Part shown: positions 1-64,000 of the stretch, one piece after another
Layout of the letters: each line of letters starts with the position of its first letter
How positions within the stretch are numbered: the first letter of the stretch is position 1
Source: Alphaproteobacteria bacterium
GTDB lineage: Bacteria; Pseudomonadota; Alphaproteobacteria; Rs-D84; CASDRH01
Length of the DNA stretch: 64,000 bases
Assembly (NCBI GenBank): GCA_025210155.1
Contig: JAOASE010000003.1
Coordinates: 11,519-75,518 of the forward strand
Direction: 5' to 3'
Notes under the pieces: generated by a model
Database searches by the model: none
What the model saw: only the letters and a program-made list of their open reading frames with translations
What the model was told of the DNA's origin: nothing
Program-made: the position numbers and the translations under genes

Positions 1-551
1 TGGACAGTAAATTCCCATTAGAAAACTATCAAACTTATGCAAATGCAAAAACAGATGTAGAAAAAATCTCATACGCAAGAGCTTTCAGAACTGACGTAGA
101 AAAACATATAAAAGACATATCTGAAAAATATATAATTTCAGGAGAAACTGCAGATTCAGCATTAATGTTCATTCCAAGTGAAGCAATATACGCAGAGATC
201 TATGCCAGCTTTCCACAACTAGTTGAAAAATCTTTTAAAGCTCATGTTTGGATTGTTTCACCAACAACTTTAATGGCAACTCTTAATACTGTAAGAGCCG
301 TTCTTAAAGACGCAAAAATGAAAGAGCAAACAGCTATTATACAAAAAGAAGTGGGAATGCTTATGACAGACTTAACTCGTCTGGACGAAAGAGTTCAAAA
401 GCTAGATACTCATTTCACACAAGCCTCAAAAGATATAGATATGATAAAAACATCATCAAACAAAATCACATCTAGAGCAGAGAAAATAGAATCTATAGAA
501 GTAGAGGATGGTATAGATACAGATGAAAGAAAGTCAATTAGTAACTCTTAA
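1..551 (+). CDS. rmuC: DNA recombination protein RmuC, C-terminal part (5' partial; the reading frame is open from the window start)
   Basis: The frame starting at position 3 is open through to the stop at 551. The sequence FIPSEAIYAEI...VWIVSPTTLMATL is typical of the RmuC C-terminal region. Confidence 0.7.
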   Translation, partial: DSKFPLENYQTYANAKTDVEKISYARAFRTDVEKHIKDISEKYIISGETADSALMFIPSEAIYAEIYASFPQLVEKSFKAHVWIVSPTTLMATLNTVRAVLKDAKMKEQTAIIQKEVGMLMTDLTRLDERVQKLDTHFTQASKDIDMIKTSSNKITSRAEKIESIEVEDGIDTDERKSISNS

Positions 552-1278
552 TCATAGCGAGGGCTATGAACTAATAGAAGGAATAACCTTGACTTTTAAC
601 AGGTCTGTAAGGGCGAAAAACATATCTATTCGCCCTAAGCCAGAAAAGAATGAAATCATAATTACTTATCCTGCAATCCCATTCGCTAAACAACAAGCAA
701 AGAAATTCTTAAAAAAGAAAGAGAACTGGCTTTGGCAAATTTTTAAAAAGCATAAAGACAATGGCAAAGATCACAATATAGAAGAAATCACTTTCGGTGG
801 TAAGGTCAAGCTATTTGGTAAAACATACAAAGTTGTTCAAGCCGAAAGAAGAGGGCAATCTCCTATAAATGAAGAAGATATGACTATAGCAATTTCAGGG
901 GACGAACAATTTCTACCTCGTAGATTAAAAACTCTTCAAAAGAATGAGCTTGATAAATATATCAAAAGCAGAATAGAGCATTATTATCATGAGATATCTG
1001 TTCTATACGATGTCAATATGATTCCAAGAATTAAAAAATATGGAAAAGTTACAATTCGTGATACATCATCTCGTTGGGGAAGCTGCGCATCAAATGGGAA
1101 CTTATCCTTTGCATTAAAACTGTCTCACTACGAACCATGGGTAATAGATTACGTGATAGCTCATGAATTATGCCATCTTATAGAAATGAATCACAGCGAT
1201 GCATTCTGGTCATTAGTAGATCAAGTTTACGACAATTCTGTCCGCCTAGCCAAATCAAAATTAAAGGGTGTCTTATAG
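523..1278 (+). CDS. YgjP-like metal-dependent hydrolase (DUF45/M48 family, HEXXH)
   Basis: C-terminal SRWGSC...HELCHLIEMNHS motif (HExxH zinc site), characteristic of the YgjP/DUF45 family. The true start may be a downstream Met because the 5' end overlaps rmuC. Confidence 0.65.
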   Translation: MKESQLVTLNHSEGYELIEGITLTFNRSVRAKNISIRPKPEKNEIIITYPAIPFAKQQAKKFLKKKENWLWQIFKKHKDNGKDHNIEEITFGGKVKLFGKTYKVVQAERRGQSPINEEDMTIAISGDEQFLPRRLKTLQKNELDKYIKSRIEHYYHEISVLYDVNMIPRIKKYGKVTIRDTSSRWGSCASNGNLSFALKLSHYEPWVIDYVIAHELCHLIEMNHSDAFWSLVDQVYDNSVRLAKSKLKGVL

Positions 1279-1379
1279 AAACAATAAAAATTACAAAGAT
1301 TTACAAAAAAATATAATTTTTTTTCATATAGTAGTTGACTTTTATTGAAGAATACATATTATATAAACATCAAATCAAA

Positions 1380-1456
1380 GGGGTTGTAGCTCAGTTGGTT
1401 AGAGCAGGTCGCTCATAACGATCTGGTCGCTGGTTCGAGTCCAGCCAACCCCACCA
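1380..1456 (+). tRNA. tRNA with CAT anticodon (Met-type, likely tRNA-Ile2/lysidine)
   Basis: Cloverleaf read by eye: 7-bp acceptor GGGGTTG/CAACCCC, D-arm GCTCAGTTGGTTAGAGC, anticodon loop CTCATAA (CAT), T-arm GGTTCGAGTCC, 3' CCA encoded. The anticodon stem is not the GGG/CCC of an initiator. The body closely resembles E. coli ileX (AGAGCAGG.GACTCATAA...TGGTCGCTGGTTC.AGTCCAGC). A TTGACT-N17-ATTATA promoter lies upstream at about 1333-1361. Confidence 0.85.
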
Positions 1457-1464
1457 TTTGATAT

Positions 1465-1492
1465 TCAGTTCCGCTAGGGACTTTTTTTATGC
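1465..1492 (+). terminator. Intrinsic terminator after the tRNA (agttcc-gcta-gggact + T7)
   Basis: 6-bp stem with one G·U pair, a tetraloop and a run of 7 T. Confidence 0.55.
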
Positions 1493-1620
1493 TCAAATTT
1501 TCATAATGAATAGCTTCCTATTGACATTTTATAGGTAACAAGATAACTTATATTTGGATTAAGTATCATTTAAACCTGTGCTAAGACACATTAAATACCT
1601 CAAAAAAAAATAAAATAACT

Positions 1621-1863
1621 ATGTTTTATTTTTATTATAAAAACAAAGATGGAAATCGTAAGCTAATCGACACTTTTTTAGGAATTGAAATTAGAAATAA
1701 TGAATACATTCTAACAAAAGACAATGTAAATCAAGTAGGAAGATTTATCTACCATGTAGTGAATACAACTTCAATATATGATTTTACAATTATGTATAAC
1801 GATTGCATAGAAATGATTTCAGAACCAGGTGATGTTATAATAACTAGATATAGATACTACTAA
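1621..1863 (+). CDS. Hypothetical small protein (80 aa)
   Basis: The ORF sits between a promoter-like TTGACA and a downstream hairpin/T-run. No recognisable motif. Confidence 0.3.
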   Translation: MFYFYYKNKDGNRKLIDTFLGIEIRNNEYILTKDNVNQVGRFIYHVVNTTSIYDFTIMYNDCIEMISEPGDVIITRYRYY

Positions 1864-1975
1864 CAAACACCAGACGTCCTTTCGAAAGAGAGGGCGTTTT
1901 TATTTTATTGACATTTTAAGTTGAATAAGCTTTTATATAAACAAACAAAAAACATTTAAATCTAATATAATTTAT

Positions 1976-2833
1976 ATGAAAAACAGCGAAGTATTAGAGA
2001 GTTTAAAAAACTCTAAATCAGATCATTTCAAGGCAGGTTTCTTTAAAATTCTAGGTATACTAGGAACCGGAAAGGAAATTTATGAAAATTATCTAAACGA
2101 TAAGGTTAATCTTTCCCCATCAAAGATAACATTTAAGGATATGATAAAAGAATCTTTTAAAGAATCTTTCTTTCCAGTTTTATCCAAGGATATTCCGCAA
2201 AGAAAAGAGTTCCTAGAAGACTTAGTAACCTTATGGAAGTTGTTGCGAAAACCTAAGTTAGTAAGCCGAGGGCCATTACCTGAAGACATAATTGTTCCAA
2301 GAAACCTATATTTTTTGGAAAGTTATTATGAGAATGACGGAAGAATCGAACCTGAGGATATTAAGCAGTTAATGCAGTATCCTGAATTTTCAAATCTGCT
2401 TCAAAACAAAATTGCGTGGCTCAAGGAAAAGAAATACCAAAATTATTTTGGTTTTAACTTTAAGGCAGATTATATAGCTATGATTACCTTCGAGCATAAT
2501 AAGTGGATGTTTCCATACTTTTTTAAAAGATATGAAAATATCGAAAAATTTATGGAAGAAGGTCGTAGTTGTAAATCATGGATAGATGTTTTCGTTAAGA
2601 ATTATGAAAGAATTGGAGAAGCATTCGATGATTTTTTTATAATACCAGAAGATACGCTTATTAATTACAGCTTAAGTTATTGGCCTGACGTTGATATCGA
2701 AAATCCAAAAGGGAACTTTAAAAAGTTTCTGGATAAAGCGAAAACACTGGATGAAAAAGACAGGAACAACGAAACCATTATAGGTAGAAGAGTAGATGAT
2801 TTAAAAATGTGTTATGACATTTTAAGTGATTAA
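1976..2833 (+). CDS. Hypothetical protein (285 aa)
   Basis: Long ORF with a clean intrinsic terminator immediately downstream. No recognisable motif. Confidence 0.5.
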   Translation: MKNSEVLESLKNSKSDHFKAGFFKILGILGTGKEIYENYLNDKVNLSPSKITFKDMIKESFKESFFPVLSKDIPQRKEFLEDLVTLWKLLRKPKLVSRGPLPEDIIVPRNLYFLESYYENDGRIEPEDIKQLMQYPEFSNLLQNKIAWLKEKKYQNYFGFNFKADYIAMITFEHNKWMFPYFFKRYENIEKFMEEGRSCKSWIDVFVKNYERIGEAFDDFFIIPEDTLINYSLSYWPDVDIENPKGNFKKFLDKAKTLDEKDRNNETIIGRRVDDLKMCYDILSD

Positions 2834-2859
2834 AATTTACTTCTCTTTAATTAAAGAAG

Positions 2860-2888
2860 CACCTGCAAATTCGCAGGTGTTTTTTTAT
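2860..2888 (+). terminator. Intrinsic terminator (cacctgc-aaattc-gcaggtg + T8)
   Basis: Perfect 7-bp stem, 6-nt loop, T-run. Confidence 0.8.
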
Positions 2889-2979
2889 TTCTCACAACAT
2901 ATTTCATAAAATATTTGATAAAACTCTGTTTTTATAGTAATATATACACAGACAAGTTAAACTTTAAAACACATCTGTC

Positions 2980-3372
2980 ATGGGGAATATACCATTAGAA
3001 TTATTTAGCCTTGGGCTTAGCAGCATTGGGGTTATAGCTGAAAATCCTCCTCCAATTAATGAAGGAATTAATCTTTCAGGGGTAGAGGAAGCTGATATTA
3101 TAATGGAAGTAGAAGGAGAAAATGGTTATGAAAGACTATTTCAATCTCCTAAAACAACATTTTGTCATGCGGCAAAGGGAAAAGAAATTCGTTTCGGTTC
3201 TAGATTAGACGGTGATAAAGAAGTAAAAATCAGTAGTTATAAAGCTCCTGAAGGAAAAAAACTAAAATTCAGGCTTTATCATGGAGGATGTTTTTTACAT
3301 TTATCATTTACTGAAATAGAAACCTACGCAAGTAGTAGTATGTTAGGAACTTTTAAAATTAACAAGGTTTGA
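2980..3372 (+). CDS. Hypothetical protein, tandem paralog A (130 aa)
   Basis: Shares QSP...FG..L..DK..K.SS.K...KFRLY...G with the next ORF. Followed by a hairpin plus T-run at about 3433-3477. Confidence 0.45.
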   Translation: MGNIPLELFSLGLSSIGVIAENPPPINEGINLSGVEEADIIMEVEGENGYERLFQSPKTTFCHAAKGKEIRFGSRLDGDKEVKISSYKAPEGKKLKFRLYHGGCFLHLSFTEIETYASSSMLGTFKINKV

Positions 3373-3544
3373 AAATTTCTATCATATTCCAAATCACCCT
3401 CACACAAAGACCCAAACGGAAAACATAATAACACTCGTAAGTATTTTAATTACGGGTGTTTTTATTTTATTAAATTCATTGACTTATGAAATATCTATAG
3501 TAATATGCCAGAACATTACAAACAATTTAAACTTAATTTAGAAT

Positions 3545-3925
3545 ATGAACGATTTAACATTTCTTTATGTTTCTTCAAGATTAAACGAGACAGGATGTGT
3601 AGTAGAAGGTGGTAACATAGTAGAGCCACCGGTTGACTTAGAAAATGCAGATTTCGGAGAATTCCTTCTTGAATACCAAAATGAAGACGGTAAATACTTA
3701 AGAGTGCTCCAATCTCCTCAAATCCTAATATGCATAGAAGAAGATAACATAAGATTAATATTTGGAAAGAACTTAAGCAAAGATAAAAAAACTTATAAGT
3801 CTTCTAAAGAAGATGAAAATATAAAATTCAGACTTTATTACAATGGAGTTGTAATAAATATGGAAGTTAAAGAAGCCGCTATATCTAGCGACACAAATTT
3901 AACAGGAACTTTATACGTAAAATAA
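3545..3925 (+). CDS. Hypothetical protein, tandem paralog B (126 aa)
   Basis: Paralogous to 2980..3372 (LRVLQSPQ...KFRLYYNG). Followed by the terminator gcgcccc-ataata-ggggcg plus T. Confidence 0.45.
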   Translation: MNDLTFLYVSSRLNETGCVVEGGNIVEPPVDLENADFGEFLLEYQNEDGKYLRVLQSPQILICIEEDNIRLIFGKNLSKDKKTYKSSKEDENIKFRLYYNGVVINMEVKEAAISSDTNLTGTLYVK

Positions 3926-4008
3926 ACACTACATGCAGTAGTCTTTCTTCAAACAAAAAGAAGCGCCCCATAATAGGGGCGTTTTCGATTTTCATAGATT
4001 TCATAAAA

Positions 4009-4635
4009 CTAAACTTTTTCGAAGTTGCCAGTTTCTTTATCCAAAGTAGATAGCGACGCATCTCCTATGTTAAAGTACCAACCATTTAATTTTAATTCAC
4101 CATTTTCAACTGCATCTTTAACAAAAGGGAATGTCATTAAATTTTCAATAGATTTTTTAATTCCAGCCTTTTCACAAGAGCAATACTTAGTTTCTTTATC
4201 ATTAGTTTTTAAGTTGTCTCTAACATCTTTCATAATGTTAATCCAACTTCTAATGAAGCTAGGTTTGTCAGTCATTTCCAATTGTTTATCTACAAGCGCT
4301 CTAATGCCTCCGCAATTAGAATGCCCCATAATAACAATGTCATGTACTTTAAGAACCGTAACAGCATATTCAATAGCTGAACTAGTTCCATGATAAGATT
4401 TCCAGTCTTCTTCATAAGGAGGAACTATGTTTGCAATATTTCTAATCATAAAAATATCACCAACATCTGCCTTAGTAATAATAGCTGGATCCACACGAGA
4501 ATCACTGCAACCAATAACCAAAGTTTTAGGACTTTGAGAATTCTTTAAATCCTTAAAAGGATCCGAAGCTCCATCTTTCAAACTTTCTTTTTTAAATTCT
4601 TTATAACCTTGTAAAAGCTTTTTAATCATAGCCAT
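4009..4635 (-). CDS. can: Beta-class carbonic anhydrase
   Basis: CSDSRV...HSNCGG zinc-ligand motifs of beta-carbonic anhydrases. Length 208 aa. Confidence 0.85.
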   Translation of the reverse strand: MAMIKKLLQGYKEFKKESLKDGASDPFKDLKNSQSPKTLVIGCSDSRVDPAIITKADVGDIFMIRNIANIVPPYEEDWKSYHGTSSAIEYAVTVLKVHDIVIMGHSNCGGIRALVDKQLEMTDKPSFIRSWINIMKDVRDNLKTNDKETKYCSCEKAGIKKSIENLMTFPFVKDAVENGELKLNGWYFNIGDASLSTLDKETGNFEKV

Positions 4636-4782
4636 TTATTTTTTCTCTCATTTCATTTAAATTAGTTAACTTTCAAAAAAGTATATATAATTGAATTTTC
4701 AAGTCAAGTAGAACCGGAATACTTCCAGCTAAAAAAATATTTCAATTAAAACTGATTTTTAAATAAGAGATTTTACCTAATC

Positions 4783-5466
4783 TTAATTAAAGAAATTTTC
4801 GTCCTCAACTCTTTTTTGATATAACCTTTCACCAACAAGATAACCAACTAACACAGTCATATAAACCTGTCCAGTCATAGCTTCTAAAGTAGATAGAGAT
4901 TGAGCAAAGTGAGTCACAGGAGTTATATCTCCATAACCAAGAGTAGTCAAAGTAACCATACTAAAATAAATAAATTTATTAATAGGGTCAATCAATCCAT
5001 TGTGAACTGCAAAAGAACCAGGAACTAAACTATCTAAGATATTATATAGGAAACCCCAGAAGATACCAATCAACAGATACACATATATAGCATCTAAAAT
5101 AATATTTAAATTTACTTTTTTTCTATTGAATATCTGCGTTAAGTTCAAACATATAACATAAAGGAAGAAGGCAGCTCCAGATGCAAGAGGCAGAGCCCTA
5201 GGCAAATAGTTTTCTCCAAAAATAAGGAAAGATACTGTAGTTATCAGAACAGGTATAGATATTAAGAACGCAGACAAAACAACTTTCTTATTATTTCCTA
5301 GAGATAAAAGAGAGAAAACTAATATAAATATAAAAGAAGAACTCATAAAGATACTAGCACCACCAATTCTTTCAAATATTGGTGCAGTAAAATATATAAA
5401 AAATGCAGATAATAAAAATCCAAAAAAGTATAATCTTTTTAGTTTCTCCGAATGAAAATCAATCAT
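4783..5466 (-). CDS. Potassium channel protein (Ion_trans_2 family, TLGYGD selectivity filter)
   Basis: Multi-TM protein containing TTLGYGDITP, the canonical K+ channel selectivity filter. Confidence 0.75.
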   Translation of the reverse strand: MIDFHSEKLKRLYFFGFLLSAFFIYFTAPIFERIGGASIFMSSSFIFILVFSLLSLGNNKKVVLSAFLISIPVLITTVSFLIFGENYLPRALPLASGAAFFLYVICLNLTQIFNRKKVNLNIILDAIYVYLLIGIFWGFLYNILDSLVPGSFAVHNGLIDPINKFIYFSMVTLTTLGYGDITPVTHFAQSLSTLEAMTGQVYMTVLVGYLVGERLYQKRVEDENFFN

Positions 5467-5910
5467 GTAATTCTTCCTCTAATAAATTAAATCAAATGCA
5501 TTATATCATAAAACTCATTTAATTACTACAAAAATTCAAACATTTATTTAAATTTTTATCAATTTAAACTTTCAATTCACATGTTTTTTACAGTTTAAAA
5601 ATATTCTGCAAAATCAATGATTTACTAATAAAATGAAATATTTCTTTAATTGTCATTATAGATATATAGCGCTAACATATAATTGTAACGTATTTGTATA
5701 CCTTGGAAATGAAAAATAAAATTAGTATTTTTGTCTCTCGGGTTTGTAGCTGGTCTCTTTGGATCATAAGTCTGCAATCGTTGTCACCCATTACATAAGT
5801 AGGATCTTGGGAGACAAATTAGAATATAAATATGTTTCCAATGAATTTTCCCCCGTAAGGAGGAATTTTCATGAGTCTAAAAAAGTGCTACACACAAGTG
5901 AATCTTTCCC

Positions 5911-5939
5911 CATTGACAACCCATTGCTTTTAGAGTAAA
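5911..5939 (+). promoter_or_regulatory. Sigma70-like promoter TTGACA-N17-TAAAAT for the downstream DJ-1/PfpI-family gene
   Basis: TTGACA at 5911-5916, 17-nt spacer, TAAAAT at 5934-5939, about 50 nt upstream of the ATG at 5987. Confidence 0.5.
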
Positions 5940-5986
5940 ATACATATAGATATTATAATTCTAATCTAAAATAAGAGGGAAATAAA

Positions 5987-6916
5987 ATGCCAAAGAAACC
6001 AACTAAAAATACTAAAGGCGCAATCAATACAAAACCTTCTCCAAAGAAGGCTGCACCTAAGAAAACATCAGTAGACTTAGAAGTTCAAGAACAAAAAGCA
6101 AGACATAAAGAGCTGTCTGAATTCCAAGGTTCAAAAGCATTAATCGCAGTTATATTAGTTGCAATCATCGCAATCGGATCTCTATTAATGAACTTATATA
6201 ACAATAGACCAATTGACTTAAGCTCAAAGAAAGTTCTATTCGTAATGACGTCTCATTCAGATATAAAATCAGATAATCCAAGAGAGACAACTGGCTACTG
6301 GTTATCAGAAGCATCTGAAGCATACGAAGCATTCAGAAACGCTGGATACGAACCAGTATACGTAAGTCCTAAAGGCGGATTACCTCCAATCGACGTAAAA
6401 AGTTTAGATTTTATAACTTATCCAAACAAAAAGTTCTTAAGAAATGAAAACGATAAACTAGTTGCAACATTCAAACCAGAAGACATCGATTATGCAAAAT
6501 ATAGAGCAATCTATTTCGTAGGTGGTCACGGAGCAATGTTCGATTTACCAAACAACGAAGCTCTACAAGAAATCACAGCTAAAATATATGACAACGGTGG
6601 TGTAGTTGCTGCAGTTTGCCACGGTGTGGCAGGTATCGTTAACGTAGAACTTAAAAACGGTAAAAAATTAGTATATGCTAAAGAAGTAACAGGCTTCACT
6701 AACGCAGAAGAAGAAAAAACAGGCTTAAAAGAAGTAATTCCTTTCATGCTTCAAAATGAATTAGAAGCTCAAGGCGTTATCTTCAGAGCAGGTAAAGACT
6801 TCCAAGAAAACGTTATAGTAAGTGGAAACTTGATAACAGGTCAAAACCCTCAATCTACTCATAAAGTAGTTCAAAAAGTTATCGATATTCTAGAAACTCA
6901 AAACTATAACAAATAG
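5987..6916 (+). CDS. DJ-1/PfpI-family (class I glutamine amidotransferase-like) protein with a basic N-terminus and one TM anchor
   Basis: AAVCHG nucleophile-elbow motif (Cys-His) of the DJ-1/PfpI/Hsp31 family. N-terminal Lys/Pro-rich segment followed by a hydrophobic helix. Terminator hairpin at about 6941-6975. Confidence 0.7.
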   Translation: MPKKPTKNTKGAINTKPSPKKAAPKKTSVDLEVQEQKARHKELSEFQGSKALIAVILVAIIAIGSLLMNLYNNRPIDLSSKKVLFVMTSHSDIKSDNPRETTGYWLSEASEAYEAFRNAGYEPVYVSPKGGLPPIDVKSLDFITYPNKKFLRNENDKLVATFKPEDIDYAKYRAIYFVGGHGAMFDLPNNEALQEITAKIYDNGGVVAAVCHGVAGIVNVELKNGKKLVYAKEVTGFTNAEEEKTGLKEVIPFMLQNELEAQGVIFRAGKDFQENVIVSGNLITGQNPQSTHKVVQKVIDILETQNYNK

Positions 6917-7107
6917 TTAAAGAATTATAAATCTGATAAAACTCTGCCATCCAGCAGGGTTTTATTTTTTGGTATAAAAACCGAATCTATAAAAAACCTT
7001 TAAAAACAAGGGGTTGAATAAATTCCTAAGTTAAAAAGTATCAAATAAAAGTTTCTTGCAATTTCAAATATTTACAACTATATTCGAGTTTTGTTCGGAT
7101 TTTGTTC

Positions 7108-7136
7108 TTGACTTTTAGAACATTTTATATTATACT
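7108..7136 (+). promoter_or_regulatory. Sigma70-like promoter TTGACT-N17-TATACT at the head of the phage-like module
   Basis: Exact 17-nt spacing. Followed by an ~80-nt leader and an intrinsic terminator. Confidence 0.55.
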
Positions 7137-7213
7137 CGAAAACATATAAAGGGGAGAATTGTATTAATTTTTTCCTTTAAATTAACAAATAAGTAAAACA
7201 ACACTCTCGAACA

Positions 7214-7242
7214 CCTACTTTTTATAAGTAGGTTTTCTTTTT
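7214..7242 (+). terminator. Intrinsic terminator or attenuator in the leader (cctact-ttttata-agtagg + TTTTCTTTTT)
   Basis: Perfect 6-bp stem plus T-run, located between the promoter and the first ORF's SD (GGGGAGAGA) and ATG at 7291. Confidence 0.6.
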
Positions 7243-7290
7243 GTGCTATCGGGAGTTGGTTTCATTTAATAGGGGAGAGAATTTAAAACA

Positions 7291-7599
7291 ATGTCAGCAG
7301 AAGTAGAAATGATGAGAACTGGAATAGACATCTATTGGTGGATATCTGTCATAGAAATCCCAATCTTAGGACTTCTATTCTATCTTATAAGGAATAATGG
7401 GGAAGCAACTATTAAAGGGGATGAAAAGTTAGAGAATAAACTAGACTATCAAATTTCAGAATTACTAAAAGAATTATCAGAATTCAAGCTATATTCAGCA
7501 AAAGAATATGCATCAATATCATACATAAAAGATCTAGAAAAACGATTGACAAATCACTTAATAAGGATAGAAGAAAAAGTAGAAAATACAAAATTATAA
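7291..7599 (+). CDS. Hypothetical protein with an N-terminal TM helix and a coiled-coil (102 aa)
   Basis: SD GGGGAGAGA precedes the ATG. Hydrophobic IYWWISVIEIPILGLLFYLI segment. Confidence 0.4.
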   Translation: MSAEVEMMRTGIDIYWWISVIEIPILGLLFYLIRNNGEATIKGDEKLENKLDYQISELLKELSEFKLYSAKEYASISYIKDLEKRLTNHLIRIEEKVENTKL

Positions 7600-7652
7600 A
7601 CAAGTTTATTTAAAGTAAAGCTAGAATCGAATTGCAGAGAAGGGAGAGAACA

Positions 7653-8177
7653 ATGAGGCAAAGCATAAAAAAGGCACAATTACCAAATAATTTTAAAATA
7701 AGATTTATCATTTCAAAAACAATATTTGATGAATTAAAGAGCATGCCTCACAAAACCAAACAAAACTTCGAACTAATAGAAACTATGGCTCAAAGCATAA
7801 TAAATCTTCTAACGAATAATTCAAAAGAAGTTATCAAAACGACATGCAAAACGCTGTATGAGAATATAAGGTATACGCAAAAATATTTAATGCATCACAC
7901 AGAAGATGACCTAAAAAAATTTAACTATGGACTTACAAAAGATGTGTATGATGAAGCTTTCCGACAATATAAAGAAAACAAATTTTATAAATCATATCAA
8001 AGAACTGTTACTAAATTATTAAAAGGGTATCACGAACACAAAACAGAAGATAAATATAGAGAAAAACTTTTTCACTATCATAAAGAACAACACTTTCCAG
8101 ATTGGGCAAAAGAACAGTCTGAAATATTGAAGCTCTCGGGCTTCATTTTTTATAACCAAATAAGATGGAGTAAATAA
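7653..8177 (+). CDS. Hypothetical protein
   Basis: ORF 7632..8177. The ATG at 7653 follows GAAGGGAGAGAA, the likely start. Confidence 0.4.
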   Translation: MRQSIKKAQLPNNFKIRFIISKTIFDELKSMPHKTKQNFELIETMAQSIINLLTNNSKEVIKTTCKTLYENIRYTQKYLMHHTEDDLKKFNYGLTKDVYDEAFRQYKENKFYKSYQRTVTKLLKGYHEHKTEDKYREKLFHYHKEQHFPDWAKEQSEILKLSGFIFYNQIRWSK

Positions 8178-8179
8178 AA

Positions 8180-8398
8180 ATGAGAATATTAATAAAAGAA
8201 CTACTAAAAGTACTAGTCGTAGATATTGCAAAATTTGTAATAAACATAGCTAGTAAACCAGTTAAAGATATTGCAAGTAGTGTTGCAAAAGCAAGCGCAA
8301 ATGCAGTCGCAGTAAGAGCAGAAAAAACAAAAGCAGATATAAAAGAAATGATTGAATCATCTAAAGAAAAGCTGGAGGAAAAACTAAATGACAAATAA
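8180..8398 (+). CDS. Small Ala/Lys-rich protein (72 aa)
   Basis: Overlaps the next ORF in ATGA...TAA fashion, suggesting translational coupling. Confidence 0.3.
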   Translation: MRILIKELLKVLVVDIAKFVINIASKPVKDIASSVAKASANAVAVRAEKTKADIKEMIESSKEKLEEKLNDK

Positions 8399-9164
8399 CG
8401 AAATCAAAAAAGAAGTTAAGGAAGAAACTAAAAAGGTTGAAGAAGTTACAATTTCTAAAAAACCAGATTTCTTACCAAAAAAATTCTGGGATGAAGAGCA
8501 GGGCACAACAAGGCTGGAAGAAATGTCTAAAAGTTATAAAGAGTTAGAAAAAAAACTTTCTCAATTAAGCCAAGAAGTAAATTCCCTTAAGGAGGAAAAG
8601 ATAGCAGCAGAGGATAAAAATCTTTTAAAAGGAGAAAGCTTACCATCATCTCCAAAACAATACTTAGACGAAATTGATTTCGATATAATAAATGCTTCAG
8701 AAGAAATTAACCAAGTTCTTTTCGATGCGAAATATTCCGTTGAGCAAGTAAGAACTTTCTACGATGTTTTAGTTAAGTTTATAATGCCTGAAATCTTAGA
8801 GCTATATCATGATGTGAAAGCATATAATGATCTAGAAAAATTAAAGGATTATTTTGGCGGAGAAGAAAAATTTGCTTCTATCTCTAGACAGATTAATTCC
8901 TGGGCAATTAAAAACCTTGAAAGCAGAGTTTACAAGAGTTTATCAAAGGATAGCAAAGGAGTTATTGCTATGTATAAAATGATGCAAGAAGAAAAAAACA
9001 ACAATTCCTCATCAATAAATTCTCTACAAGACGGACACAAAAAAACAAGAGAAGAAGAGGAAAAACATCTTAAAGATATGATGAAAAATCCTTCTTACTG
9101 GCGAGACAAAGATCCTGAATATAGAAACAAAGTAGAAGAAGGTTTTAAGAATCTATACACATAA
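8388..9164 (+). CDS. Putative scaffolding protein (T7 gp9-like C-terminus)
   Basis: Acidic coiled-coil protein. Its C-terminal MMKNPSYWRDKDPEYRNKVEEGF resembles the T7 gp9 C-terminus (…MSDPRYRTDANYRRQVEQKV), as recalled. Lies upstream of the capsid gene. Confidence 0.55.
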   Translation: MTNNEIKKEVKEETKKVEEVTISKKPDFLPKKFWDEEQGTTRLEEMSKSYKELEKKLSQLSQEVNSLKEEKIAAEDKNLLKGESLPSSPKQYLDEIDFDIINASEEINQVLFDAKYSVEQVRTFYDVLVKFIMPEILELYHDVKAYNDLEKLKDYFGGEEKFASISRQINSWAIKNLESRVYKSLSKDSKGVIAMYKMMQEEKNNNSSSINSLQDGHKKTREEEEKHLKDMMKNPSYWRDKDPEYRNKVEEGFKNLYT

Positions 9165-9378
9165 ATTAGTATAATAAATAGTATTTAAAGTATTTTGTGC
9201 GAATAGATGTAAAGATGATTTTTATATTTGGTATTGTGTATATTTTAATACTCAATTGCCAAAGATTAAAATCATTTTTTACGATTAGCTCGTGCAAAAG
9301 AGTTTAAATAATAATAATAGCTTGAAAAAAAGAACTAATAAGATATAATACGCTCATCAAAATAAGAAAGGAGCAATT

Positions 9379-9987
9379 ATGCCTTATAACAATAACAGAC
9401 GCGGTCCATATAAAAGTAACAACCGCAGAAGAGCAAAAAGCAAAAAAGGTTTGATTTATAAAATAAACGAAAACCTAATAATGAAATGGTCAATATTATT
9501 ACTAGTTATCTTCCATTTCGCAATGAGCGCTATGTTTAGAGCAGAAAACTTAAACCAAGTATTTGGTCTATCGGCAATAGCTGAATTTGGAGTTCTATCT
9601 TTAAGAATATTCCAATCATTCTTATTCATTTTCTTACCATTAGTATTAATCAAATACTTCAAAGTTAGAAAAGCAAGAATAAGCTTAAGCTCAATAGCAA
9701 GAAAAGCAATATGCAAAAGAATTGGCCTAGCAGTATTATTAGGTCTAGCAATCACATTGCTATCATTCTTCTCACCAAACAACGGTGGAGAATTCTTAGT
9801 AAGAAGATATGTAGGAATTTTTGCTATACACTCAATCTATGTGTTCTTAATGATTTCAGCATTAACAGGAATTTGGAAAGGTTTCTCTTTCATCTTCGAC
9901 GCTGAAAAACAACAAAACAGAAGAAGAAATAACAACGGATATAATAAAAATAATAGACGTCCAAGAAGAAATTATTCTAAAAAATAA
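9379..9987 (+). CDS. Membrane protein with four TM helices and Arg/Asn-rich N- and C-terminal tails
   Basis: N-terminal NNRRGPYKSNNRRRAKSKK and C-terminal KQQNRRRNNNGYNKNNRRPRRNYSKK tails flank the hydrophobic helices. Strong SD AAGGAG. Terminator at 10017-10050. Confidence 0.5.
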   Translation: MPYNNNRRGPYKSNNRRRAKSKKGLIYKINENLIMKWSILLLVIFHFAMSAMFRAENLNQVFGLSAIAEFGVLSLRIFQSFLFIFLPLVLIKYFKVRKARISLSSIARKAICKRIGLAVLLGLAITLLSFFSPNNGGEFLVRRYVGIFAIHSIYVFLMISALTGIWKGFSFIFDAEKQQNRRRNNNGYNKNNRRPRRNYSKK

Positions 9988-10016
9988 TTTTAGTTTCTAC
10001 TGAGAAGTAATTACAA

Positions 10017-10050
10017 AGCCCTAAGTTTTCCTAGGGCTTTTTTGTTATTT
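10017..10050 (+). terminator. Intrinsic terminator (agcccta-loop-tagggct + T-run)
   Basis: Perfect 7-bp stem, 8-nt loop, TTTTTGTTATTTTT. Confidence 0.75.
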
Positions 10051-10337
10051 TTCTAAATAGCAATTAAGAGACAAACCGAAAGGTCCTCTAAACAAAAAAC
10101 AAATAAAATCAAGGCGTTTTAATCAAATTAAAACACAACCTATCGCAATTAAATAAATCAAAAAAAATAATATCACGAAAATCTTCGCAAATAAGTATTT
10201 AGGGTTTAACCGAGTATTTTGTGCGAAGGAAGGTAAAATAAATTTTAAATCGCAGGGAGTTTATAGTTAATAAATGACCAAGATTTAATAATTGTAATTT
10301 TGCCTTAAATTCGTGCAAAAGACGAAAGGTAAAAAAA

Positions 10338-11165
10338 ATGGCTAATACTATAGACCAATCATTCATAAAAAACTTCGAAGCAGAAGTTCACTTAGCATAC
10401 CAACAAACAGGTACAAAATTAAGATCAACAGTTAGAGTTAAAAACGACGTAATTGGATCAGCAACAGTATTCCAATCAGTAGGTCAAGGAACAGCATCTA
10501 CTAAAGAAAGAAACGGCTTAATCCCAGTGATGAACGCAACACACACACCAGTAGAATGTGATCTACAAGACTACTACGCAGGCGACTGGGTAGATAAACT
10601 AGATGAATTAAAAACAAACATCGACGAAAGAGCTGTTATCGCATCAGCAGGTGCATACGCTTTAGGTAGAAAAACAGATGAGCTAATCATCACAGAACTG
10701 TCTAAATCTACTCAAGAAGTTGTTGAAAATTCAGAAGGCTTAACAAAAGGCAAAATCATGAAAGCTATCGAAACATTAAACGCAAATAATGTTCCAGACG
10801 ATGGTCAAAGATATGCTGTTGTAGGCGTTCACCAATGGACTGAATTATTAAATATGCCAGAGTTCACTTCAGCAGATTACGTAGGTGATAACTATCCACT
10901 AGTTAACGGTGCAGAAGCAAGAAAATGGATGGGGGTAATTTGGATCTTACACACAGATTTGCCATTAAGCACAACAACAAGAGAATGCTTCATCTACCAC
11001 AAGAATGCAATCGGTCACGCAATCGGACAAGATGTAAAAACAGACATCAGCTGGCAAGGTGAAAGAGCTGCAAACTTTGTATCAAACTGCATGAGCCAAG
11101 GTTCAGTTCTTATCGACGCAAAAGGCGTAGTAAAAGTATCTTGCGACGACACAACATCAGTTTAA
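10338..11165 (+). CDS. Major capsid protein, T7 gp10-like (short form)
   Basis: The C-terminal GERAANF...GVVKVS resembles T7 gp10 ...ERARRANF...AVVFKV. Position between the scaffold and gp11-like genes. A strong terminator follows immediately, as Tφ follows gene 10 in T7. Confidence 0.6.
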   Translation: MANTIDQSFIKNFEAEVHLAYQQTGTKLRSTVRVKNDVIGSATVFQSVGQGTASTKERNGLIPVMNATHTPVECDLQDYYAGDWVDKLDELKTNIDERAVIASAGAYALGRKTDELIITELSKSTQEVVENSEGLTKGKIMKAIETLNANNVPDDGQRYAVVGVHQWTELLNMPEFTSADYVGDNYPLVNGAEARKWMGVIWILHTDLPLSTTTRECFIYHKNAIGHAIGQDVKTDISWQGERAANFVSNCMSQGSVLIDAKGVVKVSCDDTTSV

Positions 11166-11189
11166 AAACTGCTTGAGATATAGAATATA

Positions 11190-11216
11190 AGACCGTTTTC
11201 AAAGCGGTCTTTTTCT
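11190..11216 (+). terminator. Intrinsic terminator directly after the capsid gene (agaccg-ttttcaaag-cggtct + T)
   Basis: 6-bp stem plus T-run. Same position as T7 Tφ. Confidence 0.7.
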
Positions 11217-11374
11217 CATTTAAAGCATACATTTTGAATCAACACTTTAACTAATTTACAATATCCAAGTTGACTCAACACTTCAATTGAATCAATTAAT
11301 TAAGAATATAAGCCTAAGAATCGGAAAAGACTCAAACTTTAACCAATAAAATCACCAATTTACAGGAGAACAAA

Positions 11375-11953
11375 ATGCCATCATCTACAACAAAAATCGA
11401 TATTTGCTCAAAGGCCTTAATGAAGATAGGAGCAAGTCCAATCCAATCACTAGAAGAGAATACTTCAGAAAGCATTATCTCATCTCAATTTTATGACATA
11501 GTAAAAGAGAGTTTATTATCAGAACATGAATGGTCTTTCGCAACAAAAACACAGGAATTAAATATCCTGAATGTAGAGAGTGATCAAGAAGGATACGAGA
11601 ATGTTTTCCAATTACCACATGACCTAATAAGAGTGTTAAGCATAAGCTCTTCAGCAAATGGAATTTCTATAGACTATAAACTTTATCAAGATGAAATTCA
11701 TACCAACGCAGAGAAAGTTTATATCACATACATATATAGAGTCGGAGAAAAATACTTTCCTCAATTCTTTGTAAATTTAATGACTACTTCTTTAGCAAAA
11801 GAATTTGTTATGCCACTGACGGAAGATAACTCAAAATATAACTCATTAATGAACGAAAGTATAATGCTTTTATCAAAAGCTAAAAACCAAGATTCAGATC
11901 AAACAAAAATTAAAAAGATAAAAACATTTAGTTTAATTTCAAGCCGTAATTAA
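11375..11953 (+). CDS. Tail tubular protein A (adaptor), T7 gp11-like
   Basis: 192 aa (T7 gp11 is 196 aa). ICSKALMKIGASPIQSLEE...SEHEWSF resembles gp11 VNDILASIGEPPVSTLEG...SRGWTF. Confidence 0.7.
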   Translation: MPSSTTKIDICSKALMKIGASPIQSLEENTSESIISSQFYDIVKESLLSEHEWSFATKTQELNILNVESDQEGYENVFQLPHDLIRVLSISSSANGISIDYKLYQDEIHTNAEKVYITYIYRVGEKYFPQFFVNLMTTSLAKEFVMPLTEDNSKYNSLMNESIMLLSKAKNQDSDQTKIKKIKTFSLISSRN

Positions 11954-11981
11954 AAAATTAAATTAATAAAGGATACAATAT

Positions 11982-14063
11982 ATGCAAAAGTCATACACAA
12001 AAAGCAACAACTTCAGATTTGGAGAAGTGAATTATTCTGGCTTAGAGAACTTAGGATCCAAGTATAAAAACAATACATCTTTCCTTCAAAGAAATATGCA
12101 GGTAGAAGAAACTGGTCAAATCAAACGAAGACCTGGATTAAAGAAAATTTCAGACCTTGAAGAGAATGCTAAGATTATTTCTATGCAGACTAGCATAGAA
12201 GACAAATATATTTTAGCTATAGGAGAAAGTAAGATAAGAGTTTTCAAGGACGATAAGCTAATCTGTACAATATCAAAAAGCCCCTTTAAAAAAGAAATAC
12301 TTTCAAGTTTGCAATATATCTCTAAAGATAATAAAATTTTCGTTACCCACCCAGACATAGAAACAAAAGTCATAGTAAAAGAAAGCGATACTAATTGGAA
12401 AATTCAAAATATAGAATTTGATATAGATTCTTATACGGGTGAAAGTTTTGAGCCATTCGCATACTTTGAAGATATGCAAAATAAAGGTATAAAAGCAACT
12501 CCTATAATAATAGATCCAGAAGATTTAGATTGGGATCAAGAGGGCGCTGGTGAATGGGTTTTAAATCCAGATTGGATGGAGAGAAATGAACCAGCATATA
12601 CTTTCGTAGAGGACGAATCTACACCTCCCCCTCAAGTAGAAATAACATGCTCCGATATATATGATATATTCAATTTCGATTGCAAAAATATAAAAATGAG
12701 AATTGGAGATGGGGAATATCGAATTACCCACGTAGTAACAACAAGGAAGTTACTAGGAGAAATAATAAAGCTTCCTACTGATTTTAAAGAGAAAAATCCT
12801 TCAGTCTCAGAACAAGCCTTTTCAAAAAAGCGAGGTTGGATAAGAAGTATAAATTTCTATCAAAACAGAATGGTGGTAGGTGGATCAAAATCGCTTCCCA
12901 AAAGAATATGGATGTCTAAAACAGATAACTTCTTTAATTTTAATTTAGGATCAGCATACGATGGAGATGCTATAGAATTTGATATACTTTCCCAAAATGA
13001 AGAAACTATTCAAACAATATTTACAGGAAGACATCTTCAGGTTTTTACAAATAATGCTGAATGGATAGTAACAGGATTTCCTATCACACCAACTAGTATA
13101 CAATTGCAGAAACAAACAGAACTAGGTTCAAACCAAGACAACTATCTTAGCCCTCAGTTTATAGAAGGTTCTACAATTTTTATATCTAAGAACAAATCAG
13201 AAGTTTGCGAATTCTTCTTTGGAGAAATAGAGGAGCAATATCAAACAGAAAACCTAGTTAGCTTATCTAATCATTTATTAAATAAACCACTAGAAACATC
13301 TTACAATAAAAATGAAAAAATATACTTTATAGTAAACAACGATGGAAGCCTAGCCACATTGACCATGAGTAAAAATTATGGAGTTAGATCTTGGGGACTA
13401 TGGGAAACAAAAGGTTCATTTATCTCAGTGGAAAGTTTGAATGAAGAAACTTATGTGGTAGTAAGAAGAAACGACAAACCATATTTAGAAAAGTTTGATT
13501 TCACAGAATTAAATACCTATACAGATTGCGAGATTACCATATCCAGAGAGGATGATAAAAGAGATAATATATTTGAAATTATAGATTATCCAGAACTTTT
13601 AAAAATAAAGGACTTAAAAGAGCAAACTAATGCAATAATTTTAGCAATAGGAGACGGCGAATTCCTAGGAGAACCTATCATAGAGAATGATGCTATAAAA
13701 CTTCAAAAACCAGTTAACAATCTAAGATTAGGAATAGCATATAGGCATATCCTTGCTCCATCACCAGAGATGATAGAATTTAAAAAGATAAGATTGCTGG
13801 AAGTTTCTTTCAGATTATCAGAAAGTAAAAACCTTTCAATAGATACTGGGCAAGGAATAAAGAATATATCATTAAAAGAATACGATAATTCAGAAACATT
13901 CCTTTCTTCAGAAAATATAAAAGGAACTTTCTCAGGGGATATAAATATAAAATCATTCGGATGGAAAAAAGCAGGAAGCCAAATACTTTGGAAAATAGAT
14001 GATTATTATCCAAACAATTTCAAGGTAATTTCATCACTCTCAAAATTTATTGTAAATAAATAA
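11982..14063 (+). CDS. Tail tubular protein B (nozzle), T7 gp12-like
   Basis: 693 aa. N-terminal ETGQIKRRPGLKKISDL...KIRVFKDDK resembles gp12 ETEGLQKRPPLVFLNTL...GIRVFDLSGNEK. Internal FYQNRMVVGGS...NFFNFNLGS resembles gp12 FFRNRLGFLSG...KYFNFYPAS. Confidence 0.7.
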   Translation: MQKSYTKSNNFRFGEVNYSGLENLGSKYKNNTSFLQRNMQVEETGQIKRRPGLKKISDLEENAKIISMQTSIEDKYILAIGESKIRVFKDDKLICTISKSPFKKEILSSLQYISKDNKIFVTHPDIETKVIVKESDTNWKIQNIEFDIDSYTGESFEPFAYFEDMQNKGIKATPIIIDPEDLDWDQEGAGEWVLNPDWMERNEPAYTFVEDESTPPPQVEITCSDIYDIFNFDCKNIKMRIGDGEYRITHVVTTRKLLGEIIKLPTDFKEKNPSVSEQAFSKKRGWIRSINFYQNRMVVGGSKSLPKRIWMSKTDNFFNFNLGSAYDGDAIEFDILSQNEETIQTIFTGRHLQVFTNNAEWIVTGFPITPTSIQLQKQTELGSNQDNYLSPQFIEGSTIFISKNKSEVCEFFFGEIEEQYQTENLVSLSNHLLNKPLETSYNKNEKIYFIVNNDGSLATLTMSKNYGVRSWGLWETKGSFISVESLNEETYVVVRRNDKPYLEKFDFTELNTYTDCEITISREDDKRDNIFEIIDYPELLKIKDLKEQTNAIILAIGDGEFLGEPIIENDAIKLQKPVNNLRLGIAYRHILAPSPEMIEFKKIRLLEVSFRLSESKNLSIDTGQGIKNISLKEYDNSETFLSSENIKGTFSGDINIKSFGWKKAGSQILWKIDDYYPNNFKVISSLSKFIVNK

Positions 14064-14150
14064 TATTAACTATTGATTTAAACTTTCATATGAGTAAACT
14101 ACGATGAGTTATTTTATATAACTAAATTTAAATATGAAGGAGAAATCATA

Positions 14151-14429
14151 ATGAAAAAAGTATTACTTACAGCTATTATAGCTTTAACAGCATCATGTGC
14201 TACAAGACCTCACCAAGTTACTAACGTTAAAGTAGCTCCAAGTGAATTAAAAGTTGGAAAATCTTGTGAAGATAGATTTTTACACATGTTCCCAATGGGT
14301 TCAAAAAATGGAAACTCAATTCTTAGAGCTAAAGAAAGTGCTGGTATTACACAAATTATGAGTGTCGATGTAGAAGGTAGAAACTGGATCTTAGGTTCAA
14401 CTGAATGTACTATCGTTACAGGTAAATAG
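14151..14429 (+). CDS. Small lipoprotein (signal peptide plus lipobox LTASC)
   Basis: MKKVLLTAIIALTASC. Strong SD AAGGAGAAATCATAATG. Own terminator hairpin at about 14445-14480. Confidence 0.5.
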   Translation: MKKVLLTAIIALTASCATRPHQVTNVKVAPSELKVGKSCEDRFLHMFPMGSKNGNSILRAKESAGITQIMSVDVEGRNWILGSTECTIVTGK

Positions 14430-14516
14430 TTTACAAAACTAAAGAATTAAAATTACAGTCGGAAATATCCGGCTGTTTTTTTTATACAATAATCAATCAC
14501 AAAAGGAGAGATAAAG

Positions 14517-14993
14517 ATGATATCACTAATATCTAGTGTCAACTCACTAGGATCTGATCTAATTTCAGGGAGCAGTTCAAAGGACGAAAGCCGATTGGCT
14601 AGAGAAAGAGCAAAAGAAGAAAGCAAAATAAATAAAGAAATAGCAGAAGTTAATAAGTACTATTCTGATTTAGAAAGTAGAAATCTTTTAGAAGAAAATC
14701 TAAGCAATATTTCAGCAAACTACGGAGCTTATAATATGAGTTCTACAGAAGGTTCTGCAAAAGCCGCAAAGAATAGAGCCGTTAGAGATTACAATAATGA
14801 CACAGCTCAAAGGCAAAAGCTATTTGATCTAAATATGGAAAAAGCAGACAAACAACTTCAATTTGATACAGAGGCAAATCTATTAGAATATGATAAAAAT
14901 TCTAAAAGAAATAGCCTTAACAATTTCGAAAATATATTAAAAGAAATCGAAAGCCACGACGAAACTCTAAGATCTCAAAGATATAGAACATAA
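14517..14993 (+). CDS. Hypothetical coiled-coil protein (phage module)
   Basis: SD AAAGGAGAGATAAAGATG. No recognisable motif. Confidence 0.4.
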   Translation: MISLISSVNSLGSDLISGSSSKDESRLARERAKEESKINKEIAEVNKYYSDLESRNLLEENLSNISANYGAYNMSSTEGSAKAAKNRAVRDYNNDTAQRQKLFDLNMEKADKQLQFDTEANLLEYDKNSKRNSLNNFENILKEIESHDETLRSQRYRT

Positions 14994-15005
14994 AGGAGAG
15001 AAAGT

Positions 15006-15719
15006 ATGATAACTAACAAATCAGTCCTAATAACATACCTAGCAAATGGAACTTCAAAACAATTTTCATTCCCATTTAAAATATATTCAGCAGATGAATT
15101 AAAAGTGTCCATAAATGGAAAAGAAATACAAACTACATTCATTATAGAATATCACGAAGATGTAGAAGGTGGAATGATAACATTTGAAACAGCTCCAGTT
15201 ACAAATTCAGAAGTCTCAATCAAGAGAGTTCTAGATATTACGAGAAAGCACGACTTTCAATCAGGTGGAAGCTTCAGAGCTGAAGACATAAATCAAGAAC
15301 TAGACTACCAAACTCTGTGCCTTCAACAAGTTAATTACGAACTTGGGAATGCAATGAAATTTGGATCAGATGTCGAAGATCAAGATATAGACTTAACTGT
15401 TCCAGAACCAAAAGCGGGTTGTATGATGGTTTGGAACAAAACAGAAAATGGACTAGAACTAAGAAACGCTGACCTAATAATAGAAGCAAGCAATGAAGCT
15501 CATGACTATGCAACTATCTGCCAAGATATGTACGATGCAATGTCTACATTATTAGGAACTTCAGAGACAGCGGGTTTAGCAGGAAAAATCCAAGACATAT
15601 TAACTTTCTTAAATAATAAATTCCCAGAAGACTTTGATGATAATGGTGAGATAAAAGATAGCTCATTAGTATCTAATGACTTAGGAGAAATCACAGAAGG
15701 CGATAATGGCGGAATTTAA
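15006..15719 (+). CDS. Tail fibre protein, N-terminal (tail-attachment) domain only, T7 gp17-like
   Basis: MITNKSVLITYLANGTSKQFSFPFKIYSADELKVSING...VSIKRVLDITRKHDFQSGGSFRAEDINQ parallels T7 gp17 MANVIKTVLTYQLDGSNRDFNIPFEYLARKFVVVTLIG...IELRRVTSTTDRLVDFTDGSILRAYDLN. The protein is 237 aa against 553 aa for gp17. Confidence 0.7.
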   Translation: MITNKSVLITYLANGTSKQFSFPFKIYSADELKVSINGKEIQTTFIIEYHEDVEGGMITFETAPVTNSEVSIKRVLDITRKHDFQSGGSFRAEDINQELDYQTLCLQQVNYELGNAMKFGSDVEDQDIDLTVPEPKAGCMMVWNKTENGLELRNADLIIEASNEAHDYATICQDMYDAMSTLLGTSETAGLAGKIQDILTFLNNKFPEDFDDNGEIKDSSLVSNDLGEITEGDNGGI

Positions 15720-16347
15720 AGATGAAAAAAATTTAAAAGAAAATATAGAAAAAATAACATTTTTAGATTTCATAGAATTATGGAATCAAGATCAGGAGCA
15801 AACAACTCCTGCCCACCATAAAAAGATTGCACGGTGGTTAGAAAAATTATGGCTTGAAGAAAAGTCAGACAGAAGAGGGGTTTTAATGTCCTTCAGAGGG
15901 TCAGGTAAATCTACCATAGTAGGTTTATTCTGCTGTTGGCTACTTTATCAAAACCCAAATCTAAGAATATTGGTAATATCAGCAGAAGAACGCCTAGCTG
16001 GTAAAATGAGCAAAAATGTCAAAGCCATAATAGAAAGACATGCGCTGCTTTCACATCTTATACCAAAGAAAAAGGGAGGGCGATGGGCAAGCAAAGAATT
16101 CACCATAGAAAGGTTCAAAGAAATGAGAGACCCTTCAATGCTTGCCATAGGACTTTCAGGAAACGCAACGGGATCTAGAGCCGATATAATAATATGTGAC
16201 GATGTCGAAGTCCCAAATACTTGCGATACTGAATTGAAAAGAGAAGAGTTAAGAGAGAGATTGGCAGAGTTAGAATTTATAATAACGCCAAAAGGAATGA
16301 TTCTATATGTGGGTACTCCCCATACAGAAAATAGTATTTATTATTAA
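15706..16347 (+). CDS. Terminase large subunit, ATPase domain (T7 gp19-like), N-terminal ORF of a split gene
   Basis: Walker A FRGSGKST and Walker B IIICDDVEV. LRILVISAEER, TGSRADIIICDDVEVPNT and LYVGTPHTE match T7 gp19 LKILIVSASKER, TGSRADIIIADDVEIPSN and IYLGTPQTE. Ends with TAA at 16345-16347. Confidence 0.85.
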   Translation: MAEFKDEKNLKENIEKITFLDFIELWNQDQEQTTPAHHKKIARWLEKLWLEEKSDRRGVLMSFRGSGKSTIVGLFCCWLLYQNPNLRILVISAEERLAGKMSKNVKAIIERHALLSHLIPKKKGGRWASKEFTIERFKEMRDPSMLAIGLSGNATGSRADIIICDDVEVPNTCDTELKREELRERLAELEFIITPKGMILYVGTPHTENSIYY

Positions 16348-16681
16348 AAAAAGAATCAGTAAAAGGGAAATATTCATTTTTGGACAAAAAAATATGTCAA
16401 GAAAGTTCTAAGAAAAAACAGTGGCTTACAACTTAAAAATAAGAAAAATGAAAAAAATGTCAAAAAATAGTTGACAAAATAAAATGAAAGTTCTAAACTA
16501 AACTTACTTTCGGAGATCTCCCTACTTATTTCTCTCTCCTCTTTAAGAAGACTCCGAAAGTTCTTTTTAATCCTCGGAGTTTCCTTTATATATCCTTTCC
16601 TCCTTTTTTTAAGAGCTCCGAGGTTTATTTAAAATGCGCCGCAAGGCGTTTTTTTATTGTCTAAAATCCAGGGGAGAATAA
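16348..16681 (+). other. 334-bp non-coding insertion splitting the terminase gene; carries two ~64-bp tandem hairpin repeats, a TTGACA-N17-TAAACT promoter-like site and a GCAA-tetraloop terminator
   Basis: Hairpin A 16506-16561 (actttcggag / ctccgaaagt, 10 bp, 36-nt CU-rich loop). Hairpin B 16572-16623 (cctcggag / ctccgagg, 8 bp, CU-rich loop). Units A and B align as direct repeats. 'gaaagttct' occurs three times. Terminator 16636-16657 (cgcc-gcaa-ggcg + T7). Then the SD GGGGAGAATAAATG. Confidence 0.6.
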
Positions 16682-17551
16682 ATGCAAAAGATTTACAACA
16701 AAACAATAGATAACGAATTAAAACCTAAAGAAGAAGAAACAGAAAAGCTTCTATCAGGATATAAAAGATTAAAAATTCCTTTGTTATCAGAGGCTGGAAG
16801 ATCAGCTTGGTCAAAAAGATTTCCTCTGAAAAGAATTAAAGAACTTCGTAAACGAGTAGGGGAAAAGAAATTCCAAGCTCAAATGCAATTACAACCAGTA
16901 AACTTAACAGATCCATTTTTCGATATAAATGATTTCAAAACATATGACATATGCTTTTCAAAAACAGAGCAAAACTTCCGATCAGTCTATAAAATTAATA
17001 ATGAAAAAGTCGTCCAGGCCTCATCCTATTGGGATCCATCTTCATGTGGAAGAAAAAGAGACGGTTCAGTTCTAGTCATAGCATTCAAAGATAACAAAGA
17101 CAGAATATACATAGAAAAAATCATATACTTAAACTCAATTATCAAAAGAGGCGAGGAAGGAATAACGAAACAAATAGAAGAAGTTATTTCTATATTAAAA
17201 AAATACGATATAGGAATAATTCACATAGAAACAAATGGTATAGGGAAATTTATCCCAGAATTAATAAACAAGGAAATTCGCCGACTACGACTAAAAATAG
17301 AAGTCTCAGAAATTTATAATCATAACAGCAAGAGTATAAGAATTATGGAAGGAATAGAACCTCTAGTTTCAGCAGAAATAATAAGCTTTAATAAAACAAT
17401 ATTTTCTAAGGCAAATCAGTTCATAAATGAAATTAAAAATTGGCGACCAAACATAGACGGAAAAGATGATGGATTGGATGCCGTTTCAGGCATAACATTA
17501 AATAGGTTTAAGAATATAATTCCATCACCATCAATTATGAAATTTTATTAA
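16682..17551 (+). CDS. Terminase large subunit, nuclease (C-terminal) part, T7 gp19-like
   Basis: RIKELRKRVGEKKFQAQMQLQPVNLTD matches T7 gp19 [28 protein letters not shown]. An in-frame TAA lies immediately upstream of the ATG. Confidence 0.75.
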   Translation: MQKIYNKTIDNELKPKEEETEKLLSGYKRLKIPLLSEAGRSAWSKRFPLKRIKELRKRVGEKKFQAQMQLQPVNLTDPFFDINDFKTYDICFSKTEQNFRSVYKINNEKVVQASSYWDPSSCGRKRDGSVLVIAFKDNKDRIYIEKIIYLNSIIKRGEEGITKQIEEVISILKKYDIGIIHIETNGIGKFIPELINKEIRRLRLKIEVSEIYNHNSKSIRIMEGIEPLVSAEIISFNKTIFSKANQFINEIKNWRPNIDGKDDGLDAVSGITLNRFKNIIPSPSIMKFY

Positions 17552-17630
17552 AACTTTTTACTTTTATAAATATATGATTTTTGTTATAATAAAGCCAAAA
17601 TATACTAATAATTTTAAAAGGAGTTAGATT

Positions 17631-18077
17631 ATGACAAAATTCAATCAAAGAGGTAGAAGTATTGTAGAAGTTATCGGTGTTCTAGCAATAGCTTCAATCG
17701 GTATCGCTCTTGCAATGAGAACTTATCAAAAGAATGATGCAAAAGTAAAAATTACAAAGACTATGTATAATATTTCAGAATTAACAGATAGTATTAAAAC
17801 TATATACTGGGGAAGAAACAGCTATAGTGGAATAAATGTTACTCGTCTAGAAAATAAAGGTGTGGATCCTAAATTCTTAAGAGATGCATATGGTACAAGT
17901 TTAGTAATAGGTTCTCAATCTCCATTTAGTTCATATACAATCCAAATTGTAAATATTGAAGATCAAGAAGATTGCTATAAATTTGCTGCTAAAAAACTAG
18001 AAGGTATGGATGAAGCTGAAACGACAGATACATGCTCATCTACATCTAATAAAACAGTTACTTTCACTTTTAATTAA
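17631..18077 (+). CDS. Type IV pilin-like protein (prepilin-type N-terminal domain), tandem paralog 1
   Basis: N-terminus MTKFNQRG|RSIVEVIGVLAIASIGIALA: a Gly followed by Glu at +5 and a hydrophobic helix, as in class III signal peptides (KGFTLIELMIVVAII...). SD AAAGGAG. Confidence 0.55.
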   Translation: MTKFNQRGRSIVEVIGVLAIASIGIALAMRTYQKNDAKVKITKTMYNISELTDSIKTIYWGRNSYSGINVTRLENKGVDPKFLRDAYGTSLVIGSQSPFSSYTIQIVNIEDQEDCYKFAAKKLEGMDEAETTDTCSSTSNKTVTFTFN

Positions 18078-18089
18078 GGAATTTATAAG

Positions 18090-18557
18090 ATGAGAAAAAA
18101 TAATCAAAAAGGTATGTCTATCGTAGAAGTTTTAGGAACTTTAGCAATAGTAACAGTAATGTCAGTTCTTATAGTTTCTTTCTATACGAAAGTATCTACT
18201 AAAGCTACATTCAAAAGAACAGAATTCTTATTAGAAGATATTAGAGGAAAAATAAATTCTATTTATATAGATGGTAATTATTCAACTCTAACACTAGATA
18301 ATTTAAATGATGAACTAGAAGGCCAAGAATTAATAAAAGCAAAGCACCCATTCGGTGGAGACGTTGCTCTTTGCGGTTCATCAGACGGTTTCAATATCCG
18401 TTTAAGTGACCTAACTCTTGAAGAGGCTACTAAATTAGAAGCACTTGGAGAAGGTGACTTAGAAAAAGTATCAGACGATGTTTATAGAATAATTGCTTAC
18501 AAATCTAATAGTAAAGCAAAAGATTACGACAACACAAGATTTTGTAACAACTTCTAA
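18090..18557 (+). CDS. Type IV pilin-like protein, tandem paralog 2
   Basis: MRKNNQKG|MSIVEVLGTLAIVTVMSVLIV, the same architecture. Followed by the terminator 18584-18608. Confidence 0.55.
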   Translation: MRKNNQKGMSIVEVLGTLAIVTVMSVLIVSFYTKVSTKATFKRTEFLLEDIRGKINSIYIDGNYSTLTLDNLNDELEGQELIKAKHPFGGDVALCGSSDGFNIRLSDLTLEEATKLEALGEGDLEKVSDDVYRIIAYKSNSKAKDYDNTRFCNNF

Positions 18558-18583
18558 TAAAGTTTAAACAAAACTAATGAAAA

Positions 18584-18608
18584 CGCCCTCAATTGAGGGT
18601 GTTTTTTT
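18584..18608 (+). terminator. Intrinsic terminator (cgccctcaattgagggtg palindrome + T7)
   Basis: Perfect palindrome followed by a T-run. Confidence 0.75.
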
Positions 18609-18793
18609 ATAAAAAACTTCATCAAGCAATCTCTCCCCAGAGAGTTTTGGATAGTTTGCTTTAGATAGAAGCGAAAATGATTTTTAAATTTAATATTGCG
18701 TATATTAATACTCAATCGTTGAATTTCAAAATTATTTCTCGCGATTAGATGAAGTTAAATATACGAAACATTAATATTATAAAGGATAATTAA

Positions 18794-20329
18794 ATGAAAA
18801 AAATACCAGAAATAAACTCAAACTTAATAAATAGAGATACTCTAATTAAAGAATATAAAAAGGCAAAAAACAAAAGAAGCAATTGGGAAAATCTTTGGGA
18901 AGATTGCATAAAATATTCATCCCCAGAAAGATATGGAAGCTTCTATAACTCATTCCAAGAAGCTAATAAAAACAATGTAGATATCTACGACTCAACTGCA
19001 ATTTGCGGGGTAGAAAATTTAGTATCTACAATAGCTTCAAGCCTAACACCATCATATGAAAAATGGTTTAATTTATCTCTAGGAAATATCACTGTTGAGG
19101 ATGAAACAACAAAAGCAAATATTGAAAAAGATATAGAGAAAATAGAAAAAACAATTTCAGAAAATATCTCACTTTCAAACTTCGCGACAGAAATACAACA
19201 ATGTTACTTTGATCTAGTTACATTGGGAACCTCTTGTCTGTTCTTCGAAGAAAACCAAATAGGTAAAAAATCTGCCTTCAGGTTTAAATCAGTTCCATTA
19301 AACCAACTGACTATAGATGAAGACAGCGAAGGTAACGTAAATAAAATCTATAGAGAAACAAGCATAACGGTAGAAAATCTACAACTTCGTTTCCCAGAAT
19401 TTTTTGAAGAAAATGGTTTAAGTAACCTCGCAACAAAGTTCAAAGAAGAGCGAGTTAAACTGATTGAAGCTGTAGTCCCTAATATGAAAGAAATAGGACA
19501 GCAAGGCTTTGTATATACAGCATTTATAGAAGATGAAAAAAATATCCTTACACCTAAAAAATCAGCAAAAGAAGATAACATATTAGTATTAAAAGAAGGT
19601 GTCTTACAAAGCTCTCCATTCATTTGTTTCAGATGGTTAAAAACCTCAAGCGAAGTATATGGAAGATCACCGGTAATGAAGGTTCTTCCAGATATCAAAA
19701 CAGCAAACAAGGTTGTAGAACTAACTTTACAAAACGCAACAATAGCAATCTCAGGAGTATGGCAAGCTGAAGACGACGGAGTAATTAACTTTAATAATAT
19801 TGATCTGTCACCAGGTTCAATAATACCAAAAGCAATAGGCTCTCAAGGTCTATCACCATTACAAACAGGAGCTAACTTCAACGTTTCACAACTAGTCCTT
19901 TCAGACTTAAGAAACAATATAAATAAAGCGTTCTATACAGATGTTCTAGGTAAGCCGGAAGAAAGCAAACAAATGACTGCAACAGAAGTTTCTGCAAGAA
20001 CAATGGAATTATATCAAACACTTACAGCAGTGTTCTCACGACTTCAAACGGAACTCCTTACACCATTAATCGAAAGAGCAGTAAGCATCCTTAAAAGAAG
20101 AGGGGAGATAGCAAACCTAATCATAGATGGAAATATAATCTCATTAAAATACAGTTCACCAATAATGAACGTAAACAACGACAGAGAAATAGCAAACATC
20201 CAAAGATTTATATCTTCACTAAGCATTCTAGGAGAAGGTCAATTATCCAACATAATAGATACACAAAAGTTAATAAACCACCTAGCAGAAATCACATCCA
20301 TCCCAAAAGGATTGCTAAAAACAGCCTAG
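18794..20329 (+). CDS. Portal (head-to-tail connector) protein, T7 gp8-like
   Basis: 511 aa (T7 gp8 is 536 aa). The N-terminal YKKAKNKRSNWENLWEDCIKYSSP...IYDSTAICGVENLVSTIASSLTPSYEKW parallels gp8 RLKNDRAPYETRAQNCAQYTIP...WQAVGARGLNNLASKLMLALFPMQTW. Confidence 0.7.
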   Translation: MKKIPEINSNLINRDTLIKEYKKAKNKRSNWENLWEDCIKYSSPERYGSFYNSFQEANKNNVDIYDSTAICGVENLVSTIASSLTPSYEKWFNLSLGNITVEDETTKANIEKDIEKIEKTISENISLSNFATEIQQCYFDLVTLGTSCLFFEENQIGKKSAFRFKSVPLNQLTIDEDSEGNVNKIYRETSITVENLQLRFPEFFEENGLSNLATKFKEERVKLIEAVVPNMKEIGQQGFVYTAFIEDEKNILTPKKSAKEDNILVLKEGVLQSSPFICFRWLKTSSEVYGRSPVMKVLPDIKTANKVVELTLQNATIAISGVWQAEDDGVINFNNIDLSPGSIIPKAIGSQGLSPLQTGANFNVSQLVLSDLRNNINKAFYTDVLGKPEESKQMTATEVSARTMELYQTLTAVFSRLQTELLTPLIERAVSILKRRGEIANLIIDGNIISLKYSSPIMNVNNDREIANIQRFISSLSILGEGQLSNIIDTQKLINHLAEITSIPKGLLKTA

Positions 20330-20409
20330 AATAAAAAAAATAAAAATTTTAATTGAAATTTTTAGTTGTTTATATATTAAATGCAATTTTAATTAAAATT
20401 TAAATAAGT

Positions 20410-21186
20410 ATGATTATTGAAAAAAGTTATTTGTATGAGGCATTGACAGGTAATGGTAACTGTTATGTTGTTGATCAAATGGAATCTACTATGGATCCTT
20501 TTAAAGAAATGAAGCTTGGAGATATAGAACTCTCGGAATGGGACGTTATTGTGGCTCGACTTCAAACTAAAGGAAAAGGAAGAACTGGTAGAAAATGGTT
20601 GTCAGAAAAAGATCAAACATTGTGTTTTTCTATGGCTTTACCAACTTCTTATGCAGCTTTAGCACTTAAAATAAACATTATTAGTGGATATGCTATCTGT
20701 GATGTTATTAAGGAGTTTGTAGGTGATAGGGCTAAAGTGAAATGGCCAAATGATGTCCTAGTTGATAAAAGAAAGTTATCAGGGATATTGTTTCATAATA
20801 ATTCTGGTAATTTATGTATGGGTATTGGTGTGAATATAAATCAAACATCATTCCCTGAAGAAATAAAGGATATTGCAACTTCATTGCGTATTGTAACAAA
20901 TAAGAATCATGATCCAATAGAAATATTAGATAAGATTTTAAAATCCTTTATTTATAAGTTAAAACTTCTTCTTTCCGAAGAGCTTAAAATTGAGGAAAAA
21001 TACCCAGAGTATTCTCAATACTATAATCAAAAAACTAAAGTTCACTTAAAGGATGGAAGTAGTTATAAAATTATAGATAAAGGGATAGATGAGGATGGTT
21101 TATTAATAGCTCAAAAAGAAGATGGAACTGAAGAGCATTTGGTTTCAGGAATAGATGTTGGAATAAACCTTTATCCGAAAAAATAA
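20410..21186 (+). CDS. birA: Biotin--[acetyl-CoA-carboxylase] ligase (BirA catalytic type)
   Basis: LQTKGKGRTGRKW is the GRGRxGRxW biotin-binding motif. Confidence 0.8.
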   Translation: MIIEKSYLYEALTGNGNCYVVDQMESTMDPFKEMKLGDIELSEWDVIVARLQTKGKGRTGRKWLSEKDQTLCFSMALPTSYAALALKINIISGYAICDVIKEFVGDRAKVKWPNDVLVDKRKLSGILFHNNSGNLCMGIGVNINQTSFPEEIKDIATSLRIVTNKNHDPIEILDKILKSFIYKLKLLLSEELKIEEKYPEYSQYYNQKTKVHLKDGSSYKIIDKGIDEDGLLIAQKEDGTEEHLVSGIDVGINLYPKK

Positions 21187-21837
21187 GTTTAACTTTTTTT
21201 GTAAATTTTCATCTTTAGATAGTTCAGGATGAAATCCAAATAGAAATACCTTTCCTTTACCATATATTTTATATATTGATGCGTATTTATCAATTTTGGA
21301 ATATAGGAAAGGTATTTCTACTTCTTCTCTTTTTTCTGGTATAAATTCAGGGCCTCCATTATAATATGTTTTAAATTTTTCCGAAAACCCATCAATAAAA
21401 ATATCAGTAGCAGAGGAAAAATCATTTCTATATAAAGGGGCAATTTCTCTAATAGTTCCTTTGCAAGTTCCAAAGAATAATTTAAGATCTCCATCTGTAT
21501 TTTGAACAGTGTTTATGACACCATCATTTCCTATAAAGTCAATGTGTGAAGATGCATAATATGCTCCGGCACAAATTCCAATATAAATACCTCCATTTTT
21601 AATAAAATCTCTAATAATAATATTTCCATTACCATAAAGTTTATCAGTATAAAACCTAGCTTCTCCACCAGGAATTATTAAGATATTATCTTTAGATAGA
21701 TATTTTTTAGATAGTATGTCTTTAGAATTAATTGTAAAAACATTTTTAGAATTAAAAGTTAACATAGCCCAATTTTTAACTTTTTTAATATGTTTTTTTA
21801 CAACACCATCATCATTATATATATAAATGTTTTTCAT
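21145..21837 (-). CDS. Class I glutamine amidotransferase-like protein resembling the BPL_N domain (the N-terminal domain of eukaryotic-type biotin protein ligases)
   Basis: LIIPGGEARFY...IRDFIKNGGIYIGICAGAYYAS matches the recalled BPL_N/GATase-1-like pattern (PGG...GG.YLG.CAG.Y). Convergent with birA; the 3' ends overlap by about 40 bp. Confidence 0.45.
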   Translation of the reverse strand: MKNIYIYNDDGVVKKHIKKVKNWAMLTFNSKNVFTINSKDILSKKYLSKDNILIIPGGEARFYTDKLYGNGNIIIRDFIKNGGIYIGICAGAYYASSHIDFIGNDGVINTVQNTDGDLKLFFGTCKGTIREIAPLYRNDFSSATDIFIDGFSEKFKTYYNGGPEFIPEKREEVEIPFLYSKIDKYASIYKIYGKGKVFLFGFHPELSKDENLQKKLNLFFRIKVYSNIYS

Positions 21838-21955
21838 ATTATTATTATATTTTACATGTTTGGATAAATCAACTTTTAAAAAACAAATATTTTATAAAAA
21901 AAGAGCTATGGATTTTTACATCTCATAGCTCTTTCTAATTTAAACCTAAAAAAAA

Positions 21956-22525
21956 TTAATATCCTTTATCCTGGAGGAATAGGTCTGCACCAGCAGGATT
22001 TCCAACAAATTCCTCAGCTAATTCAGCTCCTTCAGATATAACGTCGCTTCTTCTTCCTTCAACGAACTCATCAAATTCATCAGAGGAAAAATAGTTGTCC
22101 CATCGCTCTTTAATAGCATCTTCATTAACTGCTATTTTTTTATAAACTTCATTAAGGTTTTTGAACTCGAAGTCTATCTCAAGCTCTTTCTTAAACTTGT
22201 TTATATTAAAAAACATGGCTGACTCAGCATCGTCCTTTTCAAAGTTATACTTGAAAATAAGATCAAGTATGCTTTTGCCAGGAAACTTCCCAGACTCAAT
22301 TTCAGCCAGTTTCATAAAAGCATTTTTGCTTTCACATTCATTGCTACACATTACATTTAAAGAAAATTCAGTAAGCATAGCAAAAACAATGGCTTCCTCA
22401 TCTTCGGAAATACCAGCACTTTTGAGCATGGCAATAATTCCGTTATGAGAATAAGTTTCATTATTACTAAGAGATTTCATTATAGCATTTACAATAGAAA
22501 TCTTTTTAAAGTTAACTTTTTTCAT
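21956..22525 (-). CDS. Hypothetical protein (189 aa)
   Basis: ORF only. Confidence 0.4.
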   Translation of the reverse strand: MKKVNFKKISIVNAIMKSLSNNETYSHNGIIAMLKSAGISEDEEAIVFAMLTEFSLNVMCSNECESKNAFMKLAEIESGKFPGKSILDLIFKYNFEKDDAESAMFFNINKFKKELEIDFEFKNLNEVYKKIAVNEDAIKERWDNYFSSDEFDEFVEGRRSDVISEGAELAEEFVGNPAGADLFLQDKGY

Positions 22526-22850
22526 TTTATATATTTTTGGTTATTTATATTTTATCTACTATACAAATCAGCATATACTCGAAAAAATATTTGTCAAGCT
22601 ATTTTTCAAAAATTATTTCTCTAATCAAATCTCCCTTGAAAATTATTAAATGGTCTGGTATCTTATTCCCATAAAAGGAAAGGTATTTTAAGATATTCAT
22701 CCAATAAACGACAACTCTTGGAGTTTTGGATAGTTTGCTTTAAATATTTTTAAAATCGGCTTTCGTATAGTATAAATAATACTTGAGAAATCGATTATTA
22801 AAAATAGATATGAAAAATATACGAAACCCTAGTATTACAAAGGAAATATA

Positions 22851-23753
22851 ATGAAAGTTTACGTAATATATCACAGAACAGATTTTGATGGCAGAGGTTC
22901 AGCAGCGGTAATAAATGACTTCTACAGAAACAAAGAAGGTTTCGAAATAGTAAACATTCCATTAAATAATGAAGAAGTTCCTCATGATTATAAAGAATGG
23001 GATAAAGATGCCATGGTTTATATGTCAGATATATCTTTTCCGAAAAGAGAGCAAATGGAATATTTGCTAGAAACTTACGGTGATAACTTTATTTGGAATG
23101 ATCACCACGCATCATCTATGAAGAATTGCGAAGGTCTAAACATTAGAGGTATACAAAGAGCTGATTACGCAGCAATACAACTAACTTGGTTCTGGTTCAA
23201 TCAAGATAAATTTTCAAGTATAGAAACAGCTAAATTCCCAGAAGCAATAAATTACGTAGGACACGTAGACATAAAGAAACCTTTAAAAGATTCAGAAGAA
23301 TTCCTTACGGCATTAATTTTGCATACAGAGTTATATGACCCAACAAATCCAGATTGGGAAAAATTAATAAATAACGATGAAGGTATGCTTTCTACATTAT
23401 TAACAGAGGGCAGGGTAGCTCAAAGATATAGAGAGTCTATAGAGCAAGAAGCAGCTCAAGAAATCATTCATTTCGTAGAGTTCGAAGGTTACAAAGTTCC
23501 AGCAGCAAATATATACTTCTTCAAGTATGAAGTATTCTTCCACGCAAAAGAAGGAAACCTATATGAGGAGTATCCATTCGTAATAACTTATTATAGAAAT
23601 AACGAAGGACAATGGAAGCTTTCTCTAAGAGGAACTGGTAACGAAAAGTATAAAGATATCGATGTAAGTCTCCTAGCTAAAAAACATGGTGGCGGCGGTC
23701 ATAAAAAAGCTGCAGGCATCAGATCTAAAGAGCTTCCGTTCAAGTATCTATAA
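22851..23753 (+). CDS. DHH/DHHA1-family phosphoesterase (NrnA-like nanoRNase / pAp phosphatase type)
   Basis: HRTDFDGRGSAAV (motif I), NDHHAS (DHH), and C-terminal KHGGGGHKKAAG (the DHHA1 GGGH motif). Confidence 0.7.
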   Translation: MKVYVIYHRTDFDGRGSAAVINDFYRNKEGFEIVNIPLNNEEVPHDYKEWDKDAMVYMSDISFPKREQMEYLLETYGDNFIWNDHHASSMKNCEGLNIRGIQRADYAAIQLTWFWFNQDKFSSIETAKFPEAINYVGHVDIKKPLKDSEEFLTALILHTELYDPTNPDWEKLINNDEGMLSTLLTEGRVAQRYRESIEQEAAQEIIHFVEFEGYKVPAANIYFFKYEVFFHAKEGNLYEEYPFVITYYRNNEGQWKLSLRGTGNEKYKDIDVSLLAKKHGGGGHKKAAGIRSKELPFKYL

Positions 23754-23824
23754 AAAATACTAGAAACATCTTCAATTTTATGGTAAAATATCAACGGAAA
23801 TAAGTATTTCAGGAATATTACATT

Positions 23825-24553
23825 ATGAGTTTATACAATAAAGCCCTAACAAAAGAGGGTGAAAACTATTTGAATAAAATCTTAAAAATCCCAAGTGAAT
23901 TAAAAGACTTAAGGGAATATATTTCCAAAAGAAGCGAAATAGATCTTTCAATATCAGATTCTCAAGTGGCTTTCTTCAGATCATTCCTAAAATCCCAAAA
24001 CCCAAAAAACATTTTAGAGGTAGGAACTTTCTACGGATATTCTACTGCTTGCTTAGCGATTTACACTTCAGAAGACACAAAAATAACAACAATCGATAGA
24101 GATGAAAGAAGTCTAGAAAAAGCAAGAGAACAATGGGATAAACTTATACCAGAAGTATCAAACAAAATTACAGAAATAAACTGCAAAGATAGAAGAGATC
24201 CAAACAAAATAAATAGTGAAGCTCTATCAGAATTAAATTCTTTACTTTCACAAAATAAAAAGTATGATTTCATCTTCATCGATGCGGACAAGAACAATTA
24301 CAGAAATTACTTTGAAGTATCTTTAAAGATGCTGGAAGATGGTGGGGCTATAATAATAGACAACATTTTCCAAGAAGGAGAAATATTCTTTTCTACTGAG
24401 GAAATAGAAGAGAAATATAAGGATAACAATCCAAGAAAACTAAAAAGAATTTTGCTTATGAAAGAGCTAGTAGAGGATATATGCCAAGACAATTCTCTAT
24501 CTACAAGCATCTCTCCATTAGGGGATGGTATGCTAATAGTTCACAACTCATAA
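23825..24553 (+). CDS. Class I SAM-dependent O-methyltransferase (family 3, caffeoyl-CoA OMT-like)
   Basis: ILEVGTFYGYSTACLA (SAM-binding motif I) and IFIDADKNNY (the OMT family 3 pattern). Confidence 0.7.
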   Translation: MSLYNKALTKEGENYLNKILKIPSELKDLREYISKRSEIDLSISDSQVAFFRSFLKSQNPKNILEVGTFYGYSTACLAIYTSEDTKITTIDRDERSLEKAREQWDKLIPEVSNKITEINCKDRRDPNKINSEALSELNSLLSQNKKYDFIFIDADKNNYRNYFEVSLKMLEDGGAIIIDNIFQEGEIFFSTEEIEEKYKDNNPRKLKRILLMKELVEDICQDNSLSTSISPLGDGMLIVHNS

Positions 24554-24621
24554 GCCCCTAAAAAAATTCTTTTTATAAAGAAACAAAACGATTAGTCGTG
24601 CAAAAAACGAAGGAAAAAATA

Positions 24622-25737
24622 ATGAACGCAGCAGCGAAAAAAGACATAAAAACAATAGCAATATTTAACTCGGGTGGAGACTGTGCCGGTCTAAACCAAG
24701 CCATGTATGGTATTATGAAAAGAGCGCAACAAAAAGGCATAGAAGTTTACGGTTTATTTAATGGAGACGAAGGCTTCGGAACAGCTAACCCAGTTTGTGG
24801 TAAACTAAACTACAACCACTTTGATATTCACTTCGACAGATCTGGTACAATACTTGGTTCAAGAAGAGGTGGTGTTGTAGATCTAGGAGAAAGCGGTTTA
24901 GTTTCTGACTTTGGTGAAGCTACAATAGACGAAGAACAACTAAAAATTTTCAAAGAAAATATTAGAAAATATAACATCGATGGTATTATTTTCACAGGTG
25001 GTGACGGAAGTATATATGCAAACAAGTTCTTGGCGGAATTAATTCCAAACACACCAATTATAGCTATACCAAAAACAATCGATAACGATACACCTTGCAC
25101 AGATTATTCTCTAGGTTTTGATACGGCTTGTAACCAAGTTATAGACGTAATCTCAGCACTAGAAATGACATCTTACTCTCATGACATGATTATGGTTGTA
25201 GAAGTTATGGGTAACTCAGTTGGTCACATAGCAATCAACTCAGGTGTTGCAGGATGTGCAGACGCAGTTCTAATCCCAGAAATAGAATATGACTTCTGTG
25301 AACTATACAAACATATTCAAAAAACAAGAGCTTCATTCTTTAAAAAGGCAATTACTATCGTAGTTTCAGAAGGTATCAAAAAACTTCCTGAAGATGAAAA
25401 AGATCCTAAATACAAAGGTATGAGTGCTGGTCAATACATAGTTGAAAAATTCAAAGAAATGGGTGAGAAAAATATCAGATGTAACATTCCAGGTCACATA
25501 CAAAGAGGTGGAAGAGTTACAATCAAAGATAAAATTAAAGGTATCGAATTCGGTACTCACGCCCTAGACCTAATGATAGAAGGTAAAAGAAGTGTAATGG
25601 TTTGTGATGACGGTGGTAAGGTATCACATGTAGCATTTAGCAAAATGTTTAAGTCAAACACTACAGTTGCAGTCCAAAAAGACTCTGACATAGTTAAGAC
25701 AGCTAAAGATTTGGGAATTTACATAGGTAAAATTTAA
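24622..25737 (+). CDS. pfkA: 6-phosphofructokinase
   Basis: NSGGDCAGLN, FTGGDGS, PKTIDND and GHIQRGG motifs. The listed ORF starts at a GTG at 24598, which lies inside a conserved upstream leader motif; ATG 24622 (MNAAAKKDIKTIAIF...) is the likely start. Confidence 0.85.
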   Translation: MNAAAKKDIKTIAIFNSGGDCAGLNQAMYGIMKRAQQKGIEVYGLFNGDEGFGTANPVCGKLNYNHFDIHFDRSGTILGSRRGGVVDLGESGLVSDFGEATIDEEQLKIFKENIRKYNIDGIIFTGGDGSIYANKFLAELIPNTPIIAIPKTIDNDTPCTDYSLGFDTACNQVIDVISALEMTSYSHDMIMVVEVMGNSVGHIAINSGVAGCADAVLIPEIEYDFCELYKHIQKTRASFFKKAITIVVSEGIKKLPEDEKDPKYKGMSAGQYIVEKFKEMGEKNIRCNIPGHIQRGGRVTIKDKIKGIEFGTHALDLMIEGKRSVMVCDDGGKVSHVAFSKMFKSNTTVAVQKDSDIVKTAKDLGIYIGKI

Positions 25738-25763
25738 TAACCAAGTAGTTACAAAAGAAAAAG

Positions 25764-25790
25764 CACTGCCCAAAAGGACAGTGTTTTTTT
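25764..25790 (+). terminator. Bidirectional intrinsic terminator between the convergent pfk gene and ORF 25789..26205
   Basis: cactgcc-caaaa-ggacagtg + T7. Confidence 0.7.
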
Positions 25791-26205
25791 ATTGAAATAA
25801 TAAAGAGATCTGATTTTGATGGATAAACTTTAAATTTAAAAAATCTAAAATATTTTCTTTCAAAATTTCCCATTGAGAAGTATTAAATCTATCTTCATCA
25901 AAATACAATAGTTCAATTTCATTTTTAGTTATAAAAATAGCATTTGGTAATAGGTCTAAGTTATCCTCAATACTTCCATAGTCTTTAGAAAATTCCCAAC
26001 ACCATTCATCATTAAATATTTCCGCAATTTCATTTAAAAAATTAGGAGGCCTAATACCTCTATAAAAAGTATTAAAGCGACCAGTCCCAGGACAATCAAA
26101 TTGAAATTTAAGATCAGTTTTTTCTTTCTTAAAGTAGAACGAGTTCACTTCTATTTTAATCTCATCAACTATATTTAATGCTTTGTTTAGATCAATTTTG
26201 TTCAT
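25789..26205 (-). CDS. Hypothetical protein (138 aa)
   Basis: ORF only. Confidence 0.4.
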   Translation of the reverse strand: MNKIDLNKALNIVDEIKIEVNSFYFKKEKTDLKFQFDCPGTGRFNTFYRGIRPPNFLNEIAEIFNDEWCWEFSKDYGSIEDNLDLLPNAIFITKNEIELLYFDEDRFNTSQWEILKENILDFLNLKFIHQNQISLLFQ

Positions 26206-26348
26206 AGATATAATTTTTATATAAAAACTGTGTTCTTAAATAAATATCAACATCAAAAATATTTGTAAAGTAAAAAACAATTGACAAATTGATAGTATAA
26301 TAATATTTTCCTAAGAAGAAAAAAATATAAACCTCAAATTACAGTTAA

Positions 26349-26765
26349 ATGTCAAAAGCAAAAAAAGAAGCTCTCGAAGATGTTTTATCTTACATATCAA
26401 CCTTTATCAAAAAGCTAGACTACAGGCAAATAACCACTCTAGAAAAAGATATTGAGAAATTTTTCCAAAATAAAGACTTGGGAATGATGTGGATAGTTAA
26501 CAACTTCGGAGATATTAGAGAAAAATCTATTTATATATTTAAAAATCCAGATGATGAAGCTGTTGAAATAGCAGATATAGAAAGGCTAGTAAAAACCTCA
26601 ACTATAGAAAACATTACAACTAATGCCATGGAGATCATTATCAGAAATGATATTTCCTTGGAAAGGAAAAAATATACAAATATAGAAAAAAGAACATTCC
26701 CGAGGGGAAAATATCTCATAAAAAACCATCTTTGTAAGATAATTTCCACTCATAATCCAAATTAA
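26349..26765 (+). CDS. Hypothetical protein, tandem paralog (138 aa)
   Basis: Paralogous to 26891..27328 (…IEKFFQNKDLGMMWIVNNFGD…IYIFKN). The promoter region is duplicated with it. Terminator at about 26783-26812. Confidence 0.45.
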   Translation: MSKAKKEALEDVLSYISTFIKKLDYRQITTLEKDIEKFFQNKDLGMMWIVNNFGDIREKSIYIFKNPDDEAVEIADIERLVKTSTIENITTNAMEIIIRNDISLERKKYTNIEKRTFPRGKYLIKNHLCKIISTHNPN

Positions 26766-26890
26766 TATTTGATAAGATTTAAAAAGGCATCCCTCCAGGG
26801 GTGTTTTTTTGTGAAAAAAATATTTGACAAATTGGTAGGATAATAATATTTTCCTTTAGGAAAAAAATTTAAACCTTTAAAAAAAGTTAA

Positions 26891-27328
26891 ATGTTAAAAA
26901 CAGAAAGTTTCAGAGTTAAACCAAGTAAAGAAGTTTTAAGTAATATTTTTAAATATTTAAAGAATATAGATTGTACTCCAACACCTTCTATAAAAAAGGA
27001 AATTAAAAACTTTTTCGAAAATGAAAGTATTGGAACTATTAGACTAGTTATTAACCATGATGTGGGTGAAGACGTGGGTAATGAAAAAAATCTTTATATT
27101 TTTAAAAATAAAAAGGTCGGTAGATTTACTCTCCCACTAGAGAGGTTAGAAGATAATCTAGTGATAAACATGGTTAATGACAGTATTAGAGAACTAGTTA
27201 TTAATAAGAATAATGTTCAAGCTAAAGATTTTAAGTCTATTTCAACTTCGAGATGGACAATATCTTCAGGAAGTTACTTTGCTGGATTTCCAACTTGCCA
27301 AGTAGTATCAAATTATAACATGGCATAA
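26891..27328 (+). CDS. Hypothetical protein, tandem paralog (145 aa)
   Basis: …IKNFFENESIGTIRLVINHDVGE…LYIFKN. Terminator at about 27337-27370. Confidence 0.45.
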   Translation: MLKTESFRVKPSKEVLSNIFKYLKNIDCTPTPSIKKEIKNFFENESIGTIRLVINHDVGEDVGNEKNLYIFKNKKVGRFTLPLERLEDNLVINMVNDSIRELVINKNNVQAKDFKSISTSRWTISSGSYFAGFPTCQVVSNYNMA

Positions 27329-27458
27329 AATTTTAAATAGAGCACTATCCTAAAAAGATGGTGCTTTTTATTTATATTTGCTATTGAAATGAAAGGGCAA
27401 ATCGTTTATCATAAAGGAAATCGAGGATATAAAAATAAAACAGAAGAGGGACGGATTT

Positions 27459-28634
27459 ATGAAAAATCATTTTTTAAAAACAGCATTATTGACATTAACA
27501 CTTTCAGTAGCAGCAGTTAGCCAGTCCTATTCCTTTGAAACTACTGCAAAAACTGCTACATTATTAGACGTTCAAACGGGCGACATAATCTATTCAAAAA
27601 ATTCAGACACACCACTTCCACCATCATCAATGAGTAAACTTATGACAGCATACATGCTTCTTGATGCAATAAAAGATGGTCAAGTTACTTTAGACCAAGA
27701 GGTCGTAGTATCAGAACACGCAGGTCAAAAGTCTCTAGAAATGCAAAGAGAAGGCGGATCAACTATGTACCTTAAAGCAGGGGATATGGTAAAAGTAGAC
27801 GAACTACTTAAAGGCGTAATCATAGCATCTGCAAACGAAGCTTGCGTAGTAATCGCAGAATTAGTTTCAGGTTCAGAAGAACAATTCGCAATAGACGCTA
27901 ACAAAAAAGCAGAAGAAATCGGAATGACAGGTTCTAATATTGTAAATGCATCAGGCTGGCCAGTTCCAGATCACCTTATGACCTCTCACGACCTTGCCGT
28001 ATTAGGTATGAGGTTACAAAAAGATTTCCCAGATCATTTCGAATACTTTTCTAAAAAGAGCTTTGAATTTAAAACATCTTCAGCTCCATTCATAAATAGA
28101 AACAAACTACTTTGGCTGGATAAATCAGCAACTGGACTAAAAACAGGTCATACAACAGTTGGTGGTTACGGTATGACAGCATCTTTCGATAGAGGCGGAA
28201 GAAAGCTAGTTGCAGTTATGAACGGAATGACATTAGAAGCTAACGGCTCAGCAAGAAAAAATATTGAAAGATCTAAAAGATTAAAAGAATTTGCAGATTG
28301 GGGTTACGCAACAACAGAAAACTACAAATTCTTTACTGCAGGTCAAACAGTTCTTGAAGCTCCAGTTTGGTATGGTAAAAAAGCTACTGCTGAACTAACA
28401 ACTTCAGAAGATATAGTTTTAACTCTTCAAAAAGGTGGATACAAAAATGTAGACTTCATCGCTTACTACTTAGGTCCAATCAATGCCGGAGTTAAAAAAG
28501 GCGAAGTTATTGGAGAGCTTTCTATAGAGAAAGAAGGTAAAGTACTTAAAACATTTGATCTAGTTGCCAAAGAAGACATTAAAGCGGCAGGAATACTAGG
28601 TAAATTCTTAAACAACATTAAGAACTTATTCTAA
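27459..28634 (+). CDS. dacA: D-alanyl-D-alanine carboxypeptidase (PBP5/6 type, S11)
   Basis: Signal peptide. SMSKLMTAY (SxxK), IASANEA (SxN), KTGHT (KTG). Confidence 0.85.
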   Translation: MKNHFLKTALLTLTLSVAAVSQSYSFETTAKTATLLDVQTGDIIYSKNSDTPLPPSSMSKLMTAYMLLDAIKDGQVTLDQEVVVSEHAGQKSLEMQREGGSTMYLKAGDMVKVDELLKGVIIASANEACVVIAELVSGSEEQFAIDANKKAEEIGMTGSNIVNASGWPVPDHLMTSHDLAVLGMRLQKDFPDHFEYFSKKSFEFKTSSAPFINRNKLLWLDKSATGLKTGHTTVGGYGMTASFDRGGRKLVAVMNGMTLEANGSARKNIERSKRLKEFADWGYATTENYKFFTAGQTVLEAPVWYGKKATAELTTSEDIVLTLQKGGYKNVDFIAYYLGPINAGVKKGEVIGELSIEKEGKVLKTFDLVAKEDIKAAGILGKFLNNIKNLF

Positions 28635-28785
28635 AAAATAATATAATACTTAGATCTCTCGAATTATATTCGGGAGATTTTTTTATTACAATCAATAGTG
28701 TGAAAAACTCAATTTGCTATTGAAAAGATATTTTTAATCATCTACCATATAATTATAAAGAGGACAAAATTGAAAGGCTACGACC

Positions 28786-30693
28786 ATGGACGCACAAAAC
28801 ACTAAACCAAAAAAAGGCGTAAAAAGAATTTTCAGATTAAAGAAAGTTGTAAAACCAGGCAAAAGAGAAATATTCAAAAAGAAAAAGCCATTCATTCTCT
28901 TCAGACCATTTATATCAATATTTAATTATCTAATGAGAGGGCTAAGAGTTCTTGGTAATTTCATAGCAGCAATCTTCGCATTAATAGTAATCCTAAACAT
29001 AGCAGGTTTCATCGGAAGCCTATTAGAAGGAAAAGAAACAGAAGACGAAATGGTTCTAGTAGTTGACCTTAACAAAGGTGTAGCTGACAGCGAAGAAGAA
29101 TTCTTTATCAATATAGATTTCGATCAACCATATCATCTATCAAGCCTTTCTAAAAAAATTGAAATAGCAGCTAAAGACGAAAAAATTAAAGCAATAGTTT
29201 TCAAAGGTGAAGACAACCAGTTGGGTCTTGCATCAATAGAAGAAATCAAAAACGCTCTTAAGAAATACAACGAAAGCGGAAAGAAATCTATCTACTTCTC
29301 AAAAACTTTCGGAGCAGGTATGTCTAACGGCATAGCAGAATACTACTTAGCAACATCTCTAAAAGAAATCTGGATGGAAAGTAATAGCACATTAAACCTT
29401 CTAGGTATAGGCATAGAAAAACCTTATTATAAAGAATTGTTTAATAAGATTGATGTTAAGCCAGTCTTCTCAAAAAGACATGAATACAAAACAGGTCCAA
29501 ACACATACTTAGAAAACAACGCAACACCAGAAGAAATGTCATTCACAAAAGACTTCTCTAAAGAAGTATACGACATGATCATAAGTGAAATTGCCATCAA
29601 AAGAGGAATAAGCGTAGATACAGTTTCAAAAATTGTTGATACAGCACCTCTAAATGACAAAGAAGCCCTTCAACTAAAACTTATAGATAAAATCTCTACA
29701 AGAATTGAATTTAACGAAGAGCTTAAAAAACTATATGGTGAAGATATCAAATTTAAAGACATCGCTAGCTACAAACCAAATCTAGAAGATTTCGGATATA
29801 ATAACACAAAAGAAGATAAGGTTATCCTTTCTATCAATATAGATGGAATTATTATAGACGGAGAAGCTGAAGACGCTCCAATGGGATATGTTGTTTCAGA
29901 ACCAATAGTAACATCTATCTACCAAGAAGTTAAATCAGAAAGCATAGATGGTATAGTTGTAAGGGTAAACTCTCCAGGCGGAAGCTATACAGCATCAAAC
30001 GAAATATATAAAGCTCTTATGTGGGCAAGAGAGAAGGGCATACCTGTATTCGTAAGCCAAGGAGATTATGCAGCCTCAGGAGGATACTTCATCTCAATAG
30101 CTTCAGATAAGATTTTCGCGAACAAGGGTACTCTTACTGGATCTATAGGAGTTTACGGTGGTAAATTTGTTGGAACAGAAGAACTTTGGAATACTCTAGG
30201 TATAAACTGGTACAGACATTCAATAGGTAAAAACGCAGGAATGGGAAGCGTAACAAAAGATTTCTCAGAAACTCAAAAAGCTGCATTTGAAAGAAGCCTA
30301 GACTTAGTGTACCAAGACTTTACAACTAAAGTATCAGAAGCAAGAGGTATATCTCTTAAAGAACTTGATAAGTTAGCAAGAGGTAGAGTATGGCTTGGTA
30401 AAAACTCAGTTAGAAACAAATTAGTCGATGGTATTGCAGATTACAACACTGTAGTTAATAAAATGAAAGTAGAACTAGGATTAAAAGAAACTGATTTAGT
30501 AATCTTAAAATCTATCCCAGATTCATCATCTGAAATAGAGCAACTTAAAAGATTAATAGGCAAAAACATGTCAATCAAATCAGCAATAAAAGAAGAAATT
30601 GGCATAGATGATAAATCAGCACTATGGATTGAAAACTTCCTAATAGGAAAAGACATCAAGATGGTAGCAGAGCCAATCTTCATAGATATGTAA
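28786..30693 (+). CDS. sppA: Signal peptide peptidase SppA (protease IV, 67K type, S49)
   Basis: 635 aa. N-terminal TM. VRVNSPGGSYTASNEIYKAL and ASGGYFIS S49 motifs. Confidence 0.85.
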   Translation: MDAQNTKPKKGVKRIFRLKKVVKPGKREIFKKKKPFILFRPFISIFNYLMRGLRVLGNFIAAIFALIVILNIAGFIGSLLEGKETEDEMVLVVDLNKGVADSEEEFFINIDFDQPYHLSSLSKKIEIAAKDEKIKAIVFKGEDNQLGLASIEEIKNALKKYNESGKKSIYFSKTFGAGMSNGIAEYYLATSLKEIWMESNSTLNLLGIGIEKPYYKELFNKIDVKPVFSKRHEYKTGPNTYLENNATPEEMSFTKDFSKEVYDMIISEIAIKRGISVDTVSKIVDTAPLNDKEALQLKLIDKISTRIEFNEELKKLYGEDIKFKDIASYKPNLEDFGYNNTKEDKVILSINIDGIIIDGEAEDAPMGYVVSEPIVTSIYQEVKSESIDGIVVRVNSPGGSYTASNEIYKALMWAREKGIPVFVSQGDYAASGGYFISIASDKIFANKGTLTGSIGVYGGKFVGTEELWNTLGINWYRHSIGKNAGMGSVTKDFSETQKAAFERSLDLVYQDFTTKVSEARGISLKELDKLARGRVWLGKNSVRNKLVDGIADYNTVVNKMKVELGLKETDLVILKSIPDSSSEIEQLKRLIGKNMSIKSAIKEEIGIDDKSALWIENFLIGKDIKMVAEPIFIDM

Positions 30694-30694
30694 T

Positions 30695-30916
30695 ATGCAA
30701 ATATCGGTAAAAGTAATCACAAACAGCTCTCGTAACGCAATAGAAGAGGTAGGCAATAATGAATTCAAAGCCTACCTTACTTGCGTACCTGAAAAGGGTA
30801 AAGCAAATAAACAACTGATAAAACTTTTATCAAAACATTTCTCAGTTTCAAAATCTTCTATAGAAATAAAGGTTGGCGAACTATCAAAAAACAAAATCCT
30901 AGAAATAGAAAAATAA
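30695..30916 (+). CDS. DUF167/YggU-family small protein
   Basis: 73 aa. ...VPEKGKANKQLIKLLSKHFSVSKSSIEIKVGELSKNK matches the YggU pattern (P..GkAN..l...L...l.v.ks.v.i..G..sr.K). Followed by a terminator. Confidence 0.55.
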   Translation: MQISVKVITNSSRNAIEEVGNNEFKAYLTCVPEKGKANKQLIKLLSKHFSVSKSSIEIKVGELSKNKILEIEK

Positions 30917-30957
30917 ACCCCTCAAAATCGAGAGGGAGTTTTTATATTTTTTAAATC

Positions 30958-32175
30958 CTAACCTAATAATTGTTTTTTGATTGCATTCTTAATAGAGCCA
31001 GCAACTTCAGTTCTATACCAAAGTTTATTAAGCAAGCCTTCTTCCTTAGAATTAGAAAGGAACCCAGCCTCAATTAATACAGATGGGACAGAAGACTTAA
31101 GAACGGCAAACGGAGCTTGTCTATGAGGCTTAGATAATAATTTAATGTTTCTATTTCTCTTAACTTCTCTAACTATAGCATCTGCAAATTCCATAGAAGT
31201 TTCTTTTACAATAGTTTGATTTAATTCTCCTAAGATATTTTTTACCACAGGATCATATTCTTCAAAGTGATTGTCTCCAATTAAATCGGCAGCATTTTCT
31301 TTTTCAGCCAGTCTTCTAGCTTCTTCGTCGGATGCTTTATCAGAAAGTGTATACACAGATAAGCCACGAGCTCTTTTATTTCTATTAGAATCGGCATGAA
31401 TAGATAAGAATAAATCAGCTTTATTTTTATCAGAAATCATAGCTCTATCTTTTAACTTGATAAACTTATCAGAATCCCTAGTCATAATAACTTTAAAATT
31501 CTTTTCTTTCCTAAGTTGATTTCTAATGTTCTTAGCTAACAAAAGAACAATATCTTTCTCTCTAGTTCTCTTTCTTCCAATAGCACCAGGATCTTTACCA
31601 CCATGACCAGCATCAATAACTACAGTATAAGTTCTTTTTTCTTTAACAACAGGCTTGTTGGTATCACCTTCAACGGCTTCTTTCTCAGCAAGCTTTAAAT
31701 CAAATACAAGTCTATGCCCTTTATCCGCAGAAGGAGGTATAGCAAAGTCCTTTTGTATAGCAGCGCTATCAGATAAATCTAGAATTATTTTAATATTTTT
31801 ATTATTTTGGGGATCTACAATATATCTAGTCTTATTCACAAAACCGGTTTTAACAGTCGTATCATCTAATCCATTAAAATTAGCATTCTCAATATTGATA
31901 ATCATTCTATTAGGATTTTTAATGAAAGAATAAGTATATTTAATCTTATCAGAACTCTCTATCACAAACCTAATTAGCTTACCATTTTGCTTGCCAAGTC
32001 TGAATGCTTTCAGATTGTTTTTACCTTTACCACCATCACGGTTAGTGCCGGCTGCAAACGCAATCGACGGAGAGACTTTTGAAAATAAAACGCAAAAAAC
32101 AGCAAAATTAGATATCTTTGCTAAAACTTCTCTCCTAGTCACAAAATTTTTATTATTTTCCACCTTACTACTCAT
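30958..32175 (-). CDS. amiC: N-acetylmuramoyl-L-alanine amidase (AmiC-like, Tat-exported)
   Basis: TRREVL Tat motif in the signal peptide and VVIDAGHGGKDPGAIG Amidase_3 motif. Confidence 0.85.
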   Translation of the reverse strand: MSSKVENNKNFVTRREVLAKISNFAVFCVLFSKVSPSIAFAAGTNRDGGKGKNNLKAFRLGKQNGKLIRFVIESSDKIKYTYSFIKNPNRMIINIENANFNGLDDTTVKTGFVNKTRYIVDPQNNKNIKIILDLSDSAAIQKDFAIPPSADKGHRLVFDLKLAEKEAVEGDTNKPVVKEKRTYTVVIDAGHGGKDPGAIGRKRTREKDIVLLLAKNIRNQLRKEKNFKVIMTRDSDKFIKLKDRAMISDKNKADLFLSIHADSNRNKRARGLSVYTLSDKASDEEARRLAEKENAADLIGDNHFEEYDPVVKNILGELNQTIVKETSMEFADAIVREVKRNRNIKLLSKPHRQAPFAVLKSSVPSVLIEAGFLSNSKEEGLLNKLWYRTEVAGSIKNAIKKQLLG

Positions 32176-32491
32176 AAGACCAAATATAGCAAAAACCTAA
32201 GAAACTTTCAAATAAAAAATGTTGTTTATTAATAATAATGTGATTCGCAAAAAATAGTTTTTTAGTCATGAATTTATGTAAATAATAATTAAGAATAGGA
32301 AAAGTACCTAAAAAGCAAAATTTTATTAAAGGAGGTGAAATGCCCGAATACACTTGGGTTTTAAAGGTTTTATATATAAAAGCAACCCCATTCAAAAACA
32401 AAAAACTTGACAAATAAAAATGAATCGTAGTATATTATTGTCAATAAACACAATACTTTTTATACCCACAAAAACTTAAAATCGTAGAATA

Positions 32492-33262
32492 ATGAAAAAT
32501 TTAATTTCACTTATCGCCTTATTGTTAATCACAGTATTAACTATAGCACAGGAAAACAAGAAAGACCTAGGTCTCAGAATTAACGTAAGTAAGAGCAGTA
32601 TGAACACAGATCATCAACGAGGATCAAATATGGAACCTTGGACGTTTGATTTTGTCAGTATCGATCGCTTTGCCGGTTATTATGATGATCCAGCAAATCC
32701 TAATGTATACGGAATTATAAATCCAGGAGGAGAGGCTCCAACAACAATTAATCACATTCGCTTAGAAATAGAGAAGCGAATGTTTAAAGTTAATTTCTTC
32801 GAAGAAAAGTTTGATTTACCAATAAAAAGTTCTTTTTGGAGCTATCTTGGATACTCAACTTTCACTCATGAAGATATGGTTGGATACCAGCTCAGAGGAA
32901 TAAACTTCCATCTTCCTAAAGGAGAAGAATTTACCAGAGGTTATCGCCGGAGTGATTTCAAAATGAAGGGAACAGGGATCTTTATAGGTATTCGTCCTGA
33001 GTTCATGTACCATTTTAATGAAGAATCTAAACTTCGTGCCGGCTTATCATTTAGCCTTGGAGTAGCATTTAACAAGTACGAAATGGACAGCTCCTTTGAT
33101 GAATTCAAAGATCAAAAGGAAACACACTTCGACGGTGATGTAACTTTAAGATTTGGTTACGGTCCTGCTGAAATTTTCTTCAGTCCTGTAGTCAGCTCTA
33201 TGTATAAAAAAGACGGGAAATATGAGGGAAAGAATCGAATAGGCCTAGCCTTTACATTCTAA
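32492..33262 (+). CDS. Putative outer-membrane beta-barrel protein
   Basis: Signal peptide MKNLISLIALLLITVLTIAQ, alternating amphipathic strands, C-terminal ...LAFTF (terminal Phe). Terminator 33300-33328. Confidence 0.5.
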   Translation: MKNLISLIALLLITVLTIAQENKKDLGLRINVSKSSMNTDHQRGSNMEPWTFDFVSIDRFAGYYDDPANPNVYGIINPGGEAPTTINHIRLEIEKRMFKVNFFEEKFDLPIKSSFWSYLGYSTFTHEDMVGYQLRGINFHLPKGEEFTRGYRRSDFKMKGTGIFIGIRPEFMYHFNEESKLRAGLSFSLGVAFNKYEMDSSFDEFKDQKETHFDGDVTLRFGYGPAEIFFSPVVSSMYKKDGKYEGKNRIGLAFTF

Positions 33263-33362
33263 AATTTTTCAGCCGTAGTGGCTTGCGAATAAAAAGAAAG
33301 ATGTTCATTTATTGAGCATCTTTTTTTTACAAAAATAAAACCTCCCGAAGGAGGCTTTCTTA

Positions 33363-34820
33363 TTAATAGAATTCAATCTCTAACTCAGGCAATAGAGGAA
33401 CCGATGACATTTTATCTTCACCAATTTCTTCTACATCTACGCCAAGATTTCTAAGATTTTTAACTAGGTTAGGGTATCCTCTAATTGCCCATTTAGCATT
33501 AGAAACAGTACTAGTTCCTTTAGCTGCACAAGCTGCCCAAATTAAAGCACAAGTACCTCTTAAGTCAGGACCTTCCATGTCGGCCGCTTTAAATTCAAAC
33601 TCTGGGTTACCATGAATTTTGATATAAGCATGTTCACCTGTAGAATAAGAATTTACAGAATAAGACTCTTCACTCTTAACAATTTCAGCTTCAAACTTAG
33701 CGCCCATCTTAGATAGCTCAGGCATATGAACTATTCTTGAAATCCAAATAGGATCTATGATTTCAGACATACCATTCGCTTTAAGTAATAATGGAGCCCA
33801 CAATTGATGAAGATCAGTTTCATCACCAGGGAATGGAGTCATTAACATATGTTGTAGCGGAACATCTTTATAATCTTTATGAGCAGATACAAAGATACCA
33901 TTAGGCATAATTCTCACATCAGCACAATGCTTAAATCTACTTAGGAACGGCGTTAAAGTATTGTAATCACATTGTTCTATAAATACTTCACCTCCAGTAA
34001 CAGCAGCTAACAACGCATAACTAGCAGCTTCTAATCTATCTGGCATAATAACATAAGTCACACCTTTAAGAAGAGATGGCTTAGCTAATTGGTTTTTCAC
34101 AAGACCAGTAGAATTTCTACCATTAATCTTAATAATATCTTTACCCATTAAGTTTAACATATTAAGTAAATCTTCAATCTCAGGTTCTTGAGAAGCATTA
34201 AGCATAGAAATAGTTCCATTACCAACTGATGCTAACAAGAAGTTCATTGTAGCACCGTGAGACATTCTTACAGTAGAGAAGTAAGTAAGTTTATCATCCA
34301 TCTTTTTATTTTCAGGAAGAGTGAATACTAATAAAGCATTACCATCTTTATCAACTTTTTCTTCAGTAGTAACACCTAAAACTTTTTCTAATAATTTGAT
34401 ATGGAAGTCATATTTTCTAGTAGACTCACCAATTTTACATCCACCAGGACTTACAACAACTAAGCTATCAAACTCTCTAGTGATAGCAAATCTAGCTAAT
34501 AGAGCAGACCAGAAGTAATAAGATCCTCTAATTTTCTTTGAAGCATCTGCAGGTATAACATTCGTTTTTATTGTTTTAGCTTCAATTTCCATTTCTCTTG
34601 ATTCAGGACTGTGTTTAATATCTACACCAATGTGTTGCATAATAGAACCAAACAAAAGAACATCTGAGATTAATGGAACATTTTTCAATACAACTTTTTC
34701 TCTAGTCAAGAGCGATGCAGCCATCAATCCCATAACTGAATTTTTAGCACCTGAAATTCTAACTTTACCTGAAACTGGTTTACCACCAGTGATTTTAATT
34801 TTTTCTGGAATTTTAAACAT
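33363..34820 (-). CDS. murA: UDP-N-acetylglucosamine 1-carboxyvinyltransferase (MurA, long form)
   Basis: N-terminal KITGGKPVSGKVRISGAKNS, then GGCKIG (active-site Cys loop) of the EPSP-synthase fold. 485 aa, so it carries insertions relative to E. coli MurA. Confidence 0.75.
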   Translation of the reverse strand: MFKIPEKIKITGGKPVSGKVRISGAKNSVMGLMAASLLTREKVVLKNVPLISDVLLFGSIMQHIGVDIKHSPESREMEIEAKTIKTNVIPADASKKIRGSYYFWSALLARFAITREFDSLVVVSPGGCKIGESTRKYDFHIKLLEKVLGVTTEEKVDKDGNALLVFTLPENKKMDDKLTYFSTVRMSHGATMNFLLASVGNGTISMLNASQEPEIEDLLNMLNLMGKDIIKINGRNSTGLVKNQLAKPSLLKGVTYVIMPDRLEAASYALLAAVTGGEVFIEQCDYNTLTPFLSRFKHCADVRIMPNGIFVSAHKDYKDVPLQHMLMTPFPGDETDLHQLWAPLLLKANGMSEIIDPIWISRIVHMPELSKMGAKFEAEIVKSEESYSVNSYSTGEHAYIKIHGNPEFEFKAADMEGPDLRGTCALIWAACAAKGTSTVSNAKWAIRGYPNLVKNLRNLGVDVEEIGEDKMSSVPLLPELEIEFY

Positions 34821-34947
34821 GACTTAACCCTTTCGTATTGCAATTAAAAAATAATTATATCCTATATAAAAGATATAGCAGATTCTCTACATTTTTCAAG
34901 GCAAATAAATAAAATATTTTGCAAAAAAATATTATTATGATAAACTA

Positions 34948-36069
34948 ATGAAAAAAAGGGGCATAAAAAGAATGATTAAAAAGAATTTTCATCTTATATT
35001 AGCAACGCTATTATTAGCATCATGTGATCCGTTCGTAAACATGGGAGGTTATCCTGACTCAGTTCCTACAGACAGAGAGTTTTACGCACAAAGAATTAGC
35101 CATGGAGATATTCCAAATTGGTACAGAGAAGATTGGAAAGAAGTTGTAGCTCCATTCACTCGTTCATGTAAAGCATTCTTAAAAATGTCACCAAACAAAA
35201 AAATCTCAACTTCATACGTAGACGTAACAGTTGGCGATATGCAAACAGTTTGTGAAAGATGGAAAAGAGGTAGGTACCATGAAGCTTCATCTTCATCAAT
35301 CAGAGGTTTCTTCGAAAGTAACTTCGAAGCCAAGAAAATATATTCAAGAGGTAAACCAACTGGAACTATCACAGGATACTACGAACCTTATATGAAAGGT
35401 ACAAAGTTCCCAACTTGTGAAACTCTTACACCAGTATACGGTCTACCATTCAAAGAAGGTCATAGAAACTATACAAGGGCCAACATAGAAAGTGGTATCC
35501 TTACAGACAAAGCTCCAGTAATTTACTGGGTTGAAAATCCTGTAGACTACTTCATTATGCAAATCCAAGGCGGTGGTGTAATCTTAGACGAAGAAAGAGG
35601 GCAAACTCGTCTAGCATACGCAGGTAACAATAGCCACAAATTCTTAGGTATAGGAAAAATACTAAAAGATAAAGGTGTTAAACTAAACGATTGGAGTATG
35701 CAATCAGTTAAAGCTTGGTTAAAAGCAAATCCTGAAGCAGCTAAACAATACATGAAAGAAAACCCAAGATACATTTACTATACTCAAGTAAAAAGTCCTG
35801 GTCCTCTAGGAACAATGGGTGTGCCACTAACATCAGGTCGAAGTCTTGCTGTAGATAGAACATACTACCCATTAGGATTACCTATGTGGATTGACTTTAA
35901 AACTGTAGATAAAGAAACTATTTCTAAGATGGCATTTGCCCAAGACACAGGAACAGCTATCAAAGGTGGTATAAGAGCAGACTATTTCTGGGGAACAGGT
36001 TCAGACGCTTTCGCAGAAGCAGGAAGAACTCACGCTCAAGGAAGCTTATATCTACTATTACCTAGATAG
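34948..36069 (+). CDS. mltA: Membrane-bound lytic murein transglycosylase A (MltA-like lipoprotein)
   Basis: Lipobox LLASC. The length and the C-terminal 3D-domain-like segment (...DYFWGTGSDAFAEAGRTHAQGSLYLLLP) resemble MltA. Confidence 0.65.
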   Translation: MKKRGIKRMIKKNFHLILATLLLASCDPFVNMGGYPDSVPTDREFYAQRISHGDIPNWYREDWKEVVAPFTRSCKAFLKMSPNKKISTSYVDVTVGDMQTVCERWKRGRYHEASSSSIRGFFESNFEAKKIYSRGKPTGTITGYYEPYMKGTKFPTCETLTPVYGLPFKEGHRNYTRANIESGILTDKAPVIYWVENPVDYFIMQIQGGGVILDEERGQTRLAYAGNNSHKFLGIGKILKDKGVKLNDWSMQSVKAWLKANPEAAKQYMKENPRYIYYTQVKSPGPLGTMGVPLTSGRSLAVDRTYYPLGLPMWIDFKTVDKETISKMAFAQDTGTAIKGGIRADYFWGTGSDAFAEAGRTHAQGSLYLLLPR

Positions 36070-36211
36070 AAGGCTTTTAGATAAAATTAAGGAGTTACAA
36101 TTTGTGACTTCTTTTTTTCAATTGATTTCCCAGTAAAAGAATTTATAATAATTAAAGAAAAAAACTAGAATAGTTTCTATTTAAATTCGTGAAAAAGACG
36201 AAGGATTAAAA

Positions 36212-37228
36212 ATGAAGATATTGGGCATAGAATCATCTTGCGATGAAACAGCAGTAGCTATAGTAAATGAAAAAGGTGAGGTATTATCACATCAATTAAT
36301 ATCCCAAACAGAACACCTTGAATACGGTGGTGTAGTTCCTGAAATTGCATCAAGAGCACACGTAGACGCTATAGACTCGCTATTCAATAAAGCCCTAGAT
36401 GAAGCTAATTGTAAAATAGAAGACTTAGACGCAATATCTGCGACTACAGGTCCAGGACTTGTCGGCGGACTTATTGTAGGCACAACATTCGCCCAAGCTA
36501 TAGCAGGCTTCTCAAATAAACCATTCATATCAGTTAATCACTTACAAGCACATGGACTTATGGCAAGAATGGGAACAGATTTACAATTCCCATATATACT
36601 ATTGCTAGTATCAGGCGGACACACACAAATCCTTCTAGTTAAAGACGTAGATGACTTCGAACTTATCGGTGAAAGTATAGATGACGCCGCAGGAGAATGT
36701 TTCGACAAAGTAGCTAAGATTATGGACCTACCATATCCAGGGGGACCAAAGATAGATAAGTTATCAGGCGAGGGTGACTCAAATAAATATACCTTACCTA
36801 AACCTCTTATCAAAGAACCTAATTGCAACTTCAGTTTTTCAGGTTTAAAATCTGCATCATTAAGATTAGTTAATGATCTACAACCAATAGACGAAACAAA
36901 GAAAGCAGATATATCAGCCGTATTCCAAAAAACAGTTTGCGAAATAGTAGATGTAAAAATTCGCAGAGCTTTGGACGAAGTTAAGAGCAGGGGAATCAAT
37001 CCAACATCTTTAGTTGTTAGCGGTGGTGTGGGTGCTAATTCAGGAGTTAGAAAAACTCTTCAAAATATATCGGAAGAAAGCGATATAGACTTCATTGCCC
37101 CTCCAATCAAACTTTGTATGGATAACGGCGTAATGATAGCCTGGACAGGTTTAGAATTATTTAGAAAAGGTAAAACATCTCCACTAGATATAGTTCCAAA
37201 TCCAAGATGGCAATTAAAAGACCTATAA
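36212..37228 (+). CDS. tsaD: tRNA N6-adenosine threonylcarbamoyltransferase TsaD
   Basis: MKILGIESSCDETAVAI..., VSGGVGAN; the Kae1/TsaD family. Confidence 0.9.
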   Translation: MKILGIESSCDETAVAIVNEKGEVLSHQLISQTEHLEYGGVVPEIASRAHVDAIDSLFNKALDEANCKIEDLDAISATTGPGLVGGLIVGTTFAQAIAGFSNKPFISVNHLQAHGLMARMGTDLQFPYILLLVSGGHTQILLVKDVDDFELIGESIDDAAGECFDKVAKIMDLPYPGGPKIDKLSGEGDSNKYTLPKPLIKEPNCNFSFSGLKSASLRLVNDLQPIDETKKADISAVFQKTVCEIVDVKIRRALDEVKSRGINPTSLVVSGGVGANSGVRKTLQNISEESDIDFIAPPIKLCMDNGVMIAWTGLELFRKGKTSPLDIVPNPRWQLKDL

Positions 37229-37340
37229 AAGACAAAGCTCAGAAATAAAACTGAGCTTCTTTTTTCCAATTGACATCATCTTAATATAGAATTATATTCT
37301 AAGGAAACAATTCCTTTTAAAACAGAAAAATCAACTACCT

Positions 37341-37535
37341 ATGAAAACTAAATTTGAAAAGGGATTTTTCGTAATACAAGTCATTCTCATGGCGGTAGTG
37401 CTGGCACTATTTATAGCCAACAAAACTCCTGATGACTGGCGAGAAACCTTCAATTTTGAGCGCAAATGTAAAAAAGAAATAAAATCCGGACACTCCTCTG
37501 GATTTTTTTTATTAAAAACACAACTTTCTCGTTGA
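37341..37535 (+). CDS. Small membrane protein (64 aa), tentative
   Basis: TTGACA-N17-TATATT promoter at about 37270-37300 and a hairpin plus T8 terminator at about 37490-37520 bracket this ORF. Confidence 0.3.
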   Translation: MKTKFEKGFFVIQVILMAVVLALFIANKTPDDWRETFNFERKCKKEIKSGHSSGFFLLKTQLSR

Positions 37536-37594
37536 CAAAACATTGAAATAAGCTTATATTCTCAACAAACAATAACACTTTAAATCCCTTACAT

Positions 37595-38338
37595 ATGAAT
37601 CCAAAACGATTTTTTTTAATAATAGGGCTCTACCTATATATGAGCCGCTATCTGATAAATAAGATAGAACTATTAAAGATTACATTTTGTATAGTAATAT
37701 TTTCAGCTGTAATTTTTCTACATGGCAGAAACCTCTATAGCAAAAAATACCAAACAAAAATTTATTTTGAAAGCGGAGTTTTAGCCAGTGAGTTAAACTT
37801 CGAAAAAACTTATTTTGAAGTTTTCTTTACAGACACTTCAAAGTTCTTTTTCAAAAATGGAAATCCTAAAAAACAAATAATTCAACTAAAAAACTTAGAA
37901 ACAGAAAATCCTTTAAACAGAAGATATCTAGTGACAGATTTCTATGAAAAGGACAGTGGAAAAGTTTTCTGTAAAAGAGAATATCTTTACAGAATGATGA
38001 GTAATGATTTTAAAAAGCATTATCCAGGAAAAAGAGATTTCAAAATTCTATCTGAATTTGGCTCCAGGCCAAAAGATATAGATATGTTTGGTAATCAATT
38101 AGACACTACGTCTAATTTTAAGGCTAATCATAGATTTTTCTATGAAATTAGATTACTATCAAGAAAATTTAATGAAGATGGTATCATGAAAGAAAGTTTG
38201 GATCTGACAGATGCATCCTATAAGAAATGGGGCTACAGAGAAAATTTCATTATGGTGTCAAACGGAAAAAAATCAAGAATCATCTCCACTCGAATAGAAA
38301 GAGGTGAACTCGCACTTAATAAAAAGGAGCCCAGTTAG
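37595..38338 (+). CDS. Hypothetical protein with an N-terminal TM helix (247 aa)
   Basis: Promoter TTGACA-N17-TATATT upstream. Terminator 38327-38355. Confidence 0.45.
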   Translation: MNPKRFFLIIGLYLYMSRYLINKIELLKITFCIVIFSAVIFLHGRNLYSKKYQTKIYFESGVLASELNFEKTYFEVFFTDTSKFFFKNGNPKKQIIQLKNLETENPLNRRYLVTDFYEKDSGKVFCKREYLYRMMSNDFKKHYPGKRDFKILSEFGSRPKDIDMFGNQLDTTSNFKANHRFFYEIRLLSRKFNEDGIMKESLDLTDASYKKWGYRENFIMVSNGKKSRIISTRIERGELALNKKEPS

Positions 38339-38347
38339 GGCTCTTTT

Positions 38348-39502
38348 TTATTTTATATATTTCAAAACTTCCGTAGCTGCTTTGGTAGATGGCATTCCAG
38401 CCCCAGCCTTAAGCATATCTATAGAAGGTTTTATCTTCTTAGTATATTTCTTTTTGTAATCCTTGTCATCAAGAACCTTACAAGCTTCATTAAATACATT
38501 GTCAGCAGTTAACTCATCTTGGAATAATTCAGGTATAATCATCTCATCACTAAGTATATTAACTAATGAAAAATATTTAATACTGATAAATCTCTTTATA
38601 ATAAAGTGAGTTAATTTAGAAACTTTATAGCAAGCAACAGTAGGAACATTCCTGATAGCTAATTCAAGCGACACAGTACCCGAAGCACAAATAGCTAAGT
38701 TAGAACGCGCAAACATATCATATCGATCTTTACTACCTTTAACAAACGCAGGCTTGGCATCCCAAGTCTCGACAATACTACGAACCTTATCTTCAGTACT
38801 TTCAACTAAAGGCATAAAGAAAGAACAGTTATTATATTTATCTCTTAACCTTTCAGATACTTCTTTAAGAACAGGTAGCATAACATCAATCTCAGCCTCT
38901 CTAGAACCAGGTATTAAAGCAATAATCTTCTTACCTCTAACAAACTTATACTTATTAGTAAAAGCAGAATGATCGCCTTTATATCTTTCTATAGCTGGAT
39001 GTCCAATCGCTTTAATCTTCCCCCCATATTTGGTAAAGAAAGGTTCTTCAAATTTAAAGAAGCAAAGAATCTCATCAAAAACTTTAGCATATTTTTTAGC
39101 TCTTTTAGGTCTCCATGCCCAAACCTGAGGCGCAACAATATGAACACAAGGAACAGTAACACCACGCTTCTTAGCTCTCAATATAATAGCCTTTGCAAGG
39201 GAAGGGGCATCTACACTCATAATAACATCAGGCTTAGCCTTAACAATTTCATCTACAACAAAATCAATTTTTCTTTTCAAAGTTCTGTATCTTTTAAGAA
39301 CTTCGACAAATCCCATAACTGAAAAATCCTTAATATCTATGATACTTTTGAAGCCAGAAACTTTTTGCATTTCTTCTCCACCCATACCAACGAAAGCAAC
39401 ATCTTTCTTCTTATCAATGATTTTTTCCATAATAGAAGAGGCTAGAATATCTCCTGAAGCCTCACCCGCGATAATAAATATTTTTTTCTTCAATTTTACC
39501 AT
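38348..39502 (-). CDS. lpxB: Lipid-A-disaccharide synthase
   Basis: N-terminal IFIIAGEASGD. The length and the rest of the sequence are consistent with LpxB. Confidence 0.85.
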   Translation of the reverse strand: MVKLKKKIFIIAGEASGDILASSIMEKIIDKKKDVAFVGMGGEEMQKVSGFKSIIDIKDFSVMGFVEVLKRYRTLKRKIDFVVDEIVKAKPDVIMSVDAPSLAKAIILRAKKRGVTVPCVHIVAPQVWAWRPKRAKKYAKVFDEILCFFKFEEPFFTKYGGKIKAIGHPAIERYKGDHSAFTNKYKFVRGKKIIALIPGSREAEIDVMLPVLKEVSERLRDKYNNCSFFMPLVESTEDKVRSIVETWDAKPAFVKGSKDRYDMFARSNLAICASGTVSLELAIRNVPTVACYKVSKLTHFIIKRFISIKYFSLVNILSDEMIIPELFQDELTADNVFNEACKVLDDKDYKKKYTKKIKPSIDMLKAGAGMPSTKAATEVLKYIK

Positions 39503-39565
39503 GAGATATATTATAATGTATTAAACAAAAATTGCAAAACTATTTTTGAGAAAGGAAATCATCAA

Positions 39566-40246
39566 ATGAGAAATCTTTTAAAGAAATCACTACTATTTGT
39601 TCTAGTATCAATATTTTTATCTGCACCATTATTAACTACATCAGAAGCAGCATACAGAACATCTAATAGAACCTATCAAACTAAAGCTAAAGTAGCCCCT
39701 GAACTAGTAAAAAAATGTAAGCAACATTTATCAAAAGTTAGAAACAACACAAATCCATCAGTTGTTCCACTATGCGTATATGAAAAAAGAACTACTGTCT
39801 CAGATAAATATACAGAGCTAAGGCCATTCATCCAAAAAGCAGGTATGGTTTATAAGCTTTTGCTAAAAATAGTTTTCGTTTATGTTTTTGGTTATATAGT
39901 CTTTAATGTCTTCCATATGCATAAAGACGATTTAAAATTAGATAAATTCAAGAACATGGGTATAGCATTATTCGCATTAGTATTTGGTGCCGTTGCATTA
40001 GAATATTTCCTAGGTGAAGAATTCTCATTAGTAGATGTTGCACGTAATCATAACTATATAAATTGTACTCAACCAAACCAATTTTATAGACGTTGTGACT
40101 CCGATGAAGCAGGCGCTGTATTTATAAAAAAGAAGTATCTAATATCAGAAAGTGGCTACTCTTTAGTAGAATACAATGTAAAGAATTTGGATAAAGATAG
40201 CAAAAAAAATGAGAAATATGACCTATCTCCAAGAACTTTATTTTAA
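39566..40246 (+). CDS. Hypothetical exported/membrane protein (226 aa)
   Basis: Signal peptide plus an internal TM segment. Confidence 0.4.
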   Translation: MRNLLKKSLLFVLVSIFLSAPLLTTSEAAYRTSNRTYQTKAKVAPELVKKCKQHLSKVRNNTNPSVVPLCVYEKRTTVSDKYTELRPFIQKAGMVYKLLLKIVFVYVFGYIVFNVFHMHKDDLKLDKFKNMGIALFALVFGAVALEYFLGEEFSLVDVARNHNYINCTQPNQFYRRCDSDEAGAVFIKKKYLISESGYSLVEYNVKNLDKDSKKNEKYDLSPRTLF

Positions 40247-40407
40247 AAAATACAACCAAAATTAAGAAAAAAATGCATAAAAAAGCTCGGTTTTTCAATA
40301 AAATCTGGGCTTTTTTGATAAAATATACGTTTTTTTCTTGACTTGGGATTGAAATACCCCCAATATAGATTTATGTAAAAAAAACTATTAAGAAAAGGAG
40401 TTTTACA

Positions 40408-40680
40408 ATGAACAAAGCAGAATTAATCGAAGCAATCGCAAAATCAGCGGATTTATCAAAAGCAAAAGCAGGTGAAGCAGTAGATGCATTCGTAGAAGCA
40501 GTTACTAAATCACTTAAAAAAGGCGGCGACGTAAGACTAGTTGGTTTCGGTACTTTCTCAGTTAGCAAAAGAAAAGCTACAACTGGTAGAAACCCAAGAA
40601 CTGGTGAAGAAATCAAAATTAAAGCATCTAACCAACCAAAATTCAAAGCTGGTTCTGCTTTAAAAGACGCTGTAAACTAA
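40408..40680 (+). CDS. hup: DNA-binding protein HU
   Basis: [11 protein letters not shown]...[25 protein letters not shown], the canonical HU/IHF fold sequence. Followed by a terminator. Confidence 0.9.
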
Positions 40681-40814
40681 TTATAGATTGCACAATATAT
40701 ATAGAAGGGGTTCGCAATTGCGACCTCTTTTTTTATATAAATAAAAGTGAATTCTTTAGATATGAAAATAGGGCCCTTTAACAGACCCTATTTTTCAAAA
40801 AATATCTCAACGAG

Positions 40815-41567
40815 TTATTCTGTTAAAATTACACGTTCAGCATTTTTTTCCGGCTTCTTATTACTTACAGGCAATATTCTGATAAAGGAGCTTTCTTTTC
40901 CTCCTGTTTCGAATATGCCATCACCGAAGTTTAGACCAAACTGATGTAGGTTGAATTTTTTACTAGTGCAAACAATTCTGAATAAGTTTTCAGCTTTTTT
41001 TGCCTTTCGATCTTCATCAGTTAATAAATCATCAATAAAATCTATGGTAGGCTTTTCTTCATAATAATTTGAATAGCCCTGTTTCCCAGCTGAAATCATT
41101 TCAGAAAAGTTAATATCTTTTTCCAAGAAATCACATCTTGAGACATTAAAGTCTACATAGAATGCTTTCAAAGAAAATGAATTAAACTTTAAAATTTCAT
41201 CCGGAGATATTATTTCTGCTTTCACTTCTTCATCACGAGGATTTTCTTTCCTCGATATAAAGACAAGTCCAAAGATAAACACTTCACCATTATAACTTAT
41301 TAATAAGCTCTTACAGTTATCAGTGCTTAACTCTTTATCAAGGGAGCCTCGGTCTTTAAAGAATTTAGCTATAGAACTAAATTCACTTATTAAAACATTG
41401 AACTCTTTATCCTTGAAATCGAACTTTTTCTTCTCAAAAGAAGAAAATAACTTCATAAGGTAACTTTTAGCATCTTCGCCAAATGGATTTTTATCAATCC
41501 AATTTAGCCATGCCTCATTTATGCCTGGCATATGTGAGACACTTCTGTCATTTGAATCATTTTTCAT
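40815..41567 (-). CDS. Hypothetical protein (250 aa)
   Basis: ORF only. Confidence 0.4.
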   Translation of the reverse strand: MKNDSNDRSVSHMPGINEAWLNWIDKNPFGEDAKSYLMKLFSSFEKKKFDFKDKEFNVLISEFSSIAKFFKDRGSLDKELSTDNCKSLLISYNGEVFIFGLVFISRKENPRDEEVKAEIISPDEILKFNSFSLKAFYVDFNVSRCDFLEKDINFSEMISAGKQGYSNYYEEKPTIDFIDDLLTDEDRKAKKAENLFRIVCTSKKFNLHQFGLNFGDGIFETGGKESSFIRILPVSNKKPEKNAERVILTE

Positions 41568-41848
41568 ATTGTTTATAAAATTTAAAAAAAGGTGTATACA
41601 AATATTCGTATGGTTATCCTAATGATATAAGGCTTCTGTGTCAAGTATAAAAAAATATTCCTATAAAAAAAATATAGAAATATCAAAAACAAAAGCCTCC
41701 CAGGGAGGGAGGACTTTAAAAAATCGAGGATCAGATCGCTACAGAATGGCATTTCCAGGATTGCGATCTATTTCATCTTTAACTTTAAATTACTTACTAA
41801 CTAATAATAGTTATAAAACATATTCAACAGCTAGTCAATAGAATTATT

Positions 41849-42610
41849 CTAAGCTGTTTTAGTGAATATTTCTACTCCATCAGCAGTAATACCTATAGTA
41901 TGTTCGAATTGAGCAGAAAGCTTACCATCAGCAGTTCTAACAGTCCAGCCATCATTCTCATCAGTAATACCATCATAAACACCTAGATTAATCATAGGCT
42001 CAATAGTAAATACCATACCTTCTTGTAAAACAACTTTTTCCATTTCTTTAGTATAATAATGAAGTATATTTGGATCTTCATGAAATAGAGTTCCTATTCC
42101 ATGTCCACAGTAATCTCTAACAACCGAATAACCTTTAGCCTCAGCATAATCTTGTATAGTCTTTCCTATATCAGCTAAAGTAGTGCCAGGTCTACAAATT
42201 CCAATAGCATCCATCAAAGCTTTCTCAGTATCTTTAACAAGTGTCTCAGCCTTTTTGGAAGCCTTTCCAACTATGAAAGTACGAGATGTATCTCCATAGT
42301 ATCCTTTTTTAATAACAGTAACATCTATATTCACAATATCACCTTCTTTTAATACTTCTTCAGAAGATGGAATTCCATGACAAATAACTTCATTTATAGA
42401 AGTGCATATAGATTTAGGAAAGCCATGATAATTAAGTGGCGCAGGTTTAGCACCATTTTTAACTATAAAATCATGACAGATTTGATTTAATCTCTCAGTA
42501 GAAACACCCGGTTTAATATAACCAGCAACATAATCCAATGTTTGAGAAGCTAATTTTCCAGCTCTTCTCAATTTTTGAAAATCTTTAGGTGTATATATTT
42601 TTATATTCAT
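41849..42610 (-). CDS. map: Methionine aminopeptidase, type I
   Basis: MNIKIYTPKDFQKLRRAGKLA...; metal ligands DVTV.K..Y.GD, HG.GH.G, FT.EP.I. Start assigned to the ATG at 42608-42610, preceded by the GAGGA SD; 42622 is a GTG. Confidence 0.9.
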   Translation of the reverse strand: MNIKIYTPKDFQKLRRAGKLASQTLDYVAGYIKPGVSTERLNQICHDFIVKNGAKPAPLNYHGFPKSICTSINEVICHGIPSSEEVLKEGDIVNIDVTVIKKGYYGDTSRTFIVGKASKKAETLVKDTEKALMDAIGICRPGTTLADIGKTIQDYAEAKGYSVVRDYCGHGIGTLFHEDPNILHYYTKEMEKVVLQEGMVFTIEPMINLGVYDGITDENDGWTVRTADGKLSAQFEHTIGITADGVEIFTKTA

Positions 42611-43344
42611 TTTTATCCTCACATAATAAGCTCATTACGCCCATTATAGTTCCAGCCCTAAATATTTGCAAGAGAAATAAAAAACGCCCGAGTATCCCGA
42701 GCGTTCTTAATGAGTAAAATTTTTCCTGAATTCTAAACTATTTTGTTAGTGCAAAACATCATCCTAAAAATATTGTTACCTAACAAAATAAGATTTTTCC
42801 ATAGGCAGTGGATTTTAAAAATTAAAATTTAATTTCACAAGTAAAACTGAATGAGAAAATTATATCAATTTATAGTTGCCTTGTCAAATTATTATTATAA
42901 AAAAAACACCCTGTAAAATTTGGGAAAATTCCAGAGTGTTTTTCTTGAATAAAAATGTCTAATTGAACTAATGTCTTTGCATAAGCCTGGGTTTTTGTTA
43001 ATAATTGTTTTAATTAAAATCACAATATCAAATAAAAATTGATATTTAAATAGTTTGTTTCAAAACGCCTGGAAGTACCAGGCGCTTTATTGTTTAATAA
43101 TTATCTTTACCTTAAGCATTTATTGCTTATTGGTGAATTTTTTCAGAAAATATACTTTCCGACAGCTAACACCTCGACTTTCCCATTAACCGGTTCGTCA
43201 TACTTGAAAAATGTTTTTTTCATAAGCATCTAATTTAAGGATTGTTTTCGTTTAAATCATAATTCTCACTTAAAATAATATCAATTTCTGATTGACATGT
43301 CAAACAATTATTTTAAACTATTTTAATAAAAGAAGGAAAGTTTT

Positions 43345-44055
43345 ATGAAAGTATTGTTCAGCCTAAAAGAGAAAGAAATCTCATCTATAAATAAAAATTT
43401 ATTCAATGACATTTTATCATACCTAAGAGAAAATAATTTAGACTCAGATAGAATTTCTTCAGCAGAACTTTCTAAAGTTTTGAAAAATCCTCCAGTACTA
43501 ACTCCAGAAGAGTTCGCGCAAGAAATAATATATGTAATCTTAGCCTCAGGCTTCTCTCAAAGAACTGCCATAAAGAAGTGGAGAGAGATAATGAATGAAA
43601 TAAATTCTAATGGAGCTAACTTTGATGAGCTTATCCAAATATTTAAAAACCAAACCAAAATAAAATCCATAGTTAAAGCTTGGGAAAATAAAAAAGAGTT
43701 CAGAGACGGCTTCTATAATCTTCGCAATGAAAACAGACCTCTTCAGGAACAGGTGGATTATCTAGAAACAATTCCTTACATAGGTAAAACAACAAAGAAT
43801 CACTTAGCTCGTAATTTAGGTATAAGCATTGTTAAATATGATGTATGGATACAACGTCTAGGTATAGCTTTAAAATATCCAGAACTTTCTAAAAAAGAAA
43901 CAGAAACACTAATAAAATTTCCAGTAACAGATGATGTAAAAGTTATCTGTGATGACATATTTAATTCTCTTGAAGAACAAACAGGAGAGAGCAGAGGGTT
44001 CATAGATGTAATACTTTGGAAAGCTTGCCAACTTGAAATCCTATCTATAAAATAA
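43345..44055 (+). CDS. HhH-GPD superfamily protein (endonuclease III-like DNA glycosylase fold), tentative
   Basis: IPYIGKTTKNHLARNLG-ISIVKYDVWIQRLGIAL parallels the Endo III helix-hairpin-helix LPGVGRKTANVVL...IAVDTHIFRV. Confidence 0.45.
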   Translation: MKVLFSLKEKEISSINKNLFNDILSYLRENNLDSDRISSAELSKVLKNPPVLTPEEFAQEIIYVILASGFSQRTAIKKWREIMNEINSNGANFDELIQIFKNQTKIKSIVKAWENKKEFRDGFYNLRNENRPLQEQVDYLETIPYIGKTTKNHLARNLGISIVKYDVWIQRLGIALKYPELSKKETETLIKFPVTDDVKVICDDIFNSLEEQTGESRGFIDVILWKACQLEILSIK

Positions 44056-44090
44056 AATTCCTCCGTATATACGAAGGAAAGTTATATTTT

Positions 44091-44735
44091 TTAATGCACT
44101 TCAAGCATCTCTTTATCCCGTTTGAAATCGGAAAAATACATTCCTAAATTATCTTTAGGAGATAATTCAGCCTCTCTTTTCTTTATACCCCAGTCAATAT
44201 TAAGATTAGGGTCAAAAGCATTTATACAACGTTCTGCGGTAGGCTCATAAGAGTTATCCACTTGATAATGAAATATTGTATTATCTTCTAAGGAGATAAA
44301 GCCATGAGCAAATCCCCTAGGTACATAAAGCATAGAACCATCGGCTTTCATTTCAAAAACCAAATGTTCTCCAAAGGTCTTAGATCCATCTCTTAAGTCA
44401 AGGACGACATCCTTTATACTTCCCTTCATTACCTTTACTAATTTTGCTTGTGCAAATTTATCAGCTTGAAAGTGAAGTCCTCTAATGGTGTTTTTATGGG
44501 ATTCAGAAATATTATCCTGAATGAACTCAGAAGTTATCCCATTTTCGAAGAATTCATTTTTCTTATAGGAATCCCAAAATTCACCTCTATTATCTGTGTA
44601 TATTTTTGGTTTTACTACAATAAGTCCATCAATCTTAGTCTGTTCAAATGTAAACATGTGTATTTTGTTATTAGGTTTATATTTATTAATTAGCCCCCAC
44701 AACATAATGTAGTGAGGGCTCAAAGTCAATCGCAA
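44091..44735 (-). CDS. rmlC: dTDP-4-dehydrorhamnose 3,5-epimerase
   Basis: GLIVVKPKIYTDNRGEFWDSYK...RGLHFQ, the cupin-fold RmlC signature. Confidence 0.85.
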   Translation of the reverse strand: MRLTLSPHYIMLWGLINKYKPNNKIHMFTFEQTKIDGLIVVKPKIYTDNRGEFWDSYKKNEFFENGITSEFIQDNISESHKNTIRGLHFQADKFAQAKLVKVMKGSIKDVVLDLRDGSKTFGEHLVFEMKADGSMLYVPRGFAHGFISLEDNTIFHYQVDNSYEPTAERCINAFDPNLNIDWGIKKREAELSPKDNLGMYFSDFKRDKEMLEVH

Positions 44736-44748
44736 ATTTTAAAACTAG

Positions 44749-46185
44749 TTAAATCTTTTTATACAGATCTATAAAAGCATTACCACGAACTTCAAAACTA
44801 GGATACTGATCCCAAGAAGCAGTCGCAGGAGATAAAAGCACAACAACCTTCTTATCAGAAGTAATCTCTCCAGATTTGATATCTAATTTAATAGCTTTAA
44901 CGATTTCATCCATAGCTATGTTTAAAGTATTGCAAACTAGAGAAGGGTGATACTTTTCACAAACCTTGGCAAAGTCTTTTTCACACTGACCAATCATGAA
45001 AGATTTTTTAACTATGCCATCAGCAAAATACCTCTCAAGCATATCAAGTCCACCTTCTTTAGGAATACCTCCAGCTATCCAGTATATATAATAGTCTGCA
45101 TATGCCTTAAGAGCTGGCTCAACAGCTTCAGCATTAGTCGCTTTACTATCATTAACGAAAAGAACTTCAACTCCATCTATATTCTTAGTGCCAGCAATTT
45201 GTTGCCTATGTTCCAATCCAGTAAATTCTTTCACAGCCTTCATAGTCCTTTTACCACAAAGACCTAAGCCTTTCATAATCCCATATACAACCTCTATATT
45301 CTGAGCATTATGCAATCCTTTAAGATATTCAAGCTCAGCAAGATCTAAAACCTTTCTAGGTGTACCAGATAAATTATTAACTATAACGAAAGTCTTATCT
45401 CCACCTTTGACATCTCTTTTCTCTACATATAAAGTAGCCTCATTACCAAATGCCGACACGGTGGTAACGTCTTTACCAGCATCAGTACAATTTTCAGCAA
45501 CCTTCTTAGTATTCTCATCGTCAACTCCGATAACTAATTTATCAGATATATTACATATAATCTTCTTAGCATTTACATAACCTTCAAATCCACCATGTCT
45601 AGCTAGGTGATCAGGAGTAATATTAATCAATGCCCCAACAGCTAATCTCAAGTCAGGAGACAATTCCAATTGATAAGATGATAACTCTACAACACAAATA
45701 TCACCTTTACCCAATGAAGGATTTTCAAACATAATAGTAGAACCTATATTACCCCCAAGGTAAACATTCTTTTCCATTTGTTGCAAAGTAAAATAAGTCA
45801 ATTTCGTAGTAGTAGATTTACCATTGGAACCAGTAATACCCACATAAGTTGCTTCAGGATTTAGTAAATAAAATAGATTTATATCCGACATAAGTCTAAC
45901 GCCAAACATTCTAGCCTTCTCAGCAATAGGATGAACTTTATCAGTAGGGAATGTATGGGGTATACCAGGGCTCCACAAAACTAATTCCAAAGATTTAAAA
46001 TCTATATCTTCAATAGAAGCAGGGCATTCGAACCCATCTTTTCTTGCTTTCTCCATAGAAGCTTCTTTATCATCCCATAATAAAAGATTAGCTCCCATTT
46101 CTTTTAAAGCCTTAGCTGCTACAGATCCTGTCTTGCCTAGACCAACAATTAAAATGTTTTTATTTTCTACAGTGAATTTTCCCAT
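44749..46185 (-). CDS. murD: UDP-N-acetylmuramoylalanine--D-glutamate ligase
   Basis: ILIVGLGKTGS (N-terminal Rossmann) and GITGSNGKSTTT (Mur ligase P-loop). Confidence 0.9.
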   Translation of the reverse strand: MGKFTVENKNILIVGLGKTGSVAAKALKEMGANLLLWDDKEASMEKARKDGFECPASIEDIDFKSLELVLWSPGIPHTFPTDKVHPIAEKARMFGVRLMSDINLFYLLNPEATYVGITGSNGKSTTTKLTYFTLQQMEKNVYLGGNIGSTIMFENPSLGKGDICVVELSSYQLELSPDLRLAVGALINITPDHLARHGGFEGYVNAKKIICNISDKLVIGVDDENTKKVAENCTDAGKDVTTVSAFGNEATLYVEKRDVKGGDKTFVIVNNLSGTPRKVLDLAELEYLKGLHNAQNIEVVYGIMKGLGLCGKRTMKAVKEFTGLEHRQQIAGTKNIDGVEVLFVNDSKATNAEAVEPALKAYADYYIYWIAGGIPKEGGLDMLERYFADGIVKKSFMIGQCEKDFAKVCEKYHPSLVCNTLNIAMDEIVKAIKLDIKSGEITSDKKVVVLLSPATASWDQYPSFEVRGNAFIDLYKKI

Positions 46186-46380
46186 AATTTAATCCTTAAT
46201 ATTTTGCTAAATTATATAAAAATAAAAAAAATACTGCAATAGATAAAAATAATTTTCCAGTTCTTACAAAGACTTAAAAATCCACCTAAAATAAAAATTA
46301 AAAAAAATATAAAAAAACAAAAAAAAATGTTGCAATTCAATTTTATATCCATATAATACTCTCAGACATGGTTAATAAGT

Positions 46381-46456
<76 letters not shown>

Positions 46457-46663
46457 TTCTAAGTCTTTTATAAGAAACACCCAGTTGGGTGATTTTTTTT
46501 ACCAAAATCAAATACATAGATATATTTACTTAAACCTTTGAATAAAGGGTGTTTTTTTGTGATTTGATAAAATCAGAACAACTCTAAGTTTATTTTCCCC
46601 TTGAAATAGTTGGATTGATATTTTATACTCCCAACAATTAATTTTTTATAACTAAATTTAAAA

Positions 46664-47098
46664 ATGATGAACAAAGAATCTTTTTTTAATGTACAGAATG
46701 CTTTCAAAGACGTTAACTATCTTCATGGCTTTGGTTCAGGTGATTTATATAAAATCGCATATCCAAAGGCTGTAGAAGCAGTAGAAGAAGCTGACGCGGA
46801 AGAAGAGGAAAAAGATGTTGTAAAAATCTTTTCCATTCAAGAAGGAAATGTTCTTTCAAAGTTTTATTATCCAACTGAGTTAGGAGCTCTAACAAATAAG
46901 AGTACTTACGTTACTTTACTCCTTGGAACAGAGCAGGCGATTAAAGAAGAGGTCGTAGAGCAGATTACCGGTGAAAAATCAGGTGGATTGCTATTTATAT
47001 ACCAGGACTCTTGGTTTATAATGAAACGAAGCGACTTAAACGTTGAGGTGGTAGGAGATACAAACCTTAGAGTTGCCATAAAAAAACACGAAGAATAA
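46664..47098 (+). CDS. Hypothetical acidic protein (144 aa)
   Basis: ORF with a downstream long-hairpin terminator at about 47107-47143. Confidence 0.4.
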   Translation: MMNKESFFNVQNAFKDVNYLHGFGSGDLYKIAYPKAVEAVEEADAEEEEKDVVKIFSIQEGNVLSKFYYPTELGALTNKSTYVTLLLGTEQAIKEEVVEQITGEKSGGLLFIYQDSWFIMKRSDLNVEVVGDTNLRVAIKKHEE

Positions 47099-47148
47099 AA
47101 CAGAAAAAAACTCCCTTAAATCGTTTTGATTTAGGGGAGTTTTGCCAT

Positions 47149-47439
47149 TTAGGCTGACATTGCAGAAGAGTTTATTTTTAATTCGCTAACTTTTAATAAT
47201 ATATCCTTAGCATATAACTCCAACTTTTCTCCATCAGGAAAAATAACCTTAGCGGTTTTATCCGAAAAGAAAGAATTCAGCATATTTGAAAACGTTCCCT
47301 CAATTTTCCTTATTTGAGATTTTTTATTATTCCCATTATAACTAAGGGCATAAGCCAAGCTTCCTTTTTCAGTGTTGGAATAATAAAATTTTATATTAAA
47401 GTCTTCACTTTCTTGCTCTGTTTTTTTATTCTTGCACAT
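47149..47439 (-). CDS. Hypothetical protein, tandem paralog (96 aa)
   Basis: …SQIRKIEGTFSNMLNSFFSDKTAKVIFPDGE… is paralogous to the next ORF. Confidence 0.45.
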   Translation of the reverse strand: MCKNKKTEQESEDFNIKFYYSNTEKGSLAYALSYNGNNKKSQIRKIEGTFSNMLNSFFSDKTAKVIFPDGEKLELYAKDILLKVSELKINSSAMSA

Positions 47440-47456
47440 TCTAGATAAGTATTTGA

Positions 47457-47807
47457 TTAAAACATCCTGTTTCTCCTAGATCTTCTTCTAGAAGTTTTTT
47501 TGTCGTTACTATTTTGTTTGCTTAAAGCATTTTTCTTTCTTACTTCACGTCTTTTAAAGTATATAGCTTTATCTATAACTTCTTTAGCTGTAAGAAGTTG
47601 AATAGTATCCTTATTAGGAAGTATTACTCTAGCTTCTTTATCAGAAAAAAGTCTATAGATCTTCTCTGAAAATACTCCTTCAACTTTTCTCAATTGAAGT
47701 TTCCTGAAACCATCATGCTCATCTAAAGTATACATGAGTGTCCAGTTATCAGTGAAATAGAGTTTTAAATCAAACTCATCGTCTATTTCAATGTTTTTGT
47801 TTTTCAT
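47457..47807 (-). CDS. Hypothetical protein, tandem paralog with a basic C-terminal tail (116 aa)
   Basis: …LQLRKVEGVFSEKIYRLFSDKEARVILPNKD… plus a C-terminal KKTSRRRSRRNRMF. Confidence 0.45.
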   Translation of the reverse strand: MKNKNIEIDDEFDLKLYFTDNWTLMYTLDEHDGFRKLQLRKVEGVFSEKIYRLFSDKEARVILPNKDTIQLLTAKEVIDKAIYFKRREVRKKNALSKQNSNDKKTSRRRSRRNRMF

Positions 47808-48041
47808 TTAAATTATATTAGGTTCAAACTTATATTTAATTTCTTCAAAAATTATATCAAGCAAATTAAATTGTCAATGTAAATATTCCTATAAATAAAA
47901 AAAAAAGCCCCGGGAGAGGGGCTTTCTATTTAGTGTTTGCTAAAAAGGGTATGGGTTATACAATTAGCAAACCTTCACTAGGGTCCAAATAATTAATTGT
48001 CTGTAATATATAACAACTTTCTCAAATGTCAACCCTTTTAG

Positions 48042-48374
48042 CTAGTTTACCTTAACTTTTTTAACTTTGGTCTCCTTATTAAAGAATGTAAGGCAGATCA
48101 AAATACCTATTAAAGATGTACCCGCAGGAATTGCAGTGTTAATAAATTCTTTAAAGTATCCTCCTGTAAACATATAGAAGTATATAACGGTATTTACAGC
48201 CATATTAATAGTAACGGCCTTATCCAATCTTTCAGATTTCTTAAACTTACCCATAGCAGTAAGCAAGAATATAGGAGCAAATATATAAACTATACTAGTA
48301 ACTGAAAATACGAATTGAAGTACATCTCCAATAAATAGAGCTGCGATACTTCCAAAAGTAAGAGCGCCAGCCAT
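48042..48374 (-). CDS. Membrane protein, probable C-terminal piece of a split sodium:solute symporter
   Basis: Three hydrophobic helices. Begins 24 nt downstream of the stop of 48399..49427 on the same strand. Confidence 0.4.
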   Translation of the reverse strand: MAGALTFGSIAALFIGDVLQFVFSVTSIVYIFAPIFLLTAMGKFKKSERLDKAVTINMAVNTVIYFYMFTGGYFKEFINTAIPAGTSLIGILICLTFFNKETKVKKVKVN

Positions 48375-48398
48375 TATATACCTAGAAAATTTAATATA

Positions 48399-49427
48399 TT
48401 ATTTTTTATGTTTTTTAACATCATACTTAGTAAAGTCTTCAAGGTAAGTAGATGATAATAAGTAAGTATATGTATCCAAAGTAGACATAGTTATAGAAAT
48501 AATAACAATCGCTATATAAGCAAGAACAGCTACAGGAATTTCTGGACTTTTAAATAATAAGAAAAGTACATCATCAGAGTTAGTAGTAGTAACAAAATTT
48601 CTAGCACCCATTCCCAACCACATTAAACTCAATGTCATTATAAAAAGAAATATAGGAAACATAGAAATACTTTTCACAATAGTTTTCCCATCTTTTGCTG
48701 AGAAAATTCTTTGCCATATATCTGCGCCAGCAAGCATATACATAACACCTATAATTAATATAGCTATATTATTTTCAGTTCCCATTGCAAATACAGTAGA
48801 TAAATCTTTCATGTCTACTAATTTAGGCTGAATGAATAAAGGAATAAATATCAGCGATAATATAATAAAGAATTGTAAAGTATCTGTCTTAATCACAGCT
48901 TTGTATCCACCACTCATTAAATACATAGCAACAACTAATGCTGAGAATAAAATTCCAAACACTGGAGCTATATCAGCTATTTTAGAAATAAGATTACCGG
49001 CAACAAAAAGCTGCATAGCAATAACTAGAGTAGAGAATAGTATAATTATAAAAGATATATATTTAGCAGTTCTGCTTCCAATAAAATGCCTAACCATTTG
49101 TCCAATAGTAATGCAACTATTCTTAGCGGCAAGATCTCTCATCCTAGGACCATATAATCCTAATAATATTGTTCCAATAGTAAGTCCCAATATCAACCAA
49201 AGTATTCCAGCATAACCAAGTAAGAAACCCAATCCTACCCATACGACAATTCCAGCCCCATCTCTAAGCCCAGAAGCAATAGAAGCTACTGTAGGAATTA
49301 TACCTACCTTACGACTTCCAATTACAAAGTCATCTTCAGTTTCATGTTTTTTAGTTGAGTATGCTATCCAAAGCATCATTAAAAAATATATTCCGATCCC
49401 CATCAGAACAGCAGATTGTAAAGACAT
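48399..49427 (-). CDS. Sodium:solute symporter family (SSF) transporter, N-terminal ~340 aa
   Basis: DFVIGSRKVGIIPTVASIASGLRDGAGIVVWVGLG resembles the SSF N-terminal signature (GGR.lg....alS..At..Sa....G). 342 aa is short for this family. Confidence 0.55.
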   Translation of the reverse strand: MSLQSAVLMGIGIYFLMMLWIAYSTKKHETEDDFVIGSRKVGIIPTVASIASGLRDGAGIVVWVGLGFLLGYAGILWLILGLTIGTILLGLYGPRMRDLAAKNSCITIGQMVRHFIGSRTAKYISFIIILFSTLVIAMQLFVAGNLISKIADIAPVFGILFSALVVAMYLMSGGYKAVIKTDTLQFFIILSLIFIPLFIQPKLVDMKDLSTVFAMGTENNIAILIIGVMYMLAGADIWQRIFSAKDGKTIVKSISMFPIFLFIMTLSLMWLGMGARNFVTTTNSDDVLFLLFKSPEIPVAVLAYIAIVIISITMSTLDTYTYLLSSTYLEDFTKYDVKKHKK

Positions 49428-49603
49428 AATAACCCCCTTTTTTTATGTTACATAAAAAGCTTAATACAATCTAAAATTTAATACAAGAAAAACATGAAAT
49501 ATTGTTTGAAGAAAATAAATAAATATTCTTATTGACTCGAATCGATTCTTATTTTAATATTTAAATAAATATTGAAATGTTAAAATGAAACACGGAGGTA
49601 AAA

Positions 49604-49903
49604 TTGGATATTAAAACATCAGTTAAAGCATTTTCTGCATTAGCCCAAGATACCAGATTAGAAATAGTAAGGTTATTGGAGGAACACAATTCTGAAGGTC
49701 TTTGTCCTTGCAATATATTGGAGAAAATTGATTTAACAAACGCAAACTTATCATTCCACCTAAAAGAATTAGAAAACGCTGGTTTGGTAAGAAAAGAAAA
49801 AAAAGGTAAATTCGTTCACTATTATGCTGAATGTGAGTTCATCAGAGAGCTTGGAAACTTTCTATTAGGCAAATGCGAATTTACAAAAACAAAAAGCAAA
49901 TAA
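49604..49903 (+). CDS. ArsR/SmtB-family transcriptional regulator
   Basis: ALAQDTRLEIVRLL wHTH start. LCPCNI metal/oxidant-sensing Cys pair. 99 aa. Confidence 0.8.
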   Translation: MDIKTSVKAFSALAQDTRLEIVRLLEEHNSEGLCPCNILEKIDLTNANLSFHLKELENAGLVRKEKKGKFVHYYAECEFIRELGNFLLGKCEFTKTKSK

Positions 49904-49923
49904 TAAAGTAGGGGGATAGAGCC

Positions 49924-50367
49924 ATGTTAAAGAAAACTATGTTAATTGCGGTTTCAAGTTTAGTATTGCTAACAGCATGTAAACAAGAAACTAAAAAGTC
50001 AGCAACTGCTGAACAAATAAAACAAGAGATTGTTAAAAACAACTCCCTTAATAAATCTACAATTTATTACTTCCACGGAAACAAGAGATGTCAAACTTGT
50101 CAAAAAATAGAGGCGTATACTCAAGAAGTTTTTGATAACGAATTTAGAGATACTCTTGATATGAAGTTAATAAATCTAGATGCTCCAGAAAACAGACACT
50201 TTATAGAGAAGTACAATTTATATAGCAGGTCTGTTGTCTTAGCAAAAGCTGAGAATGGACAAGAAGTAGATTTTAGAAATCTTGATAAAGTTTGGGTCAA
50301 AGCAGGTGACAAACAAGATTTTCAAAACTACATAACAACAGAGGTGAAAAGCTTCTTATTTAACTAA
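49924..50367 (+). CDS. Thioredoxin-fold CxxC lipoprotein
   Basis: Lipobox LLTAC and IYYFHGNKRCQTCQK (Trx-like F....CxxC). Confidence 0.45.
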   Translation: MLKKTMLIAVSSLVLLTACKQETKKSATAEQIKQEIVKNNSLNKSTIYYFHGNKRCQTCQKIEAYTQEVFDNEFRDTLDMKLINLDAPENRHFIEKYNLYSRSVVLAKAENGQEVDFRNLDKVWVKAGDKQDFQNYITTEVKSFLFN

Positions 50368-50383
50368 ATCGTAGGAAAAGGAT

Positions 50384-50764
50384 ATGTACAAAATACTAGC
50401 ACTAGCTGGTATAGTCATCCTTGGATTTGCAATGAAAATCTTTAATAAAGATTACAGTGGAAATAAAAACCTAAAGGTTTACCACTTCTATCATAATCCC
50501 TATGGCTATACTTGCTCAGAAGCAGAAAGATGTATTAAAGAAATAGTAAAGGAATCAGATAAAGATCTTACCTTCTCATCTATAAATACATCAGAGGATA
50601 ATAAAGACTACATAGATGGATATCATCCAACCCAAAAAGAAGTAGTTATTTATAATCCTAACACAGAAGAATATAAAGTTTCATCTATCAGAAATCTAAT
50701 CAAAAGAGGTGCAACTGATAGTGAAGTAAAGCAACAATTCACAAAAGAATTAGATTCTATATAA
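50384..50764 (+). CDS. Membrane-anchored thioredoxin-fold-like protein, paralog of the preceding ORF
   Basis: N-terminal TM. VYHFYHNPYGYTCSEAERC aligns with IYYFHGNKRCQTCQK. Similar downstream pattern. Confidence 0.4.
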   Translation: MYKILALAGIVILGFAMKIFNKDYSGNKNLKVYHFYHNPYGYTCSEAERCIKEIVKESDKDLTFSSINTSEDNKDYIDGYHPTQKEVVIYNPNTEEYKVSSIRNLIKRGATDSEVKQQFTKELDSI

Positions 50765-50777
50765 GAAGGAGGAAAAA

Positions 50778-52415
50778 ATGATAATAGAACTATTTTTAGC
50801 ATCGCTATGGCTTGGAATATTGACATCAATAAGTCCATGCCCTCTAACGACAAACATCGCCGCGGTATCATACGTTGGACAAAAGGTTAGTAAACCATCC
50901 CACGTATTATTATCAGGTCTGTTTTATACTTTAGGAAGAGCATTCTTATATACAGTATTAGGATTTGCTTTATCACTAAGTGTAAGCTCAATACCAGTAG
51001 TTTCACAATTTTTACAAAGTCAGCTAGCTTACATAGCAGGACCATTACTTATAGCTATTGGTTTAATGATGCTAGGTGTGATAAAAGTAAAACTACCTAA
51101 ATTTCAAATAAAAGAGAAGTCTCAAGAGAACCTACAAAAGAAAGGTTTGCTAGGATCATTTTCACTGGGCGCACTATTTGCCTTGATGCTTTGTCCAGTC
51201 TCAGCTGCATTATTCCTGGGACATCTAGTACAAACACAAGGAAATATTCCAGCATTAATTGTTTACGGTATAGGTACAGGTATTCCAGTTATCATATTAT
51301 CATTCGTAATCGCCTTTAGTGTAAAGAATGTATCTAAAGTATATAACAAACTTGCTACTTTCGAAAAGTGGGCTAGAAGAATTACGGGCGTATTATTTAT
51401 GTTTGCAGGATATCACTACTTAGCACCAATGATTAATATAAACCTTAATATATTATCATTGTTCACGCTATTAGCAGATTACTTAGCATATGATCTACTT
51501 AATCTAGTGCCAGGATCTCACTTTGGTCATGCCGTTCACTTCTTCATAGAAGACGTTACTAAAATCCTATTCTTACTTACGGTAATGATAACAATAATAT
51601 CATTCTTTAGATCTCATCTTAAACCAGAAAAGATTAGAGAATACCTAGAGGGTAAACCAAAATGGATGGCATATATAATGTCCGTAGGTTTAGGAGCCGT
51701 AACACCATTTTGCTCATGCTCATCAATTCCATTGTTCATTGGCTTTGTAGAGGCAGGTATCCCATTTGGTGTAACAATGGCATTCTTGATAACATCTCCA
51801 ATGATTAACGAAATCGCCATAGCAGTCTTAGCATCCATAATAGGTTGGAAAATAGCGGTGGTATATGTCCTTACAGGAATGGGAGTTGGTATCATCGGTG
51901 GACTATTAATGGAAAAATTAGGCTTTGCAAAGTACGTAGAAGAATATGTATACAATATCAAAATGGGTAAAAACAATGTTGTAGAAGAAAAGATTTCAGG
52001 ATTTAAAGAAAGACTTTCATACGCATTCGAATACGCAAAAGATATGCTTAAAAAGATATGGCTATATATAGTTATAGGTATTGGAATAGGGGCCGCAATA
52101 CATGGTTTCGTTCCACAAGAATTCTTCGCAAAGTATGCAAGTGCGGATAATCTGTTCGCAGTACCTCTAGCAGTAATTCTAGGTATTCCTCTATACTCAG
52201 ATGCAACAGGAGTAATACCTATCGCAGAATCTTTGTTAGGTAAGGGCGTGCCAATTGGAACTGTACTAGCCATGATGATGAGTGTGGTTGCAGTATCACT
52301 ACCAGAAATGATTATCTTAAGAAAGGTGCTTAAACCAAGACTTATAGCATACTTCGCAACATTCCTATTAATAGCATTTATATTTGTAGGATACCTATAT
52401 AACGCAATATTTTAA
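50778..52415 (+). CDS. Fusion protein: CcdA/DsbD-like thiol-disulfide transporter domain (N) plus ArsP/DUF318-family permease (C)
   Basis: N-terminal ISPCPLTT (TM1 Cys) and LMLCPVSAA (TM4 Cys), as in CcdA. C-terminal half has TPFCSCSSIPLF, the conserved TPFCSCS motif of ArsP/DUF318 permeases. 545 aa. Confidence 0.65.
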   Translation: MIIELFLASLWLGILTSISPCPLTTNIAAVSYVGQKVSKPSHVLLSGLFYTLGRAFLYTVLGFALSLSVSSIPVVSQFLQSQLAYIAGPLLIAIGLMMLGVIKVKLPKFQIKEKSQENLQKKGLLGSFSLGALFALMLCPVSAALFLGHLVQTQGNIPALIVYGIGTGIPVIILSFVIAFSVKNVSKVYNKLATFEKWARRITGVLFMFAGYHYLAPMININLNILSLFTLLADYLAYDLLNLVPGSHFGHAVHFFIEDVTKILFLLTVMITIISFFRSHLKPEKIREYLEGKPKWMAYIMSVGLGAVTPFCSCSSIPLFIGFVEAGIPFGVTMAFLITSPMINEIAIAVLASIIGWKIAVVYVLTGMGVGIIGGLLMEKLGFAKYVEEYVYNIKMGKNNVVEEKISGFKERLSYAFEYAKDMLKKIWLYIVIGIGIGAAIHGFVPQEFFAKYASADNLFAVPLAVILGIPLYSDATGVIPIAESLLGKGVPIGTVLAMMMSVVAVSLPEMIILRKVLKPRLIAYFATFLLIAFIFVGYLYNAIF

Positions 52416-52444
52416 TTAACAATAAACCAGGGAGGTAACTTAAA

Positions 52445-52684
52445 ATGAAAAACATAAAAGTACTAGGAGCAGAAATGTGCTCAAGCTGTTCAAACTTAAA
52501 AGACCATATTGAAAAGTTTGTTAAAGACAATAACGTAGAAGCTACAGTTGAAAAGATCACTGATATAGCAGTAGTAATGAGCTACGGAGTAATGTCTGCT
52601 CCTGCCGTTGTAGTGGATGAAGAAGTTAAGTGCTTCGGAAGAAGTCCAAGTGACGATGAGCTTAAAGAATGGATACTAAAGTAA
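52445..52684 (+). CDS. Redox-active disulfide protein 2 (small thioredoxin-family protein)
   Basis: 79 aa. KVLGAEMCSSCSNL CxxC near the N-terminus and C-terminal ...KCFGRSPSDDELKEWI. The classic genomic partner of DUF318 permeases and ArsR. Terminator at about 52715-52750. Confidence 0.65.
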   Translation: MKNIKVLGAEMCSSCSNLKDHIEKFVKDNNVEATVEKITDIAVVMSYGVMSAPAVVVDEEVKCFGRSPSDDELKEWILK

Positions 52685-53075
52685 AATAAGTTTCCATAAT
52701 TTAAGAGCATAAAAAAAGGTCTTTTATACTTTTGTAAAAGACCTTTCTTAAAGTATTCAATGGCTAGAAAGAAAACTCAATTTCATTTATAACAAAATCA
52801 ATCCCTTCTAAAAAGGTGGATCCGAATAATCTTTATTAAACGGATCCACCCACTTTTAACCAAACCTAACCCTGTTTTGTTATATATTTTTATAAATAAT
52901 TTCGAATTTAAATTTTCAATTGGAAGCCCTCCTAAGAAGGCCCCCAGTTGAGAAAAAATTTCGTTGCTTGTGCCACCAAGCTCCTTTATAAGTAATCAGT
53001 GAAGTCTATCTTATTAGATTCTTTTCCTAAGTCAACAAAAAAATAAAACCTCCATATTTCAGACATATAGAGATT

Positions 53076-53486
53076 TTATTTTAAGGCATAACCTGCGTTG
53101 GCAATGTAAGCTCCGAGCTTAACATTTTCCATAAATTCAGGTTTTAATTTCATTTCTAATGATTCCATTATTCCAGCAGGAATTTCTCTACGAAGTTCTT
53201 TTTTAGAGAATATAGTTAGATAATTTCGCATATGCTGAAGACTAAGTTCTTCTCTCATATCTAACATAACTTTATTTTCTAAAATAATAATAACGTTCTT
53301 TATAGATCTCTCAATTCCTATTTCAATGTCATCATTGCTTTCCATTTCTTCCGCTTTAACCAAAAACACGGCCGTATTGCTATTAGTGTGGTCATTATTA
53401 GGCATAACCCACATAAAATCAAAAATAAGTTCCGTATCAATAGAAGGGATAAATAGAATGTTTTCAAAGGTTCCATCTAAAATCAT
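53076..53486 (-). CDS. Hypothetical protein (136 aa)
   Basis: ORF only. Confidence 0.35.
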   Translation of the reverse strand: MILDGTFENILFIPSIDTELIFDFMWVMPNNDHTNSNTAVFLVKAEEMESNDDIEIGIERSIKNVIIILENKVMLDMREELSLQHMRNYLTIFSKKELRREIPAGIMESLEMKLKPEFMENVKLGAYIANAGYALK

Positions 53487-53592
53487 ATTTAAAAGGATTG
53501 GTATAAATAATTTTAAATCAGTCTAGTATGGGATTTTGATCTTGTCAATAGAGAAAGGAAGCCCGCTATAAAAACGGGCCTCAAAAATTGTT

Positions 53593-54252
53593 TCAATTTG
53601 AACTGGTAAAATAGTTCAATAGATGGTTAATCTTTTCCTGTGCGGATTTAAGATTTTCCATACCTTCTTCAGAAAGTTCATTATGCCTTGCTGCGATGCT
53701 AAGTTTTATACCTTCATACTGAAGATCCAAAAGCTCCATGAAGGTTTCTTCATTACCTGAATCAGCCGCAATAAGTGTCTCATTTAAATTCTGAATTTTT
53801 TCAATCCAATCTTCAGTTTTCATGAAGTCAAATTTCGGTTCAAGCATACTTCGTAATGTTTTAAAAAGATCTTCAACTTCTTTATGGTTATTTTTATTAG
53901 TACCACATTTGATGCTATCTTTCATACTTAGGATTACCTGGTACAAGAATAATTCTTCAACTTCCATTAAGCCGACTTTTTCTTTATGAAACTTCAGCCA
54001 TTGATCAAATGTCTCAAATACGAAAGGCTTCTTAATATAACAGCTTTTTAAGCAAAGAAATCCATTCTTAAAAAATATACCAATTCCTTTTAATTCACAG
54101 TGATGATATGGTTTAACAAATTGAGCTTTTTCAATGAGCCCATCATCATTTCTAGAGATAGAGAGCCACAGCAAGTGATCAAAATCATAGCGTTCTTCAG
54201 CAAAATATTTTTTACCACCTCTAGTATGAGCAATTAAATAACTTCTACGCAT
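53593..54252 (-). CDS. Hypothetical protein, tandem paralog (219 aa)
   Basis: KGIGIFFKNGFL...FETFDQWLKF aligns with KSVGIYLKDGKLHY...FESYDEWAEI of the next ORF. Own terminator downstream. Confidence 0.45.
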   Translation of the reverse strand: MRRSYLIAHTRGGKKYFAEERYDFDHLLWLSISRNDDGLIEKAQFVKPYHHCELKGIGIFFKNGFLCLKSCYIKKPFVFETFDQWLKFHKEKVGLMEVEELFLYQVILSMKDSIKCGTNKNNHKEVEDLFKTLRSMLEPKFDFMKTEDWIEKIQNLNETLIAADSGNEETFMELLDLQYEGIKLSIAARHNELSEEGMENLKSAQEKINHLLNYFTSSN

Positions 54253-54375
54253 GTTAAAAAAGGTTTAAATTATACAATATTGACAATAACTTAAAATAAA
54301 ATATTAATTTTGTCAAGAATATATAAAAAACGCCCATGCTGTATATACAACACGGGCGAAAAAATAGTCAAAATT

Positions 54376-54984
54376 TTACAGTCGTTCTTTTAGGTAATCC
54401 TCCAGTTTCTTTAGTCTAAACTCAAGGTCCTCTCCATCTTCCCCTTTATTGGCAACTTTTTGAATATTTCTCCCTATAGAAATTAATCTAGCTAGGTAAA
54501 CAATATCAAGTTCGCCATTTTCGTCACGAGGAATGGATGATGTATCTGCTTCTTTCATATATTTATCAAAGAAGTTTAATCTCATCCTATCATCGAAATA
54601 CTCAAGAGCTTTTCTAAGAAATAGTTCGGGATTCTTCAATCCAACCATTTTCTTACTCTCAGCGAAAGCGGTGTGCAGTAGGGCTTCTTCTGAATGGTAT
54701 TCAAAAGTCTTAGGCTTATTAATTTCGGCCCATTCGTCGTAAGACTCAAATTCCCTATCATCTGCCGGGGAGGTTAGTGCATAATGAAGCTTCCCATCTT
54801 TAAGGTAAATTCCAACAGATTTATTGCTAATTGTATCATTAGCTTTATAAAACCTAGCAGAAATCATTTTTCCTTCAGGATTGTAATAAGCTTCATAAGC
54901 AATTACTCCAAAGAAGTTATGTCGAACTTCCCTAAGAACATTTTCGCCATTTTCATCTAGCGAAAACAAACTAAACTTTTCCAT
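54376..54984 (-). CDS. Hypothetical protein, tandem paralog (202 aa)
   Basis: See the previous entry. Terminator at about 54330-54365. Confidence 0.45.
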   Translation of the reverse strand: MEKFSLFSLDENGENVLREVRHNFFGVIAYEAYYNPEGKMISARFYKANDTISNKSVGIYLKDGKLHYALTSPADDREFESYDEWAEINKPKTFEYHSEEALLHTAFAESKKMVGLKNPELFLRKALEYFDDRMRLNFFDKYMKEADTSSIPRDENGELDIVYLARLISIGRNIQKVANKGEDGEDLEFRLKKLEDYLKERL

Positions 54985-55131
54985 ATTTTTGCATTTAACA
55001 ATTAATGTTCTTTAAATATATACCTTATTTTATTATTTGTCAATAATAATTTTTTGATTGTAGTTATTTTAATAAAAGAATAACCCCCGCATAAAGCAGG
55101 GGCATTCAGTAGATTTTTTTCATTTGTTTTT

Positions 55132-55881
55132 TTACTGCTGATTACCAACAGTTGGATTTTGGTTCCTTGGAGTTTGATTTCTCCTGCGGCGCCTACCTTC
55201 AGATACAAGTCCTTTGCCTTTTTCAAATTGAAGTAGGGCTTCTAGGTAACTACTTGCATCATCTCTTTCATACTTTTCATCTTTTTCATAGACTTCAATG
55301 TTATGAAACGGCTCATCCAGTAAACTTTCCCATCGGTGTTGCTTTTTATAAACGGCTACTTTTTTTGAAAGCTCCCAAAATTTATCAGTCTCATATTCGA
55401 CATCTAAATATTGGTTTTCATCCATAAAAATTTCGTTTATAATCAGATGCTCATTTCTCCAGTGAAGATCTGAGTCATCTCTAATTCTGTTATAGTCATC
55501 AATTCCGAGTTTCTTCAGATTTGATAGAGTATAATAGAATATGTTAATTTTATACTCACCGCCTGAAACAAAGATTTCAACTGTGCGGTCATTAGAATGA
55601 TCCACATAATAGCAGCCTTCGTATTTATCAGCACTACTTCTGACAACATAGAAAATGCTATCTGGAACAAACTTATAACCATCTTCTTTTTTAAATACCG
55701 GCACAGAAAGCTCTGTATATGCCGTTTCAAAAAGATTGTGGTCTTGTTCTGCAGCCTCAATTTCATTGTAAGCAAGGCGGGAAATTTTCTTTTCTCCTGT
55801 GGGTTGGTCACATGAAGTAAAAACAAAAACAAATGCTACGATAATTATCACTACGTAAGTGAAAGGGTTTTGACTTTTCAT
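55132..55881 (-). CDS. Hypothetical lipoprotein with a basic C-terminal tail
   Basis: Signal peptide plus lipobox FTSC. C-terminal RRRRRNQTPRNQNP. Confidence 0.45.
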   Translation of the reverse strand: MKSQNPFTYVVIIIVAFVFVFTSCDQPTGEKKISRLAYNEIEAAEQDHNLFETAYTELSVPVFKKEDGYKFVPDSIFYVVRSSADKYEGCYYVDHSNDRTVEIFVSGGEYKINIFYYTLSNLKKLGIDDYNRIRDDSDLHWRNEHLIINEIFMDENQYLDVEYETDKFWELSKKVAVYKKQHRWESLLDEPFHNIEVYEKDEKYERDDASSYLEALLQFEKGKGLVSEGRRRRRNQTPRNQNPTVGNQQ

Positions 55882-56112
55882 ATCTTATTTTTTGGTTATT
55901 GTACACAAATATTAGTAATTATGAATTAAATATATTTGACAAAAAATAATTTGTCAACAAAAAAAATATAAATTATTATAATAAAAAATAAAATTTCTAC
56001 AAAAGTGAGAGTTTTCAAGACTTTCCAGAGGTATTAAATAGTTGATTACTTTAAATATGTGTGTTATCTTTAAATAACTTTTTTATTATTTTTCAATTGG
56101 AAGGGAAAAATC

Positions 56113-57054
56113 ATGGATAATAAAGTATTACAAGACTTATCAATTATAGTAAAAACATTTCTTAGACCAGATATGTTGGACAGCTTTCTAAAGTCTGTTT
56201 CAGATTATCAAAAAAAACATAATATTAAGTTTCCTGAAGTATTAGTAGGGGATGATAGTCCTGAAGAAATTATAGAGGAAAATAAAAAGGTTGTAGCTAA
56301 ATATCCAGATGTAAATATAAATTTCCAAGCATTTGAATTTAATATAGGTCTTGCCGAAGGTAGAAATCGCCTAGTTGATATAGTTAAAACGAAGTATTTC
56401 CTTTTGTGTGATGATGATGTACTGCTAGATATAGACTCTAATTTCGAAGACGTAATAAAAGTTTTAGAAAAGAAAAATTTAGATATCTACGGTGGGTGGT
56501 GGAAAAACCAATATAATATGTCTACAGGTGAATATGAAGAGAGAGGCTTCGTAGCTAAATTCATAGAGTATGATAACAATCTAATACTGAATGTTGATGA
56601 ATTTTGCATTCCGGAATTTGCCTATACACATTGTATGATGAACTATTTCATAGCAAAAACAGATATCGTAAAAAAATATCCTTGGGATAATGAAATGAAA
56701 ACTCAGGAGCATTATATCTTTTTCTATGAAGCATGGAAAAACAATGTTAAAATGGCTGTAGGTAAAGAGCTTTTTGCAAAGCACCGTATGCGTACTGAAA
56801 ACCCTACATATAATCTTTATCGCAATGATATTAATAAGAAAGAATATGTGATTAAAATGGCAGACAAGGCCAATGTTAAAAATTGGGACATTTGTTATTT
56901 CCGTAAAGGCTTAGCAGTTACATGGAGCATAAACACAGAAGAAAGAACCTCAGTTATAAAACATTATAAAGAAGTTATAAAAGAGAAAAAAAAGAAAAAG
57001 AAGAAAAGTTTATTTAAACGAATATTTAGAATTAAGAAAAAGAAATCTGCTTAA
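56113..57054 (+). CDS. Glycosyltransferase (GT-A fold, DxD) with a poly-Lys C-terminal tail
   Basis: SIIVKTFLRP...FLLCDDDVLLD (DxD). The C-terminal KEKKKKKKKS is encoded by an A-rich tract. Confidence 0.55.
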   Translation: MDNKVLQDLSIIVKTFLRPDMLDSFLKSVSDYQKKHNIKFPEVLVGDDSPEEIIEENKKVVAKYPDVNINFQAFEFNIGLAEGRNRLVDIVKTKYFLLCDDDVLLDIDSNFEDVIKVLEKKNLDIYGGWWKNQYNMSTGEYEERGFVAKFIEYDNNLILNVDEFCIPEFAYTHCMMNYFIAKTDIVKKYPWDNEMKTQEHYIFFYEAWKNNVKMAVGKELFAKHRMRTENPTYNLYRNDINKKEYVIKMADKANVKNWDICYFRKGLAVTWSINTEERTSVIKHYKEVIKEKKKKKKKSLFKRIFRIKKKKSA

Positions 57055-57109
57055 TAAAAAAGCCTCTAAAAAAATAGGGGCTTTTAAATTATCTTAATAT
57101 ATATCTATC

Positions 57110-58069
57110 TTAGGAAAATTTCCATTCAACGAACTTTTTTAATCCATCTTTAATTGAAACCTTTGGTTCATATCCTAAGATCTCTCTAGCCTTAGATATA
57201 TCAGCATGTGTTAGAGGTACATCTCCAGGTTGCTCGGGAAGTCTTTTTATAATAGCTTTTTTCCCCATAGCATTTTCAATCTCATAAATTAAATCTGATA
57301 ATGAAACAGTTTTATCCCCACCTAGATTAAATACTTCAAACTTTTTCTCATTATAAGACATAGCTCTTTTAATACCATCAACTATATCATCTATATAAGT
57401 ATAATTTCTTTGAGTTGATCCATCTCCATAAACAGGTATTTCTTTGCCTTCTGCCATAAGTGAAGCAAACTTATTAATAGCTAAATCAGGTCTTTGTTTA
57501 GGGCCATATACTGTAAAAAATCTTAAGGCTACTATATTCATGTCATAAAGATTGGTATATGTTTTACAGATAATCTCCCCAGCCATTTTACTAGCCGCAT
57601 AAGGAGATATAGTATTCATGCTTGCCATATCTTCAGAAAAAGGACCTTTCTTCAACGCTCCATACACAGAGCTAGATGAAGCAAAAGCTATTTTTTTAAT
57701 GCTATACTTCTTACACATATCTAAAATATTAGTAGTTCCAGTAACATTGACATCCATATATAAAGAAGGATCTTCTATAGAAGGTCTAACTCCAGCTCTA
57801 GCAGCAAGGTGAACCACATTATCGATATTATTGTCAGAAAATATCTTTTCGAGTGCATCCAAATCTCTAATATCGTTTTCATAAAACTTAAAACTTCCAG
57901 AAGTCTTTGCAGCTTTCTCTAAATTAGATATATTATCTCTCTTTATTCTAACATCGTAATAATCATTCATAGAATCAATGACTAAGACATTACTGCCATC
58001 TATAAGCAAACTTTCAGAAAGAGTTGATCCTATAAAACCAGCTCCACCTGTAACTAAAATAGTTTTCAT
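57110..58069 (-). CDS. NAD-dependent epimerase/dehydratase (SDR, nucleotide-sugar 4-epimerase type)
   Basis: ILVTGGAGFIGS Rossmann and YAASKMAGE (YxxxK) motifs. Confidence 0.85.
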   Translation of the reverse strand: MKTILVTGGAGFIGSTLSESLLIDGSNVLVIDSMNDYYDVRIKRDNISNLEKAAKTSGSFKFYENDIRDLDALEKIFSDNNIDNVVHLAARAGVRPSIEDPSLYMDVNVTGTTNILDMCKKYSIKKIAFASSSSVYGALKKGPFSEDMASMNTISPYAASKMAGEIICKTYTNLYDMNIVALRFFTVYGPKQRPDLAINKFASLMAEGKEIPVYGDGSTQRNYTYIDDIVDGIKRAMSYNEKKFEVFNLGGDKTVSLSDLIYEIENAMGKKAIIKRLPEQPGDVPLTHADISKAREILGYEPKVSIKDGLKKFVEWKFS

Positions 58070-58094
58070 ATACTTCTACCTCTTTTTTAAAGTT

Positions 58095-59051
58095 CTAAAA
58101 AAAGCTTTTAAGCAACTTTTTAGTATTTTTTCTAATTATATATTTGATAAATGGTGTTTTAAAAGCACATCTCCACCATATTCTAGATTTTTTAACCTTA
58201 AAGTTATTCCATGGTTTCTTAGAACCAGTGCAATGTATTATAGCTGGATTTAAAACTGCTTTATCAAGATTTTCAGCTATCTCTGCAGGGAAAAATTTCT
58301 TCATACTTTTAAATTTAAATTTTCTATTAACATTAATATTATATCTCATATCAATTATTAATGTCTTTTCGTAAAATACAGAATTAAAAAAATCTTGATT
58401 GTGATATTCTATATCAGATTTAAAAGTCTTTAATCCAATTCTTTTCATCTCTTTTAAAAATAGAGTAGAGCATTTATCTTCTCTCATTTTCTTAAGATTC
58501 ATTAATTGAATACCTGCATTAAAGTAAGTTTCACAATTTTTATCTTCATAAAATTTAGCAAAGTATTCCTTAAAGTTCATACCATTTTTACATATTTTAT
58601 TTATTCCATGATAAGAATTATCAGTATGTCTCACAACGCCTGCATACTTATCTTTCAAATCAGTTTCATACATAGGAAGTAGATTATCATTAATTATTAT
58701 ATCTACATCCATATATAGTGCTTTATCTATCTCAGGGAAAGCATCTGCAACGAAATACAATGCATAAGTACCAATAGATAAATGCTCCCCATGATGAAAA
58801 TCTTTTAGAAACTCTAATTCCTTTTTGTTCTTCTTCGCCACATCATAAAACTTAATAGAAGAGTTTTCTAATTTATTATTTACAAAGTCTGTTAGGTTGT
58901 TTTTAACAACTTCATCATTACCAGAATATAATATATAAAAATCAGTTTTTATATTATTAGGTAAATATTTTCTCAAATTTACCATAGTTGTAGCCATATA
59001 AGGGCTATAATTATCATCTCCGGATAACACTACATTCATAGTCTTTCCCAT
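58095..59051 (-). CDS. Glycosyltransferase family 8 (LPS alpha-1,3-galactosyl/glucosyltransferase-like)
   Basis: MNVVLSGDDNY...YMDVDIIIN (DxD) and the rest of the GT8 pattern. Confidence 0.7.
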   Translation of the reverse strand: MGKTMNVVLSGDDNYSPYMATTMVNLRKYLPNNIKTDFYILYSGNDEVVKNNLTDFVNNKLENSSIKFYDVAKKNKKELEFLKDFHHGEHLSIGTYALYFVADAFPEIDKALYMDVDIIINDNLLPMYETDLKDKYAGVVRHTDNSYHGINKICKNGMNFKEYFAKFYEDKNCETYFNAGIQLMNLKKMREDKCSTLFLKEMKRIGLKTFKSDIEYHNQDFFNSVFYEKTLIIDMRYNINVNRKFKFKSMKKFFPAEIAENLDKAVLNPAIIHCTGSKKPWNNFKVKKSRIWWRCAFKTPFIKYIIRKNTKKLLKSFF

Positions 59052-59054
59052 TTA

Positions 59055-59522
59055 TTATATATCCTCTCTCTTTTTAAATTTATTAACTCCAAATACAATT
59101 GAATTACTTGGAACATCTTTTGAAACCACAGAGTTAGCTGCAATAATAACATTATCTCCTATTGATATATCCCCAACTATAACACTTCCAGAAAAAGCAA
59201 TAACATTATCTCCTATAACAGGTCTCTTTCCTCTGCCTCTAAAATCATCTTTACCACCAATGGTAACATTTTGATATATACAACACTTTTTACCAAGCTT
59301 TACATCTCCAGCAATAACTATTCCAACAGGATGAGGGAATTTAGTGCCAGCTCTCAGTAGTTTCATCAAATTATTTATCTGACAAGAATTTTTTACCCTT
59401 CTAAAAAAGCCACTTTTCTGACTAAATATTATTATAAATTCTCTTCTTAGAGGTTTAAAAATTAAAAAATTAGATAAAAATTTAACTACTTTTCTTCTTA
59501 CAAATAGAAGTTTGTTTTTCAC
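59055..59522 (-). CDS. Hexapeptide-repeat (LbH) acetyltransferase
   Basis: IGDNVIAFSGSVIVGDISIGDNVIIAANSVV hexapeptide repeats. Confidence 0.75.
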   Translation of the reverse strand: MKNKLLFVRRKVVKFLSNFLIFKPLRREFIIIFSQKSGFFRRVKNSCQINNLMKLLRAGTKFPHPVGIVIAGDVKLGKKCCIYQNVTIGGKDDFRGRGKRPVIGDNVIAFSGSVIVGDISIGDNVIIAANSVVSKDVPSNSIVFGVNKFKKREDI

Positions 59523-59538
59523 AACTATATCCTTTTCT

Positions 59539-60447
59539 TTATTCGTTAATCGGTAATATTAATAGATCACCAAACTTCTGATCCCAATCCAAAGGATTAA
59601 AATCTACCATACCACTCCCATTCCAAAAAGTAACCTCTCCAAAATAAATTTTTCCATTAGTAAAATAGAAATCAATTCTAGCGAAATAAAATTCTTTGCT
59701 AAGCTCTCTCGCAATATCAAGCATCCTATCAAACTCAGCAGGTTTTTTAAGCTTTTCATTAGTTAAAGGGTAGCCTGCTGAAGTAAATCTCATATCTTTC
59801 CATTTTGCATCAAAGAAAGTCCTCGTATGATTAGAGTTTCTATCAAAATCAACTTGTATGTATTTTGGATCTCCGTTAAAACAAAAGAATTTATAATCTT
59901 TAAGCTCTGATCCGTCATCTTCTTCTAAAAATTCTTCAGCTATAATTCTAGGTTTTATACCAACATAATTAAATTCAGCTTTTTGAGCTCCATACTTCTT
60001 TTTTAATTTTTTCTCAGCTTCAACAAAAAAGGCTTCTTTATCAAATTTATTTTTATCTTTAACTATCCAAACACCACCAGAGTCATGGGTTAGTTTAATA
60101 ACAAATCTTTTAGGTAATTTATTCCATTCAATATCTTCTAGCTTATCCCAAACACCATAGGATTTTACTAATATATCTTCAAAACCTTTAGAGGCAATAT
60201 AATCTCTAACAAGATGTTTATCAGCACATAATCTCATAGTAGAATTATTTTTGGTATAATATTTTAGCCATTGAACTTTCTCACTGAAAGTTTTTGGATT
60301 TTTAAGGTCCAGCTTATACCCCTTTCTCTTAAGAAAAAGCTTCTTAAGTTCCTTAACAGGAAGAATCTTATGTTTAGCTCTAAAACTACTTCTTTTTCTT
60401 TTGGAAAGTATTAAATAGGAAGCCAGCTCCAACAATTTATCTTTCAT
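59539..60447 (-). CDS. TupA-like ATP-grasp protein (glycan/teichuronopeptide-type modification)
   Basis: NPKTFSEKVQWLKYY, a hallmark of the ATPgrasp_TupA family. Confidence 0.55.
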   Translation of the reverse strand: MKDKLLELASYLILSKRKRSSFRAKHKILPVKELKKLFLKRKGYKLDLKNPKTFSEKVQWLKYYTKNNSTMRLCADKHLVRDYIASKGFEDILVKSYGVWDKLEDIEWNKLPKRFVIKLTHDSGGVWIVKDKNKFDKEAFFVEAEKKLKKKYGAQKAEFNYVGIKPRIIAEEFLEEDDGSELKDYKFFCFNGDPKYIQVDFDRNSNHTRTFFDAKWKDMRFTSAGYPLTNEKLKKPAEFDRMLDIARELSKEFYFARIDFYFTNGKIYFGEVTFWNGSGMVDFNPLDWDQKFGDLLILPINE

Positions 60448-60617
60448 ATTAAATTCTCCCTAAACATTAGTATTATAATAATCAGAGCAATTATACTTCT
60501 CTTAATAAAATAAGTCAATCCCAGGTTTATTAAAAAATACTTGACAAATATAATTTTGAGTATATATTGATTTGTACAAAGTAAGAATTTAAAAAATTTA
60601 ATAAAATTTGTACAATC

Positions 60618-61031
60618 ATGAAAAAGAAAGCGTTTATATTTCTGATATTATTTATCTTAACAGTCATTGTTGGCATATATGCCGTTAAAATCAGTACTAG
60701 AAAAAACTTCAAACCTCTTACAGAGAAGCAAGCCTTATCAAGTTATATAGGAGGTATGAGGTACCAGCTATTAGATTATATTAATGATGATACAGAAGGT
60801 TACACCGATGCACAACTTCGTGATATAGGAAAAGCTTATAAGGAGCTTTCCAAATATGTATCAGAGGTTAATATCGATAGGAGAGCCGAGGTTGCAGAGA
60901 TAAATAAAGAACGAGAAAAGACTTATGAAAGAATAGGGTACATAGTTTGGACCGTTTTCATAGTTTTAGTAATTGGCTTGATTATATCATTTATAAATTA
61001 CTATAGTGATTTATCTTTAATCGGCCGATAA
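60618..61031 (+). CDS. Hypothetical two-TM membrane protein (137 aa)
   Basis: Promoter TTGACA at about 60541. Terminator 61055-61090. Confidence 0.4.
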   Translation: MKKKAFIFLILFILTVIVGIYAVKISTRKNFKPLTEKQALSSYIGGMRYQLLDYINDDTEGYTDAQLRDIGKAYKELSKYVSEVNIDRRAEVAEINKEREKTYERIGYIVWTVFIVLVIGLIISFINYYSDLSLIGR

Positions 61032-61185
61032 TTAGGTTTAAATTTTTCGAGAATCCCCTTGCATTTTATATGTGAGGGGTATTTTTTTACCTACGAAAAA
61101 TAAAAGTCTTGACAAATGAAGAATCAAAATGTACAATGAGTTTAATTAATAATGTAAACATCTGACATAAATAAAAATTTACAAC

Positions 61186-61602
61186 ATGAACGCATCTGTA
61201 AATCAATTAGAAAGAATAGAGATAAACCTAAATCCATTGTTATTTAACGAGGAAGTAGGAAAATTTCTTGCTCCAAAAGGAAAAGTGGTTTTAAGTGGAT
61301 TGTTATCAGCAATCCTAAACACCTCTAAATACATGAGTGGAAATCCTGGAGAGGCCATAAGAGTTCTCATTGATAGGATTTTGCATGAATGTGAGAGTGA
61401 CAAGGCATACAGAAAAAGTATGTTAAATCGCCTAAGTATGCTACCTTTCACAGAGGAAATTCCTGATGTGGGAAAGGCTAAAACAAGAATTACAAATTCA
61501 ATTAATCGAGGAGTTAACATTCTAAGGATTGTTGATGGAAGTACATCTTTCATTCTGGAATTAGTTGATGGAAGCTCATCTGGTATTAGAACTGCCAGTT
61601 GA
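61186..61602 (+). CDS. Hypothetical protein (138 aa)
   Basis: Promoter TTGACA-N17-TACAAT at about 61101-61129 and terminator 61625-61659 on the + strand. Preferred over the overlapping antisense ORF. Confidence 0.4.
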   Translation: MNASVNQLERIEINLNPLLFNEEVGKFLAPKGKVVLSGLLSAILNTSKYMSGNPGEAIRVLIDRILHECESDKAYRKSMLNRLSMLPFTEEIPDVGKAKTRITNSINRGVNILRIVDGSTSFILELVDGSSSGIRTAS

Positions 61603-61777
61603 GATAAAACGCTAAAAAAAAGATATCCCCATACATTTTTGTAGGGGATGTTTTTTTTTGCATAAACTCCCATCTTGACTATTGTAGTCCTTTAATTTAT
61701 AATGTTTAGGAACTATTGCGAATGAAAATATTCGCAGTTTTATTTATAACAAATTATATAAGTATAAGGAAAAACAA

Positions 61778-64000
61778 GATGACTATGACAGTAAACCAAG
61801 TCCGTGAAAAATTTATGAAGTTCTTTGAAGGTAAAGGACATACGGCTGTCGCCTCATCACCAGTAATTCCTCAAAACGATAAAACACTATTGTTCATCAA
61901 TGCAGGTATGAACCAATTCAAAGATATTTTCCTAGGAAAAGAAACTAGAGACTACACTAGAGCATGCTCATCACAAAAGTGCCTTAGAGCCGGTGGTAAG
62001 CACAATGACTTAGAAAACGTAGGTTACACAAACCGTCATCATACATTCTTCGAAATGTTAGGTAATTTCTCTTTCGGAGATTACTTCAAAGAAGATGCTA
62101 TCAAATGGGCGTGGACATTCATTACTAAAGAAATGAAACTTCCAATCGATAAACTGTGCATAACTGTATACCATACAGACGACGAAGCATATAACATTTG
62201 GAAAGAAGTAGCTTGTCCAGACGGCTTAAAAGAAGAAAACATAATTCGTATTGCAACTAAAGATAATTTCTGGGAAATGGGCGAAGTAGGTCCATGTGGT
62301 CCATGTTCTGAAATCTTCTTCGATTATGGTCCAGAAGTATTCGGTGACAAACCAGGTACTCCAGACGAAGACGGTGACAGATGGGTAGAAGTATGGAACT
62401 TAGTATTCATGCAATATGAAAAGTACTACGGAGAAAATGGAGAAATCTTACAAAAAGATCTTCCTAAACCATGCGTAGACACAGGATCAGGTCTAGAAAG
62501 ATTTTCTTCAGTAGTTCAAGGTAAATCATCTAACTACGACACAGACCTTATTACAAACATCAAAGAAGGTATAAGCAAAATAATCAATGTAGACATTACA
62601 CCTGAAAATAATGTTCTATTCAATATCGTAGCAGACCATATCAGAGCGTGTTCATTTGCCCTAGCAGATGGAGCTGCATTCTCTAACGAAGGTCAAGGTT
62701 ACGTTATAAGAAAGATTATCCGTAGAGCATTAGGTACTCTAAATCGTCTAGGTATAGAAGAAGCTACTTTCTACAAATTCCATGACTTAGTAGTAAAAGA
62801 AATGGGCGACACATATAATGAGCTTAATGAAAAAGCAGATTACATTAAGAATGCCCTTAAGACTGAAGAAGAACTATTCCTTAGAACTCTTGGCGATGGA
62901 ATGAAAATACTAGATAAAGAGATTGCTAATATGCCAGAAGGAGATAAAATCCTTAAAGGTGAAACTGTATTCAAACTATACGATACTTATGGCCTACCAT
63001 CAGACATAGTAAGGGACGTTCTTAAAGACAAAGGTCTAGACATAGACGAAGAAGGCTTCCAAAAAGCTATGGAAGAACAAAAAGCTCGTTCAAGGGGAGC
63101 TAAGAAATCTGTATCAGGAACAGAAACAGAAAAGCTATGGTACGACATTAAAGCAGAACACGGTAGTACTAACTTCATAGGCGATAAAGAATATGAATGC
63201 GATGACGCAACTATCCTTTACATAGATGATGAAAAGATGGTATTCGATAAAACTCCATTCTACGCGGAAAGCGGTGGTCAGGTATCTGACAAAGGAGCTC
63301 TAGTATTCCTAGAAGGTAAACTAGATATCCTAGACGTACAAAAAGCAGTAGACGGTATCTTCGTACATTATTACCATATATGCGAAAGCTGTAAGAAATC
63401 TCCTGCACAACTTCAAGAAATCCTTAAAGTAGGCGATAAAGTAAAACTAGGCATAGACTCTCATAGAAGACAAAGAATTATGGCTCATCATACAGGCTGC
63501 CACTTATTACAAGCTGCCCTTAAAGAAGTGCTTGGTGACCACGTAGTACAAAGAGGTTCGAAAGTAGAACAATTCAAACTACACTTTGACTTCTCACACG
63601 GTAAAGGTCTAACAGACGAAGAAAAGGCTAAAGTAGAAGACTTAGTAAATACTTACATAGATCAAAAACTTCCAGTTAAACACGAAGAAATGACGTTAGA
63701 AGAAGCTCGTAAGACAGGCGCTATAGCTCCATTCGATGAAAAGTATGGAGATAAAGTTAAAGTTCTTACAATAGGAGAGGGCGAGAATCTTCCTTCTATA
63801 GAGTTTTGCGGTGGTACTCATATTGAAAACACATCTAAGATCAACTGCCTAGTATTTGAAAAAGATGAAAGTATCTCAGCTGGTGTTCGTCGTGTATCTA
63901 TGAGCAGATACTCTTTCGTTAAAGCTGGCGAAGCAGTAGAATTCGTACAAAATAAACGTAAAGAAGAGGCTGAAAAAGCTGAAGTTGAAAGACAAAAACA
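61778..64000 (+). CDS. alaS: Alanine--tRNA ligase (3' partial; continues beyond the window)
   Basis: MTMTVNQVREKFMKFFEGKGHTAVASSPVIPQNDKTLLFINAGMNQFKD is the canonical AlaS N-terminus. The frame is open to the window end. Confidence 0.9.

Follow-up and report, generated by a model that had tools for sequence, protein, structure and literature searches.

A podovirus-type head, tail and packaging module, most likely GTA-like, in a small alphaproteobacterial chromosome

Gene content of the locus

The window, by which we mean the whole 64-kb stretch of alphaproteobacterial DNA analyzed here, carries a T7-type set of head, tail, packaging and lysis-like genes spanning about 13 kb on the plus strand (7291-20329). 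Its seven core products are a scaffold, a major capsid protein, an adaptor (gp11), a nozzle (gp12), a short fibre (gp17 N-domain), a large terminase and a portal, in the order 9-10-11-12-17-19-8. A sequence-only reading of this DNA had proposed all seven homologies, as well as the T7-like order with the portal displaced behind the terminase. Pfam, PHROG, PDB and BLAST comparisons bear this out at the place proposed, profile searches retrieve T7-like structural families, and the T7 motifs that it cited proved accurate. The seven products had also been called consecutive, which is not strictly correct: other genes are interposed (two that are pilin-like, those for a membrane protein and a TRL lipoprotein, and a 158-aa ORF), and the terminase consists of two ORFs. 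The DJ-1 and BirA housekeeping genes flank the module, so that both ends abut housekeeping genes, and its base composition resembles that of the surroundings as anticipated (GC 0.325 vs 0.312 in the flanks).

Among the head genes, the scaffolding protein (T7 gp9-like, 8388..9164, +) matches PF05396 (T7 capsid assembly) below the gathering score (E 1.3e-4), its C-terminal motif agrees with T7 gp9, and its orthologues (29-39% identity to the window copy) carry unmarked matches to the same family. The gap between scaffold and capsid is occupied by a lineage-specific insert, a membrane protein of 202 aa that is rich in Arg at both its N- and its C-terminus (9379..9987, +), with its own terminator (10015-10040); in other lineages an AKKP-repeat polycationic protein is found there. 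The major capsid protein (10338..11165, +) belongs to the HK97-fold family PF19821 (8e-78; phrog_3437, 1e-75), shows 65-72% identity to chromosomal homologues and is directly followed by the terminator predicted at that site (11189-11211). The closest solved capsid is that of Legionella phage LME-1 (PDB 9EG4, 5e-33), whose seven chains per asymmetric unit suggest a T=7 head; by this analogy the particle may have room for the entire 13-kb block, in contrast to classical gene transfer agents (GTAs). The portal (T7 gp8-like, 18794..20329, +) is recognized by PF12236 (1.6e-107) and by T7 gp8 itself (E 8e-12), and two conserved blocks are common to its 5' region (18642-18793) and the upstream region of the gene at 22851-23753.

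The tail genes comprise an adaptor (T7 gp11-like, 11375..11953, +; phrog_394, 7e-46; PDB 8CK1_E, 1e-19, and 9EFK_T, 4e-17) and a nozzle (T7 gp12-like, 11982..14063, +) matching phrog_376 (3.5e-78), the 'Tail Nozzle' chain 8CK1_A (1e-85) and the 'tail tubular protein B' chain 7Y22_Y (1.6e-5). A TRL-family lipoprotein follows (14151..14429, +; PF13146, 1.4e-9) with its own terminator (14455-14476); it is a lineage-specific insert not present in relatives and is probably not a particle component. The next gene encodes a 158-aa helical protein (14517..14993, +), a candidate T7 gp14-like internal virion protein on the grounds of synteny, its position after the nozzle being kept in all lineages, and of weak matches to PF24072 (T7_gp14) in 7 of 14 family members (best E 0.0077). 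The family HMM reaches the window ORF at E 0.0027 only and hhalign support is weak, leaving a gp14-like gene probably present but weakly assigned. The earlier statement that gp13-16 are absent is doubtful on account of gp14; homologues of the large ejection proteins gp15 and gp16 were not detected. The short tail fibre (15006..15719, +) carries the T7 gp17 N-terminal, tail-binding domain (PF03906, 2.7e-6, above cut-off), matches 18 PHROG fibre families and is found by the family HMM at 5.6e-35. Because fibre orthologues of close relatives measure 220-240 aa, its short length is the norm of the sub-clade and not a truncation.

Lysis genes had been reported as missing, a claim put in doubt by two genes at the start of the module. 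The first encodes a spanin- or holin-like protein of 102 aa, which has a TM helix at its N-terminus as well as a coiled coil (7291..7599, +; phrog_29007, E 3.9e-22). The relatives' family HMM finds it at 2.9e-31, it is 47-53% identical to two orthologues, and in relatives with an intact terminase its gene lies after TerL and before the hydrolase. The second (7632..8177, +) encodes a protein homologous to, but diverged from, the cell-wall hydrolase of the module (Hydrolase_2/SleB-type endolysin; family HMM E 5.4e-8; phrog_938 endolysin, E 0.001). It has no Pfam match of its own, but relatives carry Hydrolase_2 cell-wall hydrolases at this position, and the alignment preserves the TIYGE glutamate together with the C-terminal motif H..P.W...FYN. 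Judged from these similarities, lysis-like genes are probably present. A 72-aa ORF overlapping the scaffold start (8180..8398, +) occupies the position of the relatives' 2-TM holin-like gene, to which it shows no detectable homology.

The proposal that sigma70-like promoters drive the genes finds no support in their number, as 61 sigma-70-like sites were found and 58.8 are expected by chance. No CtrA boxes were found, a difference from RcGTA.

A terminase split around a putative structured RNA

The large terminase is encoded by two ORFs separated by a 334-bp non-coding spacer. TerL-N, the ATPase half (15706..16347, +), aligns with residues 46-209 of T7 gp19 (37% identity, E 7e-31), spans phrog_38 positions 259-459 and retains Walker A (FRGSGKST), Walker B (IIICDDVE) and GTPH. 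TerL-C, the RNase H-like nuclease half (16682..17551, +; PF22530, 2.5e-7; phrog_38 positions 467-699), likewise retains its nuclease motifs. In 34 of 44 loci, at GC contents of 29-54%, the split falls at the identical alignment position and residue and the motifs are intact; in one locus, L181, the halves occupy different relative positions. No small terminase was detectable in the window's sub-clade, as had been noted for the block. A possible one is kept in relatives with an intact terminase, and packaging there may consequently be specific.

The spacer element (16471..16655, +) comprises a promoter-like site, two hairpins with CU-rich loops of 30-36 nt (within 16504-16568 and 16569-16630) and an intrinsic terminator (16636-16655). 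Its folding is unusually stable (MFE z = -4.5), covariation is seen at 6 of its 8 stem pairs across the window and two relatives (L018 and L019, the source also of the 102-aa orthologues above), and the covariance model finds matches downstream of TerL-N in L181 and L182. Over 213 nt it is 100% identical to the spacer of a strain whose TerL-C has a dS of 0.12. These predictions indicate that a conserved structured RNA separates the terminase halves. Behind TerL-C lie two type IV pilin-like genes (17631-18077 and 18090-18557, +) with the N-terminal G-x-S/T-I/L-V/L-E prepilin motif and weak PF07963 matches. A pilin-like gene directly follows TerL-C in L019 and L055, and in L018 one ABC-type ATPase gene intervenes. 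Pilin-like genes are conserved TerL-C neighbours in the sub-clade and no role in the module is assigned to them.

Distribution, selection and mobility

The module was found again at about 170 retrieved alphaproteobacterial loci on many diverged chromosomes. Capsid homologues number 4783 at E<=1e-20, and the best 120 of the 4783 show 60-72% capsid identity, many of them on contigs of 0.2-1 Mb; scans of metagenomes and of IMG/VR confirmed 449 and 544 relatives, respectively. Cultured carriers include Azospirillum, Skermanella and Rhodocista, while sample sources of relatives include gut, rumen and termite. More than 60 loci of at least 12 kb share a conserved set of genes in a conserved local order, and module GC follows flank GC over a range of 30-71% (r=0.96, n=43). 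In the literature searchable here, this very large family is without a published report.

One explanation is a cryptic prophage remnant, functionless and decaying after deletion of its early, replication and ejection genes. Many phage functions are indeed absent, the terminase is interrupted, and the window copy lacks the ~75-aa post-capsid gene detected at 81 relatives' loci as well as the Bbp19-like gene and adjacent HTH/LexA-like regulator that relatives keep. With these three elements missing, the window copy could be impaired. True decay also occurs elsewhere, as one locus (L007) retains only portal and scaffold fragments and the hydrolases of L181 and L182 are without the catalytic Glu. 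On the other hand, thirteen intact ORFs are kept in a reduced 1.05-Mb genome, GC is fully ameliorated, and the same terminase split point recurs with conserved motifs at the 34 loci described above. All module genes are under strong purifying selection, with dN/dS of 0.01-0.25 for every gene family-wide, 0.01 (capsid), 0.02 (TerL-N), 0.08 (TerL-C) and 0.02 (portal) in the least saturated pair, and 0.06 for TerL-C within the window's own lineage (against strain variant L184). We regard decay without function as largely refuted and give it very little weight. The word "degenerate", applied earlier to this block, fits only the loss of two or three small genes, all large genes and the terminase catalytic motifs being intact.

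Could the module instead be an active mobile element, a temperate podovirus or capsid-forming satellite whose integrase, replication and ejection genes lie elsewhere in the genome or come from a helper phage? IMG/VR pipelines label module regions as proviruses, a Cro/CI-type HTH or S24 LexA-like repressor adjoins the module in relatives, and a gp16-like gene, the only one among 168 loci, is carried by a 35-kb viral contig whose capsid is 59% identical. Moreover, the evidence for gene absence covers the 64-kb window and not the rest of the 1.05-Mb genome. Within the window, Pfam searches (run directly or precomputed on matching contigs, for most larger ORFs, the remainder being small ORFs without matches) detected no gene for an integrase, an RNA polymerase or replication, and there was neither an att-like repeat of either tRNA nor a flanking direct repeat above 11 nt, in agreement with the sequence-only reading. 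No integrase or att site was seen at any examined locus, and the replication genes and gp15-like gene of the nearest phage have homologues at 0/168 loci; these integrase and replication negatives rest on Pfam at the window and sampled loci and, at the remaining loci, on homology to genes of the nearest phage. Essential-looking host genes also lie inside the module: the commonest architecture places DnaB and an HTH gene between the terminase halves, and L181 has FtsZ between TerL-N and the portal. In Azospirillum, a GGDEF-EAL protein and a histidine kinase separate scaffold and capsid. Module pieces are more than 10 kb apart in some genomes, divergence ranks are congruent rather than mosaic across module genes, and module GC matches host GC. 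Mobility appears improbable on this evidence. All comparative tests run (recurrence, GC match, interrupting host genes, undetected integrase and replication genes, and selection) agree with the earlier inference of a long-resident, host-integrated particle system.

Relationship to known systems and proposed function

Rather than T7 proper, HTVC010P-type pelagiphages (e.g. EXVC031P Hodr) and Legionella LME-1 are the nearest phages. The capsid is 45% identical to that of Hodr, portal identity is 33%, and the likeness extends to scaffold, adaptor, nozzle, fibre N-domain, endolysin, Bbp19-like and small post-capsid genes. Those phages are complete (~30-35 kb) and encode both replication functions and large internal proteins of the gp15/gp16 type, for which no homologues were detected in the module; their non-structural genes occur at 0/168 module loci and the Hodr terminase is not homologous. 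With T7 (Autographiviridae) the module shares the order scaffold-capsid-gp11-gp12-(gp14)-fibre-terminase, the portal, the gp17 N-domain, the gp9 family and the terminator after the capsid gene. Unlike T7, it is without RNA polymerase, gp15, gp16 and gp18 and its portal follows the terminase; by direct BLAST only terminase and portal are significant, and capsid, gp11 and gp12 are not.

The RcGTA-like GTAs of Alphaproteobacteria (Rhodogtaviriformidae) are likewise chromosomal, vertically inherited structural and packaging clusters of ~13-15 kb that lack genes for replication or integration, under purifying selection, of host-matched composition and sometimes dispersed. RcGTA, however, is siphovirus-like, with prohead protease, tape measure and long tail, whereas the module has a T7-type adaptor, nozzle and fibre, a scaffold in place of the protease, a PF19821 capsid and a T7 gp19-like terminase split in two. 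The earlier remark that no podovirus-type system had been described has been overtaken as far as podovirus morphology as such is concerned, since FpGTA of Faecalibacterium prausnitzii, a proposed GTA-like chromosomal element of a gut bacterium with probable podovirus-like morphology and experimental evidence for host-DNA packaging, was reported in 2026 (PMC12946183). FpGTA is a two-locus Firmicutes element with no demonstrated relationship to the module, for which experimental packaging evidence is lacking. We found no report in the literature of a T7-type GTA in Alphaproteobacteria.

A domesticated particle with a use other than gene transfer fits the same conservation evidence: headed bacteriocin-like killing, interaction with a host or partner in a symbiont, or programmed lysis with DNA release, packaging being incidental. 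The ~1-Mb host genome and the gut, rumen and termite relatives favor such a role, and loss of gp15/gp16 would cripple DNA injection. George et al. (2022) described RcGTA-like head genes of unknown function under purifying selection in reduced endosymbiont genomes and suggested repurposing (PMC9254644). Like the module, these are phage-derived particle genes in very small alphaproteobacterial genomes, but they are RcGTA homologues that lost their tail genes, whereas the module is podoviral and retains portal, nozzle and fibre. In both terminase halves, moreover, strong purifying selection goes together with a full complement of ATPase and nuclease motifs, which argues that DNA packaging is central to function. 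We consider a non-transfer role possible but unlikely.

We favor, with some confidence, a podovirus module for head, tail, packaging and lysis that was domesticated long ago, is inherited vertically and makes GTA-like particles, although observations of particles, packaged DNA or transfer are lacking and the type of device, GTA or other, is inferred. A subpopulation would express the module from host-type promoters in several terminator-bounded units, and portal, scaffold and capsid would form procapsids. The terminase halves would associate and package chromosomal DNA non-specifically (no small terminase is detectable in this sub-clade), after which adaptor, nozzle and fibres would complete a short tail and lysis would release the particle. 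With gp15 and gp16 missing, the DNA would reach only the recipient's periplasm and, more speculatively, be imported by the recipient's uptake machinery, on which RcGTA delivery depends (PMC9662315, PMC7296036). Set against the GTA reading are the unenriched promoter-like sites, the weak gp14 assignment, the possible T=7 head, the possible small terminase of relatives and the three elements missing from the window copy.

Taken at the level of genes and their conservation, the module appears to have become a lasting component of a small alphaproteobacterial chromosome, kept there by selection. It most likely represents a new, independently domesticated podovirus-type GTA-like system, in which particle production and DNA transfer are inferred.

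Gene content of the phage-like block

The proteins of the window match NCBI entries MCT4552146-MCT4552167 on a 1,048,500-bp contig from a metagenome-assembled alphaproteobacterium, and its GC content is ~31%. Approximately 17 plus-strand open reading frames (ORFs) are bounded by a DJ-1/PfpI gene (5987-6916) on one side and a biotin ligase gene (20410-21186) on the other; the remaining genes of the window are housekeeping ones (cell envelope, tRNA modification, sugar, polysaccharide). The sequence-only reading had proposed seven T7 structural and packaging homologues in this block; these were borne out by profile searches (Pfam, PHROG, PDB), and the short T7 gp9 and gp10 motifs that it cited were accurate. 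Profiles matched the T7 families gp8, gp9, gp11, gp12 and gp17-N, and gp14 weakly. The scaffold gene (8388-9164) matches PF05396 below the cut-off (E 1.3e-4), but its orthologues pass the collection's level of E<=1e-5. The capsid gene (10338-11165; PF19821, 8e-78) is directly followed by a terminator (11189-11211), as the sequence-only reading had stated. Downstream are the adaptor (11375-11953; phrog_394, 7e-46), nozzle (11982-14063; phrog_376, 3.5e-78; PDB 'Tail Nozzle' 8CK1_A, 1e-85), fibre (15006-15719; PF03906, 2.7e-6) and portal (18794-20329; PF12236, 1.6e-107) genes, all on the plus strand. An AlphaFold2 model of the capsid protein, built on a 25-sequence alignment, reached a pLDDT of only 48.

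The slot in which T7 has gp13/gp14 holds a plus-strand ORF of a 158-aa family (14517-14993). PF24072 (T7_gp14) was weakly matched by 7/14 family members. Hhalign comparisons were also weak (E 0.33 against T7 gp14; E 0.0048 against a 159-aa protein of pelagiphage EXVC031P Hodr), both alignments covering one and the same motif, and a PDB profile search with the family gave no match. Given the unconvincing hhalign result, the ORF is only weakly assigned as a putative gp14-like internal protein. Homologues of gp15 and gp16 were not detected for the window module, either by direct comparison with T7 or by homology to the nearest phage. The possible gp14-like ORF makes the proposed absence of gp13-16 doubtful. 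The supposed lack of lysis genes is also doubtful: judged by their sequences, the first two plus-strand ORFs look like lysis genes. One (7291-7599; phrog_29007, 4e-22) encodes a transmembrane helix and a coiled coil, and the other (7632-8177) a diverged Hydrolase_2 endolysin homologue that keeps the motif Glu, at a position where relatives carry an endolysin. In the window's closest relatives, L181 (7531-7971) and L182 (7489-7929), the Glu of the TIYGE motif is lost, a hint that this enzyme may be under loss or repurposing in the window's sub-clade.

Lineage-specific inserts on the plus strand encode an Arg-rich membrane protein (9379-9987), a TRL lipoprotein (14151-14429) and two pilin-like proteins (17631-18557). 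The scaffold-capsid slot is filled in different lineages by unrelated, strongly polycationic proteins: the window has the membrane protein with Arg-rich termini (9379-9987), and elsewhere the slot encodes a histone H1-like protein of 119-120 aa with AKKP repeats (for example at loci L016, 9409-9768, and L020, 9403-9765). These may be DNA-condensing cargo. Pilin-like genes adjoin the nuclease half of the large terminase (TerL-C) in four diverged genomes, as a tandem pair in the window (17631-18557) and at 19489-19953, 16926-17396 and 19938-20405 of relatives L018, L019 and L055; they are conserved at this place, are of type IV and have a C-terminal pair of Cys residues besides the canonical prepilin motif. 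L009 and L001, contigs of a single JGI metagenome sample, break in the nozzle gene at window position ~13732-13740, as does L003, a Logan contig from a separate sequencing run; a possible cause is variation between strains in the C-terminal region of the nozzle. A phosphofructokinase gene that is a single ORF in the window (24598-25737) and likewise in L002 is called as two (280 and 92 aa) in L001 (10867-12005); in this otherwise near-identical contig the split is a strain-level frameshift or an assembly error.

Direct BLAST and phmmer comparisons with T7 proteins were significant only for the ATPase half of the large terminase (TerL-N; 37% identity, E 7e-31) and the portal (E 8e-12); the remaining assignments rest on profiles. 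The capsid gave no significant direct match to gp10, and its Pfam family differs from that of the nearest T7 relatives. The nearest phages are HTVC010P-type pelagiphages (Hodr identity 45% for the capsid and 33% for the portal), and among solved capsids that of Legionella phage LME-1 (9EG4) comes closest. The description "T7-like" is therefore correct at the supergroup level, as supported by profiles, but not at the level of Autographiviridae.

Terminase organization and candidate regulatory elements

The homology of the terminase to gp19 was confirmed, but not its status as a single gene. Two plus-strand ORFs, TerL-N (15706-16347, 213 aa) and TerL-C (16682-17551, 289 aa), cover positions 259-459 and 467-699 of the same terminase profile. 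Between them, the two halves retain Walker A, Walker B, the GTPH motif and all three acidic nuclease motifs. Among 44 loci having both parts, the terminase is encoded by two ORFs in 34 and by one ORF of ~500 aa in 10. In the split forms the break falls at one alignment position, just past GTPHTxxTIY, and a short variable linker is gone; this uniform position fits one ancestral event. A TerL-N search of 50% representatives was dropped as a test of the split, as the clusters mix full-length and half-length proteins. The intervening DNA measures 0.2-4.6 kb, and in L181 the halves are reordered, with TerL-C after the portal. Since both are under purifying selection, tolerate such distances and can be reordered, we infer that the halves are separate working subunits. 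No small-terminase candidate was detectable in split-type lineages, in line with the sequence-only reading for the block, while a 104-aa ORF directly 5' of intact TerL recurs in non-split lineages and is a possible small terminase. We did not find a conserved two-gene large terminase described in the literature, although coverage was incomplete and an earlier description is possible.

In the window the two halves are separated by a 334-bp spacer with a promoter-like site (TTGACA-17-TAAACT, 16471-16499), two hairpins with CU-rich loops of 30-36 nt and a canonical terminator, the whole element spanning 16471-16655 (z = -4.5). The L018 and L019 spacers carry the same hairpin with compensatory changes at 6/8 stem pairs, and a covariance model located it 3' of TerL-N also in L181 and L182 (copies at L018 16883-16951, L019 15849-15919, L181 15574-15630 and 16159-16225, and L182 17018-17083). 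One strain, with a dS of 0.12 in the adjoining coding sequence, matches the element at 100% over 213 nt. It matches no Rfam family, a scan of the window returning just two tRNAs. By a repeat search of the intergenic regions, the terminase spacer is neither repeated in the window nor a mobile element there. We read the spacer element as a putative conserved small RNA or leader; the anti-Shine-Dalgarno-like, CU-rich loops suggest translational control, for which there are no experimental data.

Observations bearing on host control of the module, another proposal of the sequence-only reading, point both ways. Two module genes have exact 22-nt upstream motifs in common with housekeeping genes, but promoter-like sites in the window do not exceed the shuffled count. 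A scan for CtrA boxes gave 3 sites where 3.1 were expected, and the block contained none of them. The capsid gene (10305-10326) and the housekeeping gene tsaD (36181-36202) have a common 22-nt leader, TTAAATTCGTGNAAAAGACGAA, just 5' of the ribosome-binding site; it forms a small hairpin in which one loop position differs, and 0.01 chance matches are expected. Similarly, the 5' region of the portal gene (18642-18793) and that of a DHH/DHHA1 phosphoesterase gene (22721-22850) have two conserved blocks in common: one of ~30 nt at the start codon and, ~130 nt upstream, an exact 22-mer. This suggests a promoter and leader that the two genes share or that was duplicated. In relatives the module has an HTH or LexA-like repressor beside it, which the window module lacks.

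Distribution and inheritance of the module

We found 4783 capsid homologues at E<=1e-20. The best 120 have 60-72% identity, and many of these come from 0.2-1 Mb contigs with an Alphaproteobacteria or Rickettsiales label. Scans confirmed 449 relatives in metagenome contigs and 544 in IMG/VR, and a portal scan of genome contigs returned only five distant loci. Azospirillum sp. TSO22-1 has a protein identical to the capsid of one IMG/VR locus, and close capsid homologues are encoded by A. argentinense, A. halopraeferens, Skermanella, Rhodocista and others. Many of the 10-18 kb 'viral genomes' in IMG/VR (L101-L180) are the chromosomal module excised by provirus callers, several beginning exactly at the capsid gene, so viral catalogues hold many copies of an apparent host locus.

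Mapping of module components on more than 60 loci of 12 kb or longer revealed one gene set in few arrangements. The commonest runs from hydrolase, holin-like gene, scaffold, capsid, small gene, adaptor, nozzle, gp14-like gene and (fibre) to TerL-N, continues with ~3.3 kb on the opposite strand (225-aa gene, HTH gene, DnaB), and ends with TerL-C, portal and a Bbp19-like gene. Loci with an intact terminase begin with an S24 LexA-like repressor, two small genes, portal, Bbp19, scaffold and capsid and proceed to the fibre, followed by the possible small terminase, TerL of ~500 aa, a TM protein and the hydrolase. The window sub-clade (window, L018, L019, L181, L182) has the split terminase with a short spacer, a pilin-like gene after TerL-C and a variable distance to the portal. 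The opposite-strand trio lies exactly between the terminase halves in L016 (14387-17722) and ~30 other loci, and consists of a 225-aa ORF, a 334-aa protein of double-HTH type and a DnaB-type helicase with 71-92% conservation.

We consider it very likely that the block is a phage-derived module that has been vertically inherited and selectively maintained. Comparison with related genomes, a check put forward by the sequence-only reading, showed it to be recurrent, with a conserved gene set and a GC content that follows that of its flanks (r=0.96, n=43, range 30-71%). Within a clade the flanks are conserved, and the module is interrupted by host genes: DnaB separates the terminase halves at 34 of the fetched loci, FtsZ lies between TerL-N and portal in L181, the portal is >10 kb away past AmiC, RuvB and FtsZ in L004/L018, and PAS-GGDEF-EAL and hybrid kinase genes separate scaffold from capsid in Azospirillum. 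Divergence ranks are congruent among module genes, which argues against phage-style mosaicism. A housekeeping amidase common to the window and two relatives has 35-39% identity, compared with ~70% for the capsid.

Every module gene had a dN/dS of 0.01-0.25 across nine pairs, with values in the least saturated pair of 0.01 (capsid), 0.02 (TerL-N), 0.08 (TerL-C) and 0.02 (portal). Comparisons of the window with L018/L019 were saturated and unusable, and the strain variant L184, from another sample, was substituted; its TerL-C differs at 25 nucleotides but only 5 residues (dN/dS 0.06). Given this constraint, we regard a functionless remnant as very unlikely. Loss does occur, however: L007 (9965-12426, chromosome OZ245897.1), L006 and L004, from other alphaproteobacterial lineages, hold only the portal, with scaffold fragments or two small upstream ORFs, amid housekeeping genes, indicating that decay or dispersal of the module also happens.

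Possible particle function and its alternatives

No integrase, RNA polymerase or replication genes were found by Pfam annotation in the 64-kb window, as the sequence-only reading had stated for the block, and none for replication, integration or excision at the relatives' annotated loci. The early and replication genes of the nearest phage and its gp15-like protein have homologues at 0/168 module loci, and a gp16-like protein occurs at 1/168, a 35-kb viral contig. Neither att-like repeats of the tRNA-Met and tRNA-Thr genes nor direct repeats flanking the block were found beyond chance matches of <=11 nt, and PADLOC found no defence-system match among the unknown neighbouring ORFs. The phage-encoded single-subunit RNA polymerase and the replication module expected of Autographiviridae were found neither in the window nor at the annotated loci, and the module does not qualify for that family. 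The rest of the ~1-Mb genome was outside the search, and a mobile phage or satellite with its other parts elsewhere remains conceivable on that account, but we judge it improbable. The block, at 13 kb and with no recombinase or bounding repeats, fails the criterion for an integrated temperate prophage. It also fails that for a capsid-forming satellite: cf-PICIs take tails from a helper and carry an integrase, a replication initiator or primase and regulatory genes alongside their capsid genes, whereas the module has no integrase or replication genes and encodes its own adaptor, nozzle and fibre.

The module meets the testable parts of the general definition of a gene transfer agent (GTA) or viriform. 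It comprises chromosome-resident structural and packaging genes without genes for autonomous replication, integration or excision, and it satisfies the criterion of vertical inheritance and purifying selection, albeit without a host species tree and hence without formal co-phylogeny. Membership of the RcGTA-like Rhodogtaviriformidae is ruled out by a PF19821 capsid and a tail with a T7-type adaptor and nozzle. RcGTA-type clusters have a prohead protease, an RcGTA-family HK97 capsid, a tape measure and a long tail; the module has none of these, nor tail tube genes. Only three GTA families have formal recognition, RcGTA-, BaGTA- and BhGTA-like (PMC9662315), and RcGTA-type head genes are retained in endosymbionts (PMC9254644). 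The sequence-only reading knew of no podovirus-type system; FpGTA of Faecalibacterium was termed the first podovirus-like GTA-like element in 2026 (PMC12946183), yet we came across no account of a domesticated T7-type module from Alphaproteobacteria, within an incomplete literature coverage that leaves an earlier one possible.

A GTA-like system, including its mechanism, appears to us the probable explanation, though there are no experimental data, because the retained genes suffice to build, fill and release a short-tailed particle and none serves to replicate or integrate it. Portal, scaffold, capsid, adaptor, nozzle, gp14-like protein, fibre, terminase ATPase and nuclease, and lysis-like proteins would together yield such a particle. 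RcGTA particles deliver DNA to the periplasm only, and the recipient imports it. Loss of gp15 and gp16, which span the periplasm and inner membrane, with possible retention of gp14, suggests that delivery would likewise end in the periplasm and that import would fall to the recipient. The conserved pilin-like neighbours would be compatible with such import and prove nothing. Packaging of essentially random host DNA, without transfer of the particle's own full gene set, is touched only indirectly, in that no small terminase was detected in the sub-clade and genes are dispersed over >10 kb in some genomes. The GTA-like reading has further weak points: a T=7-type head, suggested by 9EG4, could hold the whole 13-kb block, and the window copy has lost a ~75-aa post-capsid gene, a Bbp19-like gene and the nearby regulator, all kept in relatives. 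Use of the particle for a purpose other than transfer is unlikely but has to be kept in mind.

More tentatively, and with somewhat less than even confidence, we propose that the module represents a fourth independently domesticated GTA lineage, the first from a T7/LME-1-type podovirus, descending vertically through much of Alphaproteobacteria from free-living Azospirillaceae to ~1-Mb host-associated genomes. One large sub-clade would have a two-gene terminase with an embedded regulatory RNA, and inner-membrane ejection proteins would have been shed for recipient-driven uptake. The capsid family has thousands of homologues, including those of cultured, genetically tractable Azospirillum, and cultured carriers bring the hypothesis within reach of experiment. 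The natural split of the terminase at one point under purifying selection is a natural experiment on cooperation between packaging ATPase and nuclease domains. Provirus-calling pipelines behind IMG/VR label module regions as viral, inflating catalogues with host loci. Retention in ~1-Mb genomes bears on the upkeep of recombination in reduced, possibly symbiotic bacteria, and if the module is a GTA, a T7-type family so widespread would alter current estimates of the frequency with which bacteria domesticate viruses and of the phages that these derive from.

Follow-up and report, generated by a model that had tools for sequence, protein, structure and literature searches.

A short motif that directly precedes the start codons of the capsid, pfk, and tsaD genes in a 64-kb window of an alphaproteobacterial genome (the window being the whole stretch of DNA analyzed, 64,000 nt) is, on balance, probably the 3′ foot of a lineage-specific structured mRNA leader repeat that originated in a T7-like gene cluster and was copied in front of pfk and tsaD. 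At the level of sequence comparison, the membership of the motif in a repeat family, the RNA-level constraint on the sense strand of the long hairpins, and the lineage-specific presence of the copies are demonstrated. In the scheme proposed here, full-length copies would be transcribed in sense and would fold just upstream of the Shine–Dalgarno sequence (SD) or the promoter of ORF 9379 and of the capsid and portal genes; the DHH gene would have a shortened version of the leader upstream; and pfk and tsaD would carry the right arm only, abutting the SD. These right arms would have been acquired after the split from the sister species, by segmental copying or by replacement of the leader segment next to the ribosome-binding site.

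Copies of the Motif

The three copies lie on the + strand: TTCGTGCAAAAGACGAAAGG at 10310–10329, 8 nt before the capsid ATG at 10338, which comprises the 3′ foot of the capsid-leader hairpin and the SD; GTCGTGCAAAAAACGAAGG at 24595–24613, before the pfk ATG at 24622; and TTCGTGAAAAAGACGAAGG at 36186–36204, before the tsaD ATG at 36212, the last two being one-armed. Their consensus is TCGTG[C/A]AAAA[G/A]ACGAA[A]GG. A search for the 18-mer with up to three mismatches finds exactly these three matches in the 64-kb window, all on the + strand, against a mean of 0.04 in shuffled sequences (none of 100 shuffles reached three). The positions given by an earlier reading of the sequence alone (the sequence-only reading) are thus confirmed, and Pfam agrees with the downstream genes that it named (PF19821 phage capsid, PFK, and TsaD). 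The partial copy that it placed near 9283–9302 is also real: CGATTAGCTCGTGCAAAAGAG spans 9282–9302 on the + strand and is the 3′ arm of a hairpin. As had been proposed, the G-rich end of the motif resembles an SD, the AAAGG, AAGGA, and AAGGA cores ending 7–8 nt before the three ATGs and so within the 5–10 nt expected of a purine-rich SD; this assignment uses sequence and spacing, the 3′ end of the 16S rRNA lying outside the window. Two features had been missed: an inverted repeat within the motif, (T)TCGT-N7-ACGA(A), and the place of the capsid and partial copies as arms in far longer hairpins. An interpretation of the motif as an att site was considered and set aside.

These counts cover the window and about 5.5 kb of flank read past its ends, in which there are no further copies, out of a contig of 1,048,500 bp (1.05 Mb) from the MAG of an uncultured alphaproteobacterium. 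The window has 31% GC, and its proteins are MCT4552144–MCT4552173, with locus tags N4A44_*. Scans for the exact pattern gave, in viral contigs and among the metagenome-contig matches listed (at least 120, a list that does not reach the copies of the window), only chance matches in the coding DNA of unrelated organisms at any GC content. The GAAAGG string is ancestral to the capsid gene, as relatives have atGAAAGGA (L266) and taaGAAAGGTAAAAC (L251) in its leader. It is uncertain where the copied segment ends on its 3′ side, and part of the similarity may correspond to generic SD sequence.

Long Hairpins in the Leaders

Three long hairpins are predicted on the + strand. Hairpin 1 (9182–9310) lies between the scaffold gene and ORF 9379, with a minimum free energy (MFE) of −41 kcal/mol (z −5.9); its 5′ arm, AGTATTTTGTGCGAA, is at 9189–9203, and its 3′ arm is the partial copy of the motif. 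Hairpin 2 (10209–10330), in the capsid leader, has an MFE of −38.7 kcal/mol (z −4.5). The 5′ arm of its fold, GAGTATTTTGTGCGAA, is at 10212–10227, where GAGUAUUUUGUGCGAA pairs with UUCGUGCAAAAGAC, the 5′ half of the motif, and at the bottom of the stem ACC (10209–10211) pairs with GGU (10328–10330), including the GG of the SD. Hairpin 3 (18644–18769), in the portal leader, is diverged, with an MFE of −36.8 kcal/mol (z −5.25). A sliding-fold scan of the whole window finds strand-asymmetric long hairpins at these three sites only. Terminal inverted repeats, AGTATTTTGTGCGAA...TCGTGCAAAAGA, bound the elements at 9189–9302 and 10213–10322, with imperfectly complementary arms (right arm TCGTGMAAAARA, left arm TATTTTGTGCGAA) around a short noncoding core.

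The intergenic regions preceding ORF 9379, the capsid gene, the portal gene, and the DHH gene are related over 100–140 nt when aligned, with E values of 5e-14 and 1e-3; for example, 9203–9319 and 18665–18779 are 70% identical over 117 nt (E 5e-14). The family in the window comprises three long copies (about 115–130 nt), one short, and two one-armed, and all six are in sense orientation inside 5′ leaders. With Rfam 15, two tRNAs are the only hits to reach the gathering score in the window, and a sensitive scan of 9000–10400 yields weak, chance-level matches only. A second shared leader, AAATATACGAAACATTAATATTATAAAGGATAATTAA, on the + strand at 18757–18793, precedes the portal ATG (18794) and is 81% identical to 22815–22851. 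Just upstream of the portal SD, the segment at 18758–18783 (AATATACGAAAC...) is also 81% complementary to 18681–18706, on the 5′ side of the upper stem; this alternative pairing would be in competition with the long hairpin, a possible switch.

The folds of hairpins 1, 2, and 3 are much more stable on the + strand (−41.0, −38.4, and −37.0) than on the − strand (−24.8, −18.2, and −16.6). When the left arm of each hairpin is aligned with its right arm in reverse complement, the transition mismatches give a G·U pair on the + strand in 15 cases and on the − strand in one (binomial P 5e-4). RNAalifold on the three copies predicts 39 pairs, eight of which have compensatory double changes. Together with the uniform sense orientation, this points to a constraint on the transcribed sense-strand structure rather than on a DNA palindrome. 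Strand-biased C-to-T mutation could account for part of the G·U bias, although it is unlikely to yield a 15:1 ratio by itself. No covariation is seen in the small hairpin of the motif itself, one pair of which is missing in the pfk copy.

Leaders of pfk, tsaD, and DHH in Two Species

No long hairpin is predicted for the leaders of pfk and tsaD (fold z of −0.3 and −0.6, respectively). Both have only a local hairpin of 4–5 bp (−2.8 and −3.7 kcal/mol), (U)UCGU-N7-ACGA(A), placed flush with the AAGG, and their similarity to the family reaches into the right arms over about 25–35 nt. The tsaD copy resembles the capsid copy, both having TTTAAA, and the pfk copy resembles the one at 9282, as the CGATTAG ahead of it recurs in the right arm at 9282–9302. 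A degenerate left arm proposed for tsaD at 36109–36129 is unsupported by fold statistics. Upstream of the tsaD motif are, on the + strand, the mltA terminator (36089–36113) and a promoter-like TTGATT-N16-TATAAT (36122–36149), both conserved in the sister species, which places the motif about 30 nt inside the predicted 5′ UTR. The suggestion of a shared 5′-UTR element holds insofar as the motif lies in the leader and runs into the SD; the motif is not a free-standing box.

The sister species is represented by contigs L267 (with tsaD) and L269 (with pfk and DHH) of SRR13663708, which were reached via members of 90% protein clusters and show 79–86% nucleotide identity. Upstream of its tsaD, the terminator tail and TTGATT-N16-TATAAT are kept and are followed by the unrelated ATATTAACTCTTTATAAAAGGAAAATAAATTG at the site of the motif, and its pfk leader is conserved up to TTATAAA and continues with ATAAATTTATACATTAGGAGAAATGTAATTATG, without the motif. 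In both leaders, the homology with the window breaks sharply about 40 nt before the start codon. The two genomes differ at the DHH gene as well, where the window has, on the + strand at 22684–22863, a portal-type leader of about 170 nt that is missing from L269. It includes a short hairpin (22745–22806), a AAATATACGAAAC..AAAGGA leader with its own SD, a new ATG, and four new codons, and it follows a vestigial ancestral SD, ATAAAAGGAAAGG (22671–22683, + strand), that aligns to the SD and ATG of the sister. By comparison with the empty site of the sister, the new sequence took the place of about 31 nt, with no sign of a target-site duplication. Given the vestigial SD, this comparison shows a gain by replacement in the lineage of the window. 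The DHH leader is the one site with a usable empty-site comparator and direct polarity; for pfk and tsaD, we infer by parsimony a gain here rather than a loss in the sister species. Sequences from further samples of this strain (L001–L003, L262, L263, and L268) are identical and so carry no information on polymorphism.

To the right of the DHH gene and pfk, 26272–26338 and 26815–26881 form a tandem duplication of a promoter-like region of about 67 nt (TTGACAAATTGRTAGKATAATAATATTTTCC). Its copies precede the distant paralogs ORFs 26349 and 26891, for which the sister species has a single gene.

The T7-Like Cluster and Its Relatives

The long hairpins are located in a T7-like cluster that contains structural genes only and extends over about 7.3–20.3 kb of the window (7291–20329). 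It includes genes for the scaffold (8388), ORF 9379, the capsid (10338), tubular tail proteins A (11375) and B (11982), the fiber (15006), the large terminase, split in two (15706 and 16682), and the portal (18794), and it is flanked by housekeeping genes (DJ-1/PfpI, birA, and the DHH/DHHA1 gene). Immediately downstream of hairpin 1 is a promoter-like TTGAAA-N16-TATAAT (9322–9349, + strand, 11 of 12 matches). On the same strand, a terminator-like hairpin at 10015–10040 separates ORF 9379 from the capsid leader, and a second one, at 11189–11211, follows the capsid gene. The terminase ORFs (15706–16347 and 16682–17551) are separated by a gap of 335 nt with a terminator-like hairpin (16636–16649) and no match to an intron family in Rfam. 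A similar split is found in L266 (14861–15511 and 16063–16965). L258 keeps the N-terminal part only, and there ftsZ and a tRNA separate this fragment from the portal gene. In the window, two paralogous small proteins are encoded between terminase and portal (17631–18077 and 18090–18557), one of which is named in NCBI as type II secretion GspH/pseudopilin family, which is unexpected in a phage-type structural cluster.

The lineage is isolated. The next best TsaD homolog is 54% identical, and a TsaD search of genome contigs gave best relatives at 50% identity with unrelated leaders that lack the motif. The capsid protein, in contrast to TsaD, has thousands of matches at 65–72% identity, encoded on long chromosomal contigs of Alphaproteobacteria. 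The cluster has the look of a domesticated particle module that was inherited vertically and is possibly akin to a gene transfer agent; a literature search found no published description of it. Neither the motif nor the long hairpins occur in the module intergenic regions of the relatives examined (80 IMG/VR loci and two long MAG contigs), nor in capsid relatives at 60–72% identity, whose capsid leaders have short hairpins only. The tsaD leaders of the module relatives likewise bear no relation to that of the window. The module intergenic regions of L258 and L266 have no long hairpins, and so no conserved position of the T7 type is found. The boxes AAGGCGTTTT and AACACAACCT (10111–10141, + strand) are common to the capsid leaders of relatives, including L266. 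As the distance from AACACAACCT to the SD is about 180 nt in the window and about 40 nt in L266, the palindrome of about 112 nt is, by this alignment, an insertion into the capsid leader.

Among the relatives L179–L255, there is a shared layout about 50–200 nt upstream of the capsid ATG (compare 10111–10141 in the window). It begins with a palindrome, CAGTCAGA-N6-10-TCTGACTG, and GGACAATCC..GGACCC, continues with a box, GGCG(C/G)-variable hairpin-(G/C)CA(T/C)AACC, with one covarying pair (C-G in 15, G-C in 12), and ends with a short variable hairpin with a T-run and TTTAACAAAAGGA. A sigma-54 promoter was rejected for the GGCGC..GCATAACC box because its spacing varies from 11 to 18 nt, and RNAalifold gave no robust structure for this box. 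In L182, L183, L200, and L216, two or three genes per locus have an SD leader of 14–16 nt in common (for example, AACAAAAAGGAATAA), at the same distance from the ATG within a locus. Hence, SD cassettes recur in this module family.

Alternative Explanations

A selfish palindromic DNA repeat of the MITE, RPE, or Correia-like type, without a role at the RNA level, would also produce palindromic, noncoding elements of about 113 nt that are confined to intergenic regions and differ in presence from the sister species; the pfk and tsaD copies would then be decaying one-armed remnants left after deletion of the palindrome. Logan contig SRR21418661_12653 starts within the portal-leader hairpin, at about 18655 of the window, which is consistent with a repeat-induced assembly break. 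We regard this explanation as unlikely, since it fits poorly with the 15:1 excess of G·U pairs on the + strand and the strand asymmetry of 13–20 kcal/mol, with the sense orientation of every copy in a 5′ leader, and with a replacement of about 31 nt without target-site duplication at the DHH gene. The motif does belong to a dispersed repeat family, which the sequence-only reading had named, for a family without positional bias, as a refutation of its proposal; this family is, however, biased in both position and orientation. Among other options, the same reading had raised a binding site for a common RNA or protein regulator. Such a site could be an operator or RNA-binding site that coregulates capsid, pfk, and tsaD, recognized by a dimeric protein on TTCGT-N7-ACGAA, by an RNA-binding protein, or by a small RNA, for which the 5′ arm of the hairpins themselves, UAUUUUGUGCGAA, would be the candidate, acting in trans. 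The three near-identical copies of 18–20 nt at a fixed distance from the ATG, as well as the inverted repeat, would fit this proposal, and pairing of the 5′ arm is predicted with the leaders of pfk (−14.8 kcal/mol) and tsaD (−9.7 kcal/mol). However, the motif is missing from both orthologous leaders of the sister species, from the tsaD leaders of distant relatives, and from the module relatives; the half-sites have just 4–5 bp, and the spacer is the best-conserved part; the partial copy retains the 5′ half only because this half pairs with its own left arm; and no regulator was identified. A shared regulator is quite improbable, since not even the sister species has conserved the sites, and the claim that the capsid copy ties the module to host regulation finds no support either, with the motif absent at pfk and tsaD of the sister.

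T7-like phages have conserved promoters of about 20 nt that end in G-rich starts. By analogy, the motif might drive the three genes as a promoter read by a phage-type single-subunit RNA polymerase, ending in GG, or by an alternative sigma factor, the more so as there is no sigma-70-like promoter on the + strand between the terminator at 10015–10040 and the capsid ATG. Yet the window has no ORF of the size needed for a T7-type polymerase, tsaD has a good promoter-like site upstream of the motif that is kept in the sister species, and initiation at GG would leave the transcript without its SD, all of which makes a promoter very improbable. An upstream ORF starting at the GTG within the motif is hardly credible. 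It would encode MQKTKGKKNG* at the capsid gene and MKKTKD* at tsaD, and it would be in frame with pfk. Differences among copies do fall at third codon positions (AAG/AAA), and the JGI annotation of pfk begins at this GTG (24598, 379 aa), whereas the NCBI annotation begins at the ATG at 24622 (371 aa), the start favored by SD spacing. Against it, the GTG has no SD, just 5–6 codons are common to the copies, and the frame relative to the main ORF differs in all three. Both promoter and upstream ORF are thus unlikely.

Possible Roles of the Leaders

For the structured mRNA leader proposed here, the long hairpins would most likely act in cis, on mRNA processing, mRNA stability, or access to the SD. 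They may be substrates of a double-strand RNase of the RNase III type, as at the intergenic sites of T7 or in the Correia elements of Neisseria (PMC2649163). They may instead protect the 5′ end of the mRNA; a gene for RNase J is found about 5 kb beyond the right end of the window. An SD-access switch is another option, given that the GG of the SD takes part in the bottom pairs of the capsid hairpin. As for pfk and tsaD, their copies are now probably plain ribosome-binding leaders without a shared regulator. It is a rather improbable extension that the cluster exported its structured leader to pfk, tsaD, and DHH and that a single factor (a double-strand RNase, an RNA-binding protein, or the released 5′ arm of the hairpins as an antileader RNA complementary to the motif) cocontrols particle production and host metabolism.

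The empty-site comparison indicates that ribosome-binding leaders of core genes can be overwritten by the structured leader of a phage-derived cluster over a short evolutionary distance. Overwriting of this kind is a concrete way for domesticated phage modules and host genes to acquire cis-elements in common. Caution is also called for, since the cause of near-identical upstream motifs within one genome can be recent copying instead of a regulon. Pending transcript mapping, the finding has limited practical value.

Comparison with Known Systems

The family is a new lineage-specific variant within the known class of transcribed palindromic intergenic repeats. ERIC repeats of enterobacteria are imperfect palindromes of about 100–150 nt found beside genes in intergenic regions; cotranscribed into mRNA hairpins, they can be bound or cleaved by RNase III and can alter the expression of adjacent genes. 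The same is reported for the Correia repeat-enclosed elements of Neisseria (CREE/NEMIS; PMC2649163). The elements in the window are similar to both in being imperfect intergenic palindromes of about 100–150 nt beside genes, with a presence that differs between related genomes. They differ from both in showing no target-site duplication where this is testable (the DHH site), in being strictly in sense and abutting the SD, with one-armed copies that replace the native ribosome-binding leader, and in being centered on a phage-derived cluster, with six copies in 64 kb.

Phage T7 has irregular, mutually sequence-related RNase III hairpins between its genes (R0.3, R1.1, and others), whose processing defines mRNA ends and affects stability and translation. 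The long hairpins are likewise irregular, related to each other, and located between genes of a T7-type unit, cleavage being a candidate function only. Unlike the T7 sites, they are about twice as long, are absent from the relatives of the module, and lie behind intrinsic terminators. Rickettsia palindromic elements (RPE) are often inserted in frame into coding genes. The likeness with these is one of general type, that of AT-rich palindromic repeats of about 100–150 nt that spread within a lineage of small alphaproteobacterial genomes, and the contrast is that the copies in the window are found in leaders only. Reused or mobile promoter and 5′-UTR segments are near-identical short upstream pieces that precede nonhomologous genes and arise by duplication. 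The copies before capsid, pfk, and tsaD show the same pattern within one genome, with the difference that the copied piece is here the leader segment next to the ribosome-binding site, the promoter region of tsaD being native and conserved.

Follow-up and report, generated by a model that had tools for sequence, protein, structure and literature searches.

All characterised tailed-phage terminases known to us carry the ATPase and the nuclease on a single chain, and models of translocation give the Lid/linker a mechanical role, as a lever in P74-26 TerL and through inter-domain motion in T4 gp17. The phi29 motor is built differently, from an ATPase (gp16) without active nuclease and a structured RNA, the pRNA, which forms a ring via complementary loops. 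In P74-26 TerL, the Lid is required for ATP hydrolysis and for subunit contacts (PMC5389665). TerL genes interrupted by introns or inteins have also been described, such as the inteins of actinobacteriophage TerL (bioRxiv 10.1101/2025.01.02.630785), and these insertions are removed from the transcript or the protein to give one chain. Among bacterial RNAs, the Cuckoo RNAs (ar14, RSs0680, CcsR) consist of two to four adjacent hairpins followed by a terminator, with CCUCCUCCC in every loop, loops of 9-27 nt and hairpins of 24-50 nt (PMC4615179).

The window analysed here, a stretch of 64,000 nucleotides, is part of the chromosome of an uncultured alphaproteobacterium and contains a T7-type large terminase (TerL) in two forward-strand open reading frames, 15706-16347 (213 aa, with its TAA at 16345-16347) and 16682-17551 (289 aa), separated by a gap of exactly 334 nt. 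The first ORF covers positions 259-459 of the phrog_38 profile (E=5e-52, ATPase core) and the second positions 467-699; the second also matches PF22530, the T7 terminase RNaseH-like domain. Both the coordinates and the profile matches agree with the first-pass annotation, which had described an ATPase ORF and a nuclease ORF around a gap of this length. The first ORF aligns with the T7-like TerL of PDB 8dgc_E as far as ...GTPQTEMTLY. The earlier statement that the register of gp19 continues across the break with nothing lost was reproduced in an alignment including T7 gp19: the register matches on either side, no coding sequence is missing, and an IY motif is found on both sides (...NSIYY* / MQKIYNKT...). 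The duplication at the IY(K) junction spans 2-4 codons and may be left over from the original insertion. The locus thus shares with T7-type terminases (T7 gp19, PhiV-1 TerL; PDB 4bij, 8dgc; PF22530; phrog_38) the ATPase motifs, an RNase H-type nuclease with its acidic residues and the order of segments. It differs from them in being encoded by two genes, broken after the C-motif, instead of one polypeptide, in the total length of the two halves (about 500 residues versus 586), and in its location in a bacterial chromosome, within a cluster without replication genes.

The first part of TerL (15706-16347) is a RecA-like ATPase core with Walker A FRGSGKST, Walker B and catalytic Glu ADIIICDDVEVP, and C-motif GTPH, all of which align with T7 gp19 and PDB 8dgc_E. 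The break does not coincide exactly with the boundary between ATPase and nuclease: the stop falls 8 residues past the C-motif, and therefore the predicted Lid segment goes with the nuclease. The N-terminal ~85 residues of the second part (16682-16936) comprise, by alignment, a variable linker, a strand (...RLKIPLL) and two helices (RIKELRKRVGEKKFQAQMQL), and their position predicts that they form the Lid/linker subdomain of the ATPase domain. In an AF2 model of the second ORF alone, residues 1-30 are disordered and residues 31-80 have a pLDDT of 58-72; the Lid/linker segment reaches about 90 in a full-length fused homologue. The remainder (16937-17551) is an RNase H-fold nuclease with the acidic motifs YWDPS, IETNGIGK and KDDGLDAV and a shortened C-terminal tail. 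The best Foldseek matches of the AF2 model are the T7-like TerL 8dgc_E and the nuclease domains of RB49 gp17 and Sf6 gp2. A phmmer search of the nuclease half against PDB gave no match, and its detection required profile and fold searches. The nuclease half is annotated merely as hypothetical.

Of 120 homologues, about 55 share this stop position and have the other half 0.25 to 8 kb away; the split ATPase homologues (49-67% identity) end 11-17 residues beyond GTPH. A single branch of the neighbour-joining tree parts all fused sequences (79/79) from the split ones (22/22), the latter representing 22 related loci. The fused form has cultivable carriers in Micavibrio aeruginosavorus, Terasakiella, Rhodospira trueperi and Elioraea tepidiphila. 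Assemblies made independently (P0002, L013, L014) and over 20 related loci show the same stop or junction as the window, which sets aside the assembly error that had been considered for the gap. Distances between the halves vary widely: 256-334 nt in the window, L012 and L013; 3.3 kb in L008-L011, with DnaB and two other genes between them on the opposite strand; 4.2 kb in L005, L006 and L019, with sRNAs, tRNA-Phe, FtsZ and the portal gene between them; and 8.1 kb in L053, where the portal gene, FtsZ and a tRNA again intervene. A literature search for a naturally split terminase found no description. Judging from these sequences, the split is an old trait that selection has maintained throughout a bacterial lineage, and not local damage.

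These arrangements bear on the proposal, made in part by the first-pass annotation, that a small self-splicing intron, translational bypass or a split intein reunites the halves in the RNA or the protein. The length of the spacer would suit it, 334 nt being a size that small group I introns can have, as would the lack of any missing coding sequence. However, no group I or group II intron family was detected at E<=10 in 15000-18500, nor at gathering score in the whole window, and the spacer has a promoter and a terminator of its own. The frame changes from the first ORF to the second, with many stops in between, and the IY junction is duplicated, not interrupted. A split intein was rejected as well, the end of the first piece and the start of the second lying inside TerL-homologous sequence with no additional intein-like residues at either end. 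Where relatives have the halves kilobases apart or parted by opposite-strand genes, cis-splicing is impossible. Rejoining is therefore extremely improbable. The likeness to intron- and intein-bearing TerL genes is limited to the interruption of the frame by foreign sequence; in contrast to those genes, no splicing element is present here and the halves are independent genes.

Both halves evolve under purifying selection, with dN/dS of about 0.06-0.2 in pairwise comparisons. For the ATPase, L004 and L001 differ by 15 synonymous and 0 nonsynonymous changes, and other pairs in the split clade give dN/dS of 0.07-0.2. For the nuclease, the window and L014 differ by 20 synonymous and 5 nonsynonymous changes (dN/dS 0.06), and the value for the window and L013 is 0.12. 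These observations argue against decay, in which an insertion would have inactivated the terminase and left the ORFs behind as parts of a dying prophage that no longer work together. The genome does seem to be small and rich in AT (31% GC, on a contig of at least 1.05 Mb), the nuclease half has only its hypothetical annotation, and in relatives the cluster has been rearranged, with cell genes breaking it up. Against these points stand the low dN/dS of both halves, the catalytic motifs, all intact in the alignment of both, and more than 20 split loci diverged to synonymous saturation in which no frameshift or internal stop was found, and we regard decay as improbable. The related idea of pseudogenisation by a miniature mobile element fared no better: neither pattern search nor blastn-short found a second copy of the gap or of the hairpin units in the 64 kb, the genuine copies of the RNA found elsewhere are all at the orthologous site, and the nuclease dN/dS is 0.06-0.12. 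The gap has no convincing terminal inverted repeats; the 2-4-codon duplication at the IY(K) junction is present. Given the shared split, the scattered halves, the intact motifs and the low dN/dS, neither rejoining nor pseudogenisation nor a MITE is supported.

Between sublineages the nuclease half has diverged far more quickly than the ATPase half (33-41% versus 50-67% identity), which could reflect relaxed or changed function. This difference in rate, together with the non-conserved gene order between the halves, would be expected if they had ceased to cooperate, the ATPase core packaging alone like a nuclease-less motor and the Lid-nuclease protein serving another role, or the reverse. Such subfunctionalisation has very little probability in our judgement, since, wherever both halves can be seen at a locus, they lie within or adjoining one and the same structural cluster, close to the portal, and the ATPase piece alone would be without the Lid that P74-26 TerL needs (PMC5389665).

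The explanation that we favour, with a probability of roughly 0.7, is a TerL made as two chains, with the spacer as an independent small-RNA gene. Within one lineage of these elements the TerL gene would have been broken a single time, at a variable surface loop that lies 8 residues past the ATPase C-motif, and its pieces kept apart, the first as the RecA-like ATPase core and the second as the Lid/linker with the RNase H nuclease. Conservation suggests that the two polypeptides are produced and most likely re-associate non-covalently into a working terminase, the Lid strand and helices of the second piece probably docking onto the ATPase core of the first. The 334-nt spacer would stand outside the expression path of the protein. 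This agrees with the deliberately two-piece terminase that was one of the options first listed, and it draws on the clade-wide split, the kilobases or opposite-strand genes between the halves, the purifying selection and the intact motifs. If true, a TerL split between RecA core and Lid under selection would mean that the covalent link is dispensable, and it would offer a ready-made system for asking which contacts transmit force and how the nuclease is gated.

The spacer is composed of two dissimilar parts. Its 5' part (16348-16470) is poorly conserved and contains a degenerate copy of the promoter region (16383-16411), the first GAAAGTTCT, and direct repeats D2 and D3. It is followed on the forward strand by a near-consensus sigma-70-type promoter, TTGACA-N17-TAAACT (16471-16499), and by a predicted small RNA of about 150 nt (16504-16657) made of hairpin A, hairpin B and a terminator hairpin. 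Hairpin A (16506-16561) has a 10-bp stem ACTTTCGGAG/CTCCGAAAGT and a 36-nt anti-SD-like loop AUCUCCCUACUUAUUUCUCUCUCCUCUUUAAGAAGA; hairpin B (16572-16623) has an 11-bp stem CCTCGGAGTTT/GAGCTCCGAGG and a 30-nt loop CCUUUAUAUAUCCUUUCCUCCUUUUUUUAA. Both loops are CU-rich, with CCUCC/CUCCC motifs. The intrinsic terminator, GCGCCGCAAGGCGT followed by TTTTTTT, lies at 16636-16656, and a U-run at 16562-16569 after hairpin A may give a shorter form of the RNA. The 154-nt stretch 16504-16657 folds with a minimum free energy of -41.3 kcal/mol (z-score -5.0). The arms TCGGAG...CTCCGA of the two hairpins occur twice in the window, against 0.02 expected, and GAAAGTTCT, expected 1.6 times in the window, occurs there seven times, with three of the copies in the gap.

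The first-pass annotation had listed the promoter-like site, the terminator and three copies of gaaagttct, all of which were found, and it had noted the hairpins without recognising the conserved small-RNA gene that these parts form. Both of its hairpins are real, with the 10-bp stem of A as described and a stem of 11 bp instead of 8 bp in B. They had been taken for two tandem repeats of ~64 bp; units A and B do have a common architecture and arm sequence, yet they are not sequence repeats, neither TRF nor blastn-short pairing them. Rfam searches of the gap and of a gut-lineage spacer at permissive thresholds gave chance-level matches only, with no intron, riboswitch, ar14 or other sRNA family, and a tRNA/tmRNA scan found nothing in the gap.

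Conservation is concentrated in the predicted RNA. From the -35 box to the terminator T-run the window and L013 are about 95% identical; the gene adjoining the RNA has a pS of 0.58 in the same comparison, and the flanking synonymous sites are saturated. Upstream of the -35 box the spacer matches L013 at roughly half of its positions, as judged by eye in the alignment. Promoter and terminator are kept in L013 and L014, and in gut lineages equivalent TTGACA-N17-TATAAT promoters are found upstream of the RNA. Among eight distinct sequences of hairpin A, scored over 11 pairs, 8/11 pairs are changed on both sides with 94% of cells paired; none of 500 shuffles reaches the observed covariation score, and slid controls collapse. 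The loop of hairpin A is nearly invariant, and L012 retains the same loop on a compensated stem. In gut lineages the counterpart of hairpin B, with the loop ...CCUUUCCUCCUUCUCUCCUC..., is a separate RNA. Based on its own promoter and terminator, the conserved block and the compensatory stem changes, the spacer holds a conserved, predicted small-RNA gene that is independent, and not an intron or junk.

The RNA is seen solely directly after split ATPase genes in the data searched. Hairpins of this kind occur in split-type loci only, and in 0 of 77 fused-type genome loci. A metagenome scan with the loop-A pattern returned 53 matches, of which 44 were chance (RBS-like sequence on the other strand) and nine genuine; in all seven genuine copies with enough flank, the RNA lies about 200 nt after the split ATPase ORF. 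The pattern was absent from IMG/VR. In L008-L011, which are split, no copy of the RNA was detected, and the split state can thus exist without it.

The second TerL gene starts with ATG at 16682 behind a Shine-Dalgarno sequence GGGGAG at 16671-16676 (together 16671-16684), and no promoter-like site was found in the window between the terminator and this start. Without a promoter of its own in the window, the nuclease gene would have to be transcribed via read-through of the RNA terminator, which would probably keep nuclease levels low relative to those of the ATPase. The same geometry could be read as a leader or attenuator at the 5' end of the nuclease mRNA, which would set or control how the nuclease is translated, with, for example, the CU-rich loops masking the GGGGAG, and a translational restart through such pairing had been suggested from the start. 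Only about 25 nt, with no promoter among them, separate the terminator from the nuclease start in the window, L013 and L014, so transcription of the nuclease has to cross the hairpin/terminator element. Nevertheless, a role as leader appears unlikely. In the gut lineages and L053 the RNA precedes other RNAs, tRNA-Phe and FtsZ, and the nuclease gene is not next; the Shine-Dalgarno sequence is not conserved in L012 or L013. In a fold that includes it both loops remain open, with no cis pairing between loop and Shine-Dalgarno sequence predicted. When RNAduplex was applied to 91 translation starts, the nuclease start ranked 14th for loop A and outside the top 14 for loop B.

Under the favoured reading, an independent small-RNA gene, the RNA most likely acts in trans, its loops pairing with purine-rich ribosome-binding sites. 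RNAduplex and an ungapped complementarity scan on both strands of the 64 kb revealed no specific loop target, with matches of at most 12-15 nt that are RBS-like. The best loop partners are ordinary strong ribosome-binding sites, with an ArsR/ArsP-like operon at 49.6-52.4 kb on top.

Of the RNAs described above, the Cuckoo RNAs are similar in their modular adjacent hairpins, conserved C/U-rich anti-SD-like loops, compensatory stems and terminator hairpin. The present RNA differs from them in the absence of CCUCCUCCC, its loops reading ...CUCCCUACUU...CUCUCCUCU... and ...UUUCCUCCUUU..., in its loops of 36 and 30 nt (limit 27) and hairpins of 56 and 52 nt (limit 50), and in having no Rfam match and a fixed context after the split TerL ATPase. 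We know of almost no regulatory RNAs in these lineages, and the predicted spacer RNA represents a small-RNA family that is new and well supported and whose anti-SD-like loops are unusually large. The phi29 motor offers another parallel, as an ATPase covalently uncoupled from a nuclease with a structured RNA in the same element; here, however, the nuclease half is retained and nothing ties the RNA to the motor. A pRNA-like ring was rejected because the two loops, both pyrimidine-rich and without a complementary partner, cannot pair.

The split TerL belongs to a T7-like cluster restricted to structural genes (about 8388-20329, forward strand), defined by Pfam matches and recurring in relatives. 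It comprises the scaffold (8388-9164) and capsid (10338-11165) genes, a gene for a 693-aa protein (11982-14063), a gene for a protein with the T7 tail-fibre N-domain (15006-15719), the two TerL ORFs, two pilin-like ORFs and the portal gene (18794-20329). Housekeeping genes flank the cluster on both sides in the window. Neither an integrase nor a replication gene was seen in the window cluster or in L096, both of which are bordered by cell genes. In its gene content the cluster resembles a gene transfer agent (GTA). Like the RcGTA-type GTAs of Alphaproteobacteria, it is compact (~12 kb), has structural genes only with cell genes flanking, is common to many species and is under purifying selection. 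Unlike RcGTA, whose genes are of HK97/siphovirus type, its genes are of podovirus (T7) type. Its hosts belong to lineages that, according to a table in PMC6821227, yielded no RcGTA-type clusters, and our literature search found no description of a T7-like GTA in these bacteria.

We raise, as a tentative and rather doubtful proposal, that the cluster represents a hitherto undescribed family of GTA-like elements that derive from podoviruses (T7) and are inherited across hundreds of species of Alphaproteobacteria, in Rhodospirillales-type lineages, Micavibrio and gut/host-associated clades. One sublineage would then have a natural two-chain terminase motor (RecA core / Lid and nuclease) and a small RNA born at the break point that regulates the element or even serves the motor. 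The cluster may have arisen through a separate domestication of a phage in Alphaproteobacteria. The T7-like structural-only cluster is found in at least 591 genomic stretches, there are UViGs of ~12.3 kb, and the tree shows grouping at the genus level.

The two terminase large subunit (TerL) ORFs reported by the first-pass annotation are present as described, on the plus strand at 15706-16347 (piece 1, 213 aa, with the stop codon TAA at 16345-16347) and 16682-17551 (piece 2, 289 aa), in different frames and separated by a 334-nt gap. The terminase family profile phrog_38 is matched at positions 259-459 by the first ORF and at 467-699 by the second, which also matches the T7 terminase RNase H-like domain (Pfam PF22530), and residues 52-210 of the solved T7-like TerL 8dgc_E align with the first ORF up to ...GTPQTEMTLY. 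Aligning the pieces with full-length relatives and T7 gp19 reproduced the proposed register on either side of the break. An identical stop and junction in independent assemblies (the homologous protein P0002 and the related loci L013 and L014) rule out an error of assembly. All tested features are shared with the T7-type TerL family, except for the encoding in a single chain.

Substitution patterns indicate that both TerL pieces are under purifying selection. The ATPase genes of two related loci, L004 and L001, differ by 15 synonymous and no nonsynonymous substitutions, and dN/dS in other pairs is 0.07-0.2; the nuclease gene of the window has 20 synonymous versus 5 nonsynonymous differences from L014 (dN/dS 0.06) and a dN/dS of 0.12 against L013. 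Every split form examined retains Walker A, Walker B and its catalytic Glu, as well as the C-motif and all three acidic motifs of the nuclease. The AF2 model of piece 2 has an RNase H fold, with the best structural matches to T7-like TerL and to the RB49 and Sf6 terminase nuclease domains. Pseudogenisation, one of the four initial interpretations, finds no support in this selection or in the intact catalytic motifs; a two-piece terminase is the only one of the four to survive, with strong comparative support. Beyond the initial reading, the comparison shows that the split is old and widespread and lies before the Lid; it also marks the spacer as a probable conserved small-RNA gene and places the terminase in a chromosomal context resembling that of a gene transfer agent (GTA).

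Among the 120 homologues that best match the ATPase piece (identity 49-67%), about 55 end 11-17 residues past GTPH (...TIYKV, then stop), and the remaining ones run on into ...TIYADEPR.EIGE..PFL.GF.RL.IPLLD... and the nuclease domain. A scan of Alphaproteobacteria with one genome per species gave at least 591 matching stretches; at the best 80 of these loci TerL is a single ~500-aa ORF in 77 cases and split in three. In a neighbor-joining tree a single branch parts all 79 fused from all 22 split sequences, which is compatible with one splitting event. Piece 2 is present in every split-group locus with enough flanking sequence, at a variable location. The halves are 256-334 nt apart in the window, L012 and L013, with the small-RNA spacer between them; 3.3 kb apart in L008-L011, across three opposite-strand genes, one of them DnaB; 4.2 kb apart in L005, L006 and L019, across small RNAs, tRNA-Phe, FtsZ and the portal gene; and 8.1 kb apart in L053, across several ORFs and tRNA-Phe. 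The suggested intron or other RNA-level rejoining fails on these arrangements, since neither cis-splicing nor bypass nor restart can join halves that lie kilobases apart or have opposite-strand genes between them. By this comparative evidence, the split is old, shared and selected.

Cell genes are found inside the phage-derived cluster of the split lineages (L001-L006, ~7300-9300; L053, 10600-17200; L008-L011, 2716-5970). Full-length FtsZ and tRNA-Phe, the latter on either strand, separate the ATPase piece from the portal gene, and opposite-strand genes for DnaB, an HTH protein and a 213-aa product sit between the pieces of TerL.

Piece 1 terminates 8 residues past the C-motif, and the ~80 residues that follow in the family (a variable acidic linker, the strand ...RLKIPLL and two helices) form the N-terminus of piece 2, whose RNase H fold starts near residue 86 according to the alignment and the AF2 model. 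Judged on both, the break point is not the classical flexible ATPase/nuclease hinge. When the fused homologue P0130 is modelled with AF2, the corresponding point falls within loop 200-226, between the C-motif strand on one side and a strand and two helices (227-267) on the other; the latter segment has a pLDDT of ~90 in P0130, whereas in the isolated window protein it reaches only 58-72. By position, the N-terminal segment of piece 2 is the Lid/linker subdomain of the ATPase domain, which in P74-26 and Sf6 caps the active site and is required for hydrolysis and subunit contacts (PMC5389665). From the alignment and the single-chain models we infer that the two chains are held together by docking of the Lid segment on the ATPase core of the first piece; two chains so joined would assemble and work as a terminase. 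In four lineages the beginning of piece 2 repeats the IY(K) motif that ends piece 1 (MQKIYNKT, MNKIYNKT, NNLYNKK, DIVYKKF), which suggests that a few codons were duplicated in the original event, as expected of an insertion.

All the elements initially noted in the spacer were found: hairpins A (16506-16561) and B (16572-16623), the promoter-like site, the terminator and three copies of GAAAGTTCT. The two supposed 64-bp repeats are alike in architecture and arm sequence, yet neither TRF nor BLAST pairs them as repeats. A 154-nt stretch of the spacer folds far better than shuffles (z = -5.0). Between the -35 box and the T-run of the terminator (16471-16657), identity with L013 is ~95%; the 5' part is far less conserved, with roughly half of the positions matching by eye, and synonymous sites of the neighbouring nuclease gene are saturated (pS = 0.58). 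L012 has a single hairpin with an identical 36-nt loop and a stem altered by compensatory substitutions, with its own promoter and U-run. Gut-associated lineages carry TTGACA-N17-TATAAT and a ~135-nt RNA straight after the ATPase stop, with the loop AUUCCCUCCUUAUUUUCUCUCUC(UC)CUC on the terminator hairpin, and a second RNA with the loop ...CCUUUCCUCCUUCUCUCCUC.... Among eight distinct hairpin A sequences, 8 of 11 pairs are changed on both sides and 94% of alignment cells are paired; none of 500 shuffles attains this covariation score, and sliding the partner makes the signal collapse. A scan of all loci detected such hairpins in split-type loci only. The loop pattern has 53 matches in metagenomes, nine of them genuine, and all seven genuine copies with enough upstream sequence lie ~200 nt past a split ATPase ORF. 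The pattern was not found in IMG/VR, and no Rfam family matched the RNA. No further copy of the spacer element occurs in the 64-kb window, which speaks against a miniature mobile element. Judged by its conservation and covariation, the spacer is probably a conserved small-RNA gene.

The noncoding region after the ATPase gene of gut lineages spans ~0.7-0.9 kb (L005, 6810-7030 and 7280-7415; L001, 6850-7260) and contains a ~120-bp unit repeated in tandem, other conserved blocks, and the second RNA, which has a promoter, a hairpin with a type B loop and a terminator; the two RNAs of L053 have a convergent arrangement. The 9-mer GAAAGTTCT has seven copies in the window versus 1.6 expected (16401, 16486, 16556, 6229, 8751, 43464 and 43881), and of the three gap copies two are kept in L013, one inside the promoter spacer and the other within hairpin A, in its 3' arm. 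A degenerate direct copy of the small-RNA promoter region (16473-16499) at 16383-16411 in the 5' spacer, GACAAAAAAATATG...GAAAGTTCTAA, is not kept there.

The loops carry CCUCC/CUCCC, and those of relatives also CCUCCUUA, the 16S rRNA 3' end, so that the RNA would most likely act by pairing in trans with ribosome-binding sites. The suggestion that the CU-rich loops pair specifically with the nuclease SD (GGGGAG, 16671-16676) is not supported: the loops remain open in a fold including the SD, the nuclease start ranks 14 of 91 translation starts for loop A pairing, the SD is not conserved among relatives, and in other lineages the RNA is uncoupled from the nuclease gene. No long complementary target of the loops was found in the 64 kb. 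The best predicted pairings for both loops are ribosome-binding sites of an operon at 49604-52415 (an ArsR-family regulator, two small ORFs and an ArsP-type permease), and these pairings are probably no more than a reflection of strong SD sequences. Adjacent hairpins, conserved anti-SD-like loops and compensated stems resemble the cuckoo/ar14/CcsR family, but the spacer RNA fails its defining loop motif and size limits (PMC4615179). A phi29-like role in the packaging motor is the most exotic reading, and the inability of the loops to pair with each other speaks against it. As the ~25 nt between terminator and nuclease start in the window hold no promoter, the nuclease gene, from its sequence context, must be transcribed by read-through of the terminator, which would hold the nuclease level under that of the ATPase.

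The window is a 31% GC bacterial chromosome, not a phage genome, from an uncultured alphaproteobacterial MAG (contig of at least 1.05 Mb), with housekeeping genes including phosphofructokinase, TsaD, a PBP5-type carboxypeptidase, an amidase and biotin ligase. The T7-like cluster around the terminase (8388-20329) has structural and packaging genes only: scaffold, capsid, a 693-aa protein, a T7 tail-fibre N-domain protein, the two TerL pieces, two pilin-like ORFs and portal. Among species-representative genomes of Alphaproteobacteria, at least 591 stretches carry this compact ~12 kb structural-gene-only cluster (window 8388-20329; L015-L096; L152-L231), complete genomes of Micavibrio aeruginosavorus and Terasakiella included, and IMG/VR has it in the form of numerous ~12.3-kb UViGs. 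Its ~12 kb content, cell-gene flanks, UViG size and genus-level grouping in the tree resemble GTAs; unlike RcGTA it consists of podovirus-type genes, and RcGTA-type clusters were not found in the lineages that carry it (PMC6821227). By gene content, the cluster looks like an independent, podovirus-derived GTA-like element. We found no description of this cluster or of a naturally split terminase in the open-access literature. The paralogous ORFs at 17631-18077 and 18090-18557, between the nuclease piece and the portal gene, carry a type IV pilin-like N-terminal methylation motif, and L013 has ORFs of similar size in their place. Elsewhere in the window, an A-rich tract of ~40 nt (46288-46327) lies just upstream of tRNA-Thr (46381-46456).

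Follow-up and report, generated by a model that had tools for sequence, protein, structure and literature searches.

Why would an alphaproteobacterial genome keep a T7-type tail-fibre gene that codes for a mere 237 residues, with neither the shaft nor the receptor-binding domain of a fibre? The gene lies in a stretch of 64,000 nucleotides of contig JAOASE010000003.1 (assembly GCA_025210155.1), called the window below. A preliminary description of this DNA had taken the product for a fibre reduced to its tail-attachment domain, carried by a particle that no longer needs host-range determinants or that uses another protein as its distal element. Here we examine the protein, its family and its gene neighbourhood, and weigh what such a protein could be for. 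The features discussed are collected in Table 1.

Table 1. Features of the particle gene cluster and of the fibre gene in the window (positions in the window; residues are those of the 237-aa fibre).
Feature	Position	Strand	Evidence or remark
Left end of the cluster: 102-aa protein (phrog_29007) and weak hydrolase-like 181-aa protein	7291..8177	+	102-aa protein conserved
Scaffold protein, weakly T7 gp9-like	8388..9164	+	Conserved in relatives
Major capsid protein	10338..11165	+	PF19821 8e-78
Tail tube A/adaptor, gp11-like; expected docking partner	11375..11953	+	phrog_394 7e-46; PDB 8CK1_E connector 4e-9
Tail tube B/nozzle, gp12-like; expected docking partner	11982..14063	+	phrog_376 3.5e-78; PDB 8CK1_A nozzle 3e-20
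TRL-family lipoprotein	14151..14429	+	PF13146; insertion specific to the window's lineage
gp14-like small internal or ejection protein, 158 aa	14517..14993	+	Positional homologues align
Stub tail fibre	15006..15719	+	237 aa; ATG start, TAA stop
T7 gp17-type tail-attachment domain, residues 7-115	15024..15350	+	PF03906 and Foldseek
LPxPKAGxxxVWN segment, residues 119-154	15360..15467	+	Conserved, common to long fibres too
Helical hairpin (two predicted helices), residues 155-205	15468..15620	+	Specific to short fibres; occupies the coiled-coil shaft position of long fibres
FPEDF motif and acidic disordered tail, residues 207-237	15624..15716	+	Repeats DNGEI, DLGEI, DNGGI
Terminase large subunit, N-terminal ATPase part, separate ORF	15706..16347	+	phrog_38 5e-52
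Promoter-like site and sRNA-like element (two CU-rich-loop hairpins, then terminator)	16472..16660	+	Between the terminase ORFs
Terminase large subunit, C-terminal/nuclease part, separate ORF	16682..17551	+	phrog_38 8e-35; PF22530
Two type IV pilin-like paralogues, 148 and 155 aa	17631..18557	+	Sub-threshold N_methyl; homologue in L024 at the same position
Portal protein	18794..20329	+	PF12236 1.6e-107

The fibre ORF has an AGGAGA ribosome-binding site a few nucleotides upstream of its ATG at 15006. NCBI lists the product (MCT4552151.1) under an Alphaproteobacteria MAG, the contig being 1.05 Mb long. Its first ~110 residues had been likened to the N-terminal domain of T7 gp17, and profile searches against Pfam, PHROG and the PDB uphold the similarity. 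In Pfam, PF03906 (Phage_T7_tail) covers residues 7-115 of the 237-aa protein with 27.6 bits, above its gathering cut-off of 25.2. The PHROG search returned 20 families at E<=0.1 (best 1.7e-16), 11 of them annotated as tail or tail-fibre and the rest as of unknown function; all matches but one fall in the first ~40-140 positions of profiles that are mostly 470-1560 positions long. Among profiles of solved structures, Dpo31/Dpo36 (3e-17), LME-1 orf22 (4e-9) and T7 gp17 (0.011) were matched, always within residues 2-118. The length of 553 aa previously quoted for T7 gp17 agrees with that of chain 7BOZ_a.

The predicted structure points in the same direction. The AlphaFold2 model of the fibre has a mean pLDDT of 64, with about 80-87 in the N-terminal domain and a low-confidence C-terminal part (34-72 beyond residue 120). 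It starts with a beta-sandwich (residues 8-74) and a helix (92-115), goes on to two more helices (155-184 and 191-205) and is disordered at its end (212-237). Searched with this model in Foldseek, the PDB yielded as its best 25 matches exclusively chains of solved podovirus tail complexes (E 2e-7 to 2e-2): those of LME-1, Carin-1, Kp7/Kp9, P-SCSP1u, PhiM1, HRP29 and T7 (entries 7EY9 and 7BOZ). Chains that are named in their entries are the tail-bound N-terminal part of a fibre (T7 gp17 in 7BOZ, the proximal half-fibre in 8DSP), and the PDB profile search identifies 9EFK_AE and the 8CK1 chains as fibre or tailspike. Over the full length of the query the TM-scores are no higher than 0.2-0.3, since the alignments are confined to the N-terminal domain. 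By sequence profiles and predicted fold alike, the N-terminal part of the ORF is confirmed as a T7 gp17-type tail-attachment domain.

Both the coiled-coil shaft and the C-terminal receptor-binding domain of a fibre are missing from the protein; beyond its N-terminal part the model offers two helices and a disordered tail. One may suspect a functionless, truncated remnant of a full-length fibre: the product is less than half as long as T7 gp17, and the adjacent terminase gene is split. However, no continuation of the fibre follows downstream: the gene for the terminase ATPase part begins at position 15706 and so overlaps the end of the fibre ORF by 14 nt. This overlap, of 4-29 nt, is kept in the window and in three related clusters (L004, L012 and L024), and the fibre and terminase genes are translationally coupled, the coupling being conserved in these four loci. 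We further compared the 64-kb window by tblastn with 156 queries: the C-terminal portions cut from 147 longer relatives, and 9 neighbouring fibre-like proteins. No remnant of a fibre or spike C-terminus was matched outside the ORF itself, nor was a frameshifted remainder of a full-length fibre detected downstream. Spike-like genes devoid of the N-terminal domain are equally absent from the 64-kb window and from the related clusters; an unlinked receptor-binding protein may be encoded elsewhere in the ~1-Mb genome.

The relatives of the fibre bear on the same suspicion. A word-indexed search with the single protein returned only the protein itself, and its family was reached by an exhaustive HMMER search, which gave 6855 relatives. 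Most of them are 300-890 aa long and can be aligned only to residues ~1-160. Past that point the long relatives continue with a coiled coil rich in Ala, Thr and Gln, followed by a globular end of ~100-130 aa. At least 17 short homologues from other genomes (220-246 aa; taken from the HMMER set and from fetched loci) align instead from end to end. Mean pairwise identity within this short family is 34% in the beta-sandwich, 44% in the helix of residues 80-118, 38% in residues 119-154, 28% in the helical hairpin (155-206) and 32% in the tail (207-237). The tails of the family are acidic, their final 40 residues having a net charge between -3 and -10, and carry one to three repeats of the form D-[YWFLN]-G-x-[IVL]. 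Of 19 proteins of up to 250 aa, 12 have a D-x-G repeat within their last 60 residues, most of the remaining 7 looking like fragments or proteins from outside the family; of 155 longer relatives, only 3 have one. The gene of the window is also present on three other contigs, which are 99.99-100% identical to the window.

The short-fibre C-terminus is, on these alignments, a separate conserved module, neither a truncation nor a mere acidic tail. Since it differs from the corresponding part of the long fibres, the short fibre is no simple truncation of one. The preliminary description was therefore right about the missing shaft and receptor-binding domain, and fell short in seeing only a short acidic tail where a helical hairpin and repeats are conserved. 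Its contention that the gene is an adapted short form and not a pseudogene also stands, given that the profile searches uphold the N-terminal similarity and that no frameshifted continuation was found. The 17 full-length homologues share their C-terminal motifs at 28-44% identity, come from hosts whose GC content spans 30% to 55%, and have diverged too far for a recent origin from a single element. Together with the absence of fibre remnants downstream, these conserved homologues rule out truncation, and we regard decay into a pseudogene as very improbable.

The fibre gene is part of a 13-kb cluster (7291 to 20329) composed of structural genes and one weak hydrolase-like gene. Besides the features of Table 1, a membrane protein gene is placed between the scaffold and capsid genes. 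Tube A and tube B, encoded just upstream of the fibre, are homologues of the adaptor and nozzle to which a gp17-type domain is attached in solved tails. Their matches are the connector and the nozzle of the Carin-1 (8CK1) and LME-1 (9EFK) tails, the same complexes that also give the best fibre matches. The assignment of the gp14-like gene draws on PF24072 (T7_gp14), which is sub-threshold in 5 of 10 positional homologues and for which the P0015 locus has a precomputed match. This gene is the only member of the gp14-16 set present, and genes of gp15 or gp16 size are found neither in the window cluster nor in any relative examined. The two terminase ORFs are separated by a non-coding gap of 335 nt, in which the sRNA-like hairpin element is conserved. 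An intron or a known RNA in this gap was rejected: no Rfam family reaches its gathering score or E<=1, bar a chance snoRNA match. Split in two ORFs, the terminase may not work. In addition, the window copy may be partly impaired because a protein of 75-82 aa, conserved between capsid and tube A in the relatives, is missing from it.

The cluster is surrounded by housekeeping genes. One flank encodes RmuC, a carbonic anhydrase, an ion channel and DJ-1; the other encodes a biotin ligase, PFK, PBP5, an amidase, EPSP synthase, TsaD, LpxB and a Mur ligase. GC content is ~31% across the window. No integrase, polymerase, primase, replication protein or repressor was recognised with Pfam and PHROG in the cluster or in the flanking ORFs.

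Related loci were reached with a profile scan of genome contigs, based on a 5-sequence alignment; a metagenome scan added no further locus. Clusters with a short fibre were found in an IMG/VR contig (L004), in a 223-kb contig of an Alphaproteobacteria MAG from Hadza gut (L012), in two Rickettsiales MAGs (L014 and L025), in contigs of 455 kb (L024) and 111 kb (L018), and at the loci L013, L015 and L023. In L012, L024 and L025 the cluster encloses the host gene ftsZ, with the terminase ATPase part on one side of it and the portal on the other. A tRNA gene is found there too in L012, whose cluster is preceded by accB/accC and followed by mipZ; the L025 cluster follows accC and precedes ddl, topA and others, and L024 encloses an amidase gene as well. 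The FtsZ proteins of these three genomes are 52% (L012-L025), 41% and 39% identical, and the L012-L025 pair is the closest in every element protein too. For this pair against the other pairs, identity is 77% versus 61-66% in the capsid, 48% versus 31-33% in tube B, 59% versus 42-45% in the portal and 35% versus 28% in the fibre. The divergence of the element proteins tracks that of FtsZ, although three genomes make for a weak test of co-phylogeny. Gene order is rearranged among the relatives, the ORFs still being intact.

Among the clusters with longer fibres (299-536 aa), L019 and L021 are found beside pyrD and a HAD hydrolase gene, and L020 and L022 beside methylmalonyl-CoA mutase and gcrA; the short-fibre locus L018 has the HAD hydrolase gene only. 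The clusters of L020 and L022 are visibly decayed, and the longer-fibre clusters contain no integrase either.

Because the element diverges like FtsZ, keeps its ORFs intact despite rearrangement and has a host-like GC content, it appears to have been inherited vertically with the host chromosome for long and under purifying selection, that is, to have been domesticated. This pattern is seen in the relatives only, and the window's own flanks differ. The short-fibre cluster is probably a domesticated podovirus-like particle cluster, as far as comparison of sequences can tell.

An ordinary temperate or defective phage, or a satellite, could nevertheless leave similar genes, if its other modules were placed elsewhere or recently lost and the short fibre were just the fibre type of its lineage. 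The longer-fibre clusters L021 and L010 do have an S24 repressor, a lysozyme and holin, an intact terminase and the T7 gene order; the short-fibre locus L004 was binned as viral in IMG/VR; and the closest cultured relatives by capsid are lytic, HTVC010P-type pelagiphages, Hodr being 45% identical. These pelagiphages, however, possess genes for large internal proteins that are absent from the window cluster. Integrase and replication genes were found in none of about 15 loci, and terminal repeats or circularity were not found in the related viral contigs. An ordinary phage would also fit poorly with ftsZ, a tRNA gene and an amidase gene lying inside the cluster in deeply diverged genomes, with a GC content matching that of the host and with gene orders that were rearranged while the ORFs stayed intact. 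We consider this explanation improbable.

What, then, would the C-terminal module do? The short fibre may serve as an adapter or anchor, its hairpin and D-x-G tail recruiting an adjacent pilin-like protein or a spike encoded on the chromosome. A disordered tail that carries short conserved repeats is typical of docking peptides, and RcGTA, whose fibre and head-spike genes lie outside its main cluster, offers an analogy for a partner encoded at a distance. Where related clusters have a medium-length fibre, further fibre-like genes come after it (such as DUF4376, Laminin_G_3 and DUF7483). The pilin-like genes, already proposed as a distal element along with the TRL lipoprotein, recur at three short-fibre loci. 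In the window and in L024 they directly follow the terminase C-terminal part and are 30% identical (E 3.5e-6); around the L018 cluster there are four prepilin-type genes, one of 1391 aa. Yet the clusters of L004, L012 and L025 contain no pilin-like gene, so that no candidate partner is conserved across the short-fibre clusters, and no spike-like gene lies within 64 kb. As for the TRL lipoprotein, it is unlikely to be the distal element, because the related loci have neither a homologue nor a TRL match; being specific to the window, it was rejected as a general explanation.

There is a precedent for such an adapter in Gp37 of Zindervirus (SP6/K1-5/K1E), a short protein that has a gp17-type N-terminal domain, lacks a receptor-binding domain of its own and holds tailspikes (PMC6966330). 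Gp37 of K1-5 is 320 aa long and works with gp46/gp47, tailspikes of the same genome; no counterpart of these is present in the window. Membership of the fibre in the Gp37 family beyond the N-terminal domain was rejected, since BLASTP and hhalign align residues 11-111 only, and its C-terminal part is thus unrelated to that of Gp37. A role as adapter is accordingly conceivable for the short fibre, and we rate it as a rather doubtful alternative.

We now propose that the gene encodes a functional minimal fibre of a GTA-like particle with a T7-type tail, whose gene cluster has become fixed in alphaproteobacterial chromosomes; of the readings considered here this is the one we lean towards, with modest confidence. 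Six fibre trimers would dock at the junction of adaptor and nozzle. Each trimer would end in a short helical bundle (residues 155-205) in place of shaft and receptor-binding domain. From each bundle would emerge three flexible acidic tails with D-[aromatic/L/N]-G-x-[I/V/L] repeats, and these tails, ~18 per particle, would be its working end, making weak multivalent contacts with the envelope of a sister cell. A receptor-binding domain capable of diversifying would not be needed, since the particle would serve only cells of its own lineage. The earlier idea of a particle without host-range needs finds support, in spirit, in a cluster of structural genes that sits in the chromosome and in relatives is interleaved with ftsZ. 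The loss of gp15/gp16 with retention of the gp14-like protein suggests that DNA would be delivered only into the periplasm, as it is by RcGTA.

A more specific version of this proposal can be formulated. The cluster could represent an unrecognised T7-tail-type GTA lineage of Alphaproteobacteria, vertically inherited since FtsZ diverged to ~40%, in which the tails adsorb to the co-encoded type IV pilin-like or competence pseudopilus proteins, and DNA delivered to the periplasm is taken up in a pilus-dependent manner. Taken with all these details, the scenario is a long shot.

Should the proposal of a minimal fibre on a GTA-like particle be true, host-associated or reduced Alphaproteobacteria would have a second and unrelated particle system, one that derives from a podovirus and is passed on vertically, and this would broaden the current picture of phage domestication. 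It would also tell which parts of a T7-type virion become dispensable once the particle serves its own host: those missing here are the fibre shaft, the receptor-binding domain, gp15/gp16, a large terminase in one piece and possibly the small terminase. The short-fibre family itself offers a gp17-type protein at its minimum, whose new C-terminal module is a candidate docking or binding peptide.

Set against T7 gp17, the short fibre has a homologous N-terminal attachment domain, as judged by profile and predicted fold, and its gene is likewise found downstream of those for the adaptor and the nozzle. It differs in its size, 237 aa versus 553 aa, and in its C-terminal half, where a helical hairpin and then an acidic repeat tail stand in place of the shaft and receptor-binding domain. 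Medium and long fibres from related alphaproteobacterial podovirus-like clusters (299-613 aa; for example P0004, L019 and L021) belong to the same type of cluster, with the same gene neighbours, and are alike from the N-terminal domain to the LPxPxAGxxxVWN motif, over ~160 residues at 35-40% identity. With their coiled coil and globular end, and no D-x-G repeat tail, they part from the short fibre thereafter.

Finally, the cluster resembles the gene transfer agents RcGTA and FpGTA (the latter from Faecalibacterium) in being a chromosomal head/tail/lysis-type cluster of ~13-14 kb that is deeply conserved and has no genes for replication or integration. In the literature on T7-like GTAs in Alphaproteobacteria or Rickettsiales we found only RcGTA-type elements and FpGTA. 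Judged by its genes, the cluster agrees with the genomic criteria of a GTA. It differs from both known systems: FpGTA is an element of Firmicutes and RcGTA a derivative of an HK97-type siphovirus, whereas the window cluster combines a T7-type tail with a capsid of HTVC010P type.

In the window, the large terminase of the phage-derived cluster is encoded by two separate ORFs (15706-16347 and 16682-17551), each with its own start codon. The split point lies directly 3' of the GTPHT motif, so that the break falls within the ATPase region. Five related short-fibre loci (L004, L012, L023, L024 and L025) also have a split terminase, and in two of them, L012 and L025, the halves are separated by ftsZ together with the portal gene. 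By contrast, the short-fibre locus L018 and the long-fibre clusters keep a single intact gene of ~495-520 aa. Directly 5' of the intact terminase, L018 and the long-fibre clusters L019 and L021 carry a 96-113 aa gene that could be the small terminase; split-terminase clusters lack it, and there the fibre gene directly adjoins the terminase ATPase ORF.

Directly 3' of that ATPase ORF we find a conserved sRNA-like element, composed of a TTGACA promoter-like site, two stem-loops and a terminator. The stem-loops present large CU-rich, anti-Shine-Dalgarno-like loops, and the element folds with an MFE of -41.3 kcal/mol (z = -4.5). It matched none of the Rfam families compared.

Positions of features in the window and in related loci
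Feature	Locus	Position (nt)	Strand	Remark
sRNA-like element	window	16472-16660	+	
sRNA-like element	L004	~8870-9000		
sRNA-like element	L024	~11330-11440		
sRNA-like element	L012	11440-12300		
Type IV pilin-like genes	window	17631-18077, 18090-18557		
Type IV pilin-like genes	L024	12427-12897		
Type IV pilin-like genes	L018	2448-3332, 10884-16981		
96-113 aa gene	L018	8894-9235		homologous among loci
96-113 aa gene	L019	11918-12232		
96-113 aa gene	L021	12439-12729		
TRL-family lipoprotein	window	14151-14429		PF13146; adhesin Lsa14, weak match
GTA_holin_3TM holin (PF11351)	L010	16266-16757		
GTA_holin_3TM holin (PF11351)	L019	14832-15329		
GTA_holin_3TM holin (PF11351)	L021	11997-12401		
ftsZ inside cluster	L012	12972-14654		
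ftsZ inside cluster	L024	14658-16178		
ftsZ inside cluster	L025	11331-12746		
tRNA gene, then three copies of its 3' end	L012	12390-12800		adjoins ftsZ
pyrD + HAD hydrolase site	L019	15831-17822		
pyrD + HAD hydrolase site	L021	14748-16769		
pyrD + HAD hydrolase site	L018	17953-18614		HAD hydrolase only
Methylmalonyl-CoA mutase + gcrA site	L020	16927-19718		
Methylmalonyl-CoA mutase + gcrA site	L022	13991-16834		
tRNA-Met gene	window	1380-1456		
Four ORFs, function unassigned	window	1621-3925		after tRNA-Met gene

The window also differs from its relatives in gene content. The lipoprotein gene, an insertion that separates the nozzle gene from the gp14-like one, was not found in any related locus. 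Conversely, a 75-82 aa protein with the motif NLSVLAYANGFTLWHY lies between capsid and tube A (the gp11-like adaptor) in L004, L012, L013-15, L024 and L025 but is absent from the corresponding 210-nt interval of the window (11166-11374), where stop codons interrupt all three forward frames. Nor was the PF11351 holin detected in the window; in long-fibre relatives it adjoins a cell-wall hydrolase gene. Type IV pilin-like genes recur within or next to short-fibre clusters, and L018 encodes a 1391-aa protein with a canonical prepilin N-terminus (GFTLIE).

Ahead of the cluster (7291-20329) are a tRNA-Met gene and four ORFs without Pfam or PHROG matches, possibly a small island that has no connection with the cluster.

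Host genes are found inside the clusters as well as beside them. The cluster-internal ftsZ, absent from the window's own cluster, is bona fide, with Tubulin and FtsZ_C domains, and occurs in three alphaproteobacterial genomes deeply diverged from one another. The tRNA 3'-end copies beside it in L012, with ~100-nt units in between, look like scars of serial integrations. Related clusters also recur at two kinds of chromosomal site (L018-L022), in hosts whose GC content spans 38% to 66%. Host proteins encoded in the flanks there share just 36-43% identity, below that of the element proteins.
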